Virus record (IMG/VR): IMGVR_UViG_3300014827_000003
Location: 1-52,692 of that record
Strand: one strand, 5' to 3'
Length of the DNA: 52,692 nt
Origin: a virus
Taxonomy: Duplodnaviria > Caudoviricetes
Positions 1 through 52,692 of the stretch are shown piece by piece. The notes under the pieces are model-generated. The model was not told the origin of the DNA, made no database searches, and worked only from the letters and a program-made list of their open reading frames with translations. Within the stretch, counting starts at the first letter, position 1. Every line of letters starts with the position of its first letter. A program made the translations under genes and the position numbers.

Positions 1-77
1 CTAATCATCTAATCATCTAATCATCTAATCATCTAATCATCTAATCATCTAATCATCTAATCATCTAATCATCTAAT
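1..77. repeat. 8-bp tandem repeat (CTAATCAT)n, left contig end
   Basis: 9 full units plus CTAAT, read directly. Confidence 0.98.
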
Positions 78-142
78 ACGCTTATATCAGTGCCCTATTC
101 ACTAGGTATCTATAAAGGAATACTGATATGAGCGTATTAGAT
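71..142. repeat. Imperfect ~21-bp inverted repeat next to the array
   Basis: ATCTAATACGCTTATATCAGT (71-91) pairs with ACTGATATGAGCGTATTAGAT (122-142), one mismatch. Confidence 0.8.
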
Positions 143-643
143 AGTACCTAGTTCCTACCCTACTACATGCATCTAATGAATATACTGGATAACTAGATGA
201 TAATAAGGGCATTATAGGCATTTAAAGAGCACATTATGGCCATGCTATATGGTGTAACACACTGATATGAGTGGTGTATAGTTATACCCAATAACTAATA
301 CTAAATAATATTAATATTGGCATCTGTTATGCAATGGCATACACTGTGCCATGCCTATGATTACAATGGTTTAGGTAGGCATGATAAGTTATTAAGGGTA
401 GGTAGGGGGGATTCCGAGAGGTTATGCTAACCCCCTTCTACCGTCGCGGAATCGACTTTGTGCGCAAGAAGAAGAATAGGGGTGAAGCCCCTAAGCTATT
501 GTTTTTGTTGACTTGAATCTTGTGGCTGTGTTAAAATGCCTGTTTTTCTTTGAAATACGGCTATTTATGCCCTATTTAAGTTGGGGAAAGTTGGGATTAG
601 TTTGCTAGGAAAGACATAGATACAGCCCTAACTTCATCTAATT

Positions 644-853
644 TCACAAATCCCTCTCATAGAAACAACTACCAGTTTGATACCTATCAGTACACCTTTG
701 GACCTGGTCCTCTAGCATATAACTTGCCGGATTAGTGTCTATCTGTTTGGACACGCATTTGTATACCATTTGATCTGCAGTTAGGCAGATATTTGACGGA
801 TCTCTCTTCCCATAGGAGGCCAGAGTAAATAGTATTAGTAAGTATTTTGGCAT
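644..853 (-). CDS. hypothetical protein
   Basis: ORF at end of leftward operon, hydrophobic N-terminus, Cys-rich. Confidence 0.45.
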   Translation of the reverse strand: MPKYLLILFTLASYGKRDPSNICLTADQMVYKCVSKQIDTNPASYMLEDQVQRCTDRYQTGSCFYERDL

Positions 854-1062
854 TGTTCACCACTCTCACACTTTTTACAATTATTTCTATTACTTATGCA
901 GGATATATAGCTTTCTAGGGCAACTCTATCGTTAAATAATTCGGAAGTAATCAGACTGAATACATTAATTCCTTCGCCACAACTGAGGCAAGTATAGTGG
1001 ACCTGTAGCGGCCTATTGCCATAATCAGGATCGCCTATTTTATAAAACAGTACTTTGCTCAT
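835..1062 (-). CDS. hypothetical protein with two CxxC motifs (possible Zn finger)
   Basis: CLSC and CKKC; GGAG RBS upstream. Confidence 0.6.
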   Translation of the reverse strand: MSKVLFYKIGDPDYGNRPLQVHYTCLSCGEGINVFSLITSELFNDRVALESYISCISNRNNCKKCESGEQCQNTY

Positions 1063-1064
1063 TC

Positions 1065-1163
1065 TTAAATAGCTCCCAAGCTTTTAAGCACGATAATGAT
1101 TACCAGGAATATTCCCAAAGCTGCGTTCAAAGGTAAAAGGACTGAGTTGATTTTAGCGATCAT
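1065..1163 (-). CDS. small membrane peptide (32 aa)
   Basis: Own translation MIAKINSVLLPLNAALGIFLVIIIVLKSLGAI; AGGAG RBS; fills operon gap. Confidence 0.5.
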   Translation of the reverse strand: MIAKINSVLLPLNAALGIFLVIIIVLKSLGAI

Positions 1164-1193
1164 TTATTTGCTCCTAAGCTTGTTAGTTATAGC

Positions 1194-1409
1194 TCAGTGT
1201 AGCATATCCCCTCTTCTCTCAATACTAATTTCTTCCACCTCTGTAATATTTTCATCCTCTACCGTTTTAAGTACCTTATATCTAGCTCCGCTTTGCACAT
1301 GCTTAACTAATCTAAAACGGGCCATTTCTCCTGCCTCTTCGGGGCTATTTGCCCTATTGCTTATTGATATATCCGTAGGCCCTGAGAAATAAGTGCAATA
1401 GGCCCTCAC
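1194..1409 (-). CDS. hypothetical protein
   Basis: 4-nt overlap coupling with upstream gene. Confidence 0.6.
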   Translation of the reverse strand: MRAYCTYFSGPTDISISNRANSPEEAGEMARFRLVKHVQSGARYKVLKTVEDENITEVEEISIERRGDMLH

Positions 1410-1729
1410 TTGGCATAGTCGAAGAACTCCAATGCTCCTCGATTCCTAGTAATCTTAGGCATCTCAGTGAAGATGTCCTTCTCCAAGTGGGCGTATATAA
1501 TAACTGCCCCACTACGAGTTTTCTTATACATCTTCCTTTTATCTCCGTTCTGATTATCAACTACTAGGACATCATTCTCCATAAGCTTGGCACCTAAATC
1601 GGTAGCAAGATGCTCTAAGGTTTCAAAGCTGTAGTTAATATTCACACCCTTAAGGTAATAAGCTCGGCACTTTACCGATACTTCTCTTTTCATTTCATTA
1701 CTCATAAACTCTCCATTATTGATAAACAT
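1406..1729 (-). CDS. hypothetical protein (start probably at 1705, MSNEMK)
   Basis: Operon packing; GGAG before internal ATG. Confidence 0.65.
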   Translation of the reverse strand: MFINNGEFMSNEMKREVSVKCRAYYLKGVNINYSFETLEHLATDLGAKLMENDVLVVDNQNGDKRKMYKKTRSGAVIIYAHLEKDIFTEMPKITRNRGALEFFDYAK

Positions 1730-1983
1730 CTTTCGACTACTTCTAATTTTCTTTCTGCAAGTCTAGTGCCCAGCGAAACTTGCTTAGGTATTGTGATCTC
1801 TGTGAGCTCCATTTTCGGCCTAGGAGTATTTGATAGATCTGTCCTATCCCTAACCTCCCTTGCCTCGGCAATGGTTCCTACAATCCGAGCATTGGCCTTA
1901 CCATTTACCTTATATTGAACCCTAAATTTAGTGTGATCGGCATTCGCTGAGATCCTTCTTTCGATTGTGGAAAACCCTTTCAT
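1702..1983 (-). CDS. hypothetical basic protein, possibly AP2-like DNA-binding
   Basis: AAGGAG RBS; KFRVQYKVNGK...GTIAEAREVR resembles an AP2 beta-sheet and helix. Confidence 0.6.
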   Translation of the reverse strand: MKGFSTIERRISANADHTKFRVQYKVNGKANARIVGTIAEAREVRDRTDLSNTPRPKMELTEITIPKQVSLGTRLAERKLEVVERCLSIMESL

Positions 1984-2007
1984 AAATACTCCTTGTTAAA
2001 AAATCAT

Positions 2008-2547
2008 TTATATTGTCGCATTAAATCCATACCACTCTTTAAAAACCACTAAGAAAGCCTTATGTGCTTCTATCTCTGTGAAGTATGTCCCAAGCCCATA
2101 ACACACACCATGAATAGCTATATTCGAAGTAAACTTACTCGTACGCTTTTCAAAGCTCACTCCTTTCAAATACTTACCATAATTAGATCTATTTAATGTA
2201 TTCATCTTACGGGTAGTCCACCTACAGTTCTCTTTACTGTATCCAAGACTATTATCAATTCGATCTATCTGTGCCCCAATAAAAGGTATGTCACCCATAT
2301 CTGAATAAAAGTTTTCGAACTTCTCCCAATCTTCAGATACTGTTACTCCTCGCATCCCATATCTCTTAGATTTTTTATTTTGACATCTCTTCTTCATGTT
2401 GTTCCAACACATATAAATTTTAGTACCATACATACCGTGAGAGTACCTAAAGTGTTCTTTTCCTGGCTTAAAAACCATTCTCAAAACCTTTAATAAATAC
2501 CTCCTATAGTTAAATACGTTATCTTTAGACCTATGCAAGACATACAC
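2008..2547 (-). CDS. HNH-type endonuclease with C-terminal AP2 domain (start likely near 2478)
   Basis: WNNMKKRC...YGMRGVTV...W..FENFYSDMG...IDRIDNSLGYSKENCRW..N, then KGVSF...LGTYFTEIEAHKA. Confidence 0.85.
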   Translation of the reverse strand: MYVLHRSKDNVFNYRRYLLKVLRMVFKPGKEHFRYSHGMYGTKIYMCWNNMKKRCQNKKSKRYGMRGVTVSEDWEKFENFYSDMGDIPFIGAQIDRIDNSLGYSKENCRWTTRKMNTLNRSNYGKYLKGVSFEKRTSKFTSNIAIHGVCYGLGTYFTEIEAHKAFLVVFKEWYGFNATI

Positions 2548-2664
2548 CCAATAAGAAAAAAAGCAACTCAGATGTAAGATTTACACGGTGCGTATTTACT
2601 ATTTGTAGCAATAAAGTAAAATGAGAAGTATGAACTTCTCATCACATAACTAGTTGAAATCACA

Positions 2665-2771
2665 TAGCCCTAAATCTGCTAAAATTCACTGTATCGACTT
2701 AGTTACCTTTAAAAATTTAATAAAAAGAAATTTAAAGGTAACTAAGTCGATACATTAGTTTTTTAGGGCTA
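2665..2771. promoter_or_regulatory. Nested inverted repeats, putative replication origin
   Basis: Perfect 24-bp IR 2690-2713/2731-2754 around a 17-bp A/T-rich spacer; outer 10-bp IR TAGCCCTAAA 2665-2674/2762-2771; lies upstream of helicase operon. Confidence 0.6.
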
Positions 2772-3076
2772 AAATGACGCATATTGAATTTAAGGCAAAA
2801 TAGCCTAAAATGAATGATTACAATAAGTTACAGTTTTTTTCAGGTATATATTTATACTTGTAACTCATTTTTTAAAATCGTTTTCTTTTTTTTGTTGTTT
2901 TTAAAGCTAATGAAGTGTGACGGAAGCAGCGTGTTATTTCTAGGTCAGGGAGAGTTCGTAGAGATTTGAGAAGGTTTTTGTTACGGTGCGAAAGTAAGAA
3001 AGAAGTTATGAGACTATCGAAAAAACCAGGACACCGTAACTCAAACTTGAAATAACTATATTCTTCTTTTTTTAAA

Positions 3077-3105
3077 TTGACAATACCCTTACCCAAAATT
3101 ATCTT
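3077..3105 (+). promoter_or_regulatory. sigma70-like promoter
   Basis: TTGACA-17 nt-TATCTT upstream of 3144. Confidence 0.6.
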
Positions 3106-3143
3106 AGTTGTACATGAGACTACAGATTAACTAGGAGCAAGAA

Positions 3144-3476
3144 ATGGCAAGACCTAAGAAGGATTATTCATCCTATACTGATTCCCAAATAGCTACATTC
3201 ATCCCTTTATATAACCTGCTCTATTCGGATATTAAAATATTTCTAATAGACCCCCTAACTAAAAAATTGGTATCTAACTGCCCAATATATAAATATTTAG
3301 AAGTAGTGGGCATTAGTCGGTATAAGTTGAAGGAAAGATTAATAGCTAATGAACACTTTGTATTCCCCCACTTCGATATAAATTCTGAAAAAACTCTGGA
3401 AATAAAGGAACATAGCTCATTAGGGATTAAAGTCCTCCACCTCAACCTATGTCCAAAGAAGGTAGTAAATGCTTAA
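3144..3476 (+). CDS. hypothetical protein, possibly origin/DNA-binding
   Basis: AGGAG RBS; MARPKK N-terminus; first gene of helicase operon. Confidence 0.65.
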   Translation: MARPKKDYSSYTDSQIATFIPLYNLLYSDIKIFLIDPLTKKLVSNCPIYKYLEVVGISRYKLKERLIANEHFVFPHFDINSEKTLEIKEHSSLGIKVLHLNLCPKKVVNA

Positions 3477-5088
3477 TGATACGCAAAAAGAACTTATCCT
3501 GAAACTAGCTAAAAAGAACGGATACCAGAAATGGGCGAATGGTAAATTTGTAACCTCTAGTGGTTCTACCTCTCTTGCTGGAAGATTCCTGCAAAATATA
3601 AATTTCCCTGAAGCCTTGTGGTCCCATTCCACAGAGTTAGAGAGCGTTCTTAAAAGTTTTGACTCATATTCTACAGAGATAGTTTCTTTTTTGAGAAATG
3701 CTGAGAAGGTTGAAGCTACTCCTCTCCCAACTATTGATACCTATGTTCCTGGGGATTCTGATAATATTGCCAACTTAGTTCCTTTAATTAACATCGAGCG
3801 TAGAAAGGGAGATCCCCTAATCCTTTTGTACAATCCTGAGAACCATAAAGTTCTCCCAAAAATGGATATTCAATACTACCTAACTAAGGTAAATAGAAAA
3901 GAGTTAGAGATAGTTGGAGATTCTGAAATCCTGTCCGTGGTTACAGTATTTGACCCTTTTTCCATTGAACCATTTATTTATAAAATGCACGATGGGCTTA
4001 ACCGTAAAATAGCCCACCTGAATCTATATACTCCCCCTAGATGGCAGAGAACTCCAGTTGCAGCTAAGTATGGGGGGTTTATTAAAACTCTTATAGAACA
4101 CCTATTTCCGATTGAATTGGAGAGAGAGGCCGTATTGGATTGGCTCCACTATGCTCTTACTCGTAGAAATGGGACAATTCTCTGCCTAGCAGGGCCTAGA
4201 GGAACAGGGAAATCACTACTTATGTCTATCATCTCCTACTTAGTAGGATTGGAATATTCTGAGATAGGAAATAAAGAACTCTTGGCCAAGAACTTTAACT
4301 CAGCATTTAAAAATAAAAGATTAGTCGTATTTGAAGAGGTAGAGGTTTCAGATTCTACTTCTCTAAATAAATTAAAAGCTCTGGCCAATTCCCGAATAAC
4401 GCTCGAAGAGAAGGGAAAAGATTCTGAGACAATAGACAACTACACTTCAATGGCAATTTTATTAAATGATGTCTCTCAATTAAAAATAGCTCCACAGGAT
4501 AGAAGATTCAGTGCTCCTAAAGTGGCCGAGCACGATTTAAGAAAAACTATTCCTGAAATAGAGATCCAAAATTTTTCGGATAATTTAGAGGGAGAGGAAG
4601 TATTCCAAGAAGTTGCTGAGTTCGGACAGTTCTTAATTGCTAGAAAACCTGTCAATTCCAATATGTATGCCATTAAGGGAGATTACTACTATTTCCTTTG
4701 CTCGCTGGCCCTATCTGAGTGGAAGAATTTTATAATTCGGTACATCTCAAATTGGGGGAGGTATGATGTGCCTCTCAAAATAAGTAAGATGTCTGCGGAC
4801 TTTAAAGTAAGTCATCCTCCAGTAGACGGGGGAAAGGGCCTAAGATTTCCCGATAAGTCCGAAACCTTTGATGAGTTTCTTAAAGACTACAAACATCGGG
4901 GTGAATACTATATTGGGGAAGTGGTTAAGAGTTATGAGTCTGGTAGGGAAGTATTCTCAATAACTCCCAACTCAGATTTCCTAGACTACATTGAAAAACA
5001 AAGGGTAGTACCAGGAAAAGTTAAAGCAGATAGAACAAAAACAGCTCGTCAATTAATGGATGAAGCTGATGCAATAGGAGCACTATAA
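3469..5088 (+). CDS. SF3/D5-like (DUF5906-type) replicative helicase
   Basis: Walker A GPRGTGKS, Walker B LVVFEE, motif C ILLN, DRRF arginine finger. Confidence 0.85.
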   Translation: MLNDTQKELILKLAKKNGYQKWANGKFVTSSGSTSLAGRFLQNINFPEALWSHSTELESVLKSFDSYSTEIVSFLRNAEKVEATPLPTIDTYVPGDSDNIANLVPLINIERRKGDPLILLYNPENHKVLPKMDIQYYLTKVNRKELEIVGDSEILSVVTVFDPFSIEPFIYKMHDGLNRKIAHLNLYTPPRWQRTPVAAKYGGFIKTLIEHLFPIELEREAVLDWLHYALTRRNGTILCLAGPRGTGKSLLMSIISYLVGLEYSEIGNKELLAKNFNSAFKNKRLVVFEEVEVSDSTSLNKLKALANSRITLEEKGKDSETIDNYTSMAILLNDVSQLKIAPQDRRFSAPKVAEHDLRKTIPEIEIQNFSDNLEGEEVFQEVAEFGQFLIARKPVNSNMYAIKGDYYYFLCSLALSEWKNFIIRYISNWGRYDVPLKISKMSADFKVSHPPVDGGKGLRFPDKSETFDEFLKDYKHRGEYYIGEVVKSYESGREVFSITPNSDFLDYIEKQRVVPGKVKADRTKTARQLMDEADAIGAL

Positions 5089-5327
5089 TGGAAAGATTAA
5101 GTCCTGTTATTTTTGGAGATGGCATTATTGAGGCAGTTTTTGAGTACGAAAATGTCCTGTGGTTTGAAGACATGGATACAAATATAGTTGTTCACCTGTT
5201 TGGAGGTGGACCATTTATTTTACTAAACCATAAAGAAGATAGACAAAAATTTAGAGAGGGATACAAAAACGCCATGATGATTAAGTACTTCCCAGAAGAA
5301 GTTATTAAAGGGGAGGATTCTCTGTGA
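5088..5327 (+). CDS. hypothetical protein
   Basis: Coupled overlaps on both sides. Confidence 0.65.
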   Translation: MERLSPVIFGDGIIEAVFEYENVLWFEDMDTNIVVHLFGGGPFILLNHKEDRQKFREGYKNAMMIKYFPEEVIKGEDSL

Positions 5328-5680
5328 TAGAAAAATTTCCAAGCCCTAAACCTTTGAATGGAGCCTATACCAAGTATTGGGAAATGTTTATTGCTGATAT
5401 ATCAGATAGGGAAAATCTAAAACTTTCTCACTTGACTCAATTAAAGATTCTCTGTTCGTTATGTGTAGAGTACGATGAGCTAGAAGAGATTATAGAGTTA
5501 GAGGGTAGGACGTTTACTTCAGAGGGGAGAAACGGACGGCAAGTTAAGGCCCGCCCAGAGTTGGCCCTACTCAAAAGTTGTATTGCTGAGATAAGAAGCT
5601 ACTCAAAAATGTTGGACTTAGTTTTAGTTAAAGATAAAAAACTTTCAAATGTGGAAGAAGAAAAAAACGAATTTGATTAA
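5324..5680 (+). CDS. terS: terminase small subunit, P27-like family
   Basis: P.P..L.....W, LC, EG.T..S.G..G..K.RPEL pattern; upstream of terL. Confidence 0.8.
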   Translation: MIEKFPSPKPLNGAYTKYWEMFIADISDRENLKLSHLTQLKILCSLCVEYDELEEIIELEGRTFTSEGRNGRQVKARPELALLKSCIAEIRSYSKMLDLVLVKDKKLSNVEEEKNEFD

Positions 5681-5689
5681 GGGGGATTT

Positions 5690-5932
5690 ATGTCAGATAG
5701 AGTATTTTCAATTGTTATAATGGTAGTTCTATTAACAATAACTATTATAGATTTAATTGCGTATAAAAGAGTTGTTAAAAGATTAGAGTTTGCAGAACAG
5801 GACATAATAGAAATGGATGAAGCTCTCTGTGAAGATTTCTGGGGTATGGAAGACCTACGCGTAAAAGTACTAGAACTCGAGTGCAACTTAGATATAGGTA
5901 AGGCAGTTAAAAATGCAAAATCGAAAAAGTAA
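5690..5932 (+). CDS. hypothetical membrane-anchored coiled-coil protein
   Basis: N-terminal hydrophobic helix. Confidence 0.6.
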   Translation: MSDRVFSIVIMVVLLTITIIDLIAYKRVVKRLEFAEQDIIEMDEALCEDFWGMEDLRVKVLELECNLDIGKAVKNAKSKK

Positions 5933-6131
5933 GCAAGAAGAGCTGAAAACTTTTCTTAACTCCCAAATACCTAAAGCTAAATCTATGCAAGGGCAGAGAA
6001 GGTTTAAGATGATGTATCTTAATAGAATAGCTGATGCTCTAGGGGTTAATTCTTATGAGGTAGTACTGTCAGACCTTACGGATCAGCAGTGTGACCTTGT
6101 TAGAAGAGAGGTTTTAGCTTGGAAAAGATGA
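5913..6131 (+). CDS. hypothetical protein
   Basis: Operon packing; ATGA overlap with MTase. Confidence 0.55.
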   Translation: MQNRKSKQEELKTFLNSQIPKAKSMQGQRRFKMMYLNRIADALGVNSYEVVLSDLTDQQCDLVRREVLAWKR

Positions 6132-6913
6132 ATACTCCTAGGAAATTAAAAGTCCTAGATCTATTTAGTGGAATAGGTGGCTTCTCTTTAGGACTTGAAA
6201 GAACGGGCGGCTTTGAAACAATCGCTTTTTGCGAAATCGATGAAAACTGTAGAGAGGTTTTGTACAAACACTGGCCCGAAATAACAGCGTTCCACGATAT
6301 ACGATATGTTAAAAACGTAGAAGAGATGTATGACATAGACGTAATTTGTGGGGGCTACCCCTGCTCAGGTCATTCGGTAGCTGGTAAAAAAGAAGGATTG
6401 AAAAATGAAGCAAGTAACTTGTGGTATGAATATCTCCGACTTATCGGAGAAATTAAACCAAGATATGTCATCATTGAGAACTCACACAATCTTAGAAGTA
6501 CAGGATTGGCAGGAGTTATCCAAGATCTCTGCGAGAAGGGCCTTAATTGTGAATGGCAGATTTTTTCTGGTTACGGAATTGGTTCCCCACATCAACGGGA
6601 AAGAATTTACATCGTGGCATGGAGAAACGACATACCCTACCCCGACCCGTTTCGATCATGGCCGACCTATTCTAAAAAAGAGGAAACCAAATCCGAGTGG
6701 TGGGCAAAAAGACGGTTTGAGAGAAACCCTTTGTACGGACAAATCCCAACGCTTGAATCCAAAACTGTTAGAACTGATGATGGGTCTTCCAATAGACTAC
6801 ACATTAGTGGAATTGAGGAAAGAATTAAACAGTTGGGAAATTCTTTAGTGGTAGATATTGTATATGAAATCGGAAAAGGAATTTTAGCTAGTGAGGCACA
6901 GCAATGGCTTTAG
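6128..6913 (+). CDS. C5 cytosine DNA methyltransferase, alpha chain (lacks motif IX)
   Basis: Motif I DLFSGIGG, IV GGYPC, VI IENS, VIII HQRERIY, X LGNSLV. Confidence 0.92.
   Translation: MNTPRKLKVLDLFSGIGGFSLGLERTGGFETIAFCEIDENCREVLYKHWPEITAFHDIRYVKNVEEMYDIDVICGGYPCSGHSVAGKKEGLKNEASNLWYEYLRLIGEIKPRYVIIENSHNLRSTGLAGVIQDLCEKGLNCEWQIFSGYGIGSPHQRERIYIVAWRNDIPYPDPFRSWPTYSKKEETKSEWWAKRRFERNPLYGQIPTLESKTVRTDDGSSNRLHISGIEERIKQLGNSLVVDIVYEIGKGILASEAQQWL
6405..6848 (+). CDS. putative C5-MTase beta chain in an overlapping frame (carries motif IX)
   Basis: YPTPT and RLNPKLLELMMGLPIDYT; AAGGA RBS 7 nt before ATG 6405. Confidence 0.75.
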   Translation: MKQVTCGMNISDLSEKLNQDMSSLRTHTILEVQDWQELSKISARRALIVNGRFFLVTELVPHINGKEFTSWHGETTYPTPTRFDHGRPILKKRKPNPSGGQKDGLRETLCTDKSQRLNPKLLELMMGLPIDYTLVELRKELNSWEIL

Positions 6914-8607
6914 AAAACCCCTTCGATATTGTAGACGAAGTAAATTTATTTGAAGCCTATAACTATGCTCAAGAGATTGTTTCTGGTGAGAAAATTGCCT
7001 GTAAATATATTATTGGAGCTTGTAACAGATTTTTAAAAGATATTGAACTAACTAAAGACCCAACTTCAAAATATGTTTTCGATTCTGAGTATGCTGAAAG
7101 ATATTTAAGACTAGTGCAGAAGTTCGAACACTACATCGGTACTTGGGAAACCCCCACTATTAAATATGAGTCTTGGCAAAAGTGGGCATGGACCTTTGCC
7201 CTTGGATTTAAACATAGAAAAGATTTAAGAATTCCCAGATATAGAACAATCCACATAGAGGTCCCCAGGGGATGCGCCAAGTCAACAATGGCATCTCAAT
7301 GTGCTTTATATTTTCTCGGCCTTGAAAAGAATAGAGCAGGGGAAAAAATTGCTTGCTTTGCAACAAAATCCTCTCAATCGAGAATCATTCTAGACGGTTC
7401 AAGATCAATGGCCCGTAAATCAGAACAATATTTAAAAGCCTCTGGAGTAGAGGTATTGGCCCATAAACTTGTAGACAAAAATACAGACTCAGAAATGATC
7501 TCAATGTCATCTGAATCTAAATCAATGGATGGTTTGAACTTAAGAGTAGCTTTCTTAGATGAGCTACATGCTATGAGTAGAGCTCTATTTGACGTAATCG
7601 TATCAGGGCAAAAGAAAAGAAATGACTCATTAACAATATGCTGTACTACAGCAGGATTTAATACAGATGGGGTCGGCCACAGCCAATCACAATATGCCAA
7701 GAAAGTTGCACTAGGGGAAGTTGAAGATGAGACTTTCTGTGCGATTGTTTATACGATTGATGATGGTGATGATTTATTTGAAGAAAGTACTTGGAGAAAA
7801 GCAAACCCTAATTACGGGGTTTCCGTAGATCCAATTGCATTTGAAGCTACTGCAATTAAGGCTCGTGAAGTTCCTTCTGACCTTGCAAACTTTAAAGTTA
7901 AATCGCTGAATGTCTGGATCTCCGAGGGAAGTGCATATTTCGATGTGGCTAAATGGGATGAGTGTGCTGACCTGACTTTAAACATTGATAACTTCAAACA
8001 GAAATATTGTTACTCAGCAATCGACTTGGCTTCAAAGGTGGATTTAACTTCCTTTGGATTTTTATTCAGAGAGAATAGACATTACTATTTCTTCGATAAA
8101 TCTTTCATCCCCGAAAAAACCCTACAAGAATCTAAAAATGCATTGTTTGATAATTGTGTCGGGGACGGGTACTTATTTAAGACTCCTGGGGAAGCAATAA
8201 ATTACCCCATTCTTGAAAAAGAATTTGAAACCGAAATAAAAAAATTGAGGAATCATTCAACTCACTTTGATCCTTGGAACGCTGTGTCCTTCTCTCAAAG
8301 CATGGAAAAGAAAAATATAAATATGGTGGAATTTAGAATGAACGTGGCCAACTTCTCAGAGGCCATGAAAACACTTGATGCGCTAATCAGAGAAAAAAGA
8401 ATATCACATAATGGATCTCCCTTACTACGATTCTGCATTGGAAATGTGATTGCAAAACCTGATGCGGCTGGTAACGTCTATCCTCGCAAAAGCCATGAGA
8501 GTTTGAAGATCGATCCTATCATTTGTTTGCTTATGTGTTTGGCAGGGTGGATTCAAGAGAAGGAGGAAGAGAGCAGATATGCGGACCACGGAATTCGTTA
8601 TATTTAG
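6904..8607 (+). CDS. terL: terminase large subunit (HK97/cos-type)
   Basis: Walker A VPRGCAKST, Walker B FLDELH, TTAG, KANPN, nuclease IDLASKVDL, KIDP. Confidence 0.95.
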   Translation: MALENPFDIVDEVNLFEAYNYAQEIVSGEKIACKYIIGACNRFLKDIELTKDPTSKYVFDSEYAERYLRLVQKFEHYIGTWETPTIKYESWQKWAWTFALGFKHRKDLRIPRYRTIHIEVPRGCAKSTMASQCALYFLGLEKNRAGEKIACFATKSSQSRIILDGSRSMARKSEQYLKASGVEVLAHKLVDKNTDSEMISMSSESKSMDGLNLRVAFLDELHAMSRALFDVIVSGQKKRNDSLTICCTTAGFNTDGVGHSQSQYAKKVALGEVEDETFCAIVYTIDDGDDLFEESTWRKANPNYGVSVDPIAFEATAIKAREVPSDLANFKVKSLNVWISEGSAYFDVAKWDECADLTLNIDNFKQKYCYSAIDLASKVDLTSFGFLFRENRHYYFFDKSFIPEKTLQESKNALFDNCVGDGYLFKTPGEAINYPILEKEFETEIKKLRNHSTHFDPWNAVSFSQSMEKKNINMVEFRMNVANFSEAMKTLDALIREKRISHNGSPLLRFCIGNVIAKPDAAGNVYPRKSHESLKIDPIICLLMCLAGWIQEKEEESRYADHGIRYI

Positions 8608-10309
8608 GAAGCTTTAAAGTAACTGTTCCTGAATTCCAAATTTGGTGTATTTTATTAATCCTACAATTTTCTTTCTCGGATGCTCCAGGATTAAATTTAC
8701 CTCCTAAAATTTTAGCTAGTTCTTTCCTCCTAAATTTAAACTTAGATACTCTTTTATCCTTATACACATAGTGAAGTGTGCGGTTTTCAGTGACATACTG
8801 AAACCCGTTTTTGTAGTATGCTCCACCCTCAAATTTATCTAGATCAACATAACTCACTAAATCTTCCAATGGATTTGATCTCCTCCAATTAGTCAGTAGT
8901 TTTGAAAATCCTCCAACAACTGAGGTATCTATTTTATTTGCCATTCTCTGAAGTTCCCACCCGGAATACCCCTTCTTAAATGCCATTAGGCAAACTAGTT
9001 CTCCATCGTAGTTTAACCCAAGATAAGTTGAAGCAGAGCCACCACTTCCCAGAAGGTGATTTTCATCTAGAAATATTGTCGCTTTGTCAGAACTTACCTC
9101 TATTAGTAAACACTTTCTCGCGTATATTTTAGTGATATCCTTATTTAGAACATTCCTTAAATAGGCTTTGACTACTTCCTTGTTATTTTTAAACTCATCT
9201 TCCCAAATTTGAATTACTCTTATTCCCTCTCTATTGAAAGCCCTTCTTTTATTCGTGTGGTAATTAGAATCCTTAGTCCTAGATGAGTGGAAATGCAGTC
9301 CGTTATACTCAATTGCCAAATTAATTTCAGGGAGGAAAATATCTGCTTCAAGATTACTTAGTAATAGTCCTGTCCAGTTCCTTAAAATTACCCCTCTGTA
9401 AATCTCTCCAATATAACTGGCTAAGACCTCTTCTCCCTTAGAGAAGTTTACAGCACATTTTGGACAACCCATAACGCAGCCATGCGCATGGTCCTTCCAA
9501 TTCTGTAGAAAACTCCCGTGAGATGGGCAGACAATATTCAAATTTTCACAATATCTAGTATCCCAATCAACTAAGGAGTAATCATATTTACTACTGTATT
9601 TCTTATTACAATAGTCCAACCACTCGCCAAATTTTAAACTTAGCCTAACAGAAGTTTCATCTCCCTTACATTTAGGACACCCTACATTTTTTGTTACTTG
9701 GTCGTAGTACAAACTAGCAAATTCCCCATGTGTGCCACACACACCAGTTATTTTGGAGTGTGAGTCTTTATATTCTTTTCCCAGATATGGGAAATCGTAT
9801 CTGTCCCCGTAAATTTCCAGTAAGGTTTTAGAAACTTTGTCAATAGAGTTTCTTCTTAAATCTGCCCCATAGTCTCTGGAACATTTAAAGCAAGCCCTAT
9901 TTTCAGATCGGGTGAAAAATTGCCTAACAGTTTTAGAGAATACTCCGTGAGTAGGGCAACTTAAATTAAGTGTCAGATTATAGTTAATAGGGCCGACACA
10001 TTCTGAAACAATACTAACACCTAATTTATAAGCTCTGACCAGAACTCTATCCCAGGTAATTCCCTTGCTGGAAATTATCGCAGAAGTAGTTCTCTCCCTA
10101 CCACATTTAGGACACCCCCTTTTTGTCGAAACATGAGAACTAGGGGTTTGGGAAAAATCTCCATGGATTTTACACCCTATAATAATATTATAGTCATTCC
10201 TGATATACTCCGATTTAGAGTAGTCATAAAGATCCCCGTGAACTTCAACGGCTCTTTGCAACATAGTGGCGGTATCCACCACTCGAATCTTATTTTTCAA
10301 ATTATCCAT
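8531..10309 (-). CDS. Hef-like homing endonuclease: Zn-ribbon repeats, PD-(D/E)xK/Vsr-like nuclease and GNAT/Mom-like domain
   Basis: Four C..HG.F...C.KC repeats; EADIFLPEINLAIEYNGLHFH...IQIWEDE; ARKC...FLDENHLLG...ELQR...GGFSKLL...YYKNGF. Confidence 0.75.
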   Translation of the reverse strand: MDNLKNKIRVVDTATMLQRAVEVHGDLYDYSKSEYIRNDYNIIIGCKIHGDFSQTPSSHVSTKRGCPKCGRERTTSAIISSKGITWDRVLVRAYKLGVSIVSECVGPINYNLTLNLSCPTHGVFSKTVRQFFTRSENRACFKCSRDYGADLRRNSIDKVSKTLLEIYGDRYDFPYLGKEYKDSHSKITGVCGTHGEFASLYYDQVTKNVGCPKCKGDETSVRLSLKFGEWLDYCNKKYSSKYDYSLVDWDTRYCENLNIVCPSHGSFLQNWKDHAHGCVMGCPKCAVNFSKGEEVLASYIGEIYRGVILRNWTGLLLSNLEADIFLPEINLAIEYNGLHFHSSRTKDSNYHTNKRRAFNREGIRVIQIWEDEFKNNKEVVKAYLRNVLNKDITKIYARKCLLIEVSSDKATIFLDENHLLGSGGSASTYLGLNYDGELVCLMAFKKGYSGWELQRMANKIDTSVVGGFSKLLTNWRRSNPLEDLVSYVDLDKFEGGAYYKNGFQYVTENRTLHYVYKDKRVSKFKFRRKELAKILGGKFNPGASEKENCRINKIHQIWNSGTVTLKLPKYNEFRGPHICSLPPSLESTLPNT

Positions 10310-10319
10310 ATCTTTACAT

Positions 10320-10328
10320 ATTATACCA
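10320..10328 (-). promoter_or_regulatory. extended -10 promoter for the Hef-like gene
   Basis: TGGTATAAT on minus strand, 10 nt before ATG 10309. Confidence 0.5.
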
Positions 10329-10360
10329 AATACTCTTTAATTACTATAGGAGGCCTAGAT

Positions 10361-11092
10361 ATGGGTCAATTAATTGATTTAAAAAGTGTTAAAAAATCTC
10401 TCACAATAAACAACAAAGTAAACAATGTTGCCGAAATTCTTCTTTACGATGATATTGGCGAATCTATGTGGGGTGGAGTTTCTGCAAAAGCATTTAAAGA
10501 TGCCCTAAACCAGATCCCTGCCAATACTAAAGAAATACAACTCCGAGTTAATAGCCCAGGAGGAAATGTTTTTGATGGAATGACCATGTATGAGCTATTG
10601 AAATCGGAAAAATCTAAGGGGAGAAAAGTAGTAGCCTATGTAGATGGGCTAGCAGCTTCAATAGCTTCTATCATTATATTAGCAGCAGATGAAATCATCG
10701 TTGGAGATGGATCTATGGTTATGATCCATAGACCTCTTGTAGGTGTTTACGGAAATTCTGCAGAACTAGAAAGAATGATTAATGTTCTAGATAAGATCGA
10801 AGAACAAATGATAACTTTGTATGCTAAGAAAACTGGATTAAGTAGAGCAGAAATTTCTAATATGCTAGCTGCTGAAACTTGGATGACTTCTACTGAAGCT
10901 ATCGACATGAAATTTGCAGACAGTAATTTTAAAAATTGTGACACTCTCCACATTGCAGCTTCAATGATTGAGAGATCTACACACTTTAATAAAAAACCTC
11001 AAATGAAAAATGCAGATGTACTTGTCAAAAACAAATTATCTGAGTTTAATAATAAAGCGAAAGAATACTTAAAAAGTAAAAATATAAAATAG
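10361..11092 (+). CDS. ClpP-type prohead maturation protease
   Basis: VNSPGG, GLAASIAS, MIH, ETWM; AGGAGG RBS before ATG 10361. Confidence 0.93.
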   Translation: MGQLIDLKSVKKSLTINNKVNNVAEILLYDDIGESMWGGVSAKAFKDALNQIPANTKEIQLRVNSPGGNVFDGMTMYELLKSEKSKGRKVVAYVDGLAASIASIIILAADEIIVGDGSMVMIHRPLVGVYGNSAELERMINVLDKIEEQMITLYAKKTGLSRAEISNMLAAETWMTSTEAIDMKFADSNFKNCDTLHIAASMIERSTHFNKKPQMKNADVLVKNKLSEFNNKAKEYLKSKNIK

Positions 11093-11159
11093 GGAATTAA
11101 CTCGCATACCGCGCAGCTAGACCTCTAGTTATTTAACAACCAAACGATAGGAGATACTA

Positions 11160-12419
11160 ATGAATTTGGCACAAATGAAAGAACGTCTAGCAGTAGTTCT
11201 AGCAAAGCTAGAAGAACTGAATGCAGTTGAAAATTTCAACGATGAAATTGTAAACGAAATCAATGACTTCAGCTCAGAATTTGAAGGATTGAAATCTAAA
11301 ATCGAAGCTAAAGAAAAAATGGAAGTAGTACTAGCTGCTAGTACAATTCCAGCTCGTAAAGTTGCTCCAGAAGCAGTTACTAGAGCAGAAGTTCTTCCAG
11401 CAAGAACAGATAAAAACGGTGGATTTAAATCTTTCGGAGAATTTCTTGGATCAGTAAAAAATGCTGCTAACGGAAAATTCGATAAGAGATTTGACAACAC
11501 AATGTTTGAACGCAATGGGGAAGATGGAGGATTTTTAATTCCTGAAGAAATGTTAGGAGAAGTATCTAAAAAACTTCAAGCAGATGAATCTCTTCTTTCT
11601 AAAACTAAACAATTTCAAGTTGCAGGAAACTCTCTTTCAATTCCTACTGATGAAACATCTCCTTGGTCTGGTGGTGTATCTTGTCTATGGGCATCTGAAG
11701 GCGGTCAATATACGGCTTCAAAAAATAAATTTGGGGTTGCATCTTTAAAACTTCATAAACTTACAGCTTTAGTAACTATCTCAGACGAGCTTCTTGAAGA
11801 TAGCACAGCCCTAGAATCATACATCAAAACTATGGCCCCAGAAGCAATCATGCACAAAGTAAACTCTGCCATCTTAACTGGTGACGGTGTAGGTAAACCA
11901 AAAGGTTTATTGAATGCTGGGTTTAAAATCGCAGCTCCTAAAGAAGGCGGCCAAGTTGCAGCTACTATCGTAGCTCGTAACGTAATTAAAATGTACTCTT
12001 CTGTAATTCCTTCAGCTCGCGCTGGAGCAGCTTGGTACATCAACGCTGGTTGTGAAGAACAATTAAGAATGATGAAAGATGATCTTGGAAACTTTATCTA
12101 CCTTTCTCCAGGTTCTCAAATGAACCAATCTCCTTACGGTGTCCTTTTAGGATTGCCAGTAATCCCTTTAATTGGTTCTATGCCAGCTTTAGGAGATGAA
12201 GGGGATATAATCCTTGCAAACCTTGGATATTACTACACAATCGTTAAAGCTGGTGGAATGAAACAAGCAGTTTCTTCTCACTTGTACTTTGATAGAGATC
12301 TTCAAGCTTATAAATTCAGCTTACGTTTAGACGGTCAATGTCCGTTCAAAACTCCAGTTGTAACTGAGTTTGGAAATCACTCTATGTCAGCTATCGTTAC
12401 TCTTGCTGATAGACACTAA
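11160..12419 (+). CDS. major capsid protein, HK97 fold with N-terminal delta domain
   Basis: Coiled-coil N-terminus, GGFLIPE, ISDELLEDS, GDGVGKPKG, LLGLPV. Confidence 0.95.
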   Translation: MNLAQMKERLAVVLAKLEELNAVENFNDEIVNEINDFSSEFEGLKSKIEAKEKMEVVLAASTIPARKVAPEAVTRAEVLPARTDKNGGFKSFGEFLGSVKNAANGKFDKRFDNTMFERNGEDGGFLIPEEMLGEVSKKLQADESLLSKTKQFQVAGNSLSIPTDETSPWSGGVSCLWASEGGQYTASKNKFGVASLKLHKLTALVTISDELLEDSTALESYIKTMAPEAIMHKVNSAILTGDGVGKPKGLLNAGFKIAAPKEGGQVAATIVARNVIKMYSSVIPSARAGAAWYINAGCEEQLRMMKDDLGNFIYLSPGSQMNQSPYGVLLGLPVIPLIGSMPALGDEGDIILANLGYYYTIVKAGGMKQAVSSHLYFDRDLQAYKFSLRLDGQCPFKTPVVTEFGNHSMSAIVTLADRH

Positions 12420-12427
12420 TTATTAAT

Positions 12428-12453
12428 GGCCCTCTTAATTGAGGGCCTCTTTC
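12428..12453 (+). terminator. probable intrinsic terminator after capsid gene
   Basis: GGCCCTC-TTAATT-GAGGGCC then TCTTTC. Confidence 0.6.
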
Positions 12454-12483
12454 TAAAATGAACTTAACTTAATTGGAGAATAT

Positions 12484-12975
12484 ATGGATAACAATTTTTT
12501 ATTAGAAGAAAACAATGCCAAGGTAGCGTTTGGTCCTGTAGACATGAACGCAGCAGCTATTACTGGTGCTAGAATTAAAATGGACGAAGCTAAAAGATGC
12601 TCAGTTGTAATCAACATGGGAACATCTGCTCTTCCGGCGGTAGTCCAATTCACACTTAAACAACATAATGCTGCAGCAGCAGGGACTTCTAAAGTTCTAG
12701 CAGTAGCTAATAAGTATTATGTTAAGTCTGGAGCAGCTATAGCTTTTACTCAAGTAGATCCAGGTGACGTTGCAGCTTCTCTTTATGACCTTTCTACGAC
12801 TTTTACTGCTGATGACGGTTTAGTTGTATTCGAAGTTCTAGATAGCGACCTAGACGTAAACAATGGATTTGCATGGTTCTCAGTTGATGTTGCTATCTCT
12901 ACAGCAGCTAAATTGGCCGGAGCTGTTTACATCTCTGATGCAATCCACCAACCAGCTTACTCTAACGATATTTAA
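12484..12975 (+). CDS. virion protein, possible capsid decoration
   Basis: Directly after capsid; Ala/Val-rich beta composition; same codon style as capsid. Confidence 0.65.
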   Translation: MDNNFLLEENNAKVAFGPVDMNAAAITGARIKMDEAKRCSVVINMGTSALPAVVQFTLKQHNAAAAGTSKVLAVANKYYVKSGAAIAFTQVDPGDVAASLYDLSTTFTADDGLVVFEVLDSDLDVNNGFAWFSVDVAISTAAKLAGAVYISDAIHQPAYSNDI

Positions 12976-13008
12976 TTAGTAGTCATACTAGATAATAATA
13001 GTTAAATT

Positions 13009-13036
13009 AGGGGATAAAGAAATTTATCCCCTTTTT
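13009..13036 (+). terminator. intrinsic terminator
   Basis: GGGGATAAA-GAAA-TTTATCCCC plus T run. Confidence 0.8.
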
Positions 13037-13049
13037 GTATGGAGGTACT

Positions 13050-13379
13050 ATGAAATTAAAATTTAATAGCAATGTTACTGTAAAAGGAACTGTCTCTTTC
13101 GAAGAAGGTAAAATTTACGAAATAGATAACTCTCTTGGCTCTGCTTCAATGTGGATTAAAAGGGGAGTTGCTGATGAATTTTCTGAGGAAGAAGAAGTTG
13201 TAATCAAACAAGTACAAGAAGAAGTTGTAATCAAACAAGTACAAGAAGAAGAAGAAGAAGAAGTGATTGTCGATGAGTCTCTAGATGTTCTAGATGTTCT
13301 AGGTGGATCAGAAGAAGTTGCCATTGTAGAAGTTAAAGAAGAAAATATGAAAGGTAAAAAGCTTAAGAAAGGAAACTAA
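13050..13379 (+). CDS. acidic hypothetical head-region protein with 27-bp internal duplication
   Basis: GGAGG RBS before ATG 13050; EEVVIKQVQ twice. Confidence 0.7.
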   Translation: MKLKFNSNVTVKGTVSFEEGKIYEIDNSLGSASMWIKRGVADEFSEEEEVVIKQVQEEVVIKQVQEEEEEEVIVDESLDVLDVLGGSEEVAIVEVKEENMKGKKLKKGN

Positions 13380-13382
13380 TAA

Positions 13383-14681
13383 ATGAACTTTCTATCATTC
13401 TTCAATAGAGTAAAAGAAAAATTTATAACCCCCATTAGACGCTCTATCGGAATGTCGGGGGGAAGTGTAGTCAGTGACGATACAGCAATGCAAGCATCAG
13501 CTTTCTATCGTGGGGTTGTCTATATTTCAACCCAAATTGCTAAACTTCCTTGGGAAGTTAAAGACGCGGATAATAATATTATTGATAATGATATTTCGTA
13601 CCTATTGAATGGAGCTCCGAATGAGGAGATGACTTCTTTTGGATTGAAATTATTTCTTATCCAAACCGCGATTGTTCGTGGAAATGGTTATGCAGAAATT
13701 GTTAGGGATATGAGTGGCCGTCCAAGAGAATTATGGCCCATAAACCCATTAAAAGTTTTCCCAACTAGGGATGCTGATGGGAAACTTTGGTATCACATTG
13801 TTAGTGGTGGAGAGGATAGTGCTGATACTATGCTCCGACCGAGAGATCTTTTTATCGTTAGAAATTTTCACACTAAAGACGGTTTTCAAGGGCAGGGAGT
13901 TGTTGGATATGCAATGGATACTCTTGGTATTTCTCTTGGTGCGGATAAGTTTGCAAATGCTTTGTTTGCTAATGGTGGGATGCCTAGTGGTGTTCTTCAG
14001 TATCCTGGTAGATTGGACGATGAAGCTTTCAAGAGATTAAAAGAATCTTGGAGCAATAGTAACGGTGGAAGAAAAACAGGTCAGACAGCTATTCTAGAAG
14101 ACGGTGTCACATATAGCCCCATTTCACATGCACCCGATGTTCTTCAATTCCTTGAATCAAGAAAATTTAATGTTGCTGAGATTGCCAGATTCTTAGGTGT
14201 ACCACCTACCAAACTTTTTGATTCACATGCTGCTAAATATAACAACATCGAGCATTCAAATCTAGAAGTTGCCACGGATACTCTAGATTCTTGGTGTCGT
14301 AATTTAGAATCTGAAGCTGATATAAAATTACTTAATGGAAACTATAAAGGGTATAAAACTAAATTAGATTTATACGCTATCTTTCGTGGGGATATGGCAA
14401 CTAGGGCAACATACTTTAATACCATGATGCAATCTGGGGCAATCACTCCGAATCAAATTAGACTCCAAGAAGGGTTGGCCCCGTATGTCGGTGGCGACAG
14501 GTATTATATTGCATCAAACAATTTCACGCCGGAAGATAGGCAAGATGAAATCATTGATGCTCGTTTAGTTCCTAAACAAGTAGCTGCTCCAGTCACACCA
14601 AAACAAGATCCGGCAAAAGCTGAATCAGAAATAGAGATTGCAGCTAAAAAAAGATTATTAGAGATCCTAAAAAAAGACTAA
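13383..14681 (+). CDS. portal protein, HK97 family
   Basis: IAKLP, PNEEMT, GNGYAEI, FANGGMPSGVL, QFLESRKF..AEIARFLGVPP, TPNQIR..EGL. Confidence 0.95.
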   Translation: MNFLSFFNRVKEKFITPIRRSIGMSGGSVVSDDTAMQASAFYRGVVYISTQIAKLPWEVKDADNNIIDNDISYLLNGAPNEEMTSFGLKLFLIQTAIVRGNGYAEIVRDMSGRPRELWPINPLKVFPTRDADGKLWYHIVSGGEDSADTMLRPRDLFIVRNFHTKDGFQGQGVVGYAMDTLGISLGADKFANALFANGGMPSGVLQYPGRLDDEAFKRLKESWSNSNGGRKTGQTAILEDGVTYSPISHAPDVLQFLESRKFNVAEIARFLGVPPTKLFDSHAAKYNNIEHSNLEVATDTLDSWCRNLESEADIKLLNGNYKGYKTKLDLYAIFRGDMATRATYFNTMMQSGAITPNQIRLQEGLAPYVGGDRYYIASNNFTPEDRQDEIIDARLVPKQVAAPVTPKQDPAKAESEIEIAAKKRLLEILKKD

Positions 14682-14699
14682 CTCGCTAAAGCGCAGTAG

Positions 14700-16124
14700 G
14701 TGGAAAATTTGGATAATGTTACCCTCTTAGCTTTGGTAGACGCTTTAGTCGAAGACGCTATTAAAAAAATTGATATGCCTGAAGTTCTTACTGGTCCAAG
14801 GGGGATCAAAGGTAAAGACGGTAATGATTTCAATCTAGAAGATCACGCAGAAGAAATATCCAATCTTATAATTTCACACATACCTAAAACATTTGAACTA
14901 TCCGAAGATCAGAAAGCAGAGTTAGTCGGACCTCGTGGACGAGATGGTAAAAATGGTGAAGATGGTAAAGATTACGATTTAGAAGTTTTAAAAGAAGCAG
15001 TAACAAATACAATATTAGAAATACGAGACACCTTAAAATTAAAATTTAATGATTTACTGGAAGAGGATATTGAATCCTTGAGAGGTCCCCGAGGGCTAAA
15101 AGGTAAAGATGGAAATGATTTTATCTTTGAAGATAATTCAGAGGCCATAACTAAAATAATCTCTAATACGATAGACCAAAATAAGGATCACTATAAATTA
15201 AAATTTTGTGACCTAACAGAGGAAGAAACTGAGGGCCTACGAGGACCTAGAGGTCAAAGAGGAAAAGCTGGTAGAGACTTCTCACTAGACGACTCAAAAC
15301 CCTTTATTGAAGAATCCCTAAAAGAAATATTTCAAGCTAATTCTGAAGACCTTAAATTAAAATTTATTAATCTCACAGATGTAGAGAAAGACAGTTTAAA
15401 GCTAAAATTTGATGACCTAACCTTTGATAACAAGTTGGAATTAAAGGGGGCAAGAGGTCAAAAAGGAAAGCAGGGAACTCAGGGAGAAAGCATAGTTGGC
15501 CCTCGTGGCCCTATCGGTCCAGTTGGTCTGCGAGGAATGCAGGGACTCCCCGGAAAAGACACAATTGCTTTTGATGGAAAAGATGGAGCAAACGGGAAAG
15601 ATGCTCCAATAGTTGAAGATGTAAAATTACTAGATAATAAAGATTATATCGCTCTAGAGTTTAACTATAGCGATGGAAGTTCTGTTAAAACTAACGAGAT
15701 AAAACTTCCATTAAAGTCTGCTACTAATATATATAATTCATCTTTTGCTTCACCTCAGTCTGCTGCAAATGTGCTGCTTTCCGGGGTAGTGTGTGACCCT
15801 TCAGTGTATGTAGGGTCTGCAGTATATATTGATAATAGTGGAACAGCCTTTAATGCAATAGCTACATCTATGGCAACTTCAAATGTTATAGGGATAGTGG
15901 AAAGTAAGCAGGGGTCTGGGCTTTGTACAATAAGGTTTTTAGGGGTATCTGGAAATATTTATTCGGGGTTAGACACTACCCAAGAATATTTTTTAAGTGA
16001 TACAGTACCAGGAGCAATAACAACGGCCATAATAAGTTCTGGGAATATCATATTAAAGTTAGGTCAACCTTTTAGCAGTTCCTCTTTCCTTGTACTTAAG
16101 GGAACAAGGATATTAAAAGTATGA
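14700..16124 (+). CDS. collagen-like head fibre with C-terminal cement/fibre-anchor-like domain
   Basis: Repeated G-X-Y runs (GPRG..G..G.D) alternating with LKLKF motifs; C-terminal VG..VY...IGIV...YFLS...G.IT. Confidence 0.7.
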   Translation: MENLDNVTLLALVDALVEDAIKKIDMPEVLTGPRGIKGKDGNDFNLEDHAEEISNLIISHIPKTFELSEDQKAELVGPRGRDGKNGEDGKDYDLEVLKEAVTNTILEIRDTLKLKFNDLLEEDIESLRGPRGLKGKDGNDFIFEDNSEAITKIISNTIDQNKDHYKLKFCDLTEEETEGLRGPRGQRGKAGRDFSLDDSKPFIEESLKEIFQANSEDLKLKFINLTDVEKDSLKLKFDDLTFDNKLELKGARGQKGKQGTQGESIVGPRGPIGPVGLRGMQGLPGKDTIAFDGKDGANGKDAPIVEDVKLLDNKDYIALEFNYSDGSSVKTNEIKLPLKSATNIYNSSFASPQSAANVLLSGVVCDPSVYVGSAVYIDNSGTAFNAIATSMATSNVIGIVESKQGSGLCTIRFLGVSGNIYSGLDTTQEYFLSDTVPGAITTAIISSGNIILKLGQPFSSSSFLVLKGTRILKV

Positions 16125-16570
16125 CAATCATAAGAAAACCTCTAGTACTAATTGGCAATGATATAAAAGAACTTCCAGTTGACGATAGCCTAGATATATC
16201 GGCCTCCTCACTAAGAATTATTAGAATAGCTACTGAAGGCATTGTATCTGGGGAATTAGTTAAATCCGATTCCCCTACAAATGTTAGCCTTGCCAATAAT
16301 GACCTATTATCGAGGGATGCAGTTGTTCTTGGAGTTGCTGTAAATAGTGCATTGGCAGGAGAGCAAGTAGTCATATTACTGATGGGAGTTCTTTCAAATA
16401 CTGCCTACTCAATCGTCACTTTAAATACTTTGTTATTTTTAGATGTTGCAGGAGGAATAACTGATGTACGGCCAGTGGCCCCAGCAGCAAAATACTTAAC
16501 CTCTGTGGGGAAATCCCTCGGGGGAAATTCTATATTCATTCAAATATCTGACCCAAGAAAATTATCATAG
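16121..16570 (+). CDS. capsid cement/fibre-like protein (DUF2190-like)
   Basis: A.E.I..GELV...A...LGVA...A.AG..V...G pattern; resembles C-terminus of previous gene. Confidence 0.55.
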   Translation: MTIIRKPLVLIGNDIKELPVDDSLDISASSLRIIRIATEGIVSGELVKSDSPTNVSLANNDLLSRDAVVLGVAVNSALAGEQVVILLMGVLSNTAYSIVTLNTLLFLDVAGGITDVRPVAPAAKYLTSVGKSLGGNSIFIQISDPRKLS

Positions 16571-16579
16571 GAAAGCATA

Positions 16580-16924
16580 ATGGCAACTACAACTAGAAAG
16601 AAGAAAAAAGCAGTAGAAGAGAAAATTTTAAGCCCAGATGAGCATAGAGCAGTAGAGAAAATGCCACTAGTAATTGAAAATGCTAAATTGCTTATGGCAT
16701 TAGAAGAACAAGCTTTGAAAAATATGTTGTTAGAGCTACGACTGCTAGAGCAAAAGATAGAGAAACAGAAAATAATTGTCTCAGAACGTCACTCAAGATA
16801 CAATTCTGAGAAGGAAAGATATGGCCTAGTTATTGGCGATATTATGAAAAGCCACAAATTAGACAGTGAGAAATTTAGTTATAATAATGATACAAGATTG
16901 TTAGGAATAGACGATAAAAAATAA
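16580..16924 (+). CDS. coiled-coil hypothetical protein
   Basis: Leu/Glu/Lys heptads. Confidence 0.65.
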   Translation: MATTTRKKKKAVEEKILSPDEHRAVEKMPLVIENAKLLMALEEQALKNMLLELRLLEQKIEKQKIIVSERHSRYNSEKERYGLVIGDIMKSHKLDSEKFSYNNDTRLLGIDDKK

Positions 16925-16933
16925 GGATATGGT

Positions 16934-17605
16934 ATGCTAGTAACACTATCAGATATGAAATTGTATTTAGGAATAACGGACACAACTAAGGATACTTTCC
17001 TAAACCAACAAATAGCTTTAATCTCGGATACGATTGAAGCTTACTGCTCCAGAAAATTTGCTTCAACTCAATATATTCAAACCTTCTACCGAGAAGAATT
17101 AGAGGATTTGGGATTAACAGTGAATGAGGTAGTGTGCTACCACTTTCCACTTATCTCCGTAGATAATATTATTACTAAACAACTAGACACCGATGTAGGA
17201 GAAGCTGTAACAGATTATAGAATTCACAAACCTTCTGCAAAAATAATTAAGAAAAGATTTCTAACCTCATATACTCTTCCTTTATTTTATTATGGGAATA
17301 ACATCTTAGAAGTAACCTATACAGCAGGATACGCAACCATCCCTGCGACAGTAACTCAAGTTGTTTATGATCTTGTTAAAGAGCGATTTAATAAAATGAC
17401 AAACGGTATTGATTTAAATTTTGGATCAGATGTTCAAAGCATTGCTATCCCAGGAGTAATCAATATTCAATATGATTTTAAATTGCAAAATAATAAGAGA
17501 GATTCTGCTTTTGGAGTTATCTTAGGGAATAGTGCAAACGTGCTAGATTTCTATAGAAGTGAGAGAGCAGTAGTAGGAAGCTTACGATTAGCTTATGTAG
17601 AATAA
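16934..17605 (+). CDS. head-tail connector (gp6/gp15-like)
   Basis: LVTLSDMKLYLGI...D..L...I...IEAYCSRKF, VTYTAGY. Confidence 0.8.
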   Translation: MLVTLSDMKLYLGITDTTKDTFLNQQIALISDTIEAYCSRKFASTQYIQTFYREELEDLGLTVNEVVCYHFPLISVDNIITKQLDTDVGEAVTDYRIHKPSAKIIKKRFLTSYTLPLFYYGNNILEVTYTAGYATIPATVTQVVYDLVKERFNKMTNGIDLNFGSDVQSIAIPGVINIQYDFKLQNNKRDSAFGVILGNSANVLDFYRSERAVVGSLRLAYVE

Positions 17606-17615
17606 GGATAATTTT

Positions 17616-18248
17616 ATGGTAGATAGTTTGGCCAATGCTTTTAATTTAGTTACAAAATTACATTCTCGGTCAGCTACCATTGAACGCCCTGGTTCCTCGG
17701 AGCTAGTCAATGGAGTAGTTCCATCAATATCAGCTAGCTTGACTTCAAATATCTCGGAAGGACTAGTATATATCGAGGGGGTCAGAATAGTTATCCCGAT
17801 TACCTCCAATACCTATACTTTAAGTAAAGACACATATTTGGATATTACACCAATTGGAATTTTAACTTTTATAGAAGTTGCTAATGGTACTGCTGCTCCA
17901 GCAATCACAGCATTAAATATTAGGATAGCTAAAATAGTTACTGATGCAACATCAATAACAAGTGTAGTGATGCTTAGAACACCTAAAGCTATCTACAAAA
18001 TAAATCCTGTAAATATTAGAATCACTCCTGGGAATTATTCTAGAAATCTCGGAGCTCCTGAAGAAATAATAATAACTGGAAGAGAGTTTGTTATCTCTAA
18101 GAAGAACTTAGATGAGGTCTATTTTCCATCTTTAAAGAGAGGGGATAGAATAAAGGACTCAGAACTAGGGTATATAATTCTGTCAGACATAAATGAGATG
18201 TATGGATTCGGTGGAAGCATTATCGGATACCGAGTGAGATCTAGCTGA
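17616..18248 (+). CDS. putative head-closure/joining protein with inserted domain
   Basis: Position; C-terminal KRGDRI beta pattern. Confidence 0.55.
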   Translation: MVDSLANAFNLVTKLHSRSATIERPGSSELVNGVVPSISASLTSNISEGLVYIEGVRIVIPITSNTYTLSKDTYLDITPIGILTFIEVANGTAAPAITALNIRIAKIVTDATSITSVVMLRTPKAIYKINPVNIRITPGNYSRNLGAPEEIIITGREFVISKKNLDEVYFPSLKRGDRIKDSELGYIILSDINEMYGFGGSIIGYRVRSS

Positions 18249-19081
18249 TGGGGAATGCAAGTGTAACTTTTGAAGTTTATGATGGTGGGAAACTTAGACA
18301 AGATTGGACTATTGAAGCTGACTTAACTAACGAACTCACGTTAAAAGATTTAAGAAACACCTTAAAGTTAATGATAATTGAAACGGCCAATGCTACCTTC
18401 GAAGAAGAACTAGCACTAGGGTTTGATAAAGGTGCAACAGTATTTGTAGATAAAAACCCTAGAAAACTTTTAGCCGATGTAGACCCTTTCGGAAGAGTTG
18501 ATATAGTAGCTCGTCAAAATATGTCTGAAATTTTAATGTACATCTACAATAAAATTATAGAAAAATCTCCAGTTAAAACTGGAAAATATATAAGTGAAAA
18601 TGTCGTGTTCGTAAACAACATACAAGTTGCGGATAATCCAGCTCAGTTAAAATCCTACCTGGAGGGTTTAGACTTTCTCAGTAAGGATAAAATACGATTT
18701 GTGAACTTGGCACCGTATGCTAGAAAATTAGAAAGGTACGCTGTGACCAAAGATAAAAAAGCCGTACCTAAAATTAATAAAAAGAAAGATAGAAGCTATT
18801 TAGGATCTGACTCCTTATTACCAAATGGTGTTTATGCTTTAACCTCTAGGCTGGCCATATCTCAATACGGGAAGAATGCCTTTATACAGTTCTCCTTTAT
18901 TGATGGAGAACAAATAAGCGGAGTAGCTACTTCGGCCAAAGGGGCAGCAATCAATAGATATAAAAACGGTAAAGGTAGTGGTAGAAAGAGTAGTGACAGA
19001 ACTGGAAAATCTTATTTCTATCCTAGCATTACGGTAAGCGTAATTGGGTCAGCAATCTTAACTCAAGGGGATCTTCAATGA
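18248..19081 (+). CDS. putative tail-completion/neck protein (HK97 gp10-like)
   Basis: SPVKTGKY, NLAPYARKLE. Confidence 0.6.
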   Translation: MGNASVTFEVYDGGKLRQDWTIEADLTNELTLKDLRNTLKLMIIETANATFEEELALGFDKGATVFVDKNPRKLLADVDPFGRVDIVARQNMSEILMYIYNKIIEKSPVKTGKYISENVVFVNNIQVADNPAQLKSYLEGLDFLSKDKIRFVNLAPYARKLERYAVTKDKKAVPKINKKKDRSYLGSDSLLPNGVYALTSRLAISQYGKNAFIQFSFIDGEQISGVATSAKGAAINRYKNGKGSGRKSSDRTGKSYFYPSITVSVIGSAILTQGDLQ

Positions 19082-19530
19082 GTAGTCAATATGTGAGAGA
19101 TTCCATTATAGCCTTTATTGGCACTGAAATCCCTGGAGAAAAGTTAGTGGATTTCACGGCCGAGTTTGAAGAGCTATCCGACTTTCTGGAATACAATAAC
19201 ATTGGGCCTGGAGATAATTGGATTGCGGTCCAGTTTGTCGGGTCAGAAGAGATCCCCGTAGATGTTCGTGGAACAAATACAAAAGGAACTTACCGAGAAA
19301 TTGGCTTGGTGCATATCCACGTTGTATCGGTTGCCAGATTGGGTGGACACAATGATATACTAACTAGGGCAGAGGCCATTAGAGATAAATTTAGAGGTCA
19401 GAGAATTGACACTATTTTAATCGAAAGTGTTTCTCCTCCCAATTTTGGGACAGGAATAGCATTAAACTTTTCAGGTGGATATACTGCTGCTACATTTAAT
19501 ATCGGGTTTCAAAGAGATCTTAATTTATAA
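19078..19530 (+). CDS. putative tail terminator
   Basis: Size and position before tube; RE.G.V.IHV...A..IRD.FRG. Confidence 0.6.
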   Translation: MSSQYVRDSIIAFIGTEIPGEKLVDFTAEFEELSDFLEYNNIGPGDNWIAVQFVGSEEIPVDVRGTNTKGTYREIGLVHIHVVSVARLGGHNDILTRAEAIRDKFRGQRIDTILIESVSPPNFGTGIALNFSGGYTAATFNIGFQRDLNL

Positions 19531-19542
19531 GGGGAAAACATA

Positions 19543-21018
19543 ATGAGTTCATCTAACCTCGTCCAAGTATCATTCGTAGAAGAAGTAATAGTAGGTGTAA
19601 CACCCTCACTACAAGCTTTTTTAGTTGTTCAAGATTTAACATATACTGCAGATGCAATTGGTGAAGGTGGAAACGCAATCTCGATTACATACACAACTGG
19701 TGGAGTTGCAGGATCAGAAGTAGTAACAGTTGTAGGAAGTGCAATTTCAGTACAAATAGCTTCAGGTATCTCTACTGCAACTCAAGTTAAAGCAGCAGTA
19801 GACTTATCAGTAGCAGCTTCAGCTTTAATATCAGTAGCAATCTCAGGAGTAGGTACAACAGCTCAAGTTTCAGCTTCTCTATTAGAACTACAGAGTGGGA
19901 TTGGTGATTTAACTCAAGCTAGATTTACTAACGAAAGTTTATCTGCTACACCAGGAACAACTGAATCAAAACAACTAAGAACAGATCGTATGTCAAGTGG
20001 ACAAGTTGTTACTGGTTTGACAGTGGAAGGCTCGCTTAATTTTGAATTAGCTAAAGAAGATGCAGTAGATAAATTGATGGCAGGAGCAATGTTAAATGCA
20101 TGGGACGTTCTCGCTCCAGTTACAGTTAATTTAACAATCACAGCAGCTTCAAAACATATCACAAGAGCAACTGGTGATTGGTCCGCAGCTTTAGTTATCG
20201 GAGATATTATAACTCTTTCTGGATTCTCAAATGCTGCAAACAATACTCAAGTGCAAATTGTAGAATTTATTTCTCCTACAGTTATTAGAGTTGTAGCTAA
20301 TGGAATTATAGTAGATGAAGCTGCTACAGCAAACATTTATACTCGCGCAGACAAATTAACAATCGGATCACATATTAAATCTTTTTCAATGGAAAAAGTA
20401 TTTACTGACTTAACAACTAAAGCTCTTATCTATAAGGGACAAGTTGTAAATGCAATGGATTTAAAAGTTGCTTATGGTTCAATTATCGAAGGAACTTTCG
20501 GATTTACTGGAACTAAATACGAATCAGTAAGTGCAGCAGTAGATTTTATTTCATACCAAAAAACTGTCATTCCAGCAGCTACAACTAACTCAATGAACGG
20601 TTCAATTGATATGCCTTTCATCAACTCAGATGTTCTTGGAACACTTGATGAAGTTTCATTTTGTATCCAATCAGTAAGTTTGGCTTTGGCAAACAACTAC
20701 CAAGCTCAAACCTGTATTGGAGAAGCTGCTCCTAAAGCCCACACTCCGGGACAAGCTGCAATCTCAATTGATATGAGTACATATCTTTCAGATGTAAACT
20801 GGAGCATCATTGGTAAAAAATTAACTCAAGCCCCTTTTGCTCTTGGGTTCATGGTTAAGAATATCGATGGATGGTACGGATTTTATCTTCCTGCCCTGCA
20901 AGTGTCTTTCCCTGACCCTTCAACTGGTGGCGCGAATCAACAAATTTCACTAGCAATGAAAGGAGTCGCTAAGGTCGGAGCTAGCGGAGAGTCTGCTTTA
21001 GTAATTTACAGAAGCTAA
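19543..21018 (+). CDS. major tail tube protein with inserted domains
   Basis: RFTNESL, S.QLR.DR, V.G..NFEL, SFSMEK.F.D, I.SVSL.L.NN motifs. Confidence 0.8.
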   Translation: MSSSNLVQVSFVEEVIVGVTPSLQAFLVVQDLTYTADAIGEGGNAISITYTTGGVAGSEVVTVVGSAISVQIASGISTATQVKAAVDLSVAASALISVAISGVGTTAQVSASLLELQSGIGDLTQARFTNESLSATPGTTESKQLRTDRMSSGQVVTGLTVEGSLNFELAKEDAVDKLMAGAMLNAWDVLAPVTVNLTITAASKHITRATGDWSAALVIGDIITLSGFSNAANNTQVQIVEFISPTVIRVVANGIIVDEAATANIYTRADKLTIGSHIKSFSMEKVFTDLTTKALIYKGQVVNAMDLKVAYGSIIEGTFGFTGTKYESVSAAVDFISYQKTVIPAATTNSMNGSIDMPFINSDVLGTLDEVSFCIQSVSLALANNYQAQTCIGEAAPKAHTPGQAAISIDMSTYLSDVNWSIIGKKLTQAPFALGFMVKNIDGWYGFYLPALQVSFPDPSTGGANQQISLAMKGVAKVGASGESALVIYRS

Positions 21019-21100
21019 TTAACAAGTGAGAATATTGCTAGGCTTCCTTTTTCGCTATAGCAATTATCACTTACCAGTGATTTCCCTAAAAAAGCCTATT

Positions 21101-21130
21101 GGCCCTAAAGAAATTTAGGGCCTTTCTTTT
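21101..21130 (+). terminator. intrinsic terminator
   Basis: GGCCCTAAA-GAAA-TTTAGGGCC plus TTTCTTTT. Confidence 0.8.
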
Positions 21131-21200
21131 CTTGACTATCCATACCTAGCAACTAAAAATAGATCATTGAAATAAAAAATGGTCTTTACGGAGTTGTAAA

Positions 21201-21596
21201 ATGAAAACAAATTTAGATTCTCTCTACAAAACTGATACTAAATTAGAGTCAGAAGGTATCTGGTTAAATCTATCTAGCAATGTAGGTTTCCTTGTTAAAA
21301 GATTCGGGGGATCAAATAGCCCTAAAGTTAAAGCAGCTATGGCCAGACTCTATAAACCATTCGCAAGAATGATCGAAAATGACACAATGCCGGAAGCAGA
21401 ACAGAAAAGAATTATGATTAGAATTTTTGTTGAGGCCTCAGTTATCGATTGGAAAGGAATTGAGATTGATGGAAAACTAACTCCTTATTCTTCGGATATT
21501 GCAGTTAAGTTTTTCGAGAATCTTCCAGAAGTATTTGACACAATTATGAAATACGCTTCTGACTATGCTAATTTCAAGGAAGATGTGGGAAACTAA
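21201..21596 (+). CDS. tail assembly chaperone (gpG-like)
   Basis: Between tube and tape measure; EGIW...VKRFGG, DWKGI; ends at slippery site. Confidence 0.8.
   Translation: MKTNLDSLYKTDTKLESEGIWLNLSSNVGFLVKRFGGSNSPKVKAAMARLYKPFARMIENDTMPEAEQKRIMIRIFVEASVIDWKGIEIDGKLTPYSSDIAVKFFENLPEVFDTIMKYASDYANFKEDVGN
21587..21593 (+). other. -1 programmed ribosomal frameshift site GGGAAAC
   Basis: G GGA AAC TAA; -1 frame reads GGG AAA CTA ATG into the ORF at 21596. Confidence 0.8.
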
Positions 21597-21940
21597 TGGC
21601 CCGATGGGTTGAATGGGTAAATGAGTGGGGAGATAAAATAAATAGTGGCTGGTATGATAAGCTGCTCTCCCAAGGAAAGATTAAGCCCAAGGATATTCAA
21701 CCCAACGTAGAGCCTTTTGCGTTCTATAGGGATGCTTTTATAGAGCTATCTACTTGTCGCAACGGGGAAGGGCCAATACCTTTTACATCTCTTCTGGAAT
21801 ACTTTAATATTTACAAAGAAGATGAGGATGACTTTGAAGATTTTCTTCATATTATCCGAGCAATGGACAGTAAGCTATTGGATCACTTAAATGCCAAAAA
21901 GACTGCTGTAACTACTCAAGGGAATACTAATGGGTCTTAG
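21596..21940 (+). CDS. tail assembly chaperone C-terminal part (gpT-like)
   Basis: In -1 frame from gpG; F.ELSTCR..GPIP, IRAMD. Confidence 0.75.
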   Translation: MARWVEWVNEWGDKINSGWYDKLLSQGKIKPKDIQPNVEPFAFYRDAFIELSTCRNGEGPIPFTSLLEYFNIYKEDEDDFEDFLHIIRAMDSKLLDHLNAKKTAVTTQGNTNGS

Positions 21941-24248
21941 AAGCCAAACTAGAGTTATTACAGTTAAAGTCCAGACCGATGGTGAAACTCAATTAAAAAA
22001 TGTTAATGAGAATTTAAAAACTCTGAACAAGACAGTTAAAGACTCTTCAATTTCTTTCGAAAGTTTGAAGAATAAGTTCTTATCTTTAGCAGCTACCCTA
22101 GGACTAGGGTTTGGGGCCAAGAGTCTAATGGAAATGGCAGACTCTATGTCCCTGTTAAGAGATAGAACTGCGTCTATGACAGGATCAGCAGAAATAGCGT
22201 CGGTAGTTATAGATAGAATAAGTGAAGCGGCCAATAGAACTAAAACTTCTATTAAAGATTTTGCCCTGACTTTTGAAAAATTGACTATCGCTACAAGCAA
22301 TCAGAAATTAACTTCTTCTGAAGTAGTGAAGATTACGGAGTTATTGACACAAACTTTTAAAATATCCGGGGCGAGTGCACAGCAACAAACTACCAGTATG
22401 AACTTGTTAAATAGGGCATTTGAGACGGGCACAGTAAGGGGGAGAGATTTAAGATCCCTAATGGTAAATAACGAATACCTATTTAGGTTAATTGCCGACA
22501 GCATGGGTAAAGCTGGAGTCAGCAATGAGCAATTACTTCTAAAAGGAATACCTGTATCCGATATGTTGCGAATAATGAGTTCCAATATGGGAGACATAAA
22601 TCGCCATGCCAATGACCTCCAACAAACTTTTGGCCAGACGCTAACTATAGCGATGAATAAATTGACGGTAGAAGCTGGGAAGTTAAATGACGAATTTAAA
22701 CTAAGCAGTAAATTTGCTGATTTCATGTCGTATATTTTTGAGCATGGAAGTGACATAGCTAAAGCTATTGGAGCTATTGCTGCCGGGATTGTAGTTTACA
22801 AATATGCCTTGATGGGAGTTGAGGGAGTTTTAGCACTAATTAATATAGAACTAGCAGGACTTCCTTTATTATTGGGGTTGTTAGTTACAGGGGGAGTTGC
22901 CCTTGCAACTAATTTTGATAATTTTGCTACAAAAATATCTAATTCCCTTATAGGTCTAAAAACGTACTTCAATGAAGCATACCTAGGGTTTAGTAATTTA
23001 AGATTATCCGTAGCTAATTTCTTTGGGGTAGGAGTAGGCGGAATTGAGAAAGATATTAAAAGTGCCCGAGAGCAACTAGCAAAATTAAAAAATGAAGCAG
23101 ATGTTAGCAAACTAGCAGCAGAGGAAGCGAGGGGGAAATTTTCTACTCCTTTAACTGCTGGAACTCCTGCCTTAGACCCCAGCCACTACATTACACCTAA
23201 GCCTGACTACAATCCCTTAAAAGATATTAAGGACACCAAAGCTGAGATTGGTTTATTGGATGAGGCTTTTAACTTAGGGTATTTAACTGTAGAGACATAT
23301 AATAAATCATTAGAGAATTTAACAGAACACTATTTATCAGTGGAACAAAGTATTGGAAAAATATCATTTGCTAAACTGACTGAAGAAATGGAAAAGCTAA
23401 ACAGGTCTAATGTCGGAAGATTATTTGAAACAGGAAAACTAACTCTAAATGAATATAATGTGGCCCTCAAACAATTAGACTTAGCTGACATAACCCGAAA
23501 ATTTAATGAGGGTAAAGTTTCTGTTCTTGCATACAACCAAGCTCTTCTAAAACTCTCCGACCATTTCGAAGGAAGATCAGCAGCTTTTGTTGGGATTGAT
23601 AACTATATAGAGTCATCTGGAACGCTTGCACAAAACGTAGCTAAAAATATTACACTCGTATTCAATACATTAGAAAATACTTTTACTGATTTCATCAAAA
23701 CAGGAACATTTGAATTTAAGAAATTTGCCCAAGCAGTACTAGATGATTTAACTAGAATCATAGTAAGAGCTGCCATCATTCAACCACTGGCCAAAGGGAT
23801 TTTGGGGGGATTAAATTTCGGTGGGAGTAGTCCTACAGCAAATGGGTCTGCTGACTTAGCAGGAGGAAGCTCTGCTAATTTAGCAGCTAACGGTTTTGCT
23901 CCCTATGGTTCAGGAGTTTCAATGTTTGCAAATGGGGGAGTAGTAAGTTCTCCCACGATGTTTAAGTACGGTGCTGGACTGAATGGAGTGATGGGAGAAG
24001 CTGGACCAGAAGCAATTCTTCCTTTAACCCGTGGATCTAATGGGAAGCTTGGAGTAAGTGGTGGTGGGACTACAGTCAATATTATAAATAATTCTGGATC
24101 TGAAATTACTCAAACTCAATCTACTGGAGCTGATGGATCTAAAGTTATTGATATTCTAATTGCCAATAAAACTAAAGATCTTTTTGCTAGTGGTGGAATG
24201 GATAAAACAATGAAACTGGCATACGGTTTAAATCGTAAAGGCGTATAG
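21930..24248 (+). CDS. tape measure protein
   Basis: Long helical protein; C-terminal FANGGVV..PT.F..G..GEAGPEAILPL. Confidence 0.92.
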   Translation: MGLRSQTRVITVKVQTDGETQLKNVNENLKTLNKTVKDSSISFESLKNKFLSLAATLGLGFGAKSLMEMADSMSLLRDRTASMTGSAEIASVVIDRISEAANRTKTSIKDFALTFEKLTIATSNQKLTSSEVVKITELLTQTFKISGASAQQQTTSMNLLNRAFETGTVRGRDLRSLMVNNEYLFRLIADSMGKAGVSNEQLLLKGIPVSDMLRIMSSNMGDINRHANDLQQTFGQTLTIAMNKLTVEAGKLNDEFKLSSKFADFMSYIFEHGSDIAKAIGAIAAGIVVYKYALMGVEGVLALINIELAGLPLLLGLLVTGGVALATNFDNFATKISNSLIGLKTYFNEAYLGFSNLRLSVANFFGVGVGGIEKDIKSAREQLAKLKNEADVSKLAAEEARGKFSTPLTAGTPALDPSHYITPKPDYNPLKDIKDTKAEIGLLDEAFNLGYLTVETYNKSLENLTEHYLSVEQSIGKISFAKLTEEMEKLNRSNVGRLFETGKLTLNEYNVALKQLDLADITRKFNEGKVSVLAYNQALLKLSDHFEGRSAAFVGIDNYIESSGTLAQNVAKNITLVFNTLENTFTDFIKTGTFEFKKFAQAVLDDLTRIIVRAAIIQPLAKGILGGLNFGGSSPTANGSADLAGGSSANLAANGFAPYGSGVSMFANGGVVSSPTMFKYGAGLNGVMGEAGPEAILPLTRGSNGKLGVSGGGTTVNIINNSGSEITQTQSTGADGSKVIDILIANKTKDLFASGGMDKTMKLAYGLNRKGV

Positions 24249-24250
24249 TT

Positions 24251-24601
24251 ATGGCAGCAACATGGCCCTCAACCTTAGAACAAAAATTAAATGAAAGTGG
24301 ATTCACTATTGGGTTCCCTGTTTCATATATCGAATCTGAAACTGAAATAGGGCCGAAGAAACGGAGACGAAGAACTACCCAAACGTATGAACAACTATCA
24401 TGCTCAATCATTATAGAAAAGTCACTTTATGACACTTTCAAAACATTTTATGATGTGACATTGAGTGGGGGTGTTCTGCCATTCGAGTTTAATCATCCTA
24501 TCTCTGGAGTATTAACTCAATATAGAATGGGAGCTCCATCTTTTACACCTATGGGTGGAACTTATTTTAACCTAAGCATGACTTGGGAGGCTCAACCATA
24601 A
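24251..24601 (+). CDS. distal tail protein (gpM-like)
   Basis: WP..L, GP.K.RRR.T, F..FY..TL..G..PF.F.HP. Confidence 0.75.
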   Translation: MAATWPSTLEQKLNESGFTIGFPVSYIESETEIGPKKRRRRTTQTYEQLSCSIIIEKSLYDTFKTFYDVTLSGGVLPFEFNHPISGVLTQYRMGAPSFTPMGGTYFNLSMTWEAQP

Positions 24602-25071
24602 GTAACGCACTATCTCCTGAATTATTAACTCAACTCTATGGACAAGAAAGTGATGACCCATTCCTAATGTTGGTCACACTCTCTCACCCAAATTTTGTCT
24701 CTACTCAGTATTTAGTAAATAATACTGCCAATATTGTTTCTAATTTAATTACCTATACAGCTTTCCCGATGAAAATAACTCTTCCAGTAGATGACGGAGA
24801 AACTATTCGGCAAGTTAAAATTGATTTCGATAACGTGGGAAGAGATTTAATATATGAAATAAGGTCTATCACAACCCCAATTTCAGCAAAAATAGATATG
24901 ATCCTAGCCTCCAACCCGGATCAAGTTCAAGTAACCTTGGATGGCCTGAGCATTAGGAATATTAGTTATGATAAAAGTAAAATATCTGCTGCCCTAGTCC
25001 TAGACGACTTCCTCAATACTTCGATGACATCAGAACAGTATAGCCCAAGCGCATACCCGGGAATTTTCTAG
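24583..25071 (+). CDS. minor tail/hub protein (DUF1833-like); possible ATA start at 24598
   Basis: LVTLSHP, Y.AFP..I.LP, DNV, Y.P..YPGIF. Confidence 0.75.
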   Translation: MGGSTISNALSPELLTQLYGQESDDPFLMLVTLSHPNFVSTQYLVNNTANIVSNLITYTAFPMKITLPVDDGETIRQVKIDFDNVGRDLIYEIRSITTPISAKIDMILASNPDQVQVTLDGLSIRNISYDKSKISAALVLDDFLNTSMTSEQYSPSAYPGIF

Positions 25072-25427
25072 TGTACTCCTCCCTAATAGGAGTTCCTTAT
25101 TTGGAACTTGACTGCTGGGGAATCGCCCGAGAGTTCTACAGATTGCAATTTAACACAGAGCTTAAAAGATATTACGATGAGATCCCTCAAAATCGTGCAA
25201 TTGCAGAAAATTTAATTTACACTAACAAAGGTGATTTTAAAAAAATTGAAAGCCCTGAATTCGGGGATATTATTTTAATAAAACTCTTTGGAGTAGAATC
25301 ACACATAGCTATTTATTTGGGTGGTGGAAAGATACTCCACACTTCTAAGAATCATGGATGCCATATCGATTCTCTTAAAAAATGGGAGAAGGTGGTGGTA
25401 GCTTTTTACAGAGTTATGAATGATTAA
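25071..25427 (+). CDS. NlpC/P60 tail-tip assembly peptidase (gpK-like)
   Basis: DCWG, GDII, HIAIYLGGGKILH. Confidence 0.85.
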   Translation: MYSSLIGVPYLELDCWGIAREFYRLQFNTELKRYYDEIPQNRAIAENLIYTNKGDFKKIESPEFGDIILIKLFGVESHIAIYLGGGKILHTSKNHGCHIDSLKKWEKVVVAFYRVMND

Positions 25428-28400
25428 AATAAAATTAAACGCAATAGCTAGTAAAGAAAATACCGTAAAATTTATTCCTGATGAGACTCTGGATAAATTA
25501 ATAAATAGATCCCTACTAGATTATGGATTAAATCCTGCTGATGAAAAGATCCTTCAATATTTCTGTGCTTTCTTAGACGGAAAAGAGATCCCCAGAGAAT
25601 TTTGGGAATATTGCTCCGTAGAAGAAAGTGCAGAAATATTGATTGCTCCTGTATTAAAGGGAGGAGATTTTGGGCAGATATTTGGGCAGATATTAGTTTT
25701 AGCTGCGGTAGTAACTGCTGCGTACCTCACAGCAGGTATGAGTAATTGGGCAATTGCAGGTATTGTGGGAGCTACCTCTATTGGAGCTACTCTACTCGTC
25801 CATGCCTTAATACCTCCACCTATCCCCGGAGGTTTAGGAGGATTCAGTTCTTCTGGAAATAGCTACGCTGACTCTCAGATGAACAGCATTGCTGGCCAAT
25901 CTAATTCAGTTAAAAAATTTGGAAATGTTCCTAAAGTTTACGGAACATATAAAACTTATCCCAACGTAGCAGCAGCCCCCTACACTGAATTAGAAACTGA
26001 TGTATCCACGGGGCAATTAGTCCAGTATTTCTATGCAGTTTATGATTTTGGTTTCGGCCCTGCAGTTATTAGCGATATAAAATTAGGCGATACTTCAATT
26101 AATAGTTTCACTGATTGGCAAATAAACTTAGTAGATTTCAATAAACCGGCAATCAGCGAAGGTTATTGGGATGATGCCACATCTAATTCTCTTAAATACT
26201 ATAAGGGAGAAGTGTCAGTTGATTCGACTGCTGCTGCAATTAATTTAAATAAAAATGATGCTGGGACTTCCCCAGATGACTATCAAGTAACTAGATCTGC
26301 TGCTGCCAATCCGAGTAGCTATACTCAAGAAATTTCACTAGATTTCGTTTGTCCAAAAGGTCTTTATTGTTTAGGGACTAATGGAGATAGATCTAGCAGG
26401 ACGATAGAATTAGAAATCTATTTTTCTAAGGTCGGAGCAAATGATTGGAAAGCCTATAATGACCCCCTATACGTTTCATCTTTTCTCTCCGCTGGTGGAA
26501 CTGATGCTGAATTTAAGTCCTCAAAGCTAACTCCGGCCCCAGGTATAATTGGAGATGCTTACTCAGTTTTGATCCATAGATATGTATATGTAGCATACGT
26601 TTGGATTAGCGCAACTAAACAATATGCTCTAACCCACTATTTCAATGTAGTCTACGCTGCTGGAACTTCACAAATAATTGTAGCGACTTCAGAAATAAAT
26701 GTTGGGGACATTCTTGGCCAAGGGACAGAAAATTTTGGGACTGTAACAAGCTTAACTGCTCTTGCAAGCAGGACAGGATTCTCTTTAGCAACTATCGATG
26801 TACCGCTATCTAGAGATATTGTAGTAGCTCAAGTGTCTTATTATGATAGGAGTGGACTCACTGACACCACCCCTCCTTGGCAAGGATCTCTTGGAGCTCC
26901 AATTGTTAAGCAAAATTTATCTTATGGTAAAGTAGCAATAACAGCTAATAGTCAAAGCCAAATATTTGCTACCTTTAAATTTAAACCTCGTGAGATTGCA
27001 GCGTATGAAGTGCGAGTTACGAGGATAACATCTCACTCGATATATACGTTTCAAGTGGGGGATGAGTTATCCCTATACGAAATTGTAACTAGATTTGATG
27101 CAGCTCCGATTGTTACAACTAATCGCCATTTATTTTTAGAGATAAAAATAAAAGCAACTAACCAATTAAATGGGACAATCCAAAATTTATCCGCAGTATG
27201 CTCCTCAGTTTTAGACACCTATGATACTGGAACATCTTCATGGGTTAAAAAAGTTACAGATAATCCTGCATGGGTTTTTGTAGATTTAATGACAGGCGAA
27301 ATTAATAAGAGAAAAATTTCTAAAGATAGATTGGATCTAACCTCTATCCTTGAGTGGGAAGCTTTTTGTAATGAGATTCCGGTACCCCCTCCCTCAACTA
27401 CCTACACAATGAAGAGGTTTGGGACCAATTTTATTTTAGACTATTCTACTACCCTCCAAGGGGTAATTGGAACTGTGGCCAATGCTGCTCAGGCCAGTTT
27501 AAATATGGTGGATGGGAAGTATGGAGTTCTAATTGATAAAAAAAGAACTATTCCAGTACAAATATTTACTCCCAGAAATTCTAGTGGATTCTCTTCAACT
27601 CGAAACTATTCTGATCCCCCTGATGCTATAAAAGTAGTTTTTGCTGACCCAAATTTAAACTGGCAGCAATCCGAAAGAGTAGTTTACAGTGACGGGTTTA
27701 ATGCAGTTAATTCTGTTAAGTTTGACAGTCTCCCATCTTTTGCTTGCACTAACCACGAACAAGCTTGGAGATTTGGCCGATACATGATGGCCCAAAATAG
27801 ATTGAGACAAGAACAAATTTCTATTACGGTTGATTTTGAGTACTTAGTTTGTACCCGTGGGGATTATGTTCAAATTACTCAGGACGTAATGTTAGTCGGA
27901 GGGCAACCAGCAAGAGTAAAAACAGTAGTTGGAACAACTATTACAATAGATGATGGGGTCACAACAACTATTGGTCCTAGCTACGGATATGTCTCTAGAG
28001 GCCCTTCAGGAATAATTACTAATACTCTAACTGTTATCGATTCCACTACTTTTATTTTGGCCGGAGCTATCCCAGGGGTTGGAGATCTAATTGTTATCGG
28101 AGAAGTTGGTTCAATTGTTTTAGATTGTATCGTAAAAGCAATTTCTCCTTCTGATGCTTTGACGGCCCAATTACTGCTGGTAGAAAAAGCTGACGCAGTT
28201 TATGATGCAGAATCTACTATGGATAATCCTGCATACTCGCCACAATTAACCACTTCATTGGGGGATAGTACTACTCCTCCTGGGGAAGTTAGAAGTTTAG
28301 AAATAGCTAGCAATAGTTGGAAGTTCAATGGGTCAGGATATGACTATTATATAGGACTTGATTGGGGAGTTCCGACTACAGGTGGAGCTTATGAGGCATT

Positions 28401-29682
28401 CGAAGTTTATGTCGATGATGGCTCAGGTTACAATCTCTATGATGTAACTAGAAATTCAGACGATATTGTAAATATTCTAATTACAGAATTAGGTCTTGTA
28501 CATAATTTTAAAGTTCTTGCCGTAAGTGCAAACGGTTCAAAACTAGATTTAGGGTCAGTGGGATTTGTCTCTGCAACTCCAGTTGCTAAAACAACTAGAC
28601 CTGGAGATGTATTAGATCTTTACATAAATATTACCAATGAAGTTCTTCAATTAAATTGGATAGCCCCTACTGATATTGATATTAAAGAATACTTAATTCG
28701 CTATTCTCCTGTTCCCACAGGTACTTGGAACTCATCAATCCCTTTGATGAAAACTGGAAATTCTAATACAACTACAGCTACCCAAGCTCGAACTGGAACA
28801 TATTTAATTAAGGCAATTGATTGGAATGGAAATGAATCAGGTAATGCCGCTGAGGCCATTACCTCTATCCCCAATCTTTTTAATTTAAATATAGTCGAAA
28901 CTACCTCCGACTTTCCGAGTCTTTTAGGGGTTGGGGATCAGGTTCAAGTTCTTGCTGGAAGTTTAATAATCCAAAATAAAGTTGTTGGAGGGGTAAGCAC
29001 AAATGAGTATTACTCAGAAGCATTTTATTATTACAATAATTTTTTAGATTTAGGGGATATTTATTCGGTTAGATTACAATCCCTAATACAGGCTGAAGGA
29101 TATACGCTTGATGATTTAATGAGTAATTGGACTTCTCTTGACAATGTTATATCCCTATCCAATTCTAAATTCTCTGAGTGGGACGTTGAGACACAAGTTA
29201 GAGCTACTAACACCTTAAACGTAATGAGTGAATGGCCCTCCCTAAATGTAATTGACCCTATTAGCGTGGGGAACCAGGATAACTTTACTCCTTGGAGAGT
29301 ATTTACTATGGGAGATTTCACTGGAAGGATTTTTCAATTCCGACTCCGCTTAATTAGTAATAAGGCCAGTGTTTCTCCACGAGTTTTTGATGGGGTAATA
29401 AAATCTGACATGCCGGATCGTACCGATATTTACAATAATCTATCAAGTTCTGCCACTATTCCGTATGTAGTTACATACTCCACCCCGTTTAAAGGGCCTG
29501 GAACAACACCGAATGTGCAAATAACTCAGGATGCGGCTCAAGCTGGGGATAGATTCGTACTAAGTAATAAGACTCTTTCCAGTTTCGAAATTGTTTTCTA
29601 TGATGGTACAAGTGCTCAGGTAGTAAGACAATTTGACTGCGCAGTGAAAGGGTTTGGTCATAAGAGTGCAAATTCTATATAG
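25420..29682 (+). CDS. tail tip/host-specificity protein J-like, with fused N-terminal gpI-like region and FN3-like domains
   Basis: VPKVYG, NPAWVF.DL, IFTPRNS, QAWR.GRY, RGD.V, TYLIKAID..GNES. Confidence 0.88.
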   Translation: MIKIKLNAIASKENTVKFIPDETLDKLINRSLLDYGLNPADEKILQYFCAFLDGKEIPREFWEYCSVEESAEILIAPVLKGGDFGQIFGQILVLAAVVTAAYLTAGMSNWAIAGIVGATSIGATLLVHALIPPPIPGGLGGFSSSGNSYADSQMNSIAGQSNSVKKFGNVPKVYGTYKTYPNVAAAPYTELETDVSTGQLVQYFYAVYDFGFGPAVISDIKLGDTSINSFTDWQINLVDFNKPAISEGYWDDATSNSLKYYKGEVSVDSTAAAINLNKNDAGTSPDDYQVTRSAAANPSSYTQEISLDFVCPKGLYCLGTNGDRSSRTIELEIYFSKVGANDWKAYNDPLYVSSFLSAGGTDAEFKSSKLTPAPGIIGDAYSVLIHRYVYVAYVWISATKQYALTHYFNVVYAAGTSQIIVATSEINVGDILGQGTENFGTVTSLTALASRTGFSLATIDVPLSRDIVVAQVSYYDRSGLTDTTPPWQGSLGAPIVKQNLSYGKVAITANSQSQIFATFKFKPREIAAYEVRVTRITSHSIYTFQVGDELSLYEIVTRFDAAPIVTTNRHLFLEIKIKATNQLNGTIQNLSAVCSSVLDTYDTGTSSWVKKVTDNPAWVFVDLMTGEINKRKISKDRLDLTSILEWEAFCNEIPVPPPSTTYTMKRFGTNFILDYSTTLQGVIGTVANAAQASLNMVDGKYGVLIDKKRTIPVQIFTPRNSSGFSSTRNYSDPPDAIKVVFADPNLNWQQSERVVYSDGFNAVNSVKFDSLPSFACTNHEQAWRFGRYMMAQNRLRQEQISITVDFEYLVCTRGDYVQITQDVMLVGGQPARVKTVVGTTITIDDGVTTTIGPSYGYVSRGPSGIITNTLTVIDSTTFILAGAIPGVGDLIVIGEVGSIVLDCIVKAISPSDALTAQLLLVEKADAVYDAESTMDNPAYSPQLTTSLGDSTTPPGEVRSLEIASNSWKFNGSGYDYYIGLDWGVPTTGGAYEAFEVYVDDGSGYNLYDVTRNSDDIVNILITELGLVHNFKVLAVSANGSKLDLGSVGFVSATPVAKTTRPGDVLDLYINITNEVLQLNWIAPTDIDIKEYLIRYSPVPTGTWNSSIPLMKTGNSNTTTATQARTGTYLIKAIDWNGNESGNAAEAITSIPNLFNLNIVETTSDFPSLLGVGDQVQVLAGSLIIQNKVVGGVSTNEYYSEAFYYYNNFLDLGDIYSVRLQSLIQAEGYTLDDLMSNWTSLDNVISLSNSKFSEWDVETQVRATNTLNVMSEWPSLNVIDPISVGNQDNFTPWRVFTMGDFTGRIFQFRLRLISNKASVSPRVFDGVIKSDMPDRTDIYNNLSSSATIPYVVTYSTPFKGPGTTPNVQITQDAAQAGDRFVLSNKTLSSFEIVFYDGTSAQVVRQFDCAVKGFGHKSANSI

Positions 29683-29704
29683 CAATTAACAAGGATTTAA
29701 AATA

Positions 29705-30943
29705 ATGGCCCAATCAATCTTTACATCAATCTCCCCTTCAACTACCTCGGGAGACCAGTTGGCAACTATCCTAAATAACTTTAAGGATGCATATGTCACA
29801 GGTAATAGTGGAACTTCTCGTCCTTCTGCCCTACAAGCTGGGGGAGTTTGGGTAGATGTAACTAATAATCCTACAAGCTGGGCACTAAAACTATATAACG
29901 GATCAGTAGATATTTCTCTGTTTGTTATTAATTTAGTTTCGGGGATTGCTTCAATAACTTCTACAGATTCAATTTTTGAAATTGATAAATCAAGCAACGA
30001 TGCAGTTGGGGCCATTCTAAAATTCTTCAAGAAAAGACCTATAGGAAATCAAACTTTAGCTTCAGATGTGATTGGCGAAATCGATTTTTATGGTAACAGA
30101 GATACAGATGTAGCAACGGTCCAAGCAAGAATAACTGCTACATCTTCTAATAACGTAACGGCTTCTCAGCAAGGAGCTTATTTAATTTTTGAAGGAACAA
30201 GTTTAAATGCTTCTTCCGTAGCTGAATGGATGAGATTAGTTGATGCTAAGTTAGGTATTGGGATTTCAACCCCAGAAGAAACTCTGCATGTAAGAGGAAC
30301 TGGAGTAAAGGTAGGAAAGTTTAGTGATGACGCTATTGGATCTAAATTATCCTTCAGAAAATCTCGTGTAACTGGAGTGGGCCAAGTTCAAAGTGCTGAT
30401 GTAGTTGCAAGTCAAACATATAATTCTACTGATGATAGTGGACTAGAAATTGAAGTTGCCAGAATAGAAGTTATTGCGAGTGAACTTCACACTTCTACTG
30501 CTCAGGGAAGTACTGTAAAAATAAAAAGTAAAAAGTCTGGAACTACAACTTTAGTAGATTCAATTGTTATAGACGATTCTGGGGTAGCTATTCCAGAATT
30601 AAAAGCCGGAAGTGGCGGTGGGATGAGATTCACAGCAGTCCAAGATATAACTGCCAGTGGAACTATTGCAGTTGGGATAGCTCCTCAACAGGCTTTAAAT
30701 GTTCAAGGAAGTGCTGGTCCTCAAGATTCTAACACAGTCCCATTTGCAACTAATCCCCCTGATGGAACAATAATCACATTAATTGGTAGGGATGATGCAA
30801 AAATTCTAACAATTTTTCACAATGATGTCACTAACGGGTGTGTACTAAAAGGTGATTGCTACTTAGGTAAGGATGATGTTCTAATGCTTATAAGAAATGC
30901 AACAACACAAAGATATAATGAACTTACTAGGAGCGTACATTAA
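29705..30943 (+). CDS. tail fibre/virion structural protein
   Basis: After J; SGTSRPS..Q.G.VW.D anchor-like motif; GIGISTPEETLHV fibre motif. Confidence 0.65.
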   Translation: MAQSIFTSISPSTTSGDQLATILNNFKDAYVTGNSGTSRPSALQAGGVWVDVTNNPTSWALKLYNGSVDISLFVINLVSGIASITSTDSIFEIDKSSNDAVGAILKFFKKRPIGNQTLASDVIGEIDFYGNRDTDVATVQARITATSSNNVTASQQGAYLIFEGTSLNASSVAEWMRLVDAKLGIGISTPEETLHVRGTGVKVGKFSDDAIGSKLSFRKSRVTGVGQVQSADVVASQTYNSTDDSGLEIEVARIEVIASELHTSTAQGSTVKIKSKKSGTTTLVDSIVIDDSGVAIPELKAGSGGGMRFTAVQDITASGTIAVGIAPQQALNVQGSAGPQDSNTVPFATNPPDGTIITLIGRDDAKILTIFHNDVTNGCVLKGDCYLGKDDVLMLIRNATTQRYNELTRSVH

Positions 30944-33201
30944 TGAAAACCTTACTACTAGCTAGTATATTACTCTTTCTTCCAATGCAATCAGCACTGG
31001 CCGTTACGGAAAATACTGGAAGACTCGATAATATAACAACAAATAATCCTGCAAAAATAACTGTAGATGTTCTAAAGAATTTAAATATTAATACTACTGG
31101 TGGATTGTATTTACCTAATGGAACTACAGCTCAAAGAATTTCTCCTTCAAAGGATGGGTTTTTAAGATACAACTCTACAACTGGCACAGCAGAACTTTAT
31201 GCTAATTCAGCTTGGGGCGCAGTTGGTGGGGGGCTTTCGGCTTGGGTTACAGCTAAGGCCTATTCAGTGGGCGATATAGTTATTCAATCTAATTTAATAT
31301 ACAAATGTTTAATTGCACACACATCGGGAACTTTTGCAACTGACTTAGGTGCAAGCGATTGGGTTGAAGTATCGGCTCCAGGAAATCTAACAGGGGACAT
31401 GGTATCTACTGGACTATCAACTTCCTACAGTGCGATTGTCCCAACTACTAAAGGTGGAACTGGTTTAAGTACTGTGGGCACTGAAACTAAAGTTTTAAAA
31501 GTAGTCTCGGGCGTTCCTGCTTATGGCGAAGAAGATAGATCAAATCTTTTAGTCAATCCAAACTTTGAAGATACCGCCTTAACGGGATGGGCATGCACGA
31601 CAGGAACATGCACAAGCACGACAACATCAGGAGAGTTCACAGAGGGATTAGCGGCTTATAAGATCACTTCAGGCGCACCGACCGCTATTAACGCCTCTCA
31701 GTCCGTAAGCACTTTATCAGGATCAACTACTCAATATGTAGTAGGTGTAAACTATAAAGTCGATTCGACAATGACCGACTTTCAAATTTGTACCTTGATT
31801 GCAGGAGCAGAAAAGACTTGTGTGCCTTCGGCTAATTTAATTATTGATAATGCTTATCATAGTATCGAGATTCCAGAAGTAATTACTCCAGGTTCTACTG
31901 TAGGAATTAAAGTAAAAACTACTGCGACCTATAACGGAAAGATTGCTTATTTGGATAAGGCTTATATCAAACAAGGCTTAGGAACTCAGAATTTGGCTTT
32001 GGATTACGACTATACTGCTCAGGTTTCAGTAACGGGAGTTATTTCAGCACTAAACAAGCCGGGATGGTTAACGGGTAACTGTGTCGTTTCCCTTACTGCT
32101 CAATATGATTGCCCAATAGCTAGTGGGCTTATTACTACTCAAATGAACTGTCAAGTAACTGCCCAAGGTTCTATCTTTGATGATAGATCGGCATATTATG
32201 ATTATACCAATTCAACCTCGACGAATGTTCGATATAGAACAGCAAACACAGCAAATGCAACAGCAACCGCTTATGCAATGAGCTTAAAGTGCAGCAAGAC
32301 CGGCAACGACTACCTCGCTTCAAGTGCTGCGGTTTATAGTCAGGCGAGTGCGGAAAGTCCCGTTATCCTAACATCTGCCTCAAGCATGACAGTTGGACTA
32401 AGCACCGACACACTAGTCCCCCTTGCGACTATTTCAAGTAATACTAATAATTATTCACTTGTCTCGAATGGTGTCACGATAAGAAAGTCAGGGAAATATC
32501 TTGTAAGGCTCTCGGGTAACTTTTCGGCAAACACTGATGTAGTGACGATGAAATTAGATGTTAACGGAGCAAAAACCTCCGGTGTTGCTCACGCACTAGA
32601 TGCCAATACTGCTGGCTCATGGTCGTATTTCGAAGACAACCTAATCATAGATTTAAGCGCTAACGATGTTCTTAAATTCTACGCATCACAAACGGTAGCA
32701 ACTAGAACTGCGTCTGACTTGAAAATGTATATCCAAGATATTTCTCCATATAGGAGTATCGTTGGATCATTCGCAGGATATTCCCCTATTACAAGTCAAG
32801 TGGGAGCACGAGCATACGCTTCTGCTGCTGTTATATCGGGAACACTTGCTACAGTCGTATGGACTACTGAAAGCTATGATGCAAACAGTGCGCTTGCTTC
32901 AGGAGTATTCACTTGCCCTGTAGCTGGGAAGTATCAAGTAAATACTAGAGTGGAGGTTGCTGGAACGATTGCACTAAACACTCAACTAGACCTACAAGCA
33001 CAAAAAAATGGTACGGTATTCGCTGAAGATTTAAAATATGCAGGTGGAGTAATGACTGATCAAACTGCACAACTGTCAGATGTGATTGATTGTGTTGTTG
33101 GTGATACCGTCAGGGTACAAGTATCCAGTGGTGCCACTACGCCCTCAATTGTGTCTAGTAATTCTAAAAACTTTTTCTCTATACAATGGGTGGCACCATA
33201 A
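30943..33201 (+). CDS. multi-domain fibre/adhesin with N-terminal signal peptide
   Basis: MKT-LLLASILLFLPM-QSALA; LPNGTTAQR..G.LRYN fibre motif; W....AYSVGDIV...YKC..AHTS (CBM5/12-like); NLLVNPNFE (CBM4/9-like); two C1q-like domains. Confidence 0.75.
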   Translation: MKTLLLASILLFLPMQSALAVTENTGRLDNITTNNPAKITVDVLKNLNINTTGGLYLPNGTTAQRISPSKDGFLRYNSTTGTAELYANSAWGAVGGGLSAWVTAKAYSVGDIVIQSNLIYKCLIAHTSGTFATDLGASDWVEVSAPGNLTGDMVSTGLSTSYSAIVPTTKGGTGLSTVGTETKVLKVVSGVPAYGEEDRSNLLVNPNFEDTALTGWACTTGTCTSTTTSGEFTEGLAAYKITSGAPTAINASQSVSTLSGSTTQYVVGVNYKVDSTMTDFQICTLIAGAEKTCVPSANLIIDNAYHSIEIPEVITPGSTVGIKVKTTATYNGKIAYLDKAYIKQGLGTQNLALDYDYTAQVSVTGVISALNKPGWLTGNCVVSLTAQYDCPIASGLITTQMNCQVTAQGSIFDDRSAYYDYTNSTSTNVRYRTANTANATATAYAMSLKCSKTGNDYLASSAAVYSQASAESPVILTSASSMTVGLSTDTLVPLATISSNTNNYSLVSNGVTIRKSGKYLVRLSGNFSANTDVVTMKLDVNGAKTSGVAHALDANTAGSWSYFEDNLIIDLSANDVLKFYASQTVATRTASDLKMYIQDISPYRSIVGSFAGYSPITSQVGARAYASAAVISGTLATVVWTTESYDANSALASGVFTCPVAGKYQVNTRVEVAGTIALNTQLDLQAQKNGTVFAEDLKYAGGVMTDQTAQLSDVIDCVVGDTVRVQVSSGATTPSIVSSNSKNFFSIQWVAP

Positions 33202-33202
33202 T

Positions 33203-33355
33203 ATGAAATATTTATTACTACTTTTACTCCTTGTTTACTTAATCCTTATGTTTTTTGGTTATTTTTTACTGACGATCGGTGGCGAAGGCAAAGAGCTAAA
33301 ATTCAAAGAAGTTTTATTCTCACCATATTATCTTTTAAGAGGGTTTTTGGGATGA
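33203..33355 (+). CDS. small membrane protein (50 aa)
   Basis: MKYLLLLLLLVYLILMFFGYFLL; ATG 1 nt after fibre stop. Confidence 0.6.
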   Translation: MKYLLLLLLLVYLILMFFGYFLLTIGGEGKELKFKEVLFSPYYLLRGFLG

Positions 33356-33483
33356 AAAAACTAATACTAATTATCATAACTATTTTTATATCCTCCTGCT
33401 CCACTTTTCAATGTGAAAAAGATGCAGACGGAAATTGCAAAGCGGTTGATCAAACTGGATTACTGGATCATGGGGGGAATTGA
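33352..33483 (+). CDS. small lipoprotein (43 aa), Cor/Llp-like candidate
   Basis: Own translation MKKLILIIITIFISS-CSTFQCEKDADGNC...; lipobox ISSC; ATGA coupling. Confidence 0.65.
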   Translation: MKKLILIIITIFISSCSTFQCEKDADGNCKAVDQTGLLDHGGN

Positions 33484-33485
33484 TT

Positions 33486-33968
33486 ATGAGACTCCTTAAC
33501 GAAGCCGGAATGAGTATTCTTAAATACTCCGAAGGATACACCGCTAAACCAGAAAACGATTGTTTGGGAATACCTACCGTCGGAATCGGCACAATAGTAT
33601 ATCCTAATGGAGTACACGTCCAATTAGGTGACCCCGAGATAACTTTAGAAAAAGCATTGGAATATCTCAATTATGAATTGAGAGAAAAATCAGCAACGGT
33701 AGAAGATTGGCTTAATTCAAACCATGTCGAATTATCAGATAACCAATTTTCTGCGTTGCTGTGTTTTGCATATAATTGTGGAACTGGCCCTATTACTCAC
33801 CCTAGTTCTCTAAATAGGGCAATACTAAAAAAAGATGGCCCTGCTATTAGAAAAGCTTTTATGCTGTATGTTAAGGGGACTAAGAAAATATTAGGGATTC
33901 CTTACAAGGTGACTTTAAAAGGACTTGTAATTAGGAGGGGTAAAGAGGCTTCTCTTTATTTTTCATAA
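33486..33968 (+). CDS. endolysin, GH24 (T4-lysozyme-like) muramidase
   Basis: E-x8-D-x5-T triad (SEG...DCLGIPTVG), NQFSAL..FAYN.G, GLVIRR..E. Confidence 0.92.
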   Translation: MRLLNEAGMSILKYSEGYTAKPENDCLGIPTVGIGTIVYPNGVHVQLGDPEITLEKALEYLNYELREKSATVEDWLNSNHVELSDNQFSALLCFAYNCGTGPITHPSSLNRAILKKDGPAIRKAFMLYVKGTKKILGIPYKVTLKGLVIRRGKEASLYFS

Positions 33969-34020
33969 CTAAAATTATAGAATTTAATAGCGTATTTCTC
34001 TCTATTTTTTAAGGAACCTA

Positions 34021-34206
34021 ATGGAAAACAAAAATTTTAGTTTTAAGAAAATCGGGGCAGAGGCTATTTTAATTGGGATGCTTATTCCTTGGATTGCGTG
34101 GGCTTCAATATCCATTACAGACAATAAAGCTAGGTCCGAAAGAGTGATTACAGTAGAGGCTAAAGTAGATTATATCTACCACTACCTAATCGAGAAGAAT
34201 AAATGA
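34021..34206 (+). CDS. small membrane protein, holin/antiholin candidate
   Basis: One TM helix; after endolysin. Confidence 0.5.
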   Translation: MENKNFSFKKIGAEAILIGMLIPWIAWASISITDNKARSERVITVEAKVDYIYHYLIEKNK

Positions 34207-34349
34207 GGGAATTTATAATTGCACACCTATTACATATCGGTTCTATGCTTGCATATTCGTTTTTAGAGTATAAAATTGGTAAATCAAAAAACATAGAATC
34301 AAACTCTTTGGTAGAATTGATTCTCAAAAACGTATGGAGAGGAAAATGA
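34203..34349 (+). CDS. small membrane-associated protein (48 aa), holin candidate
   Basis: Own translation MREFIIAHLLHIGSMLAYSFLEYKIGKSKNIESNSLVELIL...; ATGA overlaps at both ends. Confidence 0.55.
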   Translation: MREFIIAHLLHIGSMLAYSFLEYKIGKSKNIESNSLVELILKNVWRGK

Positions 34350-34573
34350 AAGCAGAATTAGTAAAATTATTAGTAGAGTCTATTGACCTAGAAAAACTAG
34401 TTATTGGTTTGATCGAAGGTGTGGGTGAGCAAGCTCTTAAAGATGTAGTAGCTAAATCTGTTACTCCTCTAGATGATGCTGCCGTAGCTATGATTCTTCC
34501 AGCTCTTAATCCTGCAATTGAATCTTTAATTAAAGCTAAAGTTGCAGAACTTAAAGCTTCTCTCGTAGCTTAA
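34346..34573 (+). CDS. amphipathic hypothetical protein in lysis cassette
   Basis: GGAGAGG RBS; TPLDDAAV motif. Confidence 0.6.
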   Translation: MKAELVKLLVESIDLEKLVIGLIEGVGEQALKDVVAKSVTPLDDAAVAMILPALNPAIESLIKAKVAELKASLVA

Positions 34574-34618
34574 ATCCCCTAGGGGTAGCACAATAAGTAA
34601 GTTAGCACTAATTTACTA

Positions 34619-34644
34619 GGGCGGTTAAATACCGCCCATTTTTT
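34619..34644 (+). terminator. intrinsic terminator
   Basis: GGGCGGT-TAAAT-ACCGCCC plus ATTTTTT. Confidence 0.8.
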
Positions 34645-34657
34645 ATTAGATTAAACT

Positions 34658-35026
34658 ATGACTACATATCAAGCTCCAGTTACATTAAATGACTACACTC
34701 AGGCCGCAGCTAACGTGCTTATAAGGGCGTTAAGAGATGACTTCATAACTTATGTCGTTGCCTTTCTTCCAATTGGCGTAGCGGGCCTCTTAACACCCTT
34801 GATAGCATTAGTGGCAGGGTTCATATTCGATTGGGTGGGAAAGCAAGCTGCATTCATGGCATTTTGTAAATACACAGATTTTCGTGTGGCCCATCAAAGT
34901 TCCGTATTAGGAATCGCAATTTATAATGAGATTCAAGCTAAGAGGGAGGGAAATCTAGATGCAATCCTACAGGCCGAAAAAGATGCTGACATTGCTTTTG
35001 ATAATTTTGTTACCTTGTTTAAGTAA
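34658..35026 (+). CDS. membrane protein, i-spanin-like candidate
   Basis: Hydrophobic segment then helical C-terminus; overlaps lipoprotein gene. Confidence 0.45.
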   Translation: MTTYQAPVTLNDYTQAAANVLIRALRDDFITYVVAFLPIGVAGLLTPLIALVAGFIFDWVGKQAAFMAFCKYTDFRVAHQSSVLGIAIYNEIQAKREGNLDAILQAEKDADIAFDNFVTLFK

Positions 35027-35297
35027 CTGTACCCTAACTCCCCCCAATGTACCTGTATGCAGGGAAAAGGATATAGATAAGGGGAGATGCACTTATATCG
35101 TTTCAGGTAAATCTTTCGATGTAGACGAAACTCATTTGTTCGAAGGAAAAACTTGGTATGAGCAACGTACATATTTTATTCTAGTCCCAATTTCTTCATG
35201 GGCAGAATTAAAGTCTTACATTGTAAAAATGTGTGAAAAATATAAAAACTGTCAGACTACTGACACTACTGTAAAGTCCATCGATGGGATGCTGTAA
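34983..35297 (+). CDS. lipoprotein, o-spanin-like candidate
   Basis: MLTLLLIILLPCLSN-C lipobox, Pro-rich start, extra Cys. Confidence 0.6.
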   Translation: MLTLLLIILLPCLSNCTLTPPNVPVCREKDIDKGRCTYIVSGKSFDVDETHLFEGKTWYEQRTYFILVPISSWAELKSYIVKMCEKYKNCQTTDTTVKSIDGML

Positions 35298-35366
35298 CTT
35301 TACTTATTAGCTAACAAATATCACTCTTAAGTAGACTAAAAACTTAAAACCAAGGATGGTCTGAGA

Positions 35367-36176
35367 GTGAGTACAGTTACCCATAAGTTAAATCTCCCCG
35401 GTCAAGCCCAAAATTGGTTCTGGTTCTCTGACCTTCACGAAAAATCATTAAACAAACCTACCTACAACATTCTAATAGCCCATGCCCTTTCTCTACCAGA
35501 GAAAGACCGTAATCTAATTCTTGGGGGGGATTTTTTTGATCTTGCCCATATGATGCCTAAAGGAGCTTTATTCCAAAGTTGGGCCAAGAGATCTGATGGT
35601 GCTGATCTGTATTTCCTCCCCCTATTCGAAGCAGAGACAAAGTGGGGAAACGAAATACTAGATGAGCTCCAGACTGTCTTTAGAAATATTATTTTTATGC
35701 ACGGAAACCATGATGGACCAAGGGCTAATGTCTATCGTGAAATATACTGTCCTGCTGGATATAAAGATCATTTCCATGTTGGCAAGGCACTAAACCTAGA
35801 AAAAAGAAATATTGGGGAAGTTCAGTATAATGATTGGCTGGATTTTGGACCAGACTTAACTATGACTCACGGTATGGCCCACGGAGCTTCTGCTTCTAAA
35901 AGACACTATATGCTCGGTAGGGGTAAAAGTGTTATCCATGGACACTTACACCATTTCGATATTACAGCTTTTCCTGTTAGAGGAAACACTCAGTACGTTT
36001 ACTCTATGGGCTGTGGGGCAGATTTAAATCCAAACTATATTAAGAATACTGATAATAATTGGGCCAATGGTTATGGGAATTTTATTATGATGCCTGATGG
36101 AACTCACTATGTTTATCAGAATGAAGTTAAAAATGGAATATTAGTCCTACAAGACACAAGGATAATAAAAGGATGA
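35367..36176 (+). CDS. calcineurin-like metallophosphoesterase
   Basis: DLH, GDFFD, GNHD, HG, GHLH. Confidence 0.9.
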   Translation: MSTVTHKLNLPGQAQNWFWFSDLHEKSLNKPTYNILIAHALSLPEKDRNLILGGDFFDLAHMMPKGALFQSWAKRSDGADLYFLPLFEAETKWGNEILDELQTVFRNIIFMHGNHDGPRANVYREIYCPAGYKDHFHVGKALNLEKRNIGEVQYNDWLDFGPDLTMTHGMAHGASASKRHYMLGRGKSVIHGHLHHFDITAFPVRGNTQYVYSMGCGADLNPNYIKNTDNNWANGYGNFIMMPDGTHYVYQNEVKNGILVLQDTRIIKG

Positions 36177-36460
36177 AACTATACGACAAAGTAGTTATTT
36201 TCGGAGAAGAAATAAATATCTCTTACTCAGACAAAGTTCCAGATGACCATGATGCAAATTGTTTAGAGGATAATATTTGGATTCATCCAAAGTGTAAAAA
36301 AGAGGAACTAGCTAGGGTTTTCATTCACGAATTTTTGCACCTAGTCTGTGGAAGAGTTTCGATTTCTCAGGGAGTCTCCAGGGATGCTGAAGAAATGATT
36401 GTAGATACAATGGCCAAGGCACTCACGGAAAATTTCCATTTTAGGTTTAAGAATAAGTGA
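36173..36460 (+). CDS. small HExxH zinc-metallopeptidase-like protein
   Basis: FIHEFLH and downstream EEMIV. Confidence 0.7.
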   Translation: MKLYDKVVIFGEEINISYSDKVPDDHDANCLEDNIWIHPKCKKEELARVFIHEFLHLVCGRVSISQGVSRDAEEMIVDTMAKALTENFHFRFKNK

Positions 36461-36651
36461 AATGGGGATTGCTATTTGTAGCATTACTCCTAGCTGGAAT
36501 AGTTAAATGTACAGAAGTTTTTATCTGTTCTTGGCACGAAGATAATACTTATTCCTGCGATAAAATTTCTGAAGAAGAGAAACCAAAAATTGAACCACTA
36601 ACGATCTCCGTATTTGGAGAAACAGATGAAATCGAAGATCTTGATTATTGA
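36457..36651 (+). CDS. hypothetical secreted/membrane protein
   Basis: Hydrophobic N-terminus. Confidence 0.5.
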   Translation: MKWGLLFVALLLAGIVKCTEVFICSWHEDNTYSCDKISEEEKPKIEPLTISVFGETDEIEDLDY

Positions 36652-36811
36652 TAGAGAGATAGGAATTTTCAATTGTTGTTTTGAAAAAGAAATTGAAGAT
36701 CCAGTTCCATATATAAAAGTTTGCAGAGAGAGAAAATTAATAGAGTTGAGTTTATTTATAGAAAGTCTAAAGGATCTTGAAGAAGATTTTTCCGCTCAAA
36801 GAGAAGAGTAG
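36626..36811 (+). CDS. hypothetical protein
   Basis: GGAG RBS before ATG 36626. Confidence 0.45.
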   Translation: MKSKILIIDREIGIFNCCFEKEIEDPVPYIKVCRERKLIELSLFIESLKDLEEDFSAQREE

Positions 36812-37145
36812 AGTTCCCAATATTAGTTTTTCGTAGGTGACACTCTATACAAAGTCTCTGGAGATTTTCAGGCCCACAAAACATTCTCTTAATATACTCA
36901 TCCCAATTCCCCTTAAAAGGTCCGATGGCCTCCCGGTGATCGATTTCGAGGAGTTTATCCTTCAGTGGGAAATACTTGTCGCACTCTTCACAATTATTTT
37001 CCCATATAGTTTTATCCTTACCATTGAGCATTTTACCGATAACTTTTTTTCTCCTATTTTTATTCATGCAATCTGTACGACCTTTCCAGGTAATCGTTGC
37101 AGATCTTAATGCACTTATTAAATATTTAATTGTCTCTTTGTCCAT
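36756..37145 (-). CDS. HNH endonuclease
   Basis: CEEC...IDH...NLQRLCIECH..KT. Confidence 0.85.
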   Translation of the reverse strand: MDKETIKYLISALRSATITWKGRTDCMNKNRRKKVIGKMLNGKDKTIWENNCEECDKYFPLKDKLLEIDHREAIGPFKGNWDEYIKRMFCGPENLQRLCIECHLRKTNIGNSTLLFERKNLLQDPLDFL

Positions 37146-37361
37146 AGCAATAATTGTCAAACACAAAAAAGATTTTAGCAACAACGCATTTCAGTAAATG
37201 TTTAATTTTAAAACAAAGTTAAATAAATTGTAAAAAATGTTTGTCATAGTAAAAACAAATTGCTCAAATAATCCCACAACAAACTTATCCCTTAGGGGAA
37301 TTTGACACCTCGTTTAGTTTTACTCTTTTGTCTATCTGAGGTGTCATCTTTTAGGAACTAA

Positions 37362-39401
37362 ATGCTATATATCGATTTCGAATACAATAGAACTACGCAC
37401 GAATTTGTTAATCTTGTATGCTGCTCGGCCTATGACGATGTAACAAATGAAACAAAAGAATGGTGGCTGTGCAACGATACAAAGGCACAAGCTAATCTCA
37501 AAGCATATCTGTTAGGTAACAAGGATACCGCCCTTTTTTCCTGGGCAGCAATAGCAGAAGCTCGCTCCTTTATTTCGTTGGGAATTAATCCAGTAGACTT
37601 TAAATGGATAGACGGATTTTTAGAATACCGTTGCCTGACAAATCACAATGATGAATTAGGTTATGGGGAGCAGCTAATAGATGGCGTAGTTAAAATGACT
37701 AAACGGCCTCCAGCTAAGTGGAAAAGAACGGAAGAAGATAAAAATAGTGGATTTAAACCTAAACATAATTTAGCAGAAGCTACCTTTAAATTAACTGGAA
37801 ATATTAGAGATACAAAACATAAAGATGAGATGAGGGATTTAATTATCTCAGATCCAGAAGAATTTACAGAAGAAGAAAAAAATAAAATTCAAAAATACTG
37901 TACTGAGGACGTTAAATTTCTACCTGAAATTTATGACTCTATCCTTGAACACTATAAATCCTTAATCGTAGATTTAAACTATGCTGAGTTAAAGGAAGAA
38001 ATGTTTTTAAGGGGAAAATATGCTGCCCTAACAGCTAAAATGGAAAGTTGGGGATACCCAATAGATTATAATAAAACTAAAAATTTCTCTACGTCCGTAG
38101 GTCCATTACTCGATGAGTGTCAACGAGAGATAAATCAGTTATTTCCTGGGATAAAGCCTTTTAAGTATTCTCGCAAAGATCGAAGATTTGCAATGGATAC
38201 TAAAGCAATCAAGGCATGGTTACATGCTAATGTCGATACTAAGCGATGGCTTAAAACTGATGGTGGGGTCAAGAAGATTCCTGATTTATCTCTTTCTTTA
38301 GATGCTTGGACAGGCATATTCAATTTTAAGCATGACTACCCGAAAGATAATTTCGGAGCTCAGATGGTTAGGTATTTTAAATTAAAACAAAATCTAAATG
38401 GATTCGTACCTAGTCCTGATCCAGATAAAAGAACATTTTGGAGTGCTGTAGGCCCTGACCAAAGGGTTAGAGCTTATTTCAATATTTACGGATCTCAGAG
38501 TTCTCGCTCTCAACCAGGATCAACTAGCTTCCTATTTTTGAAACCAGCTTGGATGAGATCTCTATGTTCTCCTATAAAAGGAAAAGCAATTGGAGCAATC
38601 GATTATGGATCTGAAGAGTTTTTAATTTGTGCCTTGGTAAGTAAGTGCCAAGCAATGATTGACTCGTATTTATCAGGTGATGTGTACTTATACTTCTCAA
38701 AACTGGCTGGTGCCGTTCCTTGGGACGGCACTAGAGCGCAATACGCTAAAGAGAGAAACATCTTCAAACAAGTAGTTTTATCAATTTCCTTCCAACAGAC
38801 CGCTAAAGGATTAAGCACTAAATTAACAGAAGAGATGGGCGAAGAATTTACTGAAGCTCAAGCACAAGATTTAATTAATACCTTTTATAATGTTTACCCC
38901 GAGTTCGCTATCTTCCAAGAAGAAACAAAGAATAATTACTTAGCAGAGAGGATAGTTAAAATTCCGTGCGGTTGGTACATGTTTGGAGATAATGATAATT
39001 TCCGTAGTTCTAATAATGTTGTTTTCCAAGGTTTCGGGGGTTCGATAATGAGAAAGGCCGTTGAGTTTGCTGATGAAATGGGGTTGAAAGTAATCTTAAC
39101 ATTGCATGATGCTCTCTACATAGAATTTGATTCAAATGATACTACTGCCCTAGCTACACTTAAAGTAGCAATGAGAAAAGCGTTCGAGTTTTATTTCGAG
39201 GGGGAAATGCGCGAAGCTGCTTCTAAAATAAAAATGGACGTATTCGCTTGGAGTCCTGATTATAGAAAAGATACTACTATGCTTTTATCGGATGGGGAAG
39301 AAATAGACACTACTGACATCTATCGTGACGAAAGAGCTTTAAAGGAATACGAACAATTTTCTAAATATTTTAATGCTCGTCCAGAAGAGGATTATTTATG
39401 A
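37362..39401 (+). CDS. polA: family A DNA polymerase with 3'-5' exonuclease
   Basis: ExoI DFE, ExoIII YCTED, motif A DYGSEE, motif B R...K...L, motif C LHDALY. Confidence 0.9.
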   Translation: MLYIDFEYNRTTHEFVNLVCCSAYDDVTNETKEWWLCNDTKAQANLKAYLLGNKDTALFSWAAIAEARSFISLGINPVDFKWIDGFLEYRCLTNHNDELGYGEQLIDGVVKMTKRPPAKWKRTEEDKNSGFKPKHNLAEATFKLTGNIRDTKHKDEMRDLIISDPEEFTEEEKNKIQKYCTEDVKFLPEIYDSILEHYKSLIVDLNYAELKEEMFLRGKYAALTAKMESWGYPIDYNKTKNFSTSVGPLLDECQREINQLFPGIKPFKYSRKDRRFAMDTKAIKAWLHANVDTKRWLKTDGGVKKIPDLSLSLDAWTGIFNFKHDYPKDNFGAQMVRYFKLKQNLNGFVPSPDPDKRTFWSAVGPDQRVRAYFNIYGSQSSRSQPGSTSFLFLKPAWMRSLCSPIKGKAIGAIDYGSEEFLICALVSKCQAMIDSYLSGDVYLYFSKLAGAVPWDGTRAQYAKERNIFKQVVLSISFQQTAKGLSTKLTEEMGEEFTEAQAQDLINTFYNVYPEFAIFQEETKNNYLAERIVKIPCGWYMFGDNDNFRSSNNVVFQGFGGSIMRKAVEFADEMGLKVILTLHDALYIEFDSNDTTALATLKVAMRKAFEFYFEGEMREAASKIKMDVFAWSPDYRKDTTMLLSDGEEIDTTDIYRDERALKEYEQFSKYFNARPEEDYL

Positions 39402-39682
39402 AAGAAGTTCAAGAAAAACTTTTTAAATTTTATATGAATTATGAAGATGCAATTCATGACACAAATCGCACGTTCCATATTGTAGAAGTTGAAGGCGGAA
39501 TTCCTCCTCAAGAAGATATAAAAGTTGTAGACATTGTTTCGAACACAATTATATATTCTGAGGAACAATATTATAAAGTTCAAGATCTGCTCGATGCAGT
39601 TTTTAAATTTAAGAAAGTGAAAAGAGAAACTTTATTCGGAACAATTTTCGAAGATGTTTATATCTTTAATAATTATGAGTAA
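39398..39682 (+). CDS. hypothetical protein
   Basis: ATGA coupling to polA. Confidence 0.6.
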   Translation: MKEVQEKLFKFYMNYEDAIHDTNRTFHIVEVEGGIPPQEDIKVVDIVSNTIIYSEEQYYKVQDLLDAVFKFKKVKRETLFGTIFEDVYIFNNYE

Positions 39683-39725
39683 ACGGTCGCTCTCATTCCG
39701 AGGGCACATAATAAAGGAGTTTCCA

Positions 39726-40121
39726 ATGGAAGCACAAAAAAGAAAATTCACTGTAACAAAAACAATTTCTGCTCAACAGAGCTACCGAAAACTTTCAGAG
39801 TATTCTGAGGGTGACACTGTAGTAGGTAAGTATGTTGGGACTCACGTTTGCCAGTACGACAAACAAAATCCAAAAATTCAAGTACTAGAAGCTATCTTCA
39901 AAGATGGTACTGGCCCAGCATTAGCAGGGAAAATTCTAGTAGTTAATCATTGTGGAGCTTTAGGTAAAGCAATGGAAGAAGTAGAAGTTGGAGAGTACGT
40001 TCAACTTGAATATACTGGAACTGTTCCTTTAACTAAGGGTAAATTCGCTGGTAAAGATTGCTATACTTTCGATGTGCAAGTAGTTACTCTAGACGAAGGT
40101 GATGCAAGTGATAGCCTCTAG
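39726..40121 (+). CDS. putative single-stranded DNA-binding protein (OB fold)
   Basis: AAGGAG RBS; G..V.G.Y.G, VG.YV.LEY.G; acidic C-tail. Confidence 0.6.
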   Translation: MEAQKRKFTVTKTISAQQSYRKLSEYSEGDTVVGKYVGTHVCQYDKQNPKIQVLEAIFKDGTGPALAGKILVVNHCGALGKAMEEVEVGEYVQLEYTGTVPLTKGKFAGKDCYTFDVQVVTLDEGDASDSL

Positions 40122-41040
40122 AGGATTAATCTTCGATATGAGTAGTGATGAGTATCATGGGATGGGTGGAACTTATTCATCCTCCCAACTCAAAACCATG
40201 CTCGAAGATCCTGAAATATTCTATAAAAAATATATTACCAAGGAAATTCCTAAAGAAAGTAACAGTGCATTCGACATTGGTACATACTTCCATACAGCTA
40301 TCCTTGAACCGCATAATCTAGATAATGAGTGTGCGGTGTTCACTGGAGCTAAGAGAATTGGAGTTGCTTGGGAAGCTTTTAAAGTAGCTCATGCTGGAAA
40401 GGCAATCATAACTAATAGTGAGTATGACAAGGCCCAAGTACTAGTCAAAGCTATTAAAGCCTCTCCAATTGCTATGAAGTACCTAGAAGGTAGTAAGGCG
40501 GAGGTATCTACTTTCGTAGATATTTTTGTCCTCGATAAGAAGGTGTACACTTCAATTAAAGGAAGTATTCATATTCTATCCGCTATCGGTTGGGAGGGTA
40601 GTATCAGTATGTCTCTTGAACTATTACAAGAATTTGCAGTTAAACTAACACTGAAGGTTCGTGCTGATAGTATAAGAGTGGGGGAGGGGATTATCTCTGA
40701 CCTTAAGAGCACAGGAGGAAACTGCAAAAATAAACATGATATAGAAGCTAAAGTTGCCTCGTATGAGTATGACTTATCGGCTTCACTGTATCTGGATATT
40801 TTTACTGCTGCCACTGGTGAGCTTTACCATACCTTCGCTTGGTTATTCGCAAGCAAAGACATGGGTAATTCTAAAACTTGGCTTGCTAGCGAGAGACAAA
40901 AAATCGTTGGAAGGTATAAGTGGCGAAATGCTGTAGTCCTTTTAGCTAAATACATTAGCGAAGATTGGATTTTCAGTGATGAAATAGGAATAGCAGATCC
41001 AACGTATTATAATGCAATTTTATTAAATGAGGAGTTTTAA
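40099..41040 (+). CDS. RecE/exonuclease VIII-like PD-(D/E)xK nuclease (DUF3799-like)
   Basis: YH...SSSQLK, GTYFHTAILEP, KVRAD...DLKST, Y.LSASLY. Confidence 0.85.
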   Translation: MMQVIASRGLIFDMSSDEYHGMGGTYSSSQLKTMLEDPEIFYKKYITKEIPKESNSAFDIGTYFHTAILEPHNLDNECAVFTGAKRIGVAWEAFKVAHAGKAIITNSEYDKAQVLVKAIKASPIAMKYLEGSKAEVSTFVDIFVLDKKVYTSIKGSIHILSAIGWEGSISMSLELLQEFAVKLTLKVRADSIRVGEGIISDLKSTGGNCKNKHDIEAKVASYEYDLSASLYLDIFTAATGELYHTFAWLFASKDMGNSKTWLASERQKIVGRYKWRNAVVLLAKYISEDWIFSDEIGIADPTYYNAILLNEEF

Positions 41041-41523
41041 ATGTTTGAAGTAAAAGTAGAGTTAAGTAGATTAGGGCCTAAACAATTTGAGCAAGATAAG
41101 ATAACTGTCACAACAAAATTAGATAATATCGGTGAGATTTCTCCTGCCATCCAAGCGATGAAAGAAGCGATACTTGGAGAATCTGATGTTGTTGTAACAG
41201 TGAAAGAAGTAGCAGTTAAAGAAACTATAACTAAATCTAAGCCTCCTGAAGATATTAAAGAGGAAGCAGTAGTCAAAGAAGAAAAAGTTAAAAAAGCTAA
41301 AGTAAAGGTTTCTCAGAAAGCTACGGCTTATGACAGATTGCTTGATACCCATAAAAAACTTTTAGCTGGTTTTCTAGATACCAATTTTATTGGTTGGAAA
41401 GCTCCTGCAACTTTAGTTAAAGCTGGTGCTGCTTCTGCTGCATTAGTAGGAGCAGATTTCTTAGATGGAGAGGGAGAAATTCTTCAATCATTTAAGGATG
41501 CATTCTTAGCGTACCTCAGATGA
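41041..41523 (+). CDS. hypothetical protein
   Basis: GAGGAG RBS; Lys/Glu/Val-rich linker. Confidence 0.7.
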   Translation: MFEVKVELSRLGPKQFEQDKITVTTKLDNIGEISPAIQAMKEAILGESDVVVTVKEVAVKETITKSKPPEDIKEEAVVKEEKVKKAKVKVSQKATAYDRLLDTHKKLLAGFLDTNFIGWKAPATLVKAGAASAALVGADFLDGEGEILQSFKDAFLAYLR

Positions 41524-41750
41524 TAGGTATGGTAGTTAAAATCGGAGAGTACTATTCTGGGAATGGTGAGGTAGTTAGAGTTACTGATTTAATCCTTATG
41601 AAATCTCCAGTTACCAATGTATTCTTAGATGGGGTTGTCTACATAACTGCGACAGGTTTGGGCCACGCTAGGTATGCTAGAACTCTATTAGATTTTGTAG
41701 AAAACTATAAACAACTTGAGATATTTGCAGATGAGTCAGTACACTCTTAA
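41520..41750 (+). CDS. hypothetical protein (DUF1653-like)
   Basis: G.YY...G...V...VVY...YAR...F. Confidence 0.5.
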   Translation: MIGMVVKIGEYYSGNGEVVRVTDLILMKSPVTNVFLDGVVYITATGLGHARYARTLLDFVENYKQLEIFADESVHS

Positions 41751-42993
41751 GGACTATCAAGAAACAACGGTCGCATTTGGGATTAAAAACTCTTATGCGA
41801 TCTTTGCTCTTAAAATGGGGCAAGGAAAATCTTTCTGTGCCCTTACAGTAGCTAAAAGAACTAAATCAAAAACGCTGATCATATGCCCCTCTTATCTTAA
41901 ACTTAAGTGGCAAGCAGAAATAAATAAATTCTATCCTGGAACTGTTTCGTCGATATTTAATAATGATAAGGAATTCTATTTTCCTTGGGACAGTGAGTTC
42001 GTAATAATAAGTTCTTCCTTCATCGAGAAAGCAGAAAAACTTTTTGAGTGGGCAGATTTGGTTGTTGCTGATGAAAGTCATATATACAAAACCATGTCTA
42101 GCCGTAGATGTGAGGCACTACATAAACATGTATTCGAGAACTCGATTAAACGCTTACTCCTTTTAACTGGAACTCCAATTCAAAATAGGGTTTATGAATT
42201 CTATTCTCTTATAGCACTTTGCCAATACAACCCCAGCTTAGAGGAGTCAGCGTTTCTCAAGGCCTATCCAAGCTATGTCGATTTTGCTAATAGATTTTCT
42301 AATCTTAGAGAGTTTTCAATCAATACTAAACGCGGTTCAAAAATTGTTCAACAGTGGGAAGGGTATAAAAATGAGGGGGAGTTAAAAGGATGGTTGAAAG
42401 ATATTTACATTCGTTTTGACTTGGAGGAAATGCCCTTTAAAGAGATATTTATTCCCGTTGATTACTCGGATGACCCAGAGTTACTGGAAGCATTCGAGAC
42501 TTTTTCAGCAGATGGGGAAAATAAATCTGTCATGAGTACAGTTAAGGCCAAAGCTGCTCTGGCCAAGGCCCCCTTTACCGTAGAGTATGTTAAAAATCTA
42601 TTGGAGCAAGATTCCCAGGTTGTAGTCTATAGCGACCATCCTGAAACAGCTAAATTTATTGCAGATAAGATTGGACTTTGCACTTCAATTGATGGGACAA
42701 CGGCCATGCATCTTAGACAGGCCCAAGCAGATAAATTCCAATCTGGAGCTCAGAAAATTATTGTTGCTACAATTGGCTCCTTCTCTACTGGAATTGATTT
42801 ATTCTCCTCGTATAACATGGTTTTTTCTGACCCTAATTGGGTTCCTGGTAACATGGACCAAGCGAAGGCAAGGATCTCTAGACTTGGCCAGACTAAAGAA
42901 TGTATTTTCCACTACATAATTGGATCGATTCAAGATGAAATAATACTAGATAGATTAGATAAAAAAAGAGAGACTATAAGAGCAATTATATAA
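41731..42993 (+). CDS. SNF2-like SF2 helicase
   Basis: MGQGKS, DESH, LLTGTPIQN, GIDL, QAKARISRLGQ. Confidence 0.92.
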   Translation: MSQYTLKDYQETTVAFGIKNSYAIFALKMGQGKSFCALTVAKRTKSKTLIICPSYLKLKWQAEINKFYPGTVSSIFNNDKEFYFPWDSEFVIISSSFIEKAEKLFEWADLVVADESHIYKTMSSRRCEALHKHVFENSIKRLLLLTGTPIQNRVYEFYSLIALCQYNPSLEESAFLKAYPSYVDFANRFSNLREFSINTKRGSKIVQQWEGYKNEGELKGWLKDIYIRFDLEEMPFKEIFIPVDYSDDPELLEAFETFSADGENKSVMSTVKAKAALAKAPFTVEYVKNLLEQDSQVVVYSDHPETAKFIADKIGLCTSIDGTTAMHLRQAQADKFQSGAQKIIVATIGSFSTGIDLFSSYNMVFSDPNWVPGNMDQAKARISRLGQTKECIFHYIIGSIQDEIILDRLDKKRETIRAII

Positions 42994-43005
42994 TTAGGAG
43001 TAGGT

Positions 43006-43197
43006 ATGGAAAACAAGGATAAAATCGAAGAGATCGCAGCAATCATAAAAATGTGTGAAGATCGCCTAGAAGAATTGGAAGTATCTATTAGAAGCACTAA
43101 CAATTCTGGCAAGAAAAGCCTTATGCAAGAAACCTATGTCCTTAATAAATCCTTCGTTAGGCATTACAAACAAATTCTTCAACGGGTATCAAGATGA
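43006..43197 (+). CDS. hypothetical protein
   Basis: AGGAG RBS. Confidence 0.6.
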   Translation: MENKDKIEEIAAIIKMCEDRLEELEVSIRSTNNSGKKSLMQETYVLNKSFVRHYKQILQRVSR

Positions 43198-43367
43198 AAA
43201 ATTTGATATTTGCTATTATCCTTCAAGTCATAGCTATATCTATTATACCTATCGCTACTTATTTAGAGGTAGCAGATAGCGATCTACCCTCCTTGGCCGT
43301 TTTAATTGTTAGTGCAATGGCCTTTCATCAGGTTTATAAATTCTGTGAAAAAAGCAAAACTCTTTAA
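43194..43367 (+). CDS. small two-TM membrane protein (57 aa)
   Basis: Own translation MKNLIFAIILQVIAISIIPIA...LAVLIVSAMAF; ATGA coupling. Confidence 0.55.
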   Translation: MKNLIFAIILQVIAISIIPIATYLEVADSDLPSLAVLIVSAMAFHQVYKFCEKSKTL

Positions 43368-43713
43368 ATCTAATACAGGTGGAACGGGTAAGAAATTTGC
43401 TAAAAAGCGAATGTATGAAACCGTTGAATGGGTTGAATTCAGGAATAGATTTATCCAAGCAAATTCTAAGTGTTATGCGTGCGGTTGTCGTGCTGTCATT
43501 GTGGATCATATTGTCTCAGCAAAAGGTGATGAAGGACTGTTCTGGAATGAGCTTAATTATATTCCATTATGTAAGCCCGATCACGATTACATAAGCGGTA
43601 AGTTTGATAGATACATACCCCCTAGAACTGAAGCCAAGCTTATATGGATTAACAACAAAAGATTGGAAACGGGGACCGCAATAAAGGTTCAAGTAGTTAG
43701 CCTAAAAAAATAA
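43345..43713 (+). CDS. HNH endonuclease, HK97 gp74-like packaging accessory type (start uncertain)
   Basis: Y....W...R...CYAC...VDHI..KGD..LFW...N..PLC..DH. Confidence 0.8.
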   Translation: MKKAKLFKSNTGGTGKKFAKKRMYETVEWVEFRNRFIQANSKCYACGCRAVIVDHIVSAKGDEGLFWNELNYIPLCKPDHDYISGKFDRYIPPRTEAKLIWINNKRLETGTAIKVQVVSLKK

Positions 43714-43770
43714 TTGAAAAATTTATATCGGTGTATTGTTGAATCCATATAAGCTTGGTAGAACTTATAT

Positions 43771-43881
43771 ATGAATAAAACAATTTTTGAACAATTAGAG
43801 GCGATCTATTTTGAGTTTCCCGATGATGATGGGGATTATGAAATAGAAACCGAGGATGAGGAAGATGAAGAAGAACAATAA
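43771..43881 (+). CDS. very acidic 36-aa peptide
   Basis: Own translation MNKTIFEQLEAIYFEFPDDDGDYEIETEDEEDEEEQ; no clear RBS. Confidence 0.5.
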   Translation: MNKTIFEQLEAIYFEFPDDDGDYEIETEDEEDEEEQ

Positions 43882-44068
43882 GTATGGACACGAAACACTT
43901 TGGCTGGATCTAGCTTATCTACAAAAAGAGTTTAAGCCTGATGACTCCTTCTCTAAACGACATAAGGATAAACTTAAACTGCTTTATTGGCTTATTGGAA
44001 GCTGTCTATTGATATATACGGCCGAGACAGTGGCAGTTGAACTAGCAATGAAATTAGGAGTTAAGTAA
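43856..44068 (+). CDS. hypothetical protein with C-terminal TM segment
   Basis: ORF packing. Confidence 0.55.
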   Translation: MRKMKKNNKYGHETLWLDLAYLQKEFKPDDSFSKRHKDKLKLLYWLIGSCLLIYTAETVAVELAMKLGVK

Positions 44069-44071
44069 TTA

Positions 44072-44404
44072 GTGGCAATCAAGCCAAAGGAGAATTATAT
44101 GAGTTCAAGTGAAATCATAAAAACAGAGAGCGACTTTAGAGAGTACTTAAAGAGTAAGAATTTTCATGTAAACGAAAAGCACGACAATGAGAATGGTATA
44201 GATATAGTAGCAATAAAAAACGGTCAATATTTCTTAATAGAAGTCAAGAAAACAACCCCATCAAAAGACGGATATAGGGTAAGATTAGACCAAAATACGA
44301 TGTGTGACTTTACGATAGTAATTGGGAGTAATGGATTATTTTATCCAAAAGAAACTCAAGGTAGGCCATATCAAAAGGTTGTAGATTTCATGGATTCAAT
44401 ATAG
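44072..44404 (+). CDS. PD-(D/E)xK nuclease (Hjc/restriction-endonuclease-like)
   Basis: E...L...F.V...GIDIVAIK.....IEVK. Confidence 0.75.
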   Translation: MAIKPKENYMSSSEIIKTESDFREYLKSKNFHVNEKHDNENGIDIVAIKNGQYFLIEVKKTTPSKDGYRVRLDQNTMCDFTIVIGSNGLFYPKETQGRPYQKVVDFMDSI

Positions 44405-44434
44405 CTATCTGGGTCTAATTAGTGGGGAATTAAA

Positions 44435-44638
44435 ATGATAAAAGTAGGCGACATATATTTATTGGAAAATACAAAGAATACATCTTACTTTGAAATTGTT
44501 CTTACTTGGGGCTTTGAAACAAGCAAGGTAAAGGTAGTATCGTGGGAAGACGCTTACCTTAAGGGGACTTTAACATTAAGCCGTCACTGGTTCACGGGTC
44601 TTGAATCTTTTAGGGCAACCAAAATAGGGGAATTATGA
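44435..44638 (+). CDS. hypothetical protein
   Basis: RBS; MIKVGD start typical of small phage proteins. Confidence 0.65.
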   Translation: MIKVGDIYLLENTKNTSYFEIVLTWGFETSKVKVVSWEDAYLKGTLTLSRHWFTGLESFRATKIGEL

Positions 44639-44865
44639 TGAGTGAGCAGGATAAGTTAAAAGAAGAGGCTTGGTGGATTGCATACAATGATTGCAAGTTA
44701 AGTCATATTGCACACATTCAGGACTATTTTAAAGCTGGCTACGAAGCCGCACCAAAAGGCATTGATAAGGAAAAGCTGATTGAGTTTTGTAAAAGCAGAA
44801 CTTACGCTAGTGCCTTGTTAGATATGATTAATAATGGTGATTTTGATATGAAGGGGGATTTATGA
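44635..44865 (+). CDS. hypothetical protein
   Basis: Shares first 10 residues with 45465 ORF. Confidence 0.65.
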   Translation: MMSEQDKLKEEAWWIAYNDCKLSHIAHIQDYFKAGYEAAPKGIDKEKLIEFCKSRTYASALLDMINNGDFDMKGDL

Positions 44866-45017
44866 GACCGTATAAAGTACTAGGACATTTTACAATAGAA
44901 ATTATGTGGATCGGGTTACTTAAAAGGAATACGACCACCTTTACATTTCCCAAATATACGGTAGGAAAAGTAATAAATATTTTTGGACTACTAATTTTGA
45001 TTTCCACAAGGACATAA
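44862..45017 (+). CDS. hypothetical protein (51 aa)
   Basis: Own translation MRPYKVLGHF...; ATGA coupling. Confidence 0.45.
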   Translation: MRPYKVLGHFTIEIMWIGLLKRNTTTFTFPKYTVGKVINIFGLLILISTRT

Positions 45018-45018
45018 A

Positions 45019-45468
45019 ATGACATCAGAAAATCTAGCGAAGTGGAGAGAGGAGTGTAGGATATTTGAAAACAGTCCACGCTCTGAAAACATTAACGGTC
45101 AAAGTTTTTATCTCGAAGCTTGCGAAAAGCGACAGGTGGAGATTGACGAGTTGAAAGCGAGAGCGGTTGTTCATGGTAAGACAATGTTTCACGAACTAAC
45201 CTTGTTTGATATTTCAGTCAAGGATTATCAAAAGCAAATCCAAAAACTCAAAGAACAGAAAGAATATATCATGGGGATGTATGATAGCGTGTTTAATGAA
45301 AATTTTAAGCTAAAAGAGCAGTTAAAGATTGAGAGGGAGTTAGTTGACGAAGCCTATCCCGAAATGCTGCCTTTGAAATATAAAGCAGTTCAAGAAAAAA
45401 GAGAGCCATATAAATATATTGATTGGCAAGAAAGAGTTAAATTAACCCAACAACAAAGGAGTGAGTGA
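45019..45468 (+). CDS. coiled-coil hypothetical protein
   Basis: KLKEQ repeats; ends LTQQQRSE. Confidence 0.7.
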   Translation: MTSENLAKWREECRIFENSPRSENINGQSFYLEACEKRQVEIDELKARAVVHGKTMFHELTLFDISVKDYQKQIQKLKEQKEYIMGMYDSVFNENFKLKEQLKIERELVDEAYPEMLPLKYKAVQEKREPYKYIDWQERVKLTQQQRSE

Positions 45469-45689
45469 TGAGTGAGCAGGATAAGTTAAAAGAGGATAAG
45501 GAAGTGGCGGCAATAATGAAGATAAATGAAGTTCTTAAGGAGATAAAAGACCCTGACGACATATCGAGAATCTTAGAATACTTCACGGCCAGGTATTGTT
45601 TTAGTTATAAAAACGGAAGAGAGTCAACACTTAGAAATATCGAGTTTATGCTTAATAAGTACTGCAAAACAGACATTAGTGAACCTTAA
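45465..45689 (+). CDS. hypothetical protein
   Basis: Starts within junction repeat. Confidence 0.65.
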   Translation: MMSEQDKLKEDKEVAAIMKINEVLKEIKDPDDISRILEYFTARYCFSYKNGRESTLRNIEFMLNKYCKTDISEP

Positions 45690-45692
45690 ATA

Positions 45693-46202
45693 GTGGAGAT
45701 GGAAATGACAGCTGAAAAATTAAAAGACATATTAGATAATCATAAAAAATGGCTAAGTAATAGCAACGAAGGGGCTAGAGCTAACTTGCGTGGAGCTAAC
45801 TTGTGTGGAGCTGACTTGCGTGGAGCTGACTTGCGTAGAGCTGACTTGCGTGGAGCTAACTTGCGTGGAGCTAACTTGAGGGAAGCTAACTTGTGTGGAG
45901 CTGACTTGAGGGGAGCTAACTTGTGTGGAGCTGACTTGCGTGGAGCTAACTTGAGGGAAGCTAACTTGCATAGAGCTGACTCAGACTTTTCGGTATTTAG
46001 AGGACTATCCGGAATGAAATGGTTTGTTTTGTTAAAAAATGATTCAGTAAAAATAGGATGCCAAGAACATTTATACAAAACATGGAAAGAATTTTCAGAT
46101 GATAAGATTTCTAAGATGAGCGAGGGAGCTTTAGGTTTTTACAACATGATTATTCCAGTGCTAGATTATCACTATAAAAATACTGAATGGGAAATTAAAT
46201 AA
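45693..46202 (+). CDS. pentapeptide-repeat protein, paralog 1
   Basis: 13 A(D/N)Lxx repeats; C-terminal IGCQEH..W domain. Confidence 0.9.
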
Positions 46203-46696
46203 TGGAGATAAAAATGAAAGCTGAAAAATTAAAAGACATATTAGATAATCATAAAAAATGGCTAAGTAATAGCAACGAAGGGGCTAGCGCTAACTTGCGT
46301 GGAGCTGACTTGAGGGGAGCTGACTTGAGGGGAGCTAACTTGCGTGGAGCTGACTTGAGTGGAGCTGACTTGAGGGGAGCTAACTTGAGTGGAGCTGACT
46401 TGAGTGGAGCTGACTTGCATGGAGCTGACTTGCGTGGAGCTAACTTGAGTGGAGCTGACTTGTATGGAGCTGAATCCGACTTTTCAATACTTGTAGGAAT
46501 ATCAGGAATGAGATGGTTTGTTTTGTTAAAAAATGATTCAGTAAAAATAGGATGCCAAGAACACACCTATAAATCGTGGAAGGAATTTTCAGATGGTGAG
46601 ATTTCTAAGATGAGCGAGGGAGCTTTGGATTTTTACTATATGATTATTCCAGCGCTAGATTATCACTACGAAAATACTGAATGGGAAATTAAATAA
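46202..46696 (+). CDS. pentapeptide-repeat protein, paralog 2
   Basis: 12 repeats; tandem duplicate of paralog 1. Confidence 0.9.
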
Positions 46697-47289
46697 TGGA
46701 GATAAAAATGAGCTTGGGATTAATGGACGATGAAGAGAAAGCAAAACTACATAGCGAATTTGTTCACTATATCGTTGCTAAAAACTTAGAACTTTATGAG
46801 GAGATTAAAAAACTCAAAGAGCAGTTAAAGCGTGAGCAAGATTGTGTGGATAAATTTGTAATATCTAGATTTTGGTCTAAGGTCGATGTTAAGAAAAAGA
46901 ATGAGTGTTGGAATTGGAGGTCTTCAATTTCTAACGGATACGGAAAGTTTTCAATAGATAATTATCCTCATTCAGCCCACGTTATATCCTATAAATATTT
47001 CCATGGTGAATATGACAAAGAACTATGGATTGACCACAAATACATGAATCGGTCGTGTGTAAATCCTGAGCACCTAAGACTTGTTACTCCGAGAATAAAT
47101 GGAATAGAAAATAGCGGCGGTACTTCGGCTGAGAATTTTTTAAAAACTCATTGTAAAAATGGTCATGAATTTACGGCAGAAAATACATATCTAAGGAAAC
47201 ATGGCACTTACACACATAGGATGTGCAAAGCTTGTGCGAAAATATCAAAAAAACTAGCCCGATTAACCCAACAAAACAGGAGTGAGTGA
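46696..47289 (+). CDS. HNH endonuclease fused to coiled-coil N-terminus
   Basis: RFWSKV..CWNW...GYG...AH...IDH...CVNPEHL...N, THCKNGHEF. Confidence 0.85.
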   Translation: MEIKMSLGLMDDEEKAKLHSEFVHYIVAKNLELYEEIKKLKEQLKREQDCVDKFVISRFWSKVDVKKKNECWNWRSSISNGYGKFSIDNYPHSAHVISYKYFHGEYDKELWIDHKYMNRSCVNPEHLRLVTPRINGIENSGGTSAENFLKTHCKNGHEFTAENTYLRKHGTYTHRMCKACAKISKKLARLTQQNRSE

Positions 47290-47879
47290 TGAAAGTTCTT
47301 GTTGCTTGCGAATATAGTGGAGTTGTAAGAGATGCCTTTAAGCGAAGAGGTCACGATGCCATATCGTGCGATTTTCTCCCGAGTGACTCCCAGGGAGAGC
47401 ATTATCAGGGAGATGTCTTTGATATAATTAACGATGGGTTTGACTTAATGATCGCCCACCCTCCTTGTACTTATTTATGCAATAGCGGTGTTTCTTGGCT
47501 GCATAAAGATCCAACCAGATGGGGGAAAATGTTACAGGGAGCATTGTTTTTTAGAAACTTGTTAGATGCCAACATTCCAAAAATTTGTATAGAAAACCCC
47601 ATTATGCACAAGTATGCGTATGAGAGGGGTAATTTTATGAACTATAATCAAATAATTCAACCTTGGATGTTTGGACACCCAGAATCAAAATCTACTTGCC
47701 TTTGGTTGAAAGGGTTAAGTCCATTAGTAGAAACAAACAACGTAAAAGAAGAATTTCTAGCACTACCTAAAAAAGTAGCTCAAAGACTTCATTACTTACC
47801 ACCATCAAAAGATAGGTGGAAACTAAGATCAACAACGTTTCAAGGAATAGCGGACGCAATGGCAGAACAGTGGGGATAA
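47286..47879 (+). CDS. short phage-type cytosine DNA methyltransferase-like protein
   Basis: VLVACEYSG, IAHPPCTYL, IENP, QPWMFG, RS.TF.GIA.AMA.QWG. Confidence 0.8.
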   Translation: MMKVLVACEYSGVVRDAFKRRGHDAISCDFLPSDSQGEHYQGDVFDIINDGFDLMIAHPPCTYLCNSGVSWLHKDPTRWGKMLQGALFFRNLLDANIPKICIENPIMHKYAYERGNFMNYNQIIQPWMFGHPESKSTCLWLKGLSPLVETNNVKEEFLALPKKVAQRLHYLPPSKDRWKLRSTTFQGIADAMAEQWG

Positions 47880-47902
47880 TTAACCCAACAAAACAGGAGT
47901 GA

Positions 47903-48130
47903 GTGATGAGTAAAATTAAGAAAGGTGATTGCGTAATTAACTACTGTGAAAGCGAAGGGATTATCAATATAGGGTTCGTAATGGATGAGCCAAATGATAC
48001 AGACGAGCATGATTTACAGTTTTTCGACGGAGGGTCAGTAAGTCCAGTTAGCACTAGTGATAGTTACGCTATACCAGAAAAGCTAGGTAGATATTTGGAT
48101 AGTTTAATTCCGTTTATTGACGAAGATTAA
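47903..48130 (+). CDS. hypothetical protein
   Basis: Bounded by two junction repeats. Confidence 0.65.
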   Translation: MMSKIKKGDCVINYCESEGIINIGFVMDEPNDTDEHDLQFFDGGSVSPVSTSDSYAIPEKLGRYLDSLIPFIDED

Positions 48131-48153
48131 CCCAACAACAAAGGAGTGAGTGA

Positions 48154-48501
48154 ATGTTCTGGATAATATTACCTCTATTTAGTTTTATCCTCGGATGGTT
48201 TTTATCTAAACAGCATGAAGAAGACAGACTATCTTTTAGATTAAAAGAAGCAAGAGTAGGAGGTTTTTTAACAGGGAAAAGACATGGTATTTTTGTTAGC
48301 CATCTTCAAGCAAAGCAAACAATGAAAGAATTAAAAAAGTTTATTGCTGTTAAGTATCCCTATAGATCTAACGAACACGATAGAGAAATAACAAGTGTGA
48401 TATTTAGGCACCCATATGATAAAGCCATTTATGAGATATGCAATTTAACGGAGTACCAGGGAGTCACTAATTTGATACATAAAAGTGACAAGGAGAAATA
48501 A
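48154..48501 (+). CDS. hypothetical membrane-anchored protein
   Basis: N-terminal TM; follows junction repeat. Confidence 0.65.
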   Translation: MFWIILPLFSFILGWFLSKQHEEDRLSFRLKEARVGGFLTGKRHGIFVSHLQAKQTMKELKKFIAVKYPYRSNEHDREITSVIFRHPYDKAIYEICNLTEYQGVTNLIHKSDKEK

Positions 48502-48686
48502 TGGGAACAGCACACAGGTTCATATACGCTTTATTTATCGCGGAGTCTAACTCGCTGGCTTACGTTGGAAATAATAGATTCCAAAAGGGCGATGATCCTT
48601 ATAAGTTTATCTTTCTTGTACAGTGTGAATATCAAAGCTACTTTGAGGACCTACAGGATGAAATATATAATCACAATCGAAACTGA
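48501..48686 (+). CDS. hypothetical protein
   Basis: AAGGAG RBS. Confidence 0.55.
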   Translation: MGTAHRFIYALFIAESNSLAYVGNNRFQKGDDPYKFIFLVQCEYQSYFEDLQDEIYNHNRN

Positions 48687-48849
48687 CGATCACGAAGAAA
48701 GATTAGCGATATTGATGGCAATGGAAAATAAGATCAAGCTGGATAATATCTATTCAGAGGTATTTAGAAAGCATATTAAATATGAAGATGACCAAAGTAC
48801 GACATGGGATCTTGTTTGGGAAGAGTTGAGTCAATACCTAGAGGAATAA
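48658..48849 (+). CDS. hypothetical protein
   Basis: GAGGA RBS before ATG 48658. Confidence 0.6.
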   Translation: MKYIITIETDDHEERLAILMAMENKIKLDNIYSEVFRKHIKYEDDQSTTWDLVWEELSQYLEE

Positions 48850-48955
48850 GGGAGGGGAGTCCGAATAAATATCCCCCCACTTTTTACCCCTCCCACTTTT
48901 TTACCAGCATTTCGGAATAAACTTATAGCACACCTTATATGAAATTTTCTCAGAA

Positions 48956-49009
48956 GTTAGTGTAATTATTCCCCTAGAGGTTAGTGTAATTATCCCCTAG
49001 GAGTTAGTG
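48956..49009. repeat. ~24-bp tandem repeat, about 2.3 copies
   Basis: GTTAGTGTAATTAT(T)CCCCTAG.. twice plus GTTAGTG. Confidence 0.8.
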
Positions 49010-49680
49010 CCGAAATACTGGAATAAAAGTCACCCAACCAATTATAAATATTAGAATACCTTGTACAAATATTTGTAACAATTGTTGCCTGTTATTGTGC
49101 AATATTGCCAGAAATTTTATCCAAAAATAGCTGAAAATGTATCCAAAAATATCTATAAAAATCGGTGAAAATGTCAGCTTATTTTGGTGACAATTTTGGC
49201 GGAAATTGTTGCCGAAGAATATCTCCAAAAACTACTATTTTTCTATAGTTCCCAGAAAAAATATTTTCTCCCAGGATTTCCCCAAGGGCCTAATGGTATT
49301 TTTTTACACCACCTATTTTATGGGATTTTTTAGAAGTCATTTTTTCCGCGATTTTTATGATTTTTTGACCTATGTGATTTCCAATACTTAACCTACATAA
49401 CAATAATCACTACTTAGATCTGGACAAATGCGATGCCATGCCAAGTTTTTTTCTGCTATATAATTCAAATACTTGCAGTTCTATGCCCGATAATCTCAAT
49501 TTTTAGAGCTCTTTTTTCACTATATAAGGATACAATTTTCTTAATTACATACTATCACGGCCTTAGATGCATTTCATATTACATTACAGCTATTTAGGTA
49601 GTAATTACATGGTTAGTATTGGTATAAGTAATTGTTTTAATTAGAATTTAGAATATAGTTTGATTCAATGCGAAAATAAA

Positions 49681-49709
49681 TTAATATTTAGTGCAATGCA
49701 TGATATACT
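49681..49709 (+). promoter_or_regulatory. sigma70-like extended -10 promoter
   Basis: TTAATA-17 nt-TATACT with TG extension. Confidence 0.5.
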
Positions 49710-49744
49710 CTCTATATTGAAACAAACTAACAAAGGGTAAAACA

Positions 49745-49906
49745 ATGCAAACGAGACAAGTAGTTATTAAAGTAATTCCATTCAACCAGTTAAAACACGA
49801 TATTGGGCAACTTTCAAGCTTAAAAGAAGCTGATTTTGGGAGTCTTTTTATTAATTTAGGTGTTTTAAGCTTGTTAGTTTGTTCTATTTTAACAGTACTT
49901 AAATAA
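49745..49906 (+). CDS. small protein with C-terminal TM (53 aa)
   Basis: Own translation MQTRQVVIKV...; first ORF after promoter. Confidence 0.5.
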   Translation: MQTRQVVIKVIPFNQLKHDIGQLSSLKEADFGSLFINLGVLSLLVCSILTVLK

Positions 49907-49928
49907 TTTAAAAAAAGGAGTTACTACA

Positions 49929-50852
49929 ATGAAAAAAGTATTCAATAATTCACAACTTTGTCACATTTGGGCCAACGAATCACAAAGCGAGGGAAGTAAT
50001 CCAGGGAATAGCCTATACTTTGAAGCTACCGAAATTTATAGTTATGGAAGTCATTACCTAGCAGGGAAGATTTTTACCGTAAAAGGGGAAAAATTCGCAA
50101 TCGTGAATAACCACAATTATTCCAATGCTACGGCAAAGCATCTTGCGTGTATTAGATCGGCTTTGCACGGTAAAATGCCCTATTTTTGTTTACCCAATGT
50201 CTCTGACTCAAAAGACCGGGAAAATATCGATTATCTAAATCAAACTGTTTTTAATTGTTTAGACTCAATACTATCTAGCCGTAAACAATCGGGAAAATAT
50301 GATATTGACCGCCTTGAAAGTACCATTAAAAATGCTAACGAGTTTTTTACCCTAGTAAACGAAAAATTGATAGTTATTACAAGTGACTTTTTAGAACTAT
50401 TGAAGGAAGTGAATAGTGATAAGTTGGCCCTTAGAAAAGAGCGTGATGCCCTGAATAATAGCCCTGAAATGATTGCTAAAAAAGAGGCATCAATTAAAGC
50501 TAAAAACGCTTTATTGCAAGCTGAAAAAGCTTTATTGCAAGCTGAAAAGATTAATAAATTTAGATCGTTTGAAGCTAGATCAGTAAATATTAGACCTCAC
50601 CTATTAAGAATTAAAGACGATACAGTGCAAACAAGCTCGGGCGCAGATGTCCCATTGAATGATGCCATTAAATTACTTGAATTGGTACTTAGTGACCAAT
50701 GTAAAAGAGGGGATAAAATAGGTCATTTTTCACTTGATGGTGTTCTATATGATCAAGAAAATCGCGAAAGGGTTATAAAAATAGGCTGTCACGATATTTT
50801 GGTAAGCGAGGCCGTGGCCGTTTTAGGTCATTTAATTAAAAAGGAGATATAA
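49929..50852 (+). CDS. hypothetical early phage protein
   Basis: AAGGAG RBS; [13 protein letters not shown]-terminal IKIGCHDI. Confidence 0.75.
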
Positions 50853-51327
50853 AATGAATTTAAAAGAAATATTAGATAATCATAAAAAATGGATAAGTAA
50901 TAGCGACGAAGGGGCCAGAGCTGACTTGCGTGGAGCTGACTTGAGGGGAGCTGACTTGCGTGGAGCTGACTTGAGGGGAGCTAACTTGTGTGGAGCTGAC
51001 TTGTGTGGAGCTGACTTGTGTGGAGCTGACTTGAGGGGAGCTAACTTGTGTGGAGCTGACTTGCGTGGAGCTGACTCAGACTTTTCGGTATTTAGAGGAC
51101 TATCCGGAATGAAATGGTTTGTTTTATTAAAAAATGATTCAGTAAAAATAGGATGCCAAGAACACACCTATAAATCGTGGAAGGAATTTTCAGATGATGA
51201 GATTTTTAAGATGAGCAATGGAGCGTTAGATTTTTACTACATGATTATTCCAGTTTTGGACTATCACTACAAAAATACTGAATGGGAAATTAAATAACCG
51301 TGGCCGTTTTAGGTCATTTAATTAAAA
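50812..51327 (+). repeat. 30-bp perfect direct repeats flanking pentapeptide paralog 3
   Basis: CCGTGGCCGTTTTAGGTCATTTAATTAAAA at 50812-50841 and 51298-51327; partial copy at 52103-52137. Confidence 0.92.
50854..51297 (+). CDS. pentapeptide-repeat protein, paralog 3
   Basis: 10 repeats; N- and C-termini nearly identical to paralogs 1 and 2. Confidence 0.9.
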
Positions 51328-51375
51328 GGGATATGAAATGAGTGCATTAATAATATTAACCTTAAACAGTTTGGA

Positions 51376-51636
51376 GTGCTTAAGATGAGTTATATTACAA
51401 AATTTCAAGCCAGTAGTTACTTTGGAGTGTCTGATAAAAATAAAATCATGCGAGAAAATAAGATCGACGTAAAATTCGGTGTTGAAGAAGATTTTAACGG
51501 TGAATGGATTCTTAAAAAATCTACTTCATGCGGTAATTTACCGGATAAAATAAAAGAATATCGAAAAGCTAAAATCGCCTTAGAACTAGCTTATGAATCT
51601 ATTAAGATTAAAAGAGCTGCGTGGGATAACTTATGA
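51376..51636 (+). CDS. hypothetical protein
   Basis: Operon packing. Confidence 0.55.
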   Translation: MLKMSYITKFQASSYFGVSDKNKIMRENKIDVKFGVEEDFNGEWILKKSTSCGNLPDKIKEYRKAKIALELAYESIKIKRAAWDNL

Positions 51637-51827
51637 GTGCAAATTATTTAATTAGAGAGTATGACGCCCTTACTAAAATGATTAATGAATTGCCTAAGGG
51701 TTATATAAAAGACGCTTGCAGCCTATTACAAGATGCTTTTTATGAGCAAATAGGCTTTAATAATATTAAAGCTTGTCAGTTAAAAAATGTTATTAAATTT
51801 ATTCTAAATAATGAAGGTATTCAATGA
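51633..51827 (+). CDS. hypothetical protein
   Basis: ATGA coupling. Confidence 0.6.
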   Translation: MSANYLIREYDALTKMINELPKGYIKDACSLLQDAFYEQIGFNNIKACQLKNVIKFILNNEGIQ

Positions 51828-52120
51828 AAAAAGAATTAGAACAACTATGTCAACCTTTAAACGTTGATAAAACCGACGCAGAAATAATTGAAGAGTATGG
51901 GGAGTTAACTCTAGAGTTAGAAGAGAGCAAAGAAGCAATTGAAGAACATATGAATGATTTAGTTAATTACAAGAATGAGTTAGAAGAGATTGAGGAGAAC
52001 ATAGAGGCTTTTAGTGAATGGCTTAAAACGAATATTGAATCTCATTTTAAAACTGAGAGAGATAATACTTTTGATGAAATATTAACAGAATTTAACAAAT
52101 TATTTAGGCCATTTAATTAA
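51824..52120 (+). CDS. acidic coiled-coil protein
   Basis: Glu-rich helical composition. Confidence 0.65.
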   Translation: MKKELEQLCQPLNVDKTDAEIIEEYGELTLELEESKEAIEEHMNDLVNYKNELEEIEENIEAFSEWLKTNIESHFKTERDNTFDEILTEFNKLFRPFN

Positions 52121-52134
52121 AAAGGGATATTAAA

Positions 52135-52317
52135 ATGAAAAACCTAGACGAATATAAGAAAAAACCGGGATTAAAAAAGAGAAGCGACAAGGTAACTACT
52201 ATCAACTTAACGCTATCTCAGTGGATATTTTTAAAGGAAAATAACATTGATTTCAGCAAGTTAGTGAGAGCGTATTTACAGCAAATAATGTCCGAAAACA
52301 ACAAAAAAGAGGTGTAA
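52135..52317 (+). CDS. ribbon-helix-helix (CcdA/Arc-like) DNA-binding protein
   Basis: KVTTINL strand then ..FLKENNIDFSKLVR..L. Confidence 0.6.
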   Translation: MKNLDEYKKKPGLKKRSDKVTTINLTLSQWIFLKENNIDFSKLVRAYLQQIMSENNKKEV

Positions 52318-52318
52318 A

Positions 52319-52474
52319 ATGAGTTTAGTATTTATCGGATTAATTTCATTTTTTGGATCAATCGCAGCAAGTAATATGCAGAAAACTAATGAAGCAACTA
52401 AAAAGCAGAAAATCGAGATTGAGCAACTAAAAAGAGATATCGCAGCCACTAAAAAAGAAGAGGTAAAAAAATGA
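52319..52474 (+). CDS. small membrane-anchored coiled-coil protein (51 aa)
   Basis: Own translation MSLVFIGLISFFGSIAA...; GAGGTG RBS. Confidence 0.55.
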   Translation: MSLVFIGLISFFGSIAASNMQKTNEATKKQKIEIEQLKRDIAATKKEEVKK

Positions 52475-52566
52475 TTGTTAAATATACCTATGTTATAGCT
52501 ACTTTAATAGTAGCCATATTGGATGACAATGAATAAGTAATTAAAACAATAATTTAACACTTAATT

Positions 52567-52592
52567 AAGGCCTCTTTTTAGAGGTCTTTTTT
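52567..52592 (+). terminator. intrinsic terminator ending the early operon
   Basis: AAGGCCTCT-TTTT-AGAGGTCTT plus T run. Confidence 0.75.
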
Positions 52593-52615
52593 GTTGCCTT
52601 ATTCATGTCCTATTC

Positions 52616-52692
52616 CATCTAATCATCTAATCATCTAATCATCTAATCATCTAATCATCTAATCATCTAATCATCTAATCATCTAATCATCT
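52616..52692. repeat. 8-bp tandem repeat (CTAATCAT)n, right contig end
   Basis: 77 nt, same orientation as left end. Confidence 0.98.

Follow-up and report, generated by a model that had tools for sequence, protein, structure and literature searches.

The accepted view is that tailed phages assemble their particles entirely within the cytoplasm. The locus described here poses the question of how to read a protein that has the modules of a receptor-binding tail fibre, is encoded at the end of a tail module and begins with a sequence resembling a Sec signal peptide. The window, which is the whole stretch of 52,692 nucleotides that was analysed, is a complete 52.7-kb siphovirus genome with direct terminal repeats.

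The fibre gene is a coupled member of the late tail operon

Pfam and PHROG searches gave a gene order that runs from TMP through a gpJ-like protein, a 412-aa protein referred to here as the stub, and the leader-bearing fibre gene to the endolysin (Table 1). The gpJ-like protein matches phrog_31 ('central tail fiber J') with an E-value of 9.4e-78, together with the Pfam families Phage-tail_3 and FNIII-A_GpJ, and among cultured phages it is closest to tail fibre proteins of Rhizobium phages (29% identity). The GGAG motif and TAATG coupling of the first-pass annotation were confirmed: the gene is a 752-aa ORF with GGAG nine bases before the ATG and a TAATG stop/start overlap with the upstream gene. 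The same overlap is found in L002 and L005, again between a fibre gene with a leader and the gene ahead of it. Neither promoter-like sites (28, against 35.7 ± 5.4 in shuffles) nor terminator-like sites (9, against 7.5 ± 3.2) are above chance, and the first strong terminator, at 34619, lies past the lysis genes. The fibre gene is a coupled member of the late tail operon. It is followed by an ORF for a putative holin-like membrane protein, which had no match in the PHROG search, and by a 43-aa ORF with an …ISSC lipobox-like motif and three further cysteines.

Table 1. Features of the tail tip, fibre and lysis region. Positions are those of the window.
Feature	Position	Strand	Basis
gpJ-like central tail fibre / tip attachment protein, 1420 aa, leaderless	25420..29682	+	phrog_31, Pfam
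Fibre-shaft ('stub') protein, 412 aa, leaderless; putative proximal side-fibre half	29705..30943	+	fold match, relatives
Stub C-terminal domain, residues 287-412; predicted socket	30563..30940	+	P0155 identity; complex prediction
RBS GGAG (30930-33) and TAATG stop/start overlap (30941-45)	30930..30945	+	read from sequence
Leader-bearing fibre ORF, 752 aa; putative distal half	30943-33201	+	ORF and translation
Predicted Sec/SPase-I-type signal peptide, residues 1-20, cut between ALA and VT	30943..31002	+	heuristic
Mature N-terminal module, residues 21-150	31003..31392	+	PHROG (18-144), Pfam, complex prediction
Gly/Thr-rich linker, residues 151-195	31393..31527	+	low confidence; module boundary in homolog map
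Central lectin-type domain, residues 196-471: jelly roll and further beta domain	31528..32355	+	pLDDT >90
Tandem C1q/TNF-like tip, residues 472-752, and stop codon	32356..33201	+	Pfam sub-threshold, fold, repeat
Putative holin-like membrane protein, 50 aa	33203..33355	+	translation; directly 3' of fibre gene
Lipoprotein-like ORF, 43 aa, between fibre and endolysin	33352..33483	+	translation
Endolysin (phage lysozyme), leaderless, first of lysis cassette	33480..33968	+	PF00959 E 1e-19; phrog_7

This arrangement bears on the possibility that the gene product is a lysogenic-conversion adhesin, in the manner of lambda Lom/Bor or PblA/PblB of a Streptococcus mitis phage; display of an adhesin on the host surface was one of two options raised by the first-pass annotation. 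A leader followed by lectin-like domains would suit such a role, and the Bdellovibrio MATs (PMC10769870) are an example of trimers with leaders and a likeness to tail fibres that are put to use by a cell. However, the genome has direct terminal repeats, the gene is translationally tied to its upstream neighbour, with promoter and terminator signals no better than those of shuffled sequence, and nothing about it resembles a moron unit. The protein itself has no lipobox and no outer-membrane or secretion-system domain in the Pfam search, and a search of 185,579 species genomes turned up hardly any relatives, the one MAG contig found being itself phage-looking. A host-surface adhesin thus goes without support and is considered highly improbable.

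Shine-Dalgarno-like motifs stand ahead of 25 of the 53 genes in this phage (background 0.10); for a Cellulophaga phage the count is 2 of 63. By this measure the host uses Shine-Dalgarno sites and is therefore not Bacteroidota-like. The Bacteroidota Q-rule and O-glycosylation traits are likewise not found in the fibre: its +1 residue is Val, not Gln, and the D-S/T-[AILVMT] sequon occurs four times, against 3.9 ± 1.8 in shuffles, which is no enrichment.

The leader diverges in sequence and is constant in design

The N-terminus of the fibre comprises MK, TLLLASILLFLPM and QSALA, followed by VTENTG. It displays an n-region of charge +1, an h-region of 13 residues and Ala at both -3 and -1, and so has the charged n-region, 7-15-residue h-region and small -3/-1 residues of a Sec/SPase-I substrate, as judged by a crude heuristic that predicts cleavage after residue 20. 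The n-h-c signal with an AxA motif proposed at the outset was therefore recovered, with the cut at ALA ahead of VTENTG. The heuristic also flags small membrane proteins, and two of its positives in L003 are doubtful. Of the plus-strand ORFs in the window that reach 60 aa, 79 in all, nine are positive; the fibre is the sole one longer than 115 aa, and in L002, L004, L005 and L006 as well the large ORF that is flagged is the fibre. With its conservation in relatives, described below, this sets the leader above what chance would give. AF2 modelling of the fibre N-terminus gave a helix at residues 2-11 and disorder at residues 14-28.

A leader is present in 52 of the 57 relatives that have the central domain in common. 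The five negatives comprise one protein with an evident leader missed by the rule (P0025), two with truncated starts (P0016 and P0040), one whose start coincides exactly with the predicted mature end (P0015), and one truly leaderless, T7-fibre-type protein (P0014). Among the N-terminal matches examined from an all-against-all HMMER search, 25 of 27 are leader-positive, as are 22 of the 23 representative clusters that have the same N-terminal module and bear its docking motif. The signal on which the first-pass annotation had staked its proposal is consequently both predicted and conserved.

About one-third of the relatives have Gln at +1, a feature reported for SPase-I substrates in Bacteroidota (PMC5837995). 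The conserved mature part begins 0-6 residues past the cut across relatives. In the 22 leader-positive clusters the leaders are 17-25 residues long and diverge in sequence, yet retain a positive n-region, an h-region of 10-15 residues and small side chains at positions -3 and -1. Such varied sequence with constant design is what marks a targeting signal, and not a structural contact.

These data can be set against a reading in which the hydrophobic N-terminus does not serve export, the fibre being assembled in the cytoplasm (with the helix hidden at the junction to the stub, or taken off by another protease) or held by an uncleaved inner-membrane anchor until lysis. Well-studied tailed phages, to our knowledge without exception, build their fibres in the cytoplasm; moreover, cleavage of the present leader rests on a heuristic prediction. 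On the other hand, free variation of the leader around a fixed design, Gln at +1 in a third of the relatives and the start of P0015 at the predicted mature end all argue for export and processing.

The mature protein is built of fibre and lectin-type modules

The N-terminal module has PHROG matches over residues 18-144 and matches cyanophage 'virion structural protein' segments. Within it, residues 100-128 match CBM_5_12 (PF02839) with 28.6 bits, above the cut-off of 26.2, over profile positions 1-29 of 44 only; this CBM5/12-like unit is widely repeated in phage fibres. The linker has pLDDT <50 at residues 151-187. The central domain gave Foldseek matches to CBM16, CBM61 and CBM4 (TM 0.65-0.77 by target), and residues 200-278 match CBM_4_9 (PF02018) with 25.0 bits, just below the cut-off of 25.9. 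At the tip, residues 651-734 score 17.7 bits against C1q (PF00386), below the cut-off of 23.7, and the relative P0002, 61% identical across fibre residues 166-752, scores 25.0. The ESM Atlas model of the tip aligns to tandem-C1q proteins (TM 0.53-0.76 by row), the AF2 model being of low confidence in this region, and a weak resemblance links the two C-terminal halves to each other (z 3.6; score reached by 1 of 300 shuffles). The Pfam search found no S74 domain in the fibre. Eleven cysteines were counted (residues 122, 218, 223, 283, 293, 380, 390, 403, 450, 658 and 717), as in the first-pass annotation, and the structural matches are consistent with the CBM-like and C1q-like segments noted there.

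Several lines of evidence point to a tail fibre. The gene lies in the tail module, after the tip protein and before the lysis genes, and the protein has modules in common with bona fide fibres; the central and CBM5/12-like modules are common to leaderless fibres with a T7-type anchor (P0014 and L003). BFVD fold matches are to tail fibre and minor tail proteins.

Cysteines are gained or lost jointly across relatives in four covarying pairs, all in the central domain. Residues 283 and 293 occur together in 55 sequences, singly in none and are both missing from 13; the corresponding counts are 49, 2 and 8 for 403/450, 35, 5 and 30 for 218/223, and 37, 3 and 20 for 380/390. The covariation agrees with the earlier argument that disulfides in this protein point to the periplasm, but that argument is weakened by the leaderless P0014, which has the same distal modules and retains three of the four pairs. 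The lectin modules can apparently be made without export, so the pairs are no proof of periplasmic folding, and P0014 lends some weight to cytoplasmic assembly.

Predicted docking of the mature N-terminus on the stub

The stub had no match in Pfam or PHROG. Its 35 relatives are conserved over residues 1-300 and variable beyond. The AF2 model (pLDDT 86) finds its best PDB fold match in 4uw7, the C-terminal domain from the L-shaped tail fibre of phage T5 (E 3e-9, TM 0.60 by target), followed by the Bdellovibrio MAT fibres Bd1334 and Bd2439. The stub C-terminus is ~50% identical to the C-terminal 125 residues of P0155, a leaderless 500-aa protein of locus L017 with a podovirus-type tail-fibre anchor at its N-terminus (phrog_1640, phrog_36601 and others). 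One base past the P0155 stop begins P0045, a leader-bearing protein with the VTENTG module, and the gene after it encodes an endolysin. The pairing of this stub end with this fibre start is hence seen again in a second phage, where the anchor is a different one, giving two loci in total; a third candidate, P0121, has no contig placement and was left out of the count.

In order to model the joint, three copies of stub residues 287-412 were combined with three copies of fibre residues 21-150, the mature form. The predicted complex had an ipSAE of 0.92, compared with 0.00 for the best of three controls; in calibration, 58 of 80 solved complexes attained this mark, as did 2 of 110 mismatched pairs, although a 3+3 job such as this one, run with custom alignments, is unlike the calibration set. 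Contact agreement between runs was at least 73% and partner pLDDT at least 85. The predicted interface comprises fibre residues 21-27, 29 and 34-36 and stub residues 371-373, 381-386 and 411-412. Fibre residues 21-36, the predicted docking peptide, include D29 and N34, which are present in 22 of 22 aligned sequences, and P36, present in 21 of 22; conservation within the module is highest at the mature N-terminus. The modelling supports binding of the mature fibre N-terminus to the stub C-terminal domain and, being confined to the mature form, does not demonstrate a need for leader removal. The predicted socket has two cysteines (379 and 385) even though the stub is leaderless.

An interface that starts at residue 21, immediately after the predicted cut, also counts against a hydrophobic N-terminus unconnected with export, and that reading is judged improbable.

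The predicted docking bears equally on whether the protein, exported and processed, might never join the particle and act instead as a free periplasmic or released lectin, masking or saturating receptor on the cell or on debris or excluding superinfecting phages. The lipoprotein Llp of T5 protects progeny, and the small lipoprotein-like ORF 3' of the fibre gene is suggestive in this respect. The conserved leader and the receptor-binding-type modules would also suit a free lectin, and the phage already has a receptor binder in its gpJ-like tip protein. In addition, Porphyromonas prophages are reported to encode secreted proteins of unknown role that follow host signal rules (PMC10367356). However, a free lectin would not need so conserved a mature N-terminus, predicted to dock on the upstream shaft; L017 has the stub-end/fibre-start pair as well, there behind a genuine tail-fibre anchor; and the gene is coupled within a structural operon. 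This explanation is regarded as unlikely.

A proposed model for assembly at lysis

In the proposed mechanism the stub would be synthesised in the cytoplasm and attached to the tail tip there, while the distal fibre, translated from the same late mRNA, would be routed by its leader through Sec and cut by signal peptidase I after Ala20. Folding and trimerisation would follow in the periplasm, where the four covarying cysteine pairs could form disulfides. Cleavage would yield a new N-terminus, VTENTGRLDNITTNNP, predicted to plug into the stub C-terminal domain. Once the adjacent holin/endolysin cassette broke the envelope, particles would meet fibres and docking could occur, and the CBM-type jelly roll and tandem C1q/TNF-like tip, to judge from their folds, would bind a host surface glycan. 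We know of no mechanism for an efficient encounter of fibre and particle after lysis.

Removal of the signal would expose the docking end for an inner half that has no signal, which suggests that the distal half probably matures outside the cytoplasm. The other option of the first-pass annotation, an exported fibre that joins virions, accordingly gains from the operon coupling, the predicted docking and the recurring pair. Overall, the chances appear about even that the side fibre is in two parts and that this gene specifies its distal, receptor-binding half, which is exported, processed, disulfide-folded and joined to virions at lysis. A little short of that is our confidence in the general form of the proposal, in which tailed phages of several host groups follow a route absent from textbook accounts, having a Sec-exported distal fibre that folds oxidatively in the periplasm, is given by cleavage a plug for a leaderless socket on the particle, and is mounted at lysis.

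If true, this would mean that phage morphogenesis involves a further compartment and an enzyme of the host, signal peptidase, and would explain the disulfide-type cysteine pairs of such fibres. Leader cleavage would be a checkpoint in fibre assembly, and distal fibres could be swapped as self-contained exported cassettes. There would also be consequences for host-range engineering and for the production of receptor-binding proteins, the active form being the mature, periplasm-made one. The idea can be reduced to two small domains (stub 287-412 and fibre 21-150), and the uncultured host is not required for testing it.

Comparison with known systems

The literature search found no paper describing leader-bearing phage fibres. 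T5 Llp and lambda Lom/Bor act on the envelope of the host and are small proteins, either lipoproteins or proteins of the outer membrane. Like the present gene, theirs are leader-bearing phage genes in or near the host-recognition region; the product here, in contrast, is a 752-aa fibre-type lectin with a docking module.

Leader-bearing proteins of this kind are not unique to the present phage. A parallel in gene position is offered by Cellulophaga phage phi10:1 (NC_021802), a cultured siphovirus of Bacteroidota, in which gp091-gp095 at the end of the tail module all have Sec-type leaders. The record annotates gp091-gp094 as structural, 'based on experimental MS/MS proteomics analysis'. In both phages leader proteins end the tail module just ahead of the lysis region, those of phi10:1 being of fibre and pectate-lyase type. 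The phi10:1 leaders differ in having Gln at +1, and that genome, the one with the 2 of 63 count given above, lacks Shine-Dalgarno sites. Neither blastp nor HMM comparison found sequence similarity between gp091-gp095 and the fibre family, and the literature search found no paper discussing these leaders.

HTVC010P-type pelagiphages are reported to carry hypervariable putative receptor-binding genes with C1q domains beside the tail fibre (PMC3909814). In those uncultured aquatic phages the C1q-like tips are proposed to bind receptors, as would the C1q/TNF-like tip predicted here; the passages drawn upon make no mention of leaders or export.

The MAT proteins of Bdellovibrio bacteriovorus are described as comprising a signal peptide, a conserved beta-rich anchoring N-domain of ~130 aa, a trimeric shaft and swappable lectin-like tips (PMC10769870). 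The layout is like that of the fibre, and the stub fold also matches MAT fibres. As described there, MATs are encoded by chromosomal genes of a predator and anchored on its own surface, whereas the present gene lies in a phage tail operon and its predicted anchor is a shaft. MATs also often have an S74 chaperone/protease domain, of which Pfam gave no hit in the fibre. The likeness is one of design, and membership is not claimed.

No sequence match to any PDB chain was found. The two-part fibres of T4 and T5 provide a precedent in organisation, with a proximal shaft on the tail to which a separately encoded distal receptor-binding part docks. All parts of the T4 long tail fibre halves and of the T5 L-shaped fibre pb1 are leaderless and are assembled in the cytoplasm. 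In the present phage, by contrast, a predicted Sec leader precedes the distal part, whose docking end would come into being only on signal-peptidase cleavage.

The leader of the fibre protein and its conservation

The first-pass annotation gave the 752-aa fibre protein a classical Sec signal peptide, and both the sequence (MK-TLLLASILLFLPM-QSALA, followed after the predicted cut by VTENTG) and a heuristic rule agree that this N-terminus has a textbook Sec/SPase-I design. Leader calls were made by a crude Sec/SPase-I rule together with conservation across relatives. The rule flags 9 of the 79 plus-strand ORFs of at least 60 aa in the window; eight encode small membrane or lysis-type proteins of no more than 115 aa, and the fibre protein is the sole large one. 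By the same crude rule 73 of the 120 listed relatives are leader-positive, the negatives being mostly distant proteins that have only the CBM5/12-like unit in common. Among relatives with the central domain the leader is conserved (52 of 57). The five misses comprise P0025, with an evident leader overlooked by the rule, P0016 and P0040, with truncated starts, P0015, whose first residue coincides with the predicted mature end, and P0014, which is truly leaderless and has a T7-type fibre anchor. At least seven different N-terminal modules stand behind leaders in these fibre relatives.

An index-free HMMER search with residues 21-150 matched 4679 proteins (E up to 0.001), the repeated CBM5/12-like unit accounting for most of them. 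Among the best 150 of the 4679, 27 proteins match at the N-terminus: leaders are present in 25, and the same start motif is found in 23, of which 22 have a leader and the exception is a 139-aa fragment. An alignment of 22 sequences was built, leaving out one duplicate N-terminus, the fragment and one protein with another module, and adding the relative P0004. Within it the leader sequence varies freely and conservation begins right after the cut (D29 and N34 in 22/22, P36 in 21/22, T32 in 20/22). Such a profile is typical of a targeting signal that stands before a functional N-terminus. An internal start at Met15 of the fibre gene was also considered and dropped; it lacks a Shine-Dalgarno sequence and the Met is not conserved.

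Predicted docking of the mature N-terminus on a leaderless shaft

The leaderless 412-aa protein encoded ahead of the fibre gene has no family match in Pfam or PHROG. Its 35 relatives are all leaderless and are conserved over residues 1-300, the remainder being variable. Structures matched by its model (pLDDT 86) include the L-shaped tail fibre of phage T5, in its C-terminal domain (4uw7; E 3e-9, TM 0.60 by target), and Bdellovibrio MAT fibres; going by this model, the 412-aa protein is a fibre shaft. A counterpart of the last 125 residues of the shaft, 50% identical, occurs in P0155; at the N-terminus this 500-aa protein resembles podovirus tail-fibre and tailspike anchors. In the P0155 contig (L017) a fibre relative with a leader and a VTENTG-type module, P0045, starts one base after P0155, and an endolysin follows. 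Shaft end and fibre start are thus paired in the window and in L017, keeping together although the anchors differ (n = 2); L017 is the sole locus returned by the metagenome scan, the contig of the relative P0121 not being among those returned.

The first-pass annotation had proposed modelling the fibre protein together with this neighbour. A complex of three copies of shaft residues 287-412, the predicted socket, and three copies of mature fibre residues 21-150 scored 0.92, and the best of three controls scored 0.00. Among solved complexes 58 of 80 attain the same score, and among mismatched pairs 2 of 110, rates that are only rough here because own alignments and several copies were used. The runs agree in at least 73% of contacts, with a partner pLDDT of at least 85, and the mature fibre N-terminus is predicted to dock on the shaft end. 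The predicted interface comprises fibre residues 21-27, 29 and 34-36; it starts directly behind the predicted cut and takes in D29 and N34, both invariant, as well as P36. The modelling supports binding of the mature fibre to the shaft C-terminal domain.

The reading favoured here, to which we give about an even chance, is of a two-part side fibre. Sec would export the distal lectin half, which after cleavage behind Ala20 would fold in the periplasm; at lysis its newly exposed N-terminus would attach it to the leaderless shaft. A lectin that is exported but stays apart from the particle would also account for the leader and the carbohydrate-binding-type modules; set beside the predicted docking, it is considered unlikely.

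A separate observation concerns the predicted socket itself, which contains a conserved C-x5-C (Cys379, Cys385) in both the window and L017. The motif lies inside the predicted interface of a leaderless protein, where it is unexpected, such a protein being made in the cytoplasm.

Related loci

On four more phage contigs (L002, L004, L005 and L006) the structural module ends with a leader-bearing fibre relative, and directly 5' of each such relative lies a leaderless protein of a second family. These proteins are mutually related (E 2e-8 to 4e-37), without a PHROG match, and show no relation to the shaft of the window, so that at least two types of such protein exist. The fibres behind them have a 'GLPPTT'-type start, and the second family may, from its sequences, be a second family of sockets. 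A fifth contig, L003, carries a fused, leaderless T7-type version of the fibre.

Domains, structure and cysteine pairs of the fibre protein

Sequence, Pfam and models bear out the fibre ORF as first described, including its 11 Cys at the positions implied. Of the domains proposed for it, the CBM5/12-like segment exceeds the Pfam CBM_5_12 cut-off. The CBM4/9-like segment matches CBM4-type modules in fold, although Pfam CBM_4_9 falls 0.9 bit under its cut-off; similarly, the two C1q-like domains have an alignment to tandem C1q proteins in their favour, with Pfam C1q under cut-off. Residues 473-752 align to tandem C1q proteins (ESM Atlas model), and the likeness between the two C-terminal halves is weak (z 3.6).

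In the AlphaFold2 model (75-row alignment, mean pLDDT 70) a helix at residues 2-11 is followed by disorder at 14-28, a well-modelled N-terminal module at about 60-145, a flexible linker (151-187), a central domain (200-460) with pLDDT >90 and a poorly modelled C-terminus. Foldseek likens the central domain to CBM16, CBM61 and CBM4 modules (TM 0.65-0.77 by target) and the C-terminus to C1q/TNF-type proteins, and fold matches in BFVD are phage tail fibre, minor tail and CenC-type proteins. No PDB sequence matches at E up to 1, and the viral contigs searched held no close relatives of the whole protein. Many fibre relatives contain PF26696 (named PTL_trimer), which is absent from the literature searched.

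Covariation of Cys in the central domain was counted over 75 aligned proteins. Both Cys, one only or neither are present in 55, 0 and 13 proteins for the pair 283/293, in 49, 2 and 8 for 403/450, in 35, 5 and 30 for 218/223, and in 37, 3 and 20 for 380/390. This joint presence and loss is compatible with disulfides. The earlier argument from disulfides to the periplasm stands only in part, however: the four pairs covary, but the leaderless P0014 retains three of them, and the Cys pairs alone therefore need no periplasmic folding. P0014 also bears on the alternative that the leader is unused for export, or serves as an uncleaved anchor; with the SPase-I design and the conserved mature start on the opposite side, we regard this as rather improbable.

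Genome and operon context

The window is a complete virus record with direct terminal repeats (52,692 bp, G+C ~37%) and a siphovirus gene set of large terminase, major head protein, portal, tape measure protein and replication genes. A GGAG nine bases 5' of the fibre start and a TAATG overlap with the stop of the 412-aa ORF, both noted at first pass, can be read directly from the sequence; the TAATG overlap with an upstream stop is also found in L002 and L005. Neither promoter-like sites (28 versus 35.7 ± 5.4 in shuffles) nor terminator-like sites (9 versus 7.5 ± 3.2) exceed chance around the fibre gene, downstream of which no strong terminator occurs until after the lysis genes. Together these features indicate that the fibre gene is integral to the late operon, and with this coupling and lack of excess sites its reading as a moron was dropped. 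A host-surface adhesin, the other option raised at first pass, would likewise bear a leader and lectin modules; next to the late-operon setting, it is highly improbable.

Features of the window and of related contigs, with the late genes in order
Feature	Position	Strand	Size	Remarks
gpJ-like tip protein			1420 aa	phrog_31, E 9.4e-78; precedes shaft ORF
Shaft ORF	29705-30943	+	412 aa	leaderless
Predicted socket with C-x5-C	30563-30940	+		shaft residues 287-412
Fibre ORF	30943-33201	+	752 aa	followed by small ORFs
Membrane protein			50 aa	3' of fibre gene, before lysozyme; from translation
Lipoprotein-like ORF	33352-33483	+	43 aa	…ISSC…, three further Cys; between fibre gene and endolysin
Phage lysozyme				leaderless; after 43-aa ORF; Pfam and PHROG
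First strong terminator	34619			3' of lysis genes
Large terminase	6904-8607
HNH/homing-endonuclease-like ORF	8531-10309	-	592 aa	phrog_559, E 2.6e-89
Collagen-like protein	14700-16124	+	474 aa	collagen-like/tail-fibre-repeat PHROG matches
Repeated element (…AACCCAACAA…AGGAGTGAGTGATG…)	45440-48160	+	34 nt	4 copies, each 5' of a gene start
Adjacent ORFs with common repeat	45693-46202; 46202-46696		300 nt (repeat)	15-nt periodicity inside
L017 putative socket with C-x5-C	6001-6369
L002 second-family protein	8412-9836
L004 second-family protein	7450-8646
L005 second-family protein	7132-7890
L006 second-family protein	8255-9820

From its sequence, the 43-aa ORF could encode an o-spanin or a receptor-blocking lipoprotein of the Llp/Cor type. 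Elsewhere in the genome, the HNH-like ORF lies between the large terminase and head genes and overlaps the end of the terminase gene, the 474-aa protein, encoded between the portal and head-tail connector genes, may be a head or neck fibre, and the region of the 34-nt element resembles a set of genes duplicated in tandem that have a leader or RBS cassette in common.

Host

No tRNA genes were found in the window. In 185,579 species genomes the whole fibre protein matched nothing, the central domain matched one phage-like contig in a MAG, a search of which yielded nothing further on the host, and the N-terminal alignment gave only CBM5/12-like matches, in Proteobacteria. Among cultured phages, the best terminase relative belongs to a Brucella phage (38%) and the best portal and gpJ relatives to Rhizobium phages (29%), distances at which no host can be assigned.

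Gln occupies +1 after the predicted cut in roughly one third of the leader-bearing relatives (P0005-P0085; P0186-P0269), which is the Bacteroidota 'Q-rule' as given in the partial texts of PMC5837995 and PMC10653852. Shine-Dalgarno-like motifs precede 25 of 53 window genes against a background of 0.10, with a similar frequency in L002-L006; in a Cellulophaga phage they stand before 2 of 63. The fibre protein shows no enrichment of the Bacteroidota O-glycosylation sequon (4 versus 3.9). A Bacteroidota host, raised by the Gln of the relatives, was rejected on these two grounds and, with Val at +1 in the fibre itself, the phage does not look like a Bacteroidota phage. On sequence grounds, the fibre modules seem common to phages of different host phyla.

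Comparison with known systems

The literature searched contained no description of tailed phages whose tail fibres bear Sec leaders. Porphyromonas prophage proteins of unknown function obey the Q-rule (PMC10367356, partial text), and C1q-domain putative receptor binders adjoin pelagiphage fibres, leaders going unmentioned in the partial text of that paper (PMC3909814). The Bdellovibrio MAT fibres, as described in the partial text of PMC10769870, resemble the phage fibre in having a leader, an anchoring N-terminal domain of ~130 aa, a shaft and swappable tips; unlike it, they belong to a cell. In the cultured Cellulophaga phage phi10:1, as in the window phage, leaders are found: gp091-gp095 all begin with one, and the phage record lists gp091-gp094 as structural proteins on MS/MS evidence. 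These proteins differ from the window fibre in having no sequence similarity to its family (for gp087-gp095, no HMM match and one borderline blastp match, E 0.010). Beside these systems, the present locus offers a siphovirus case that is not Bacteroidota-like and that provides a concrete, testable plug-and-socket pair.
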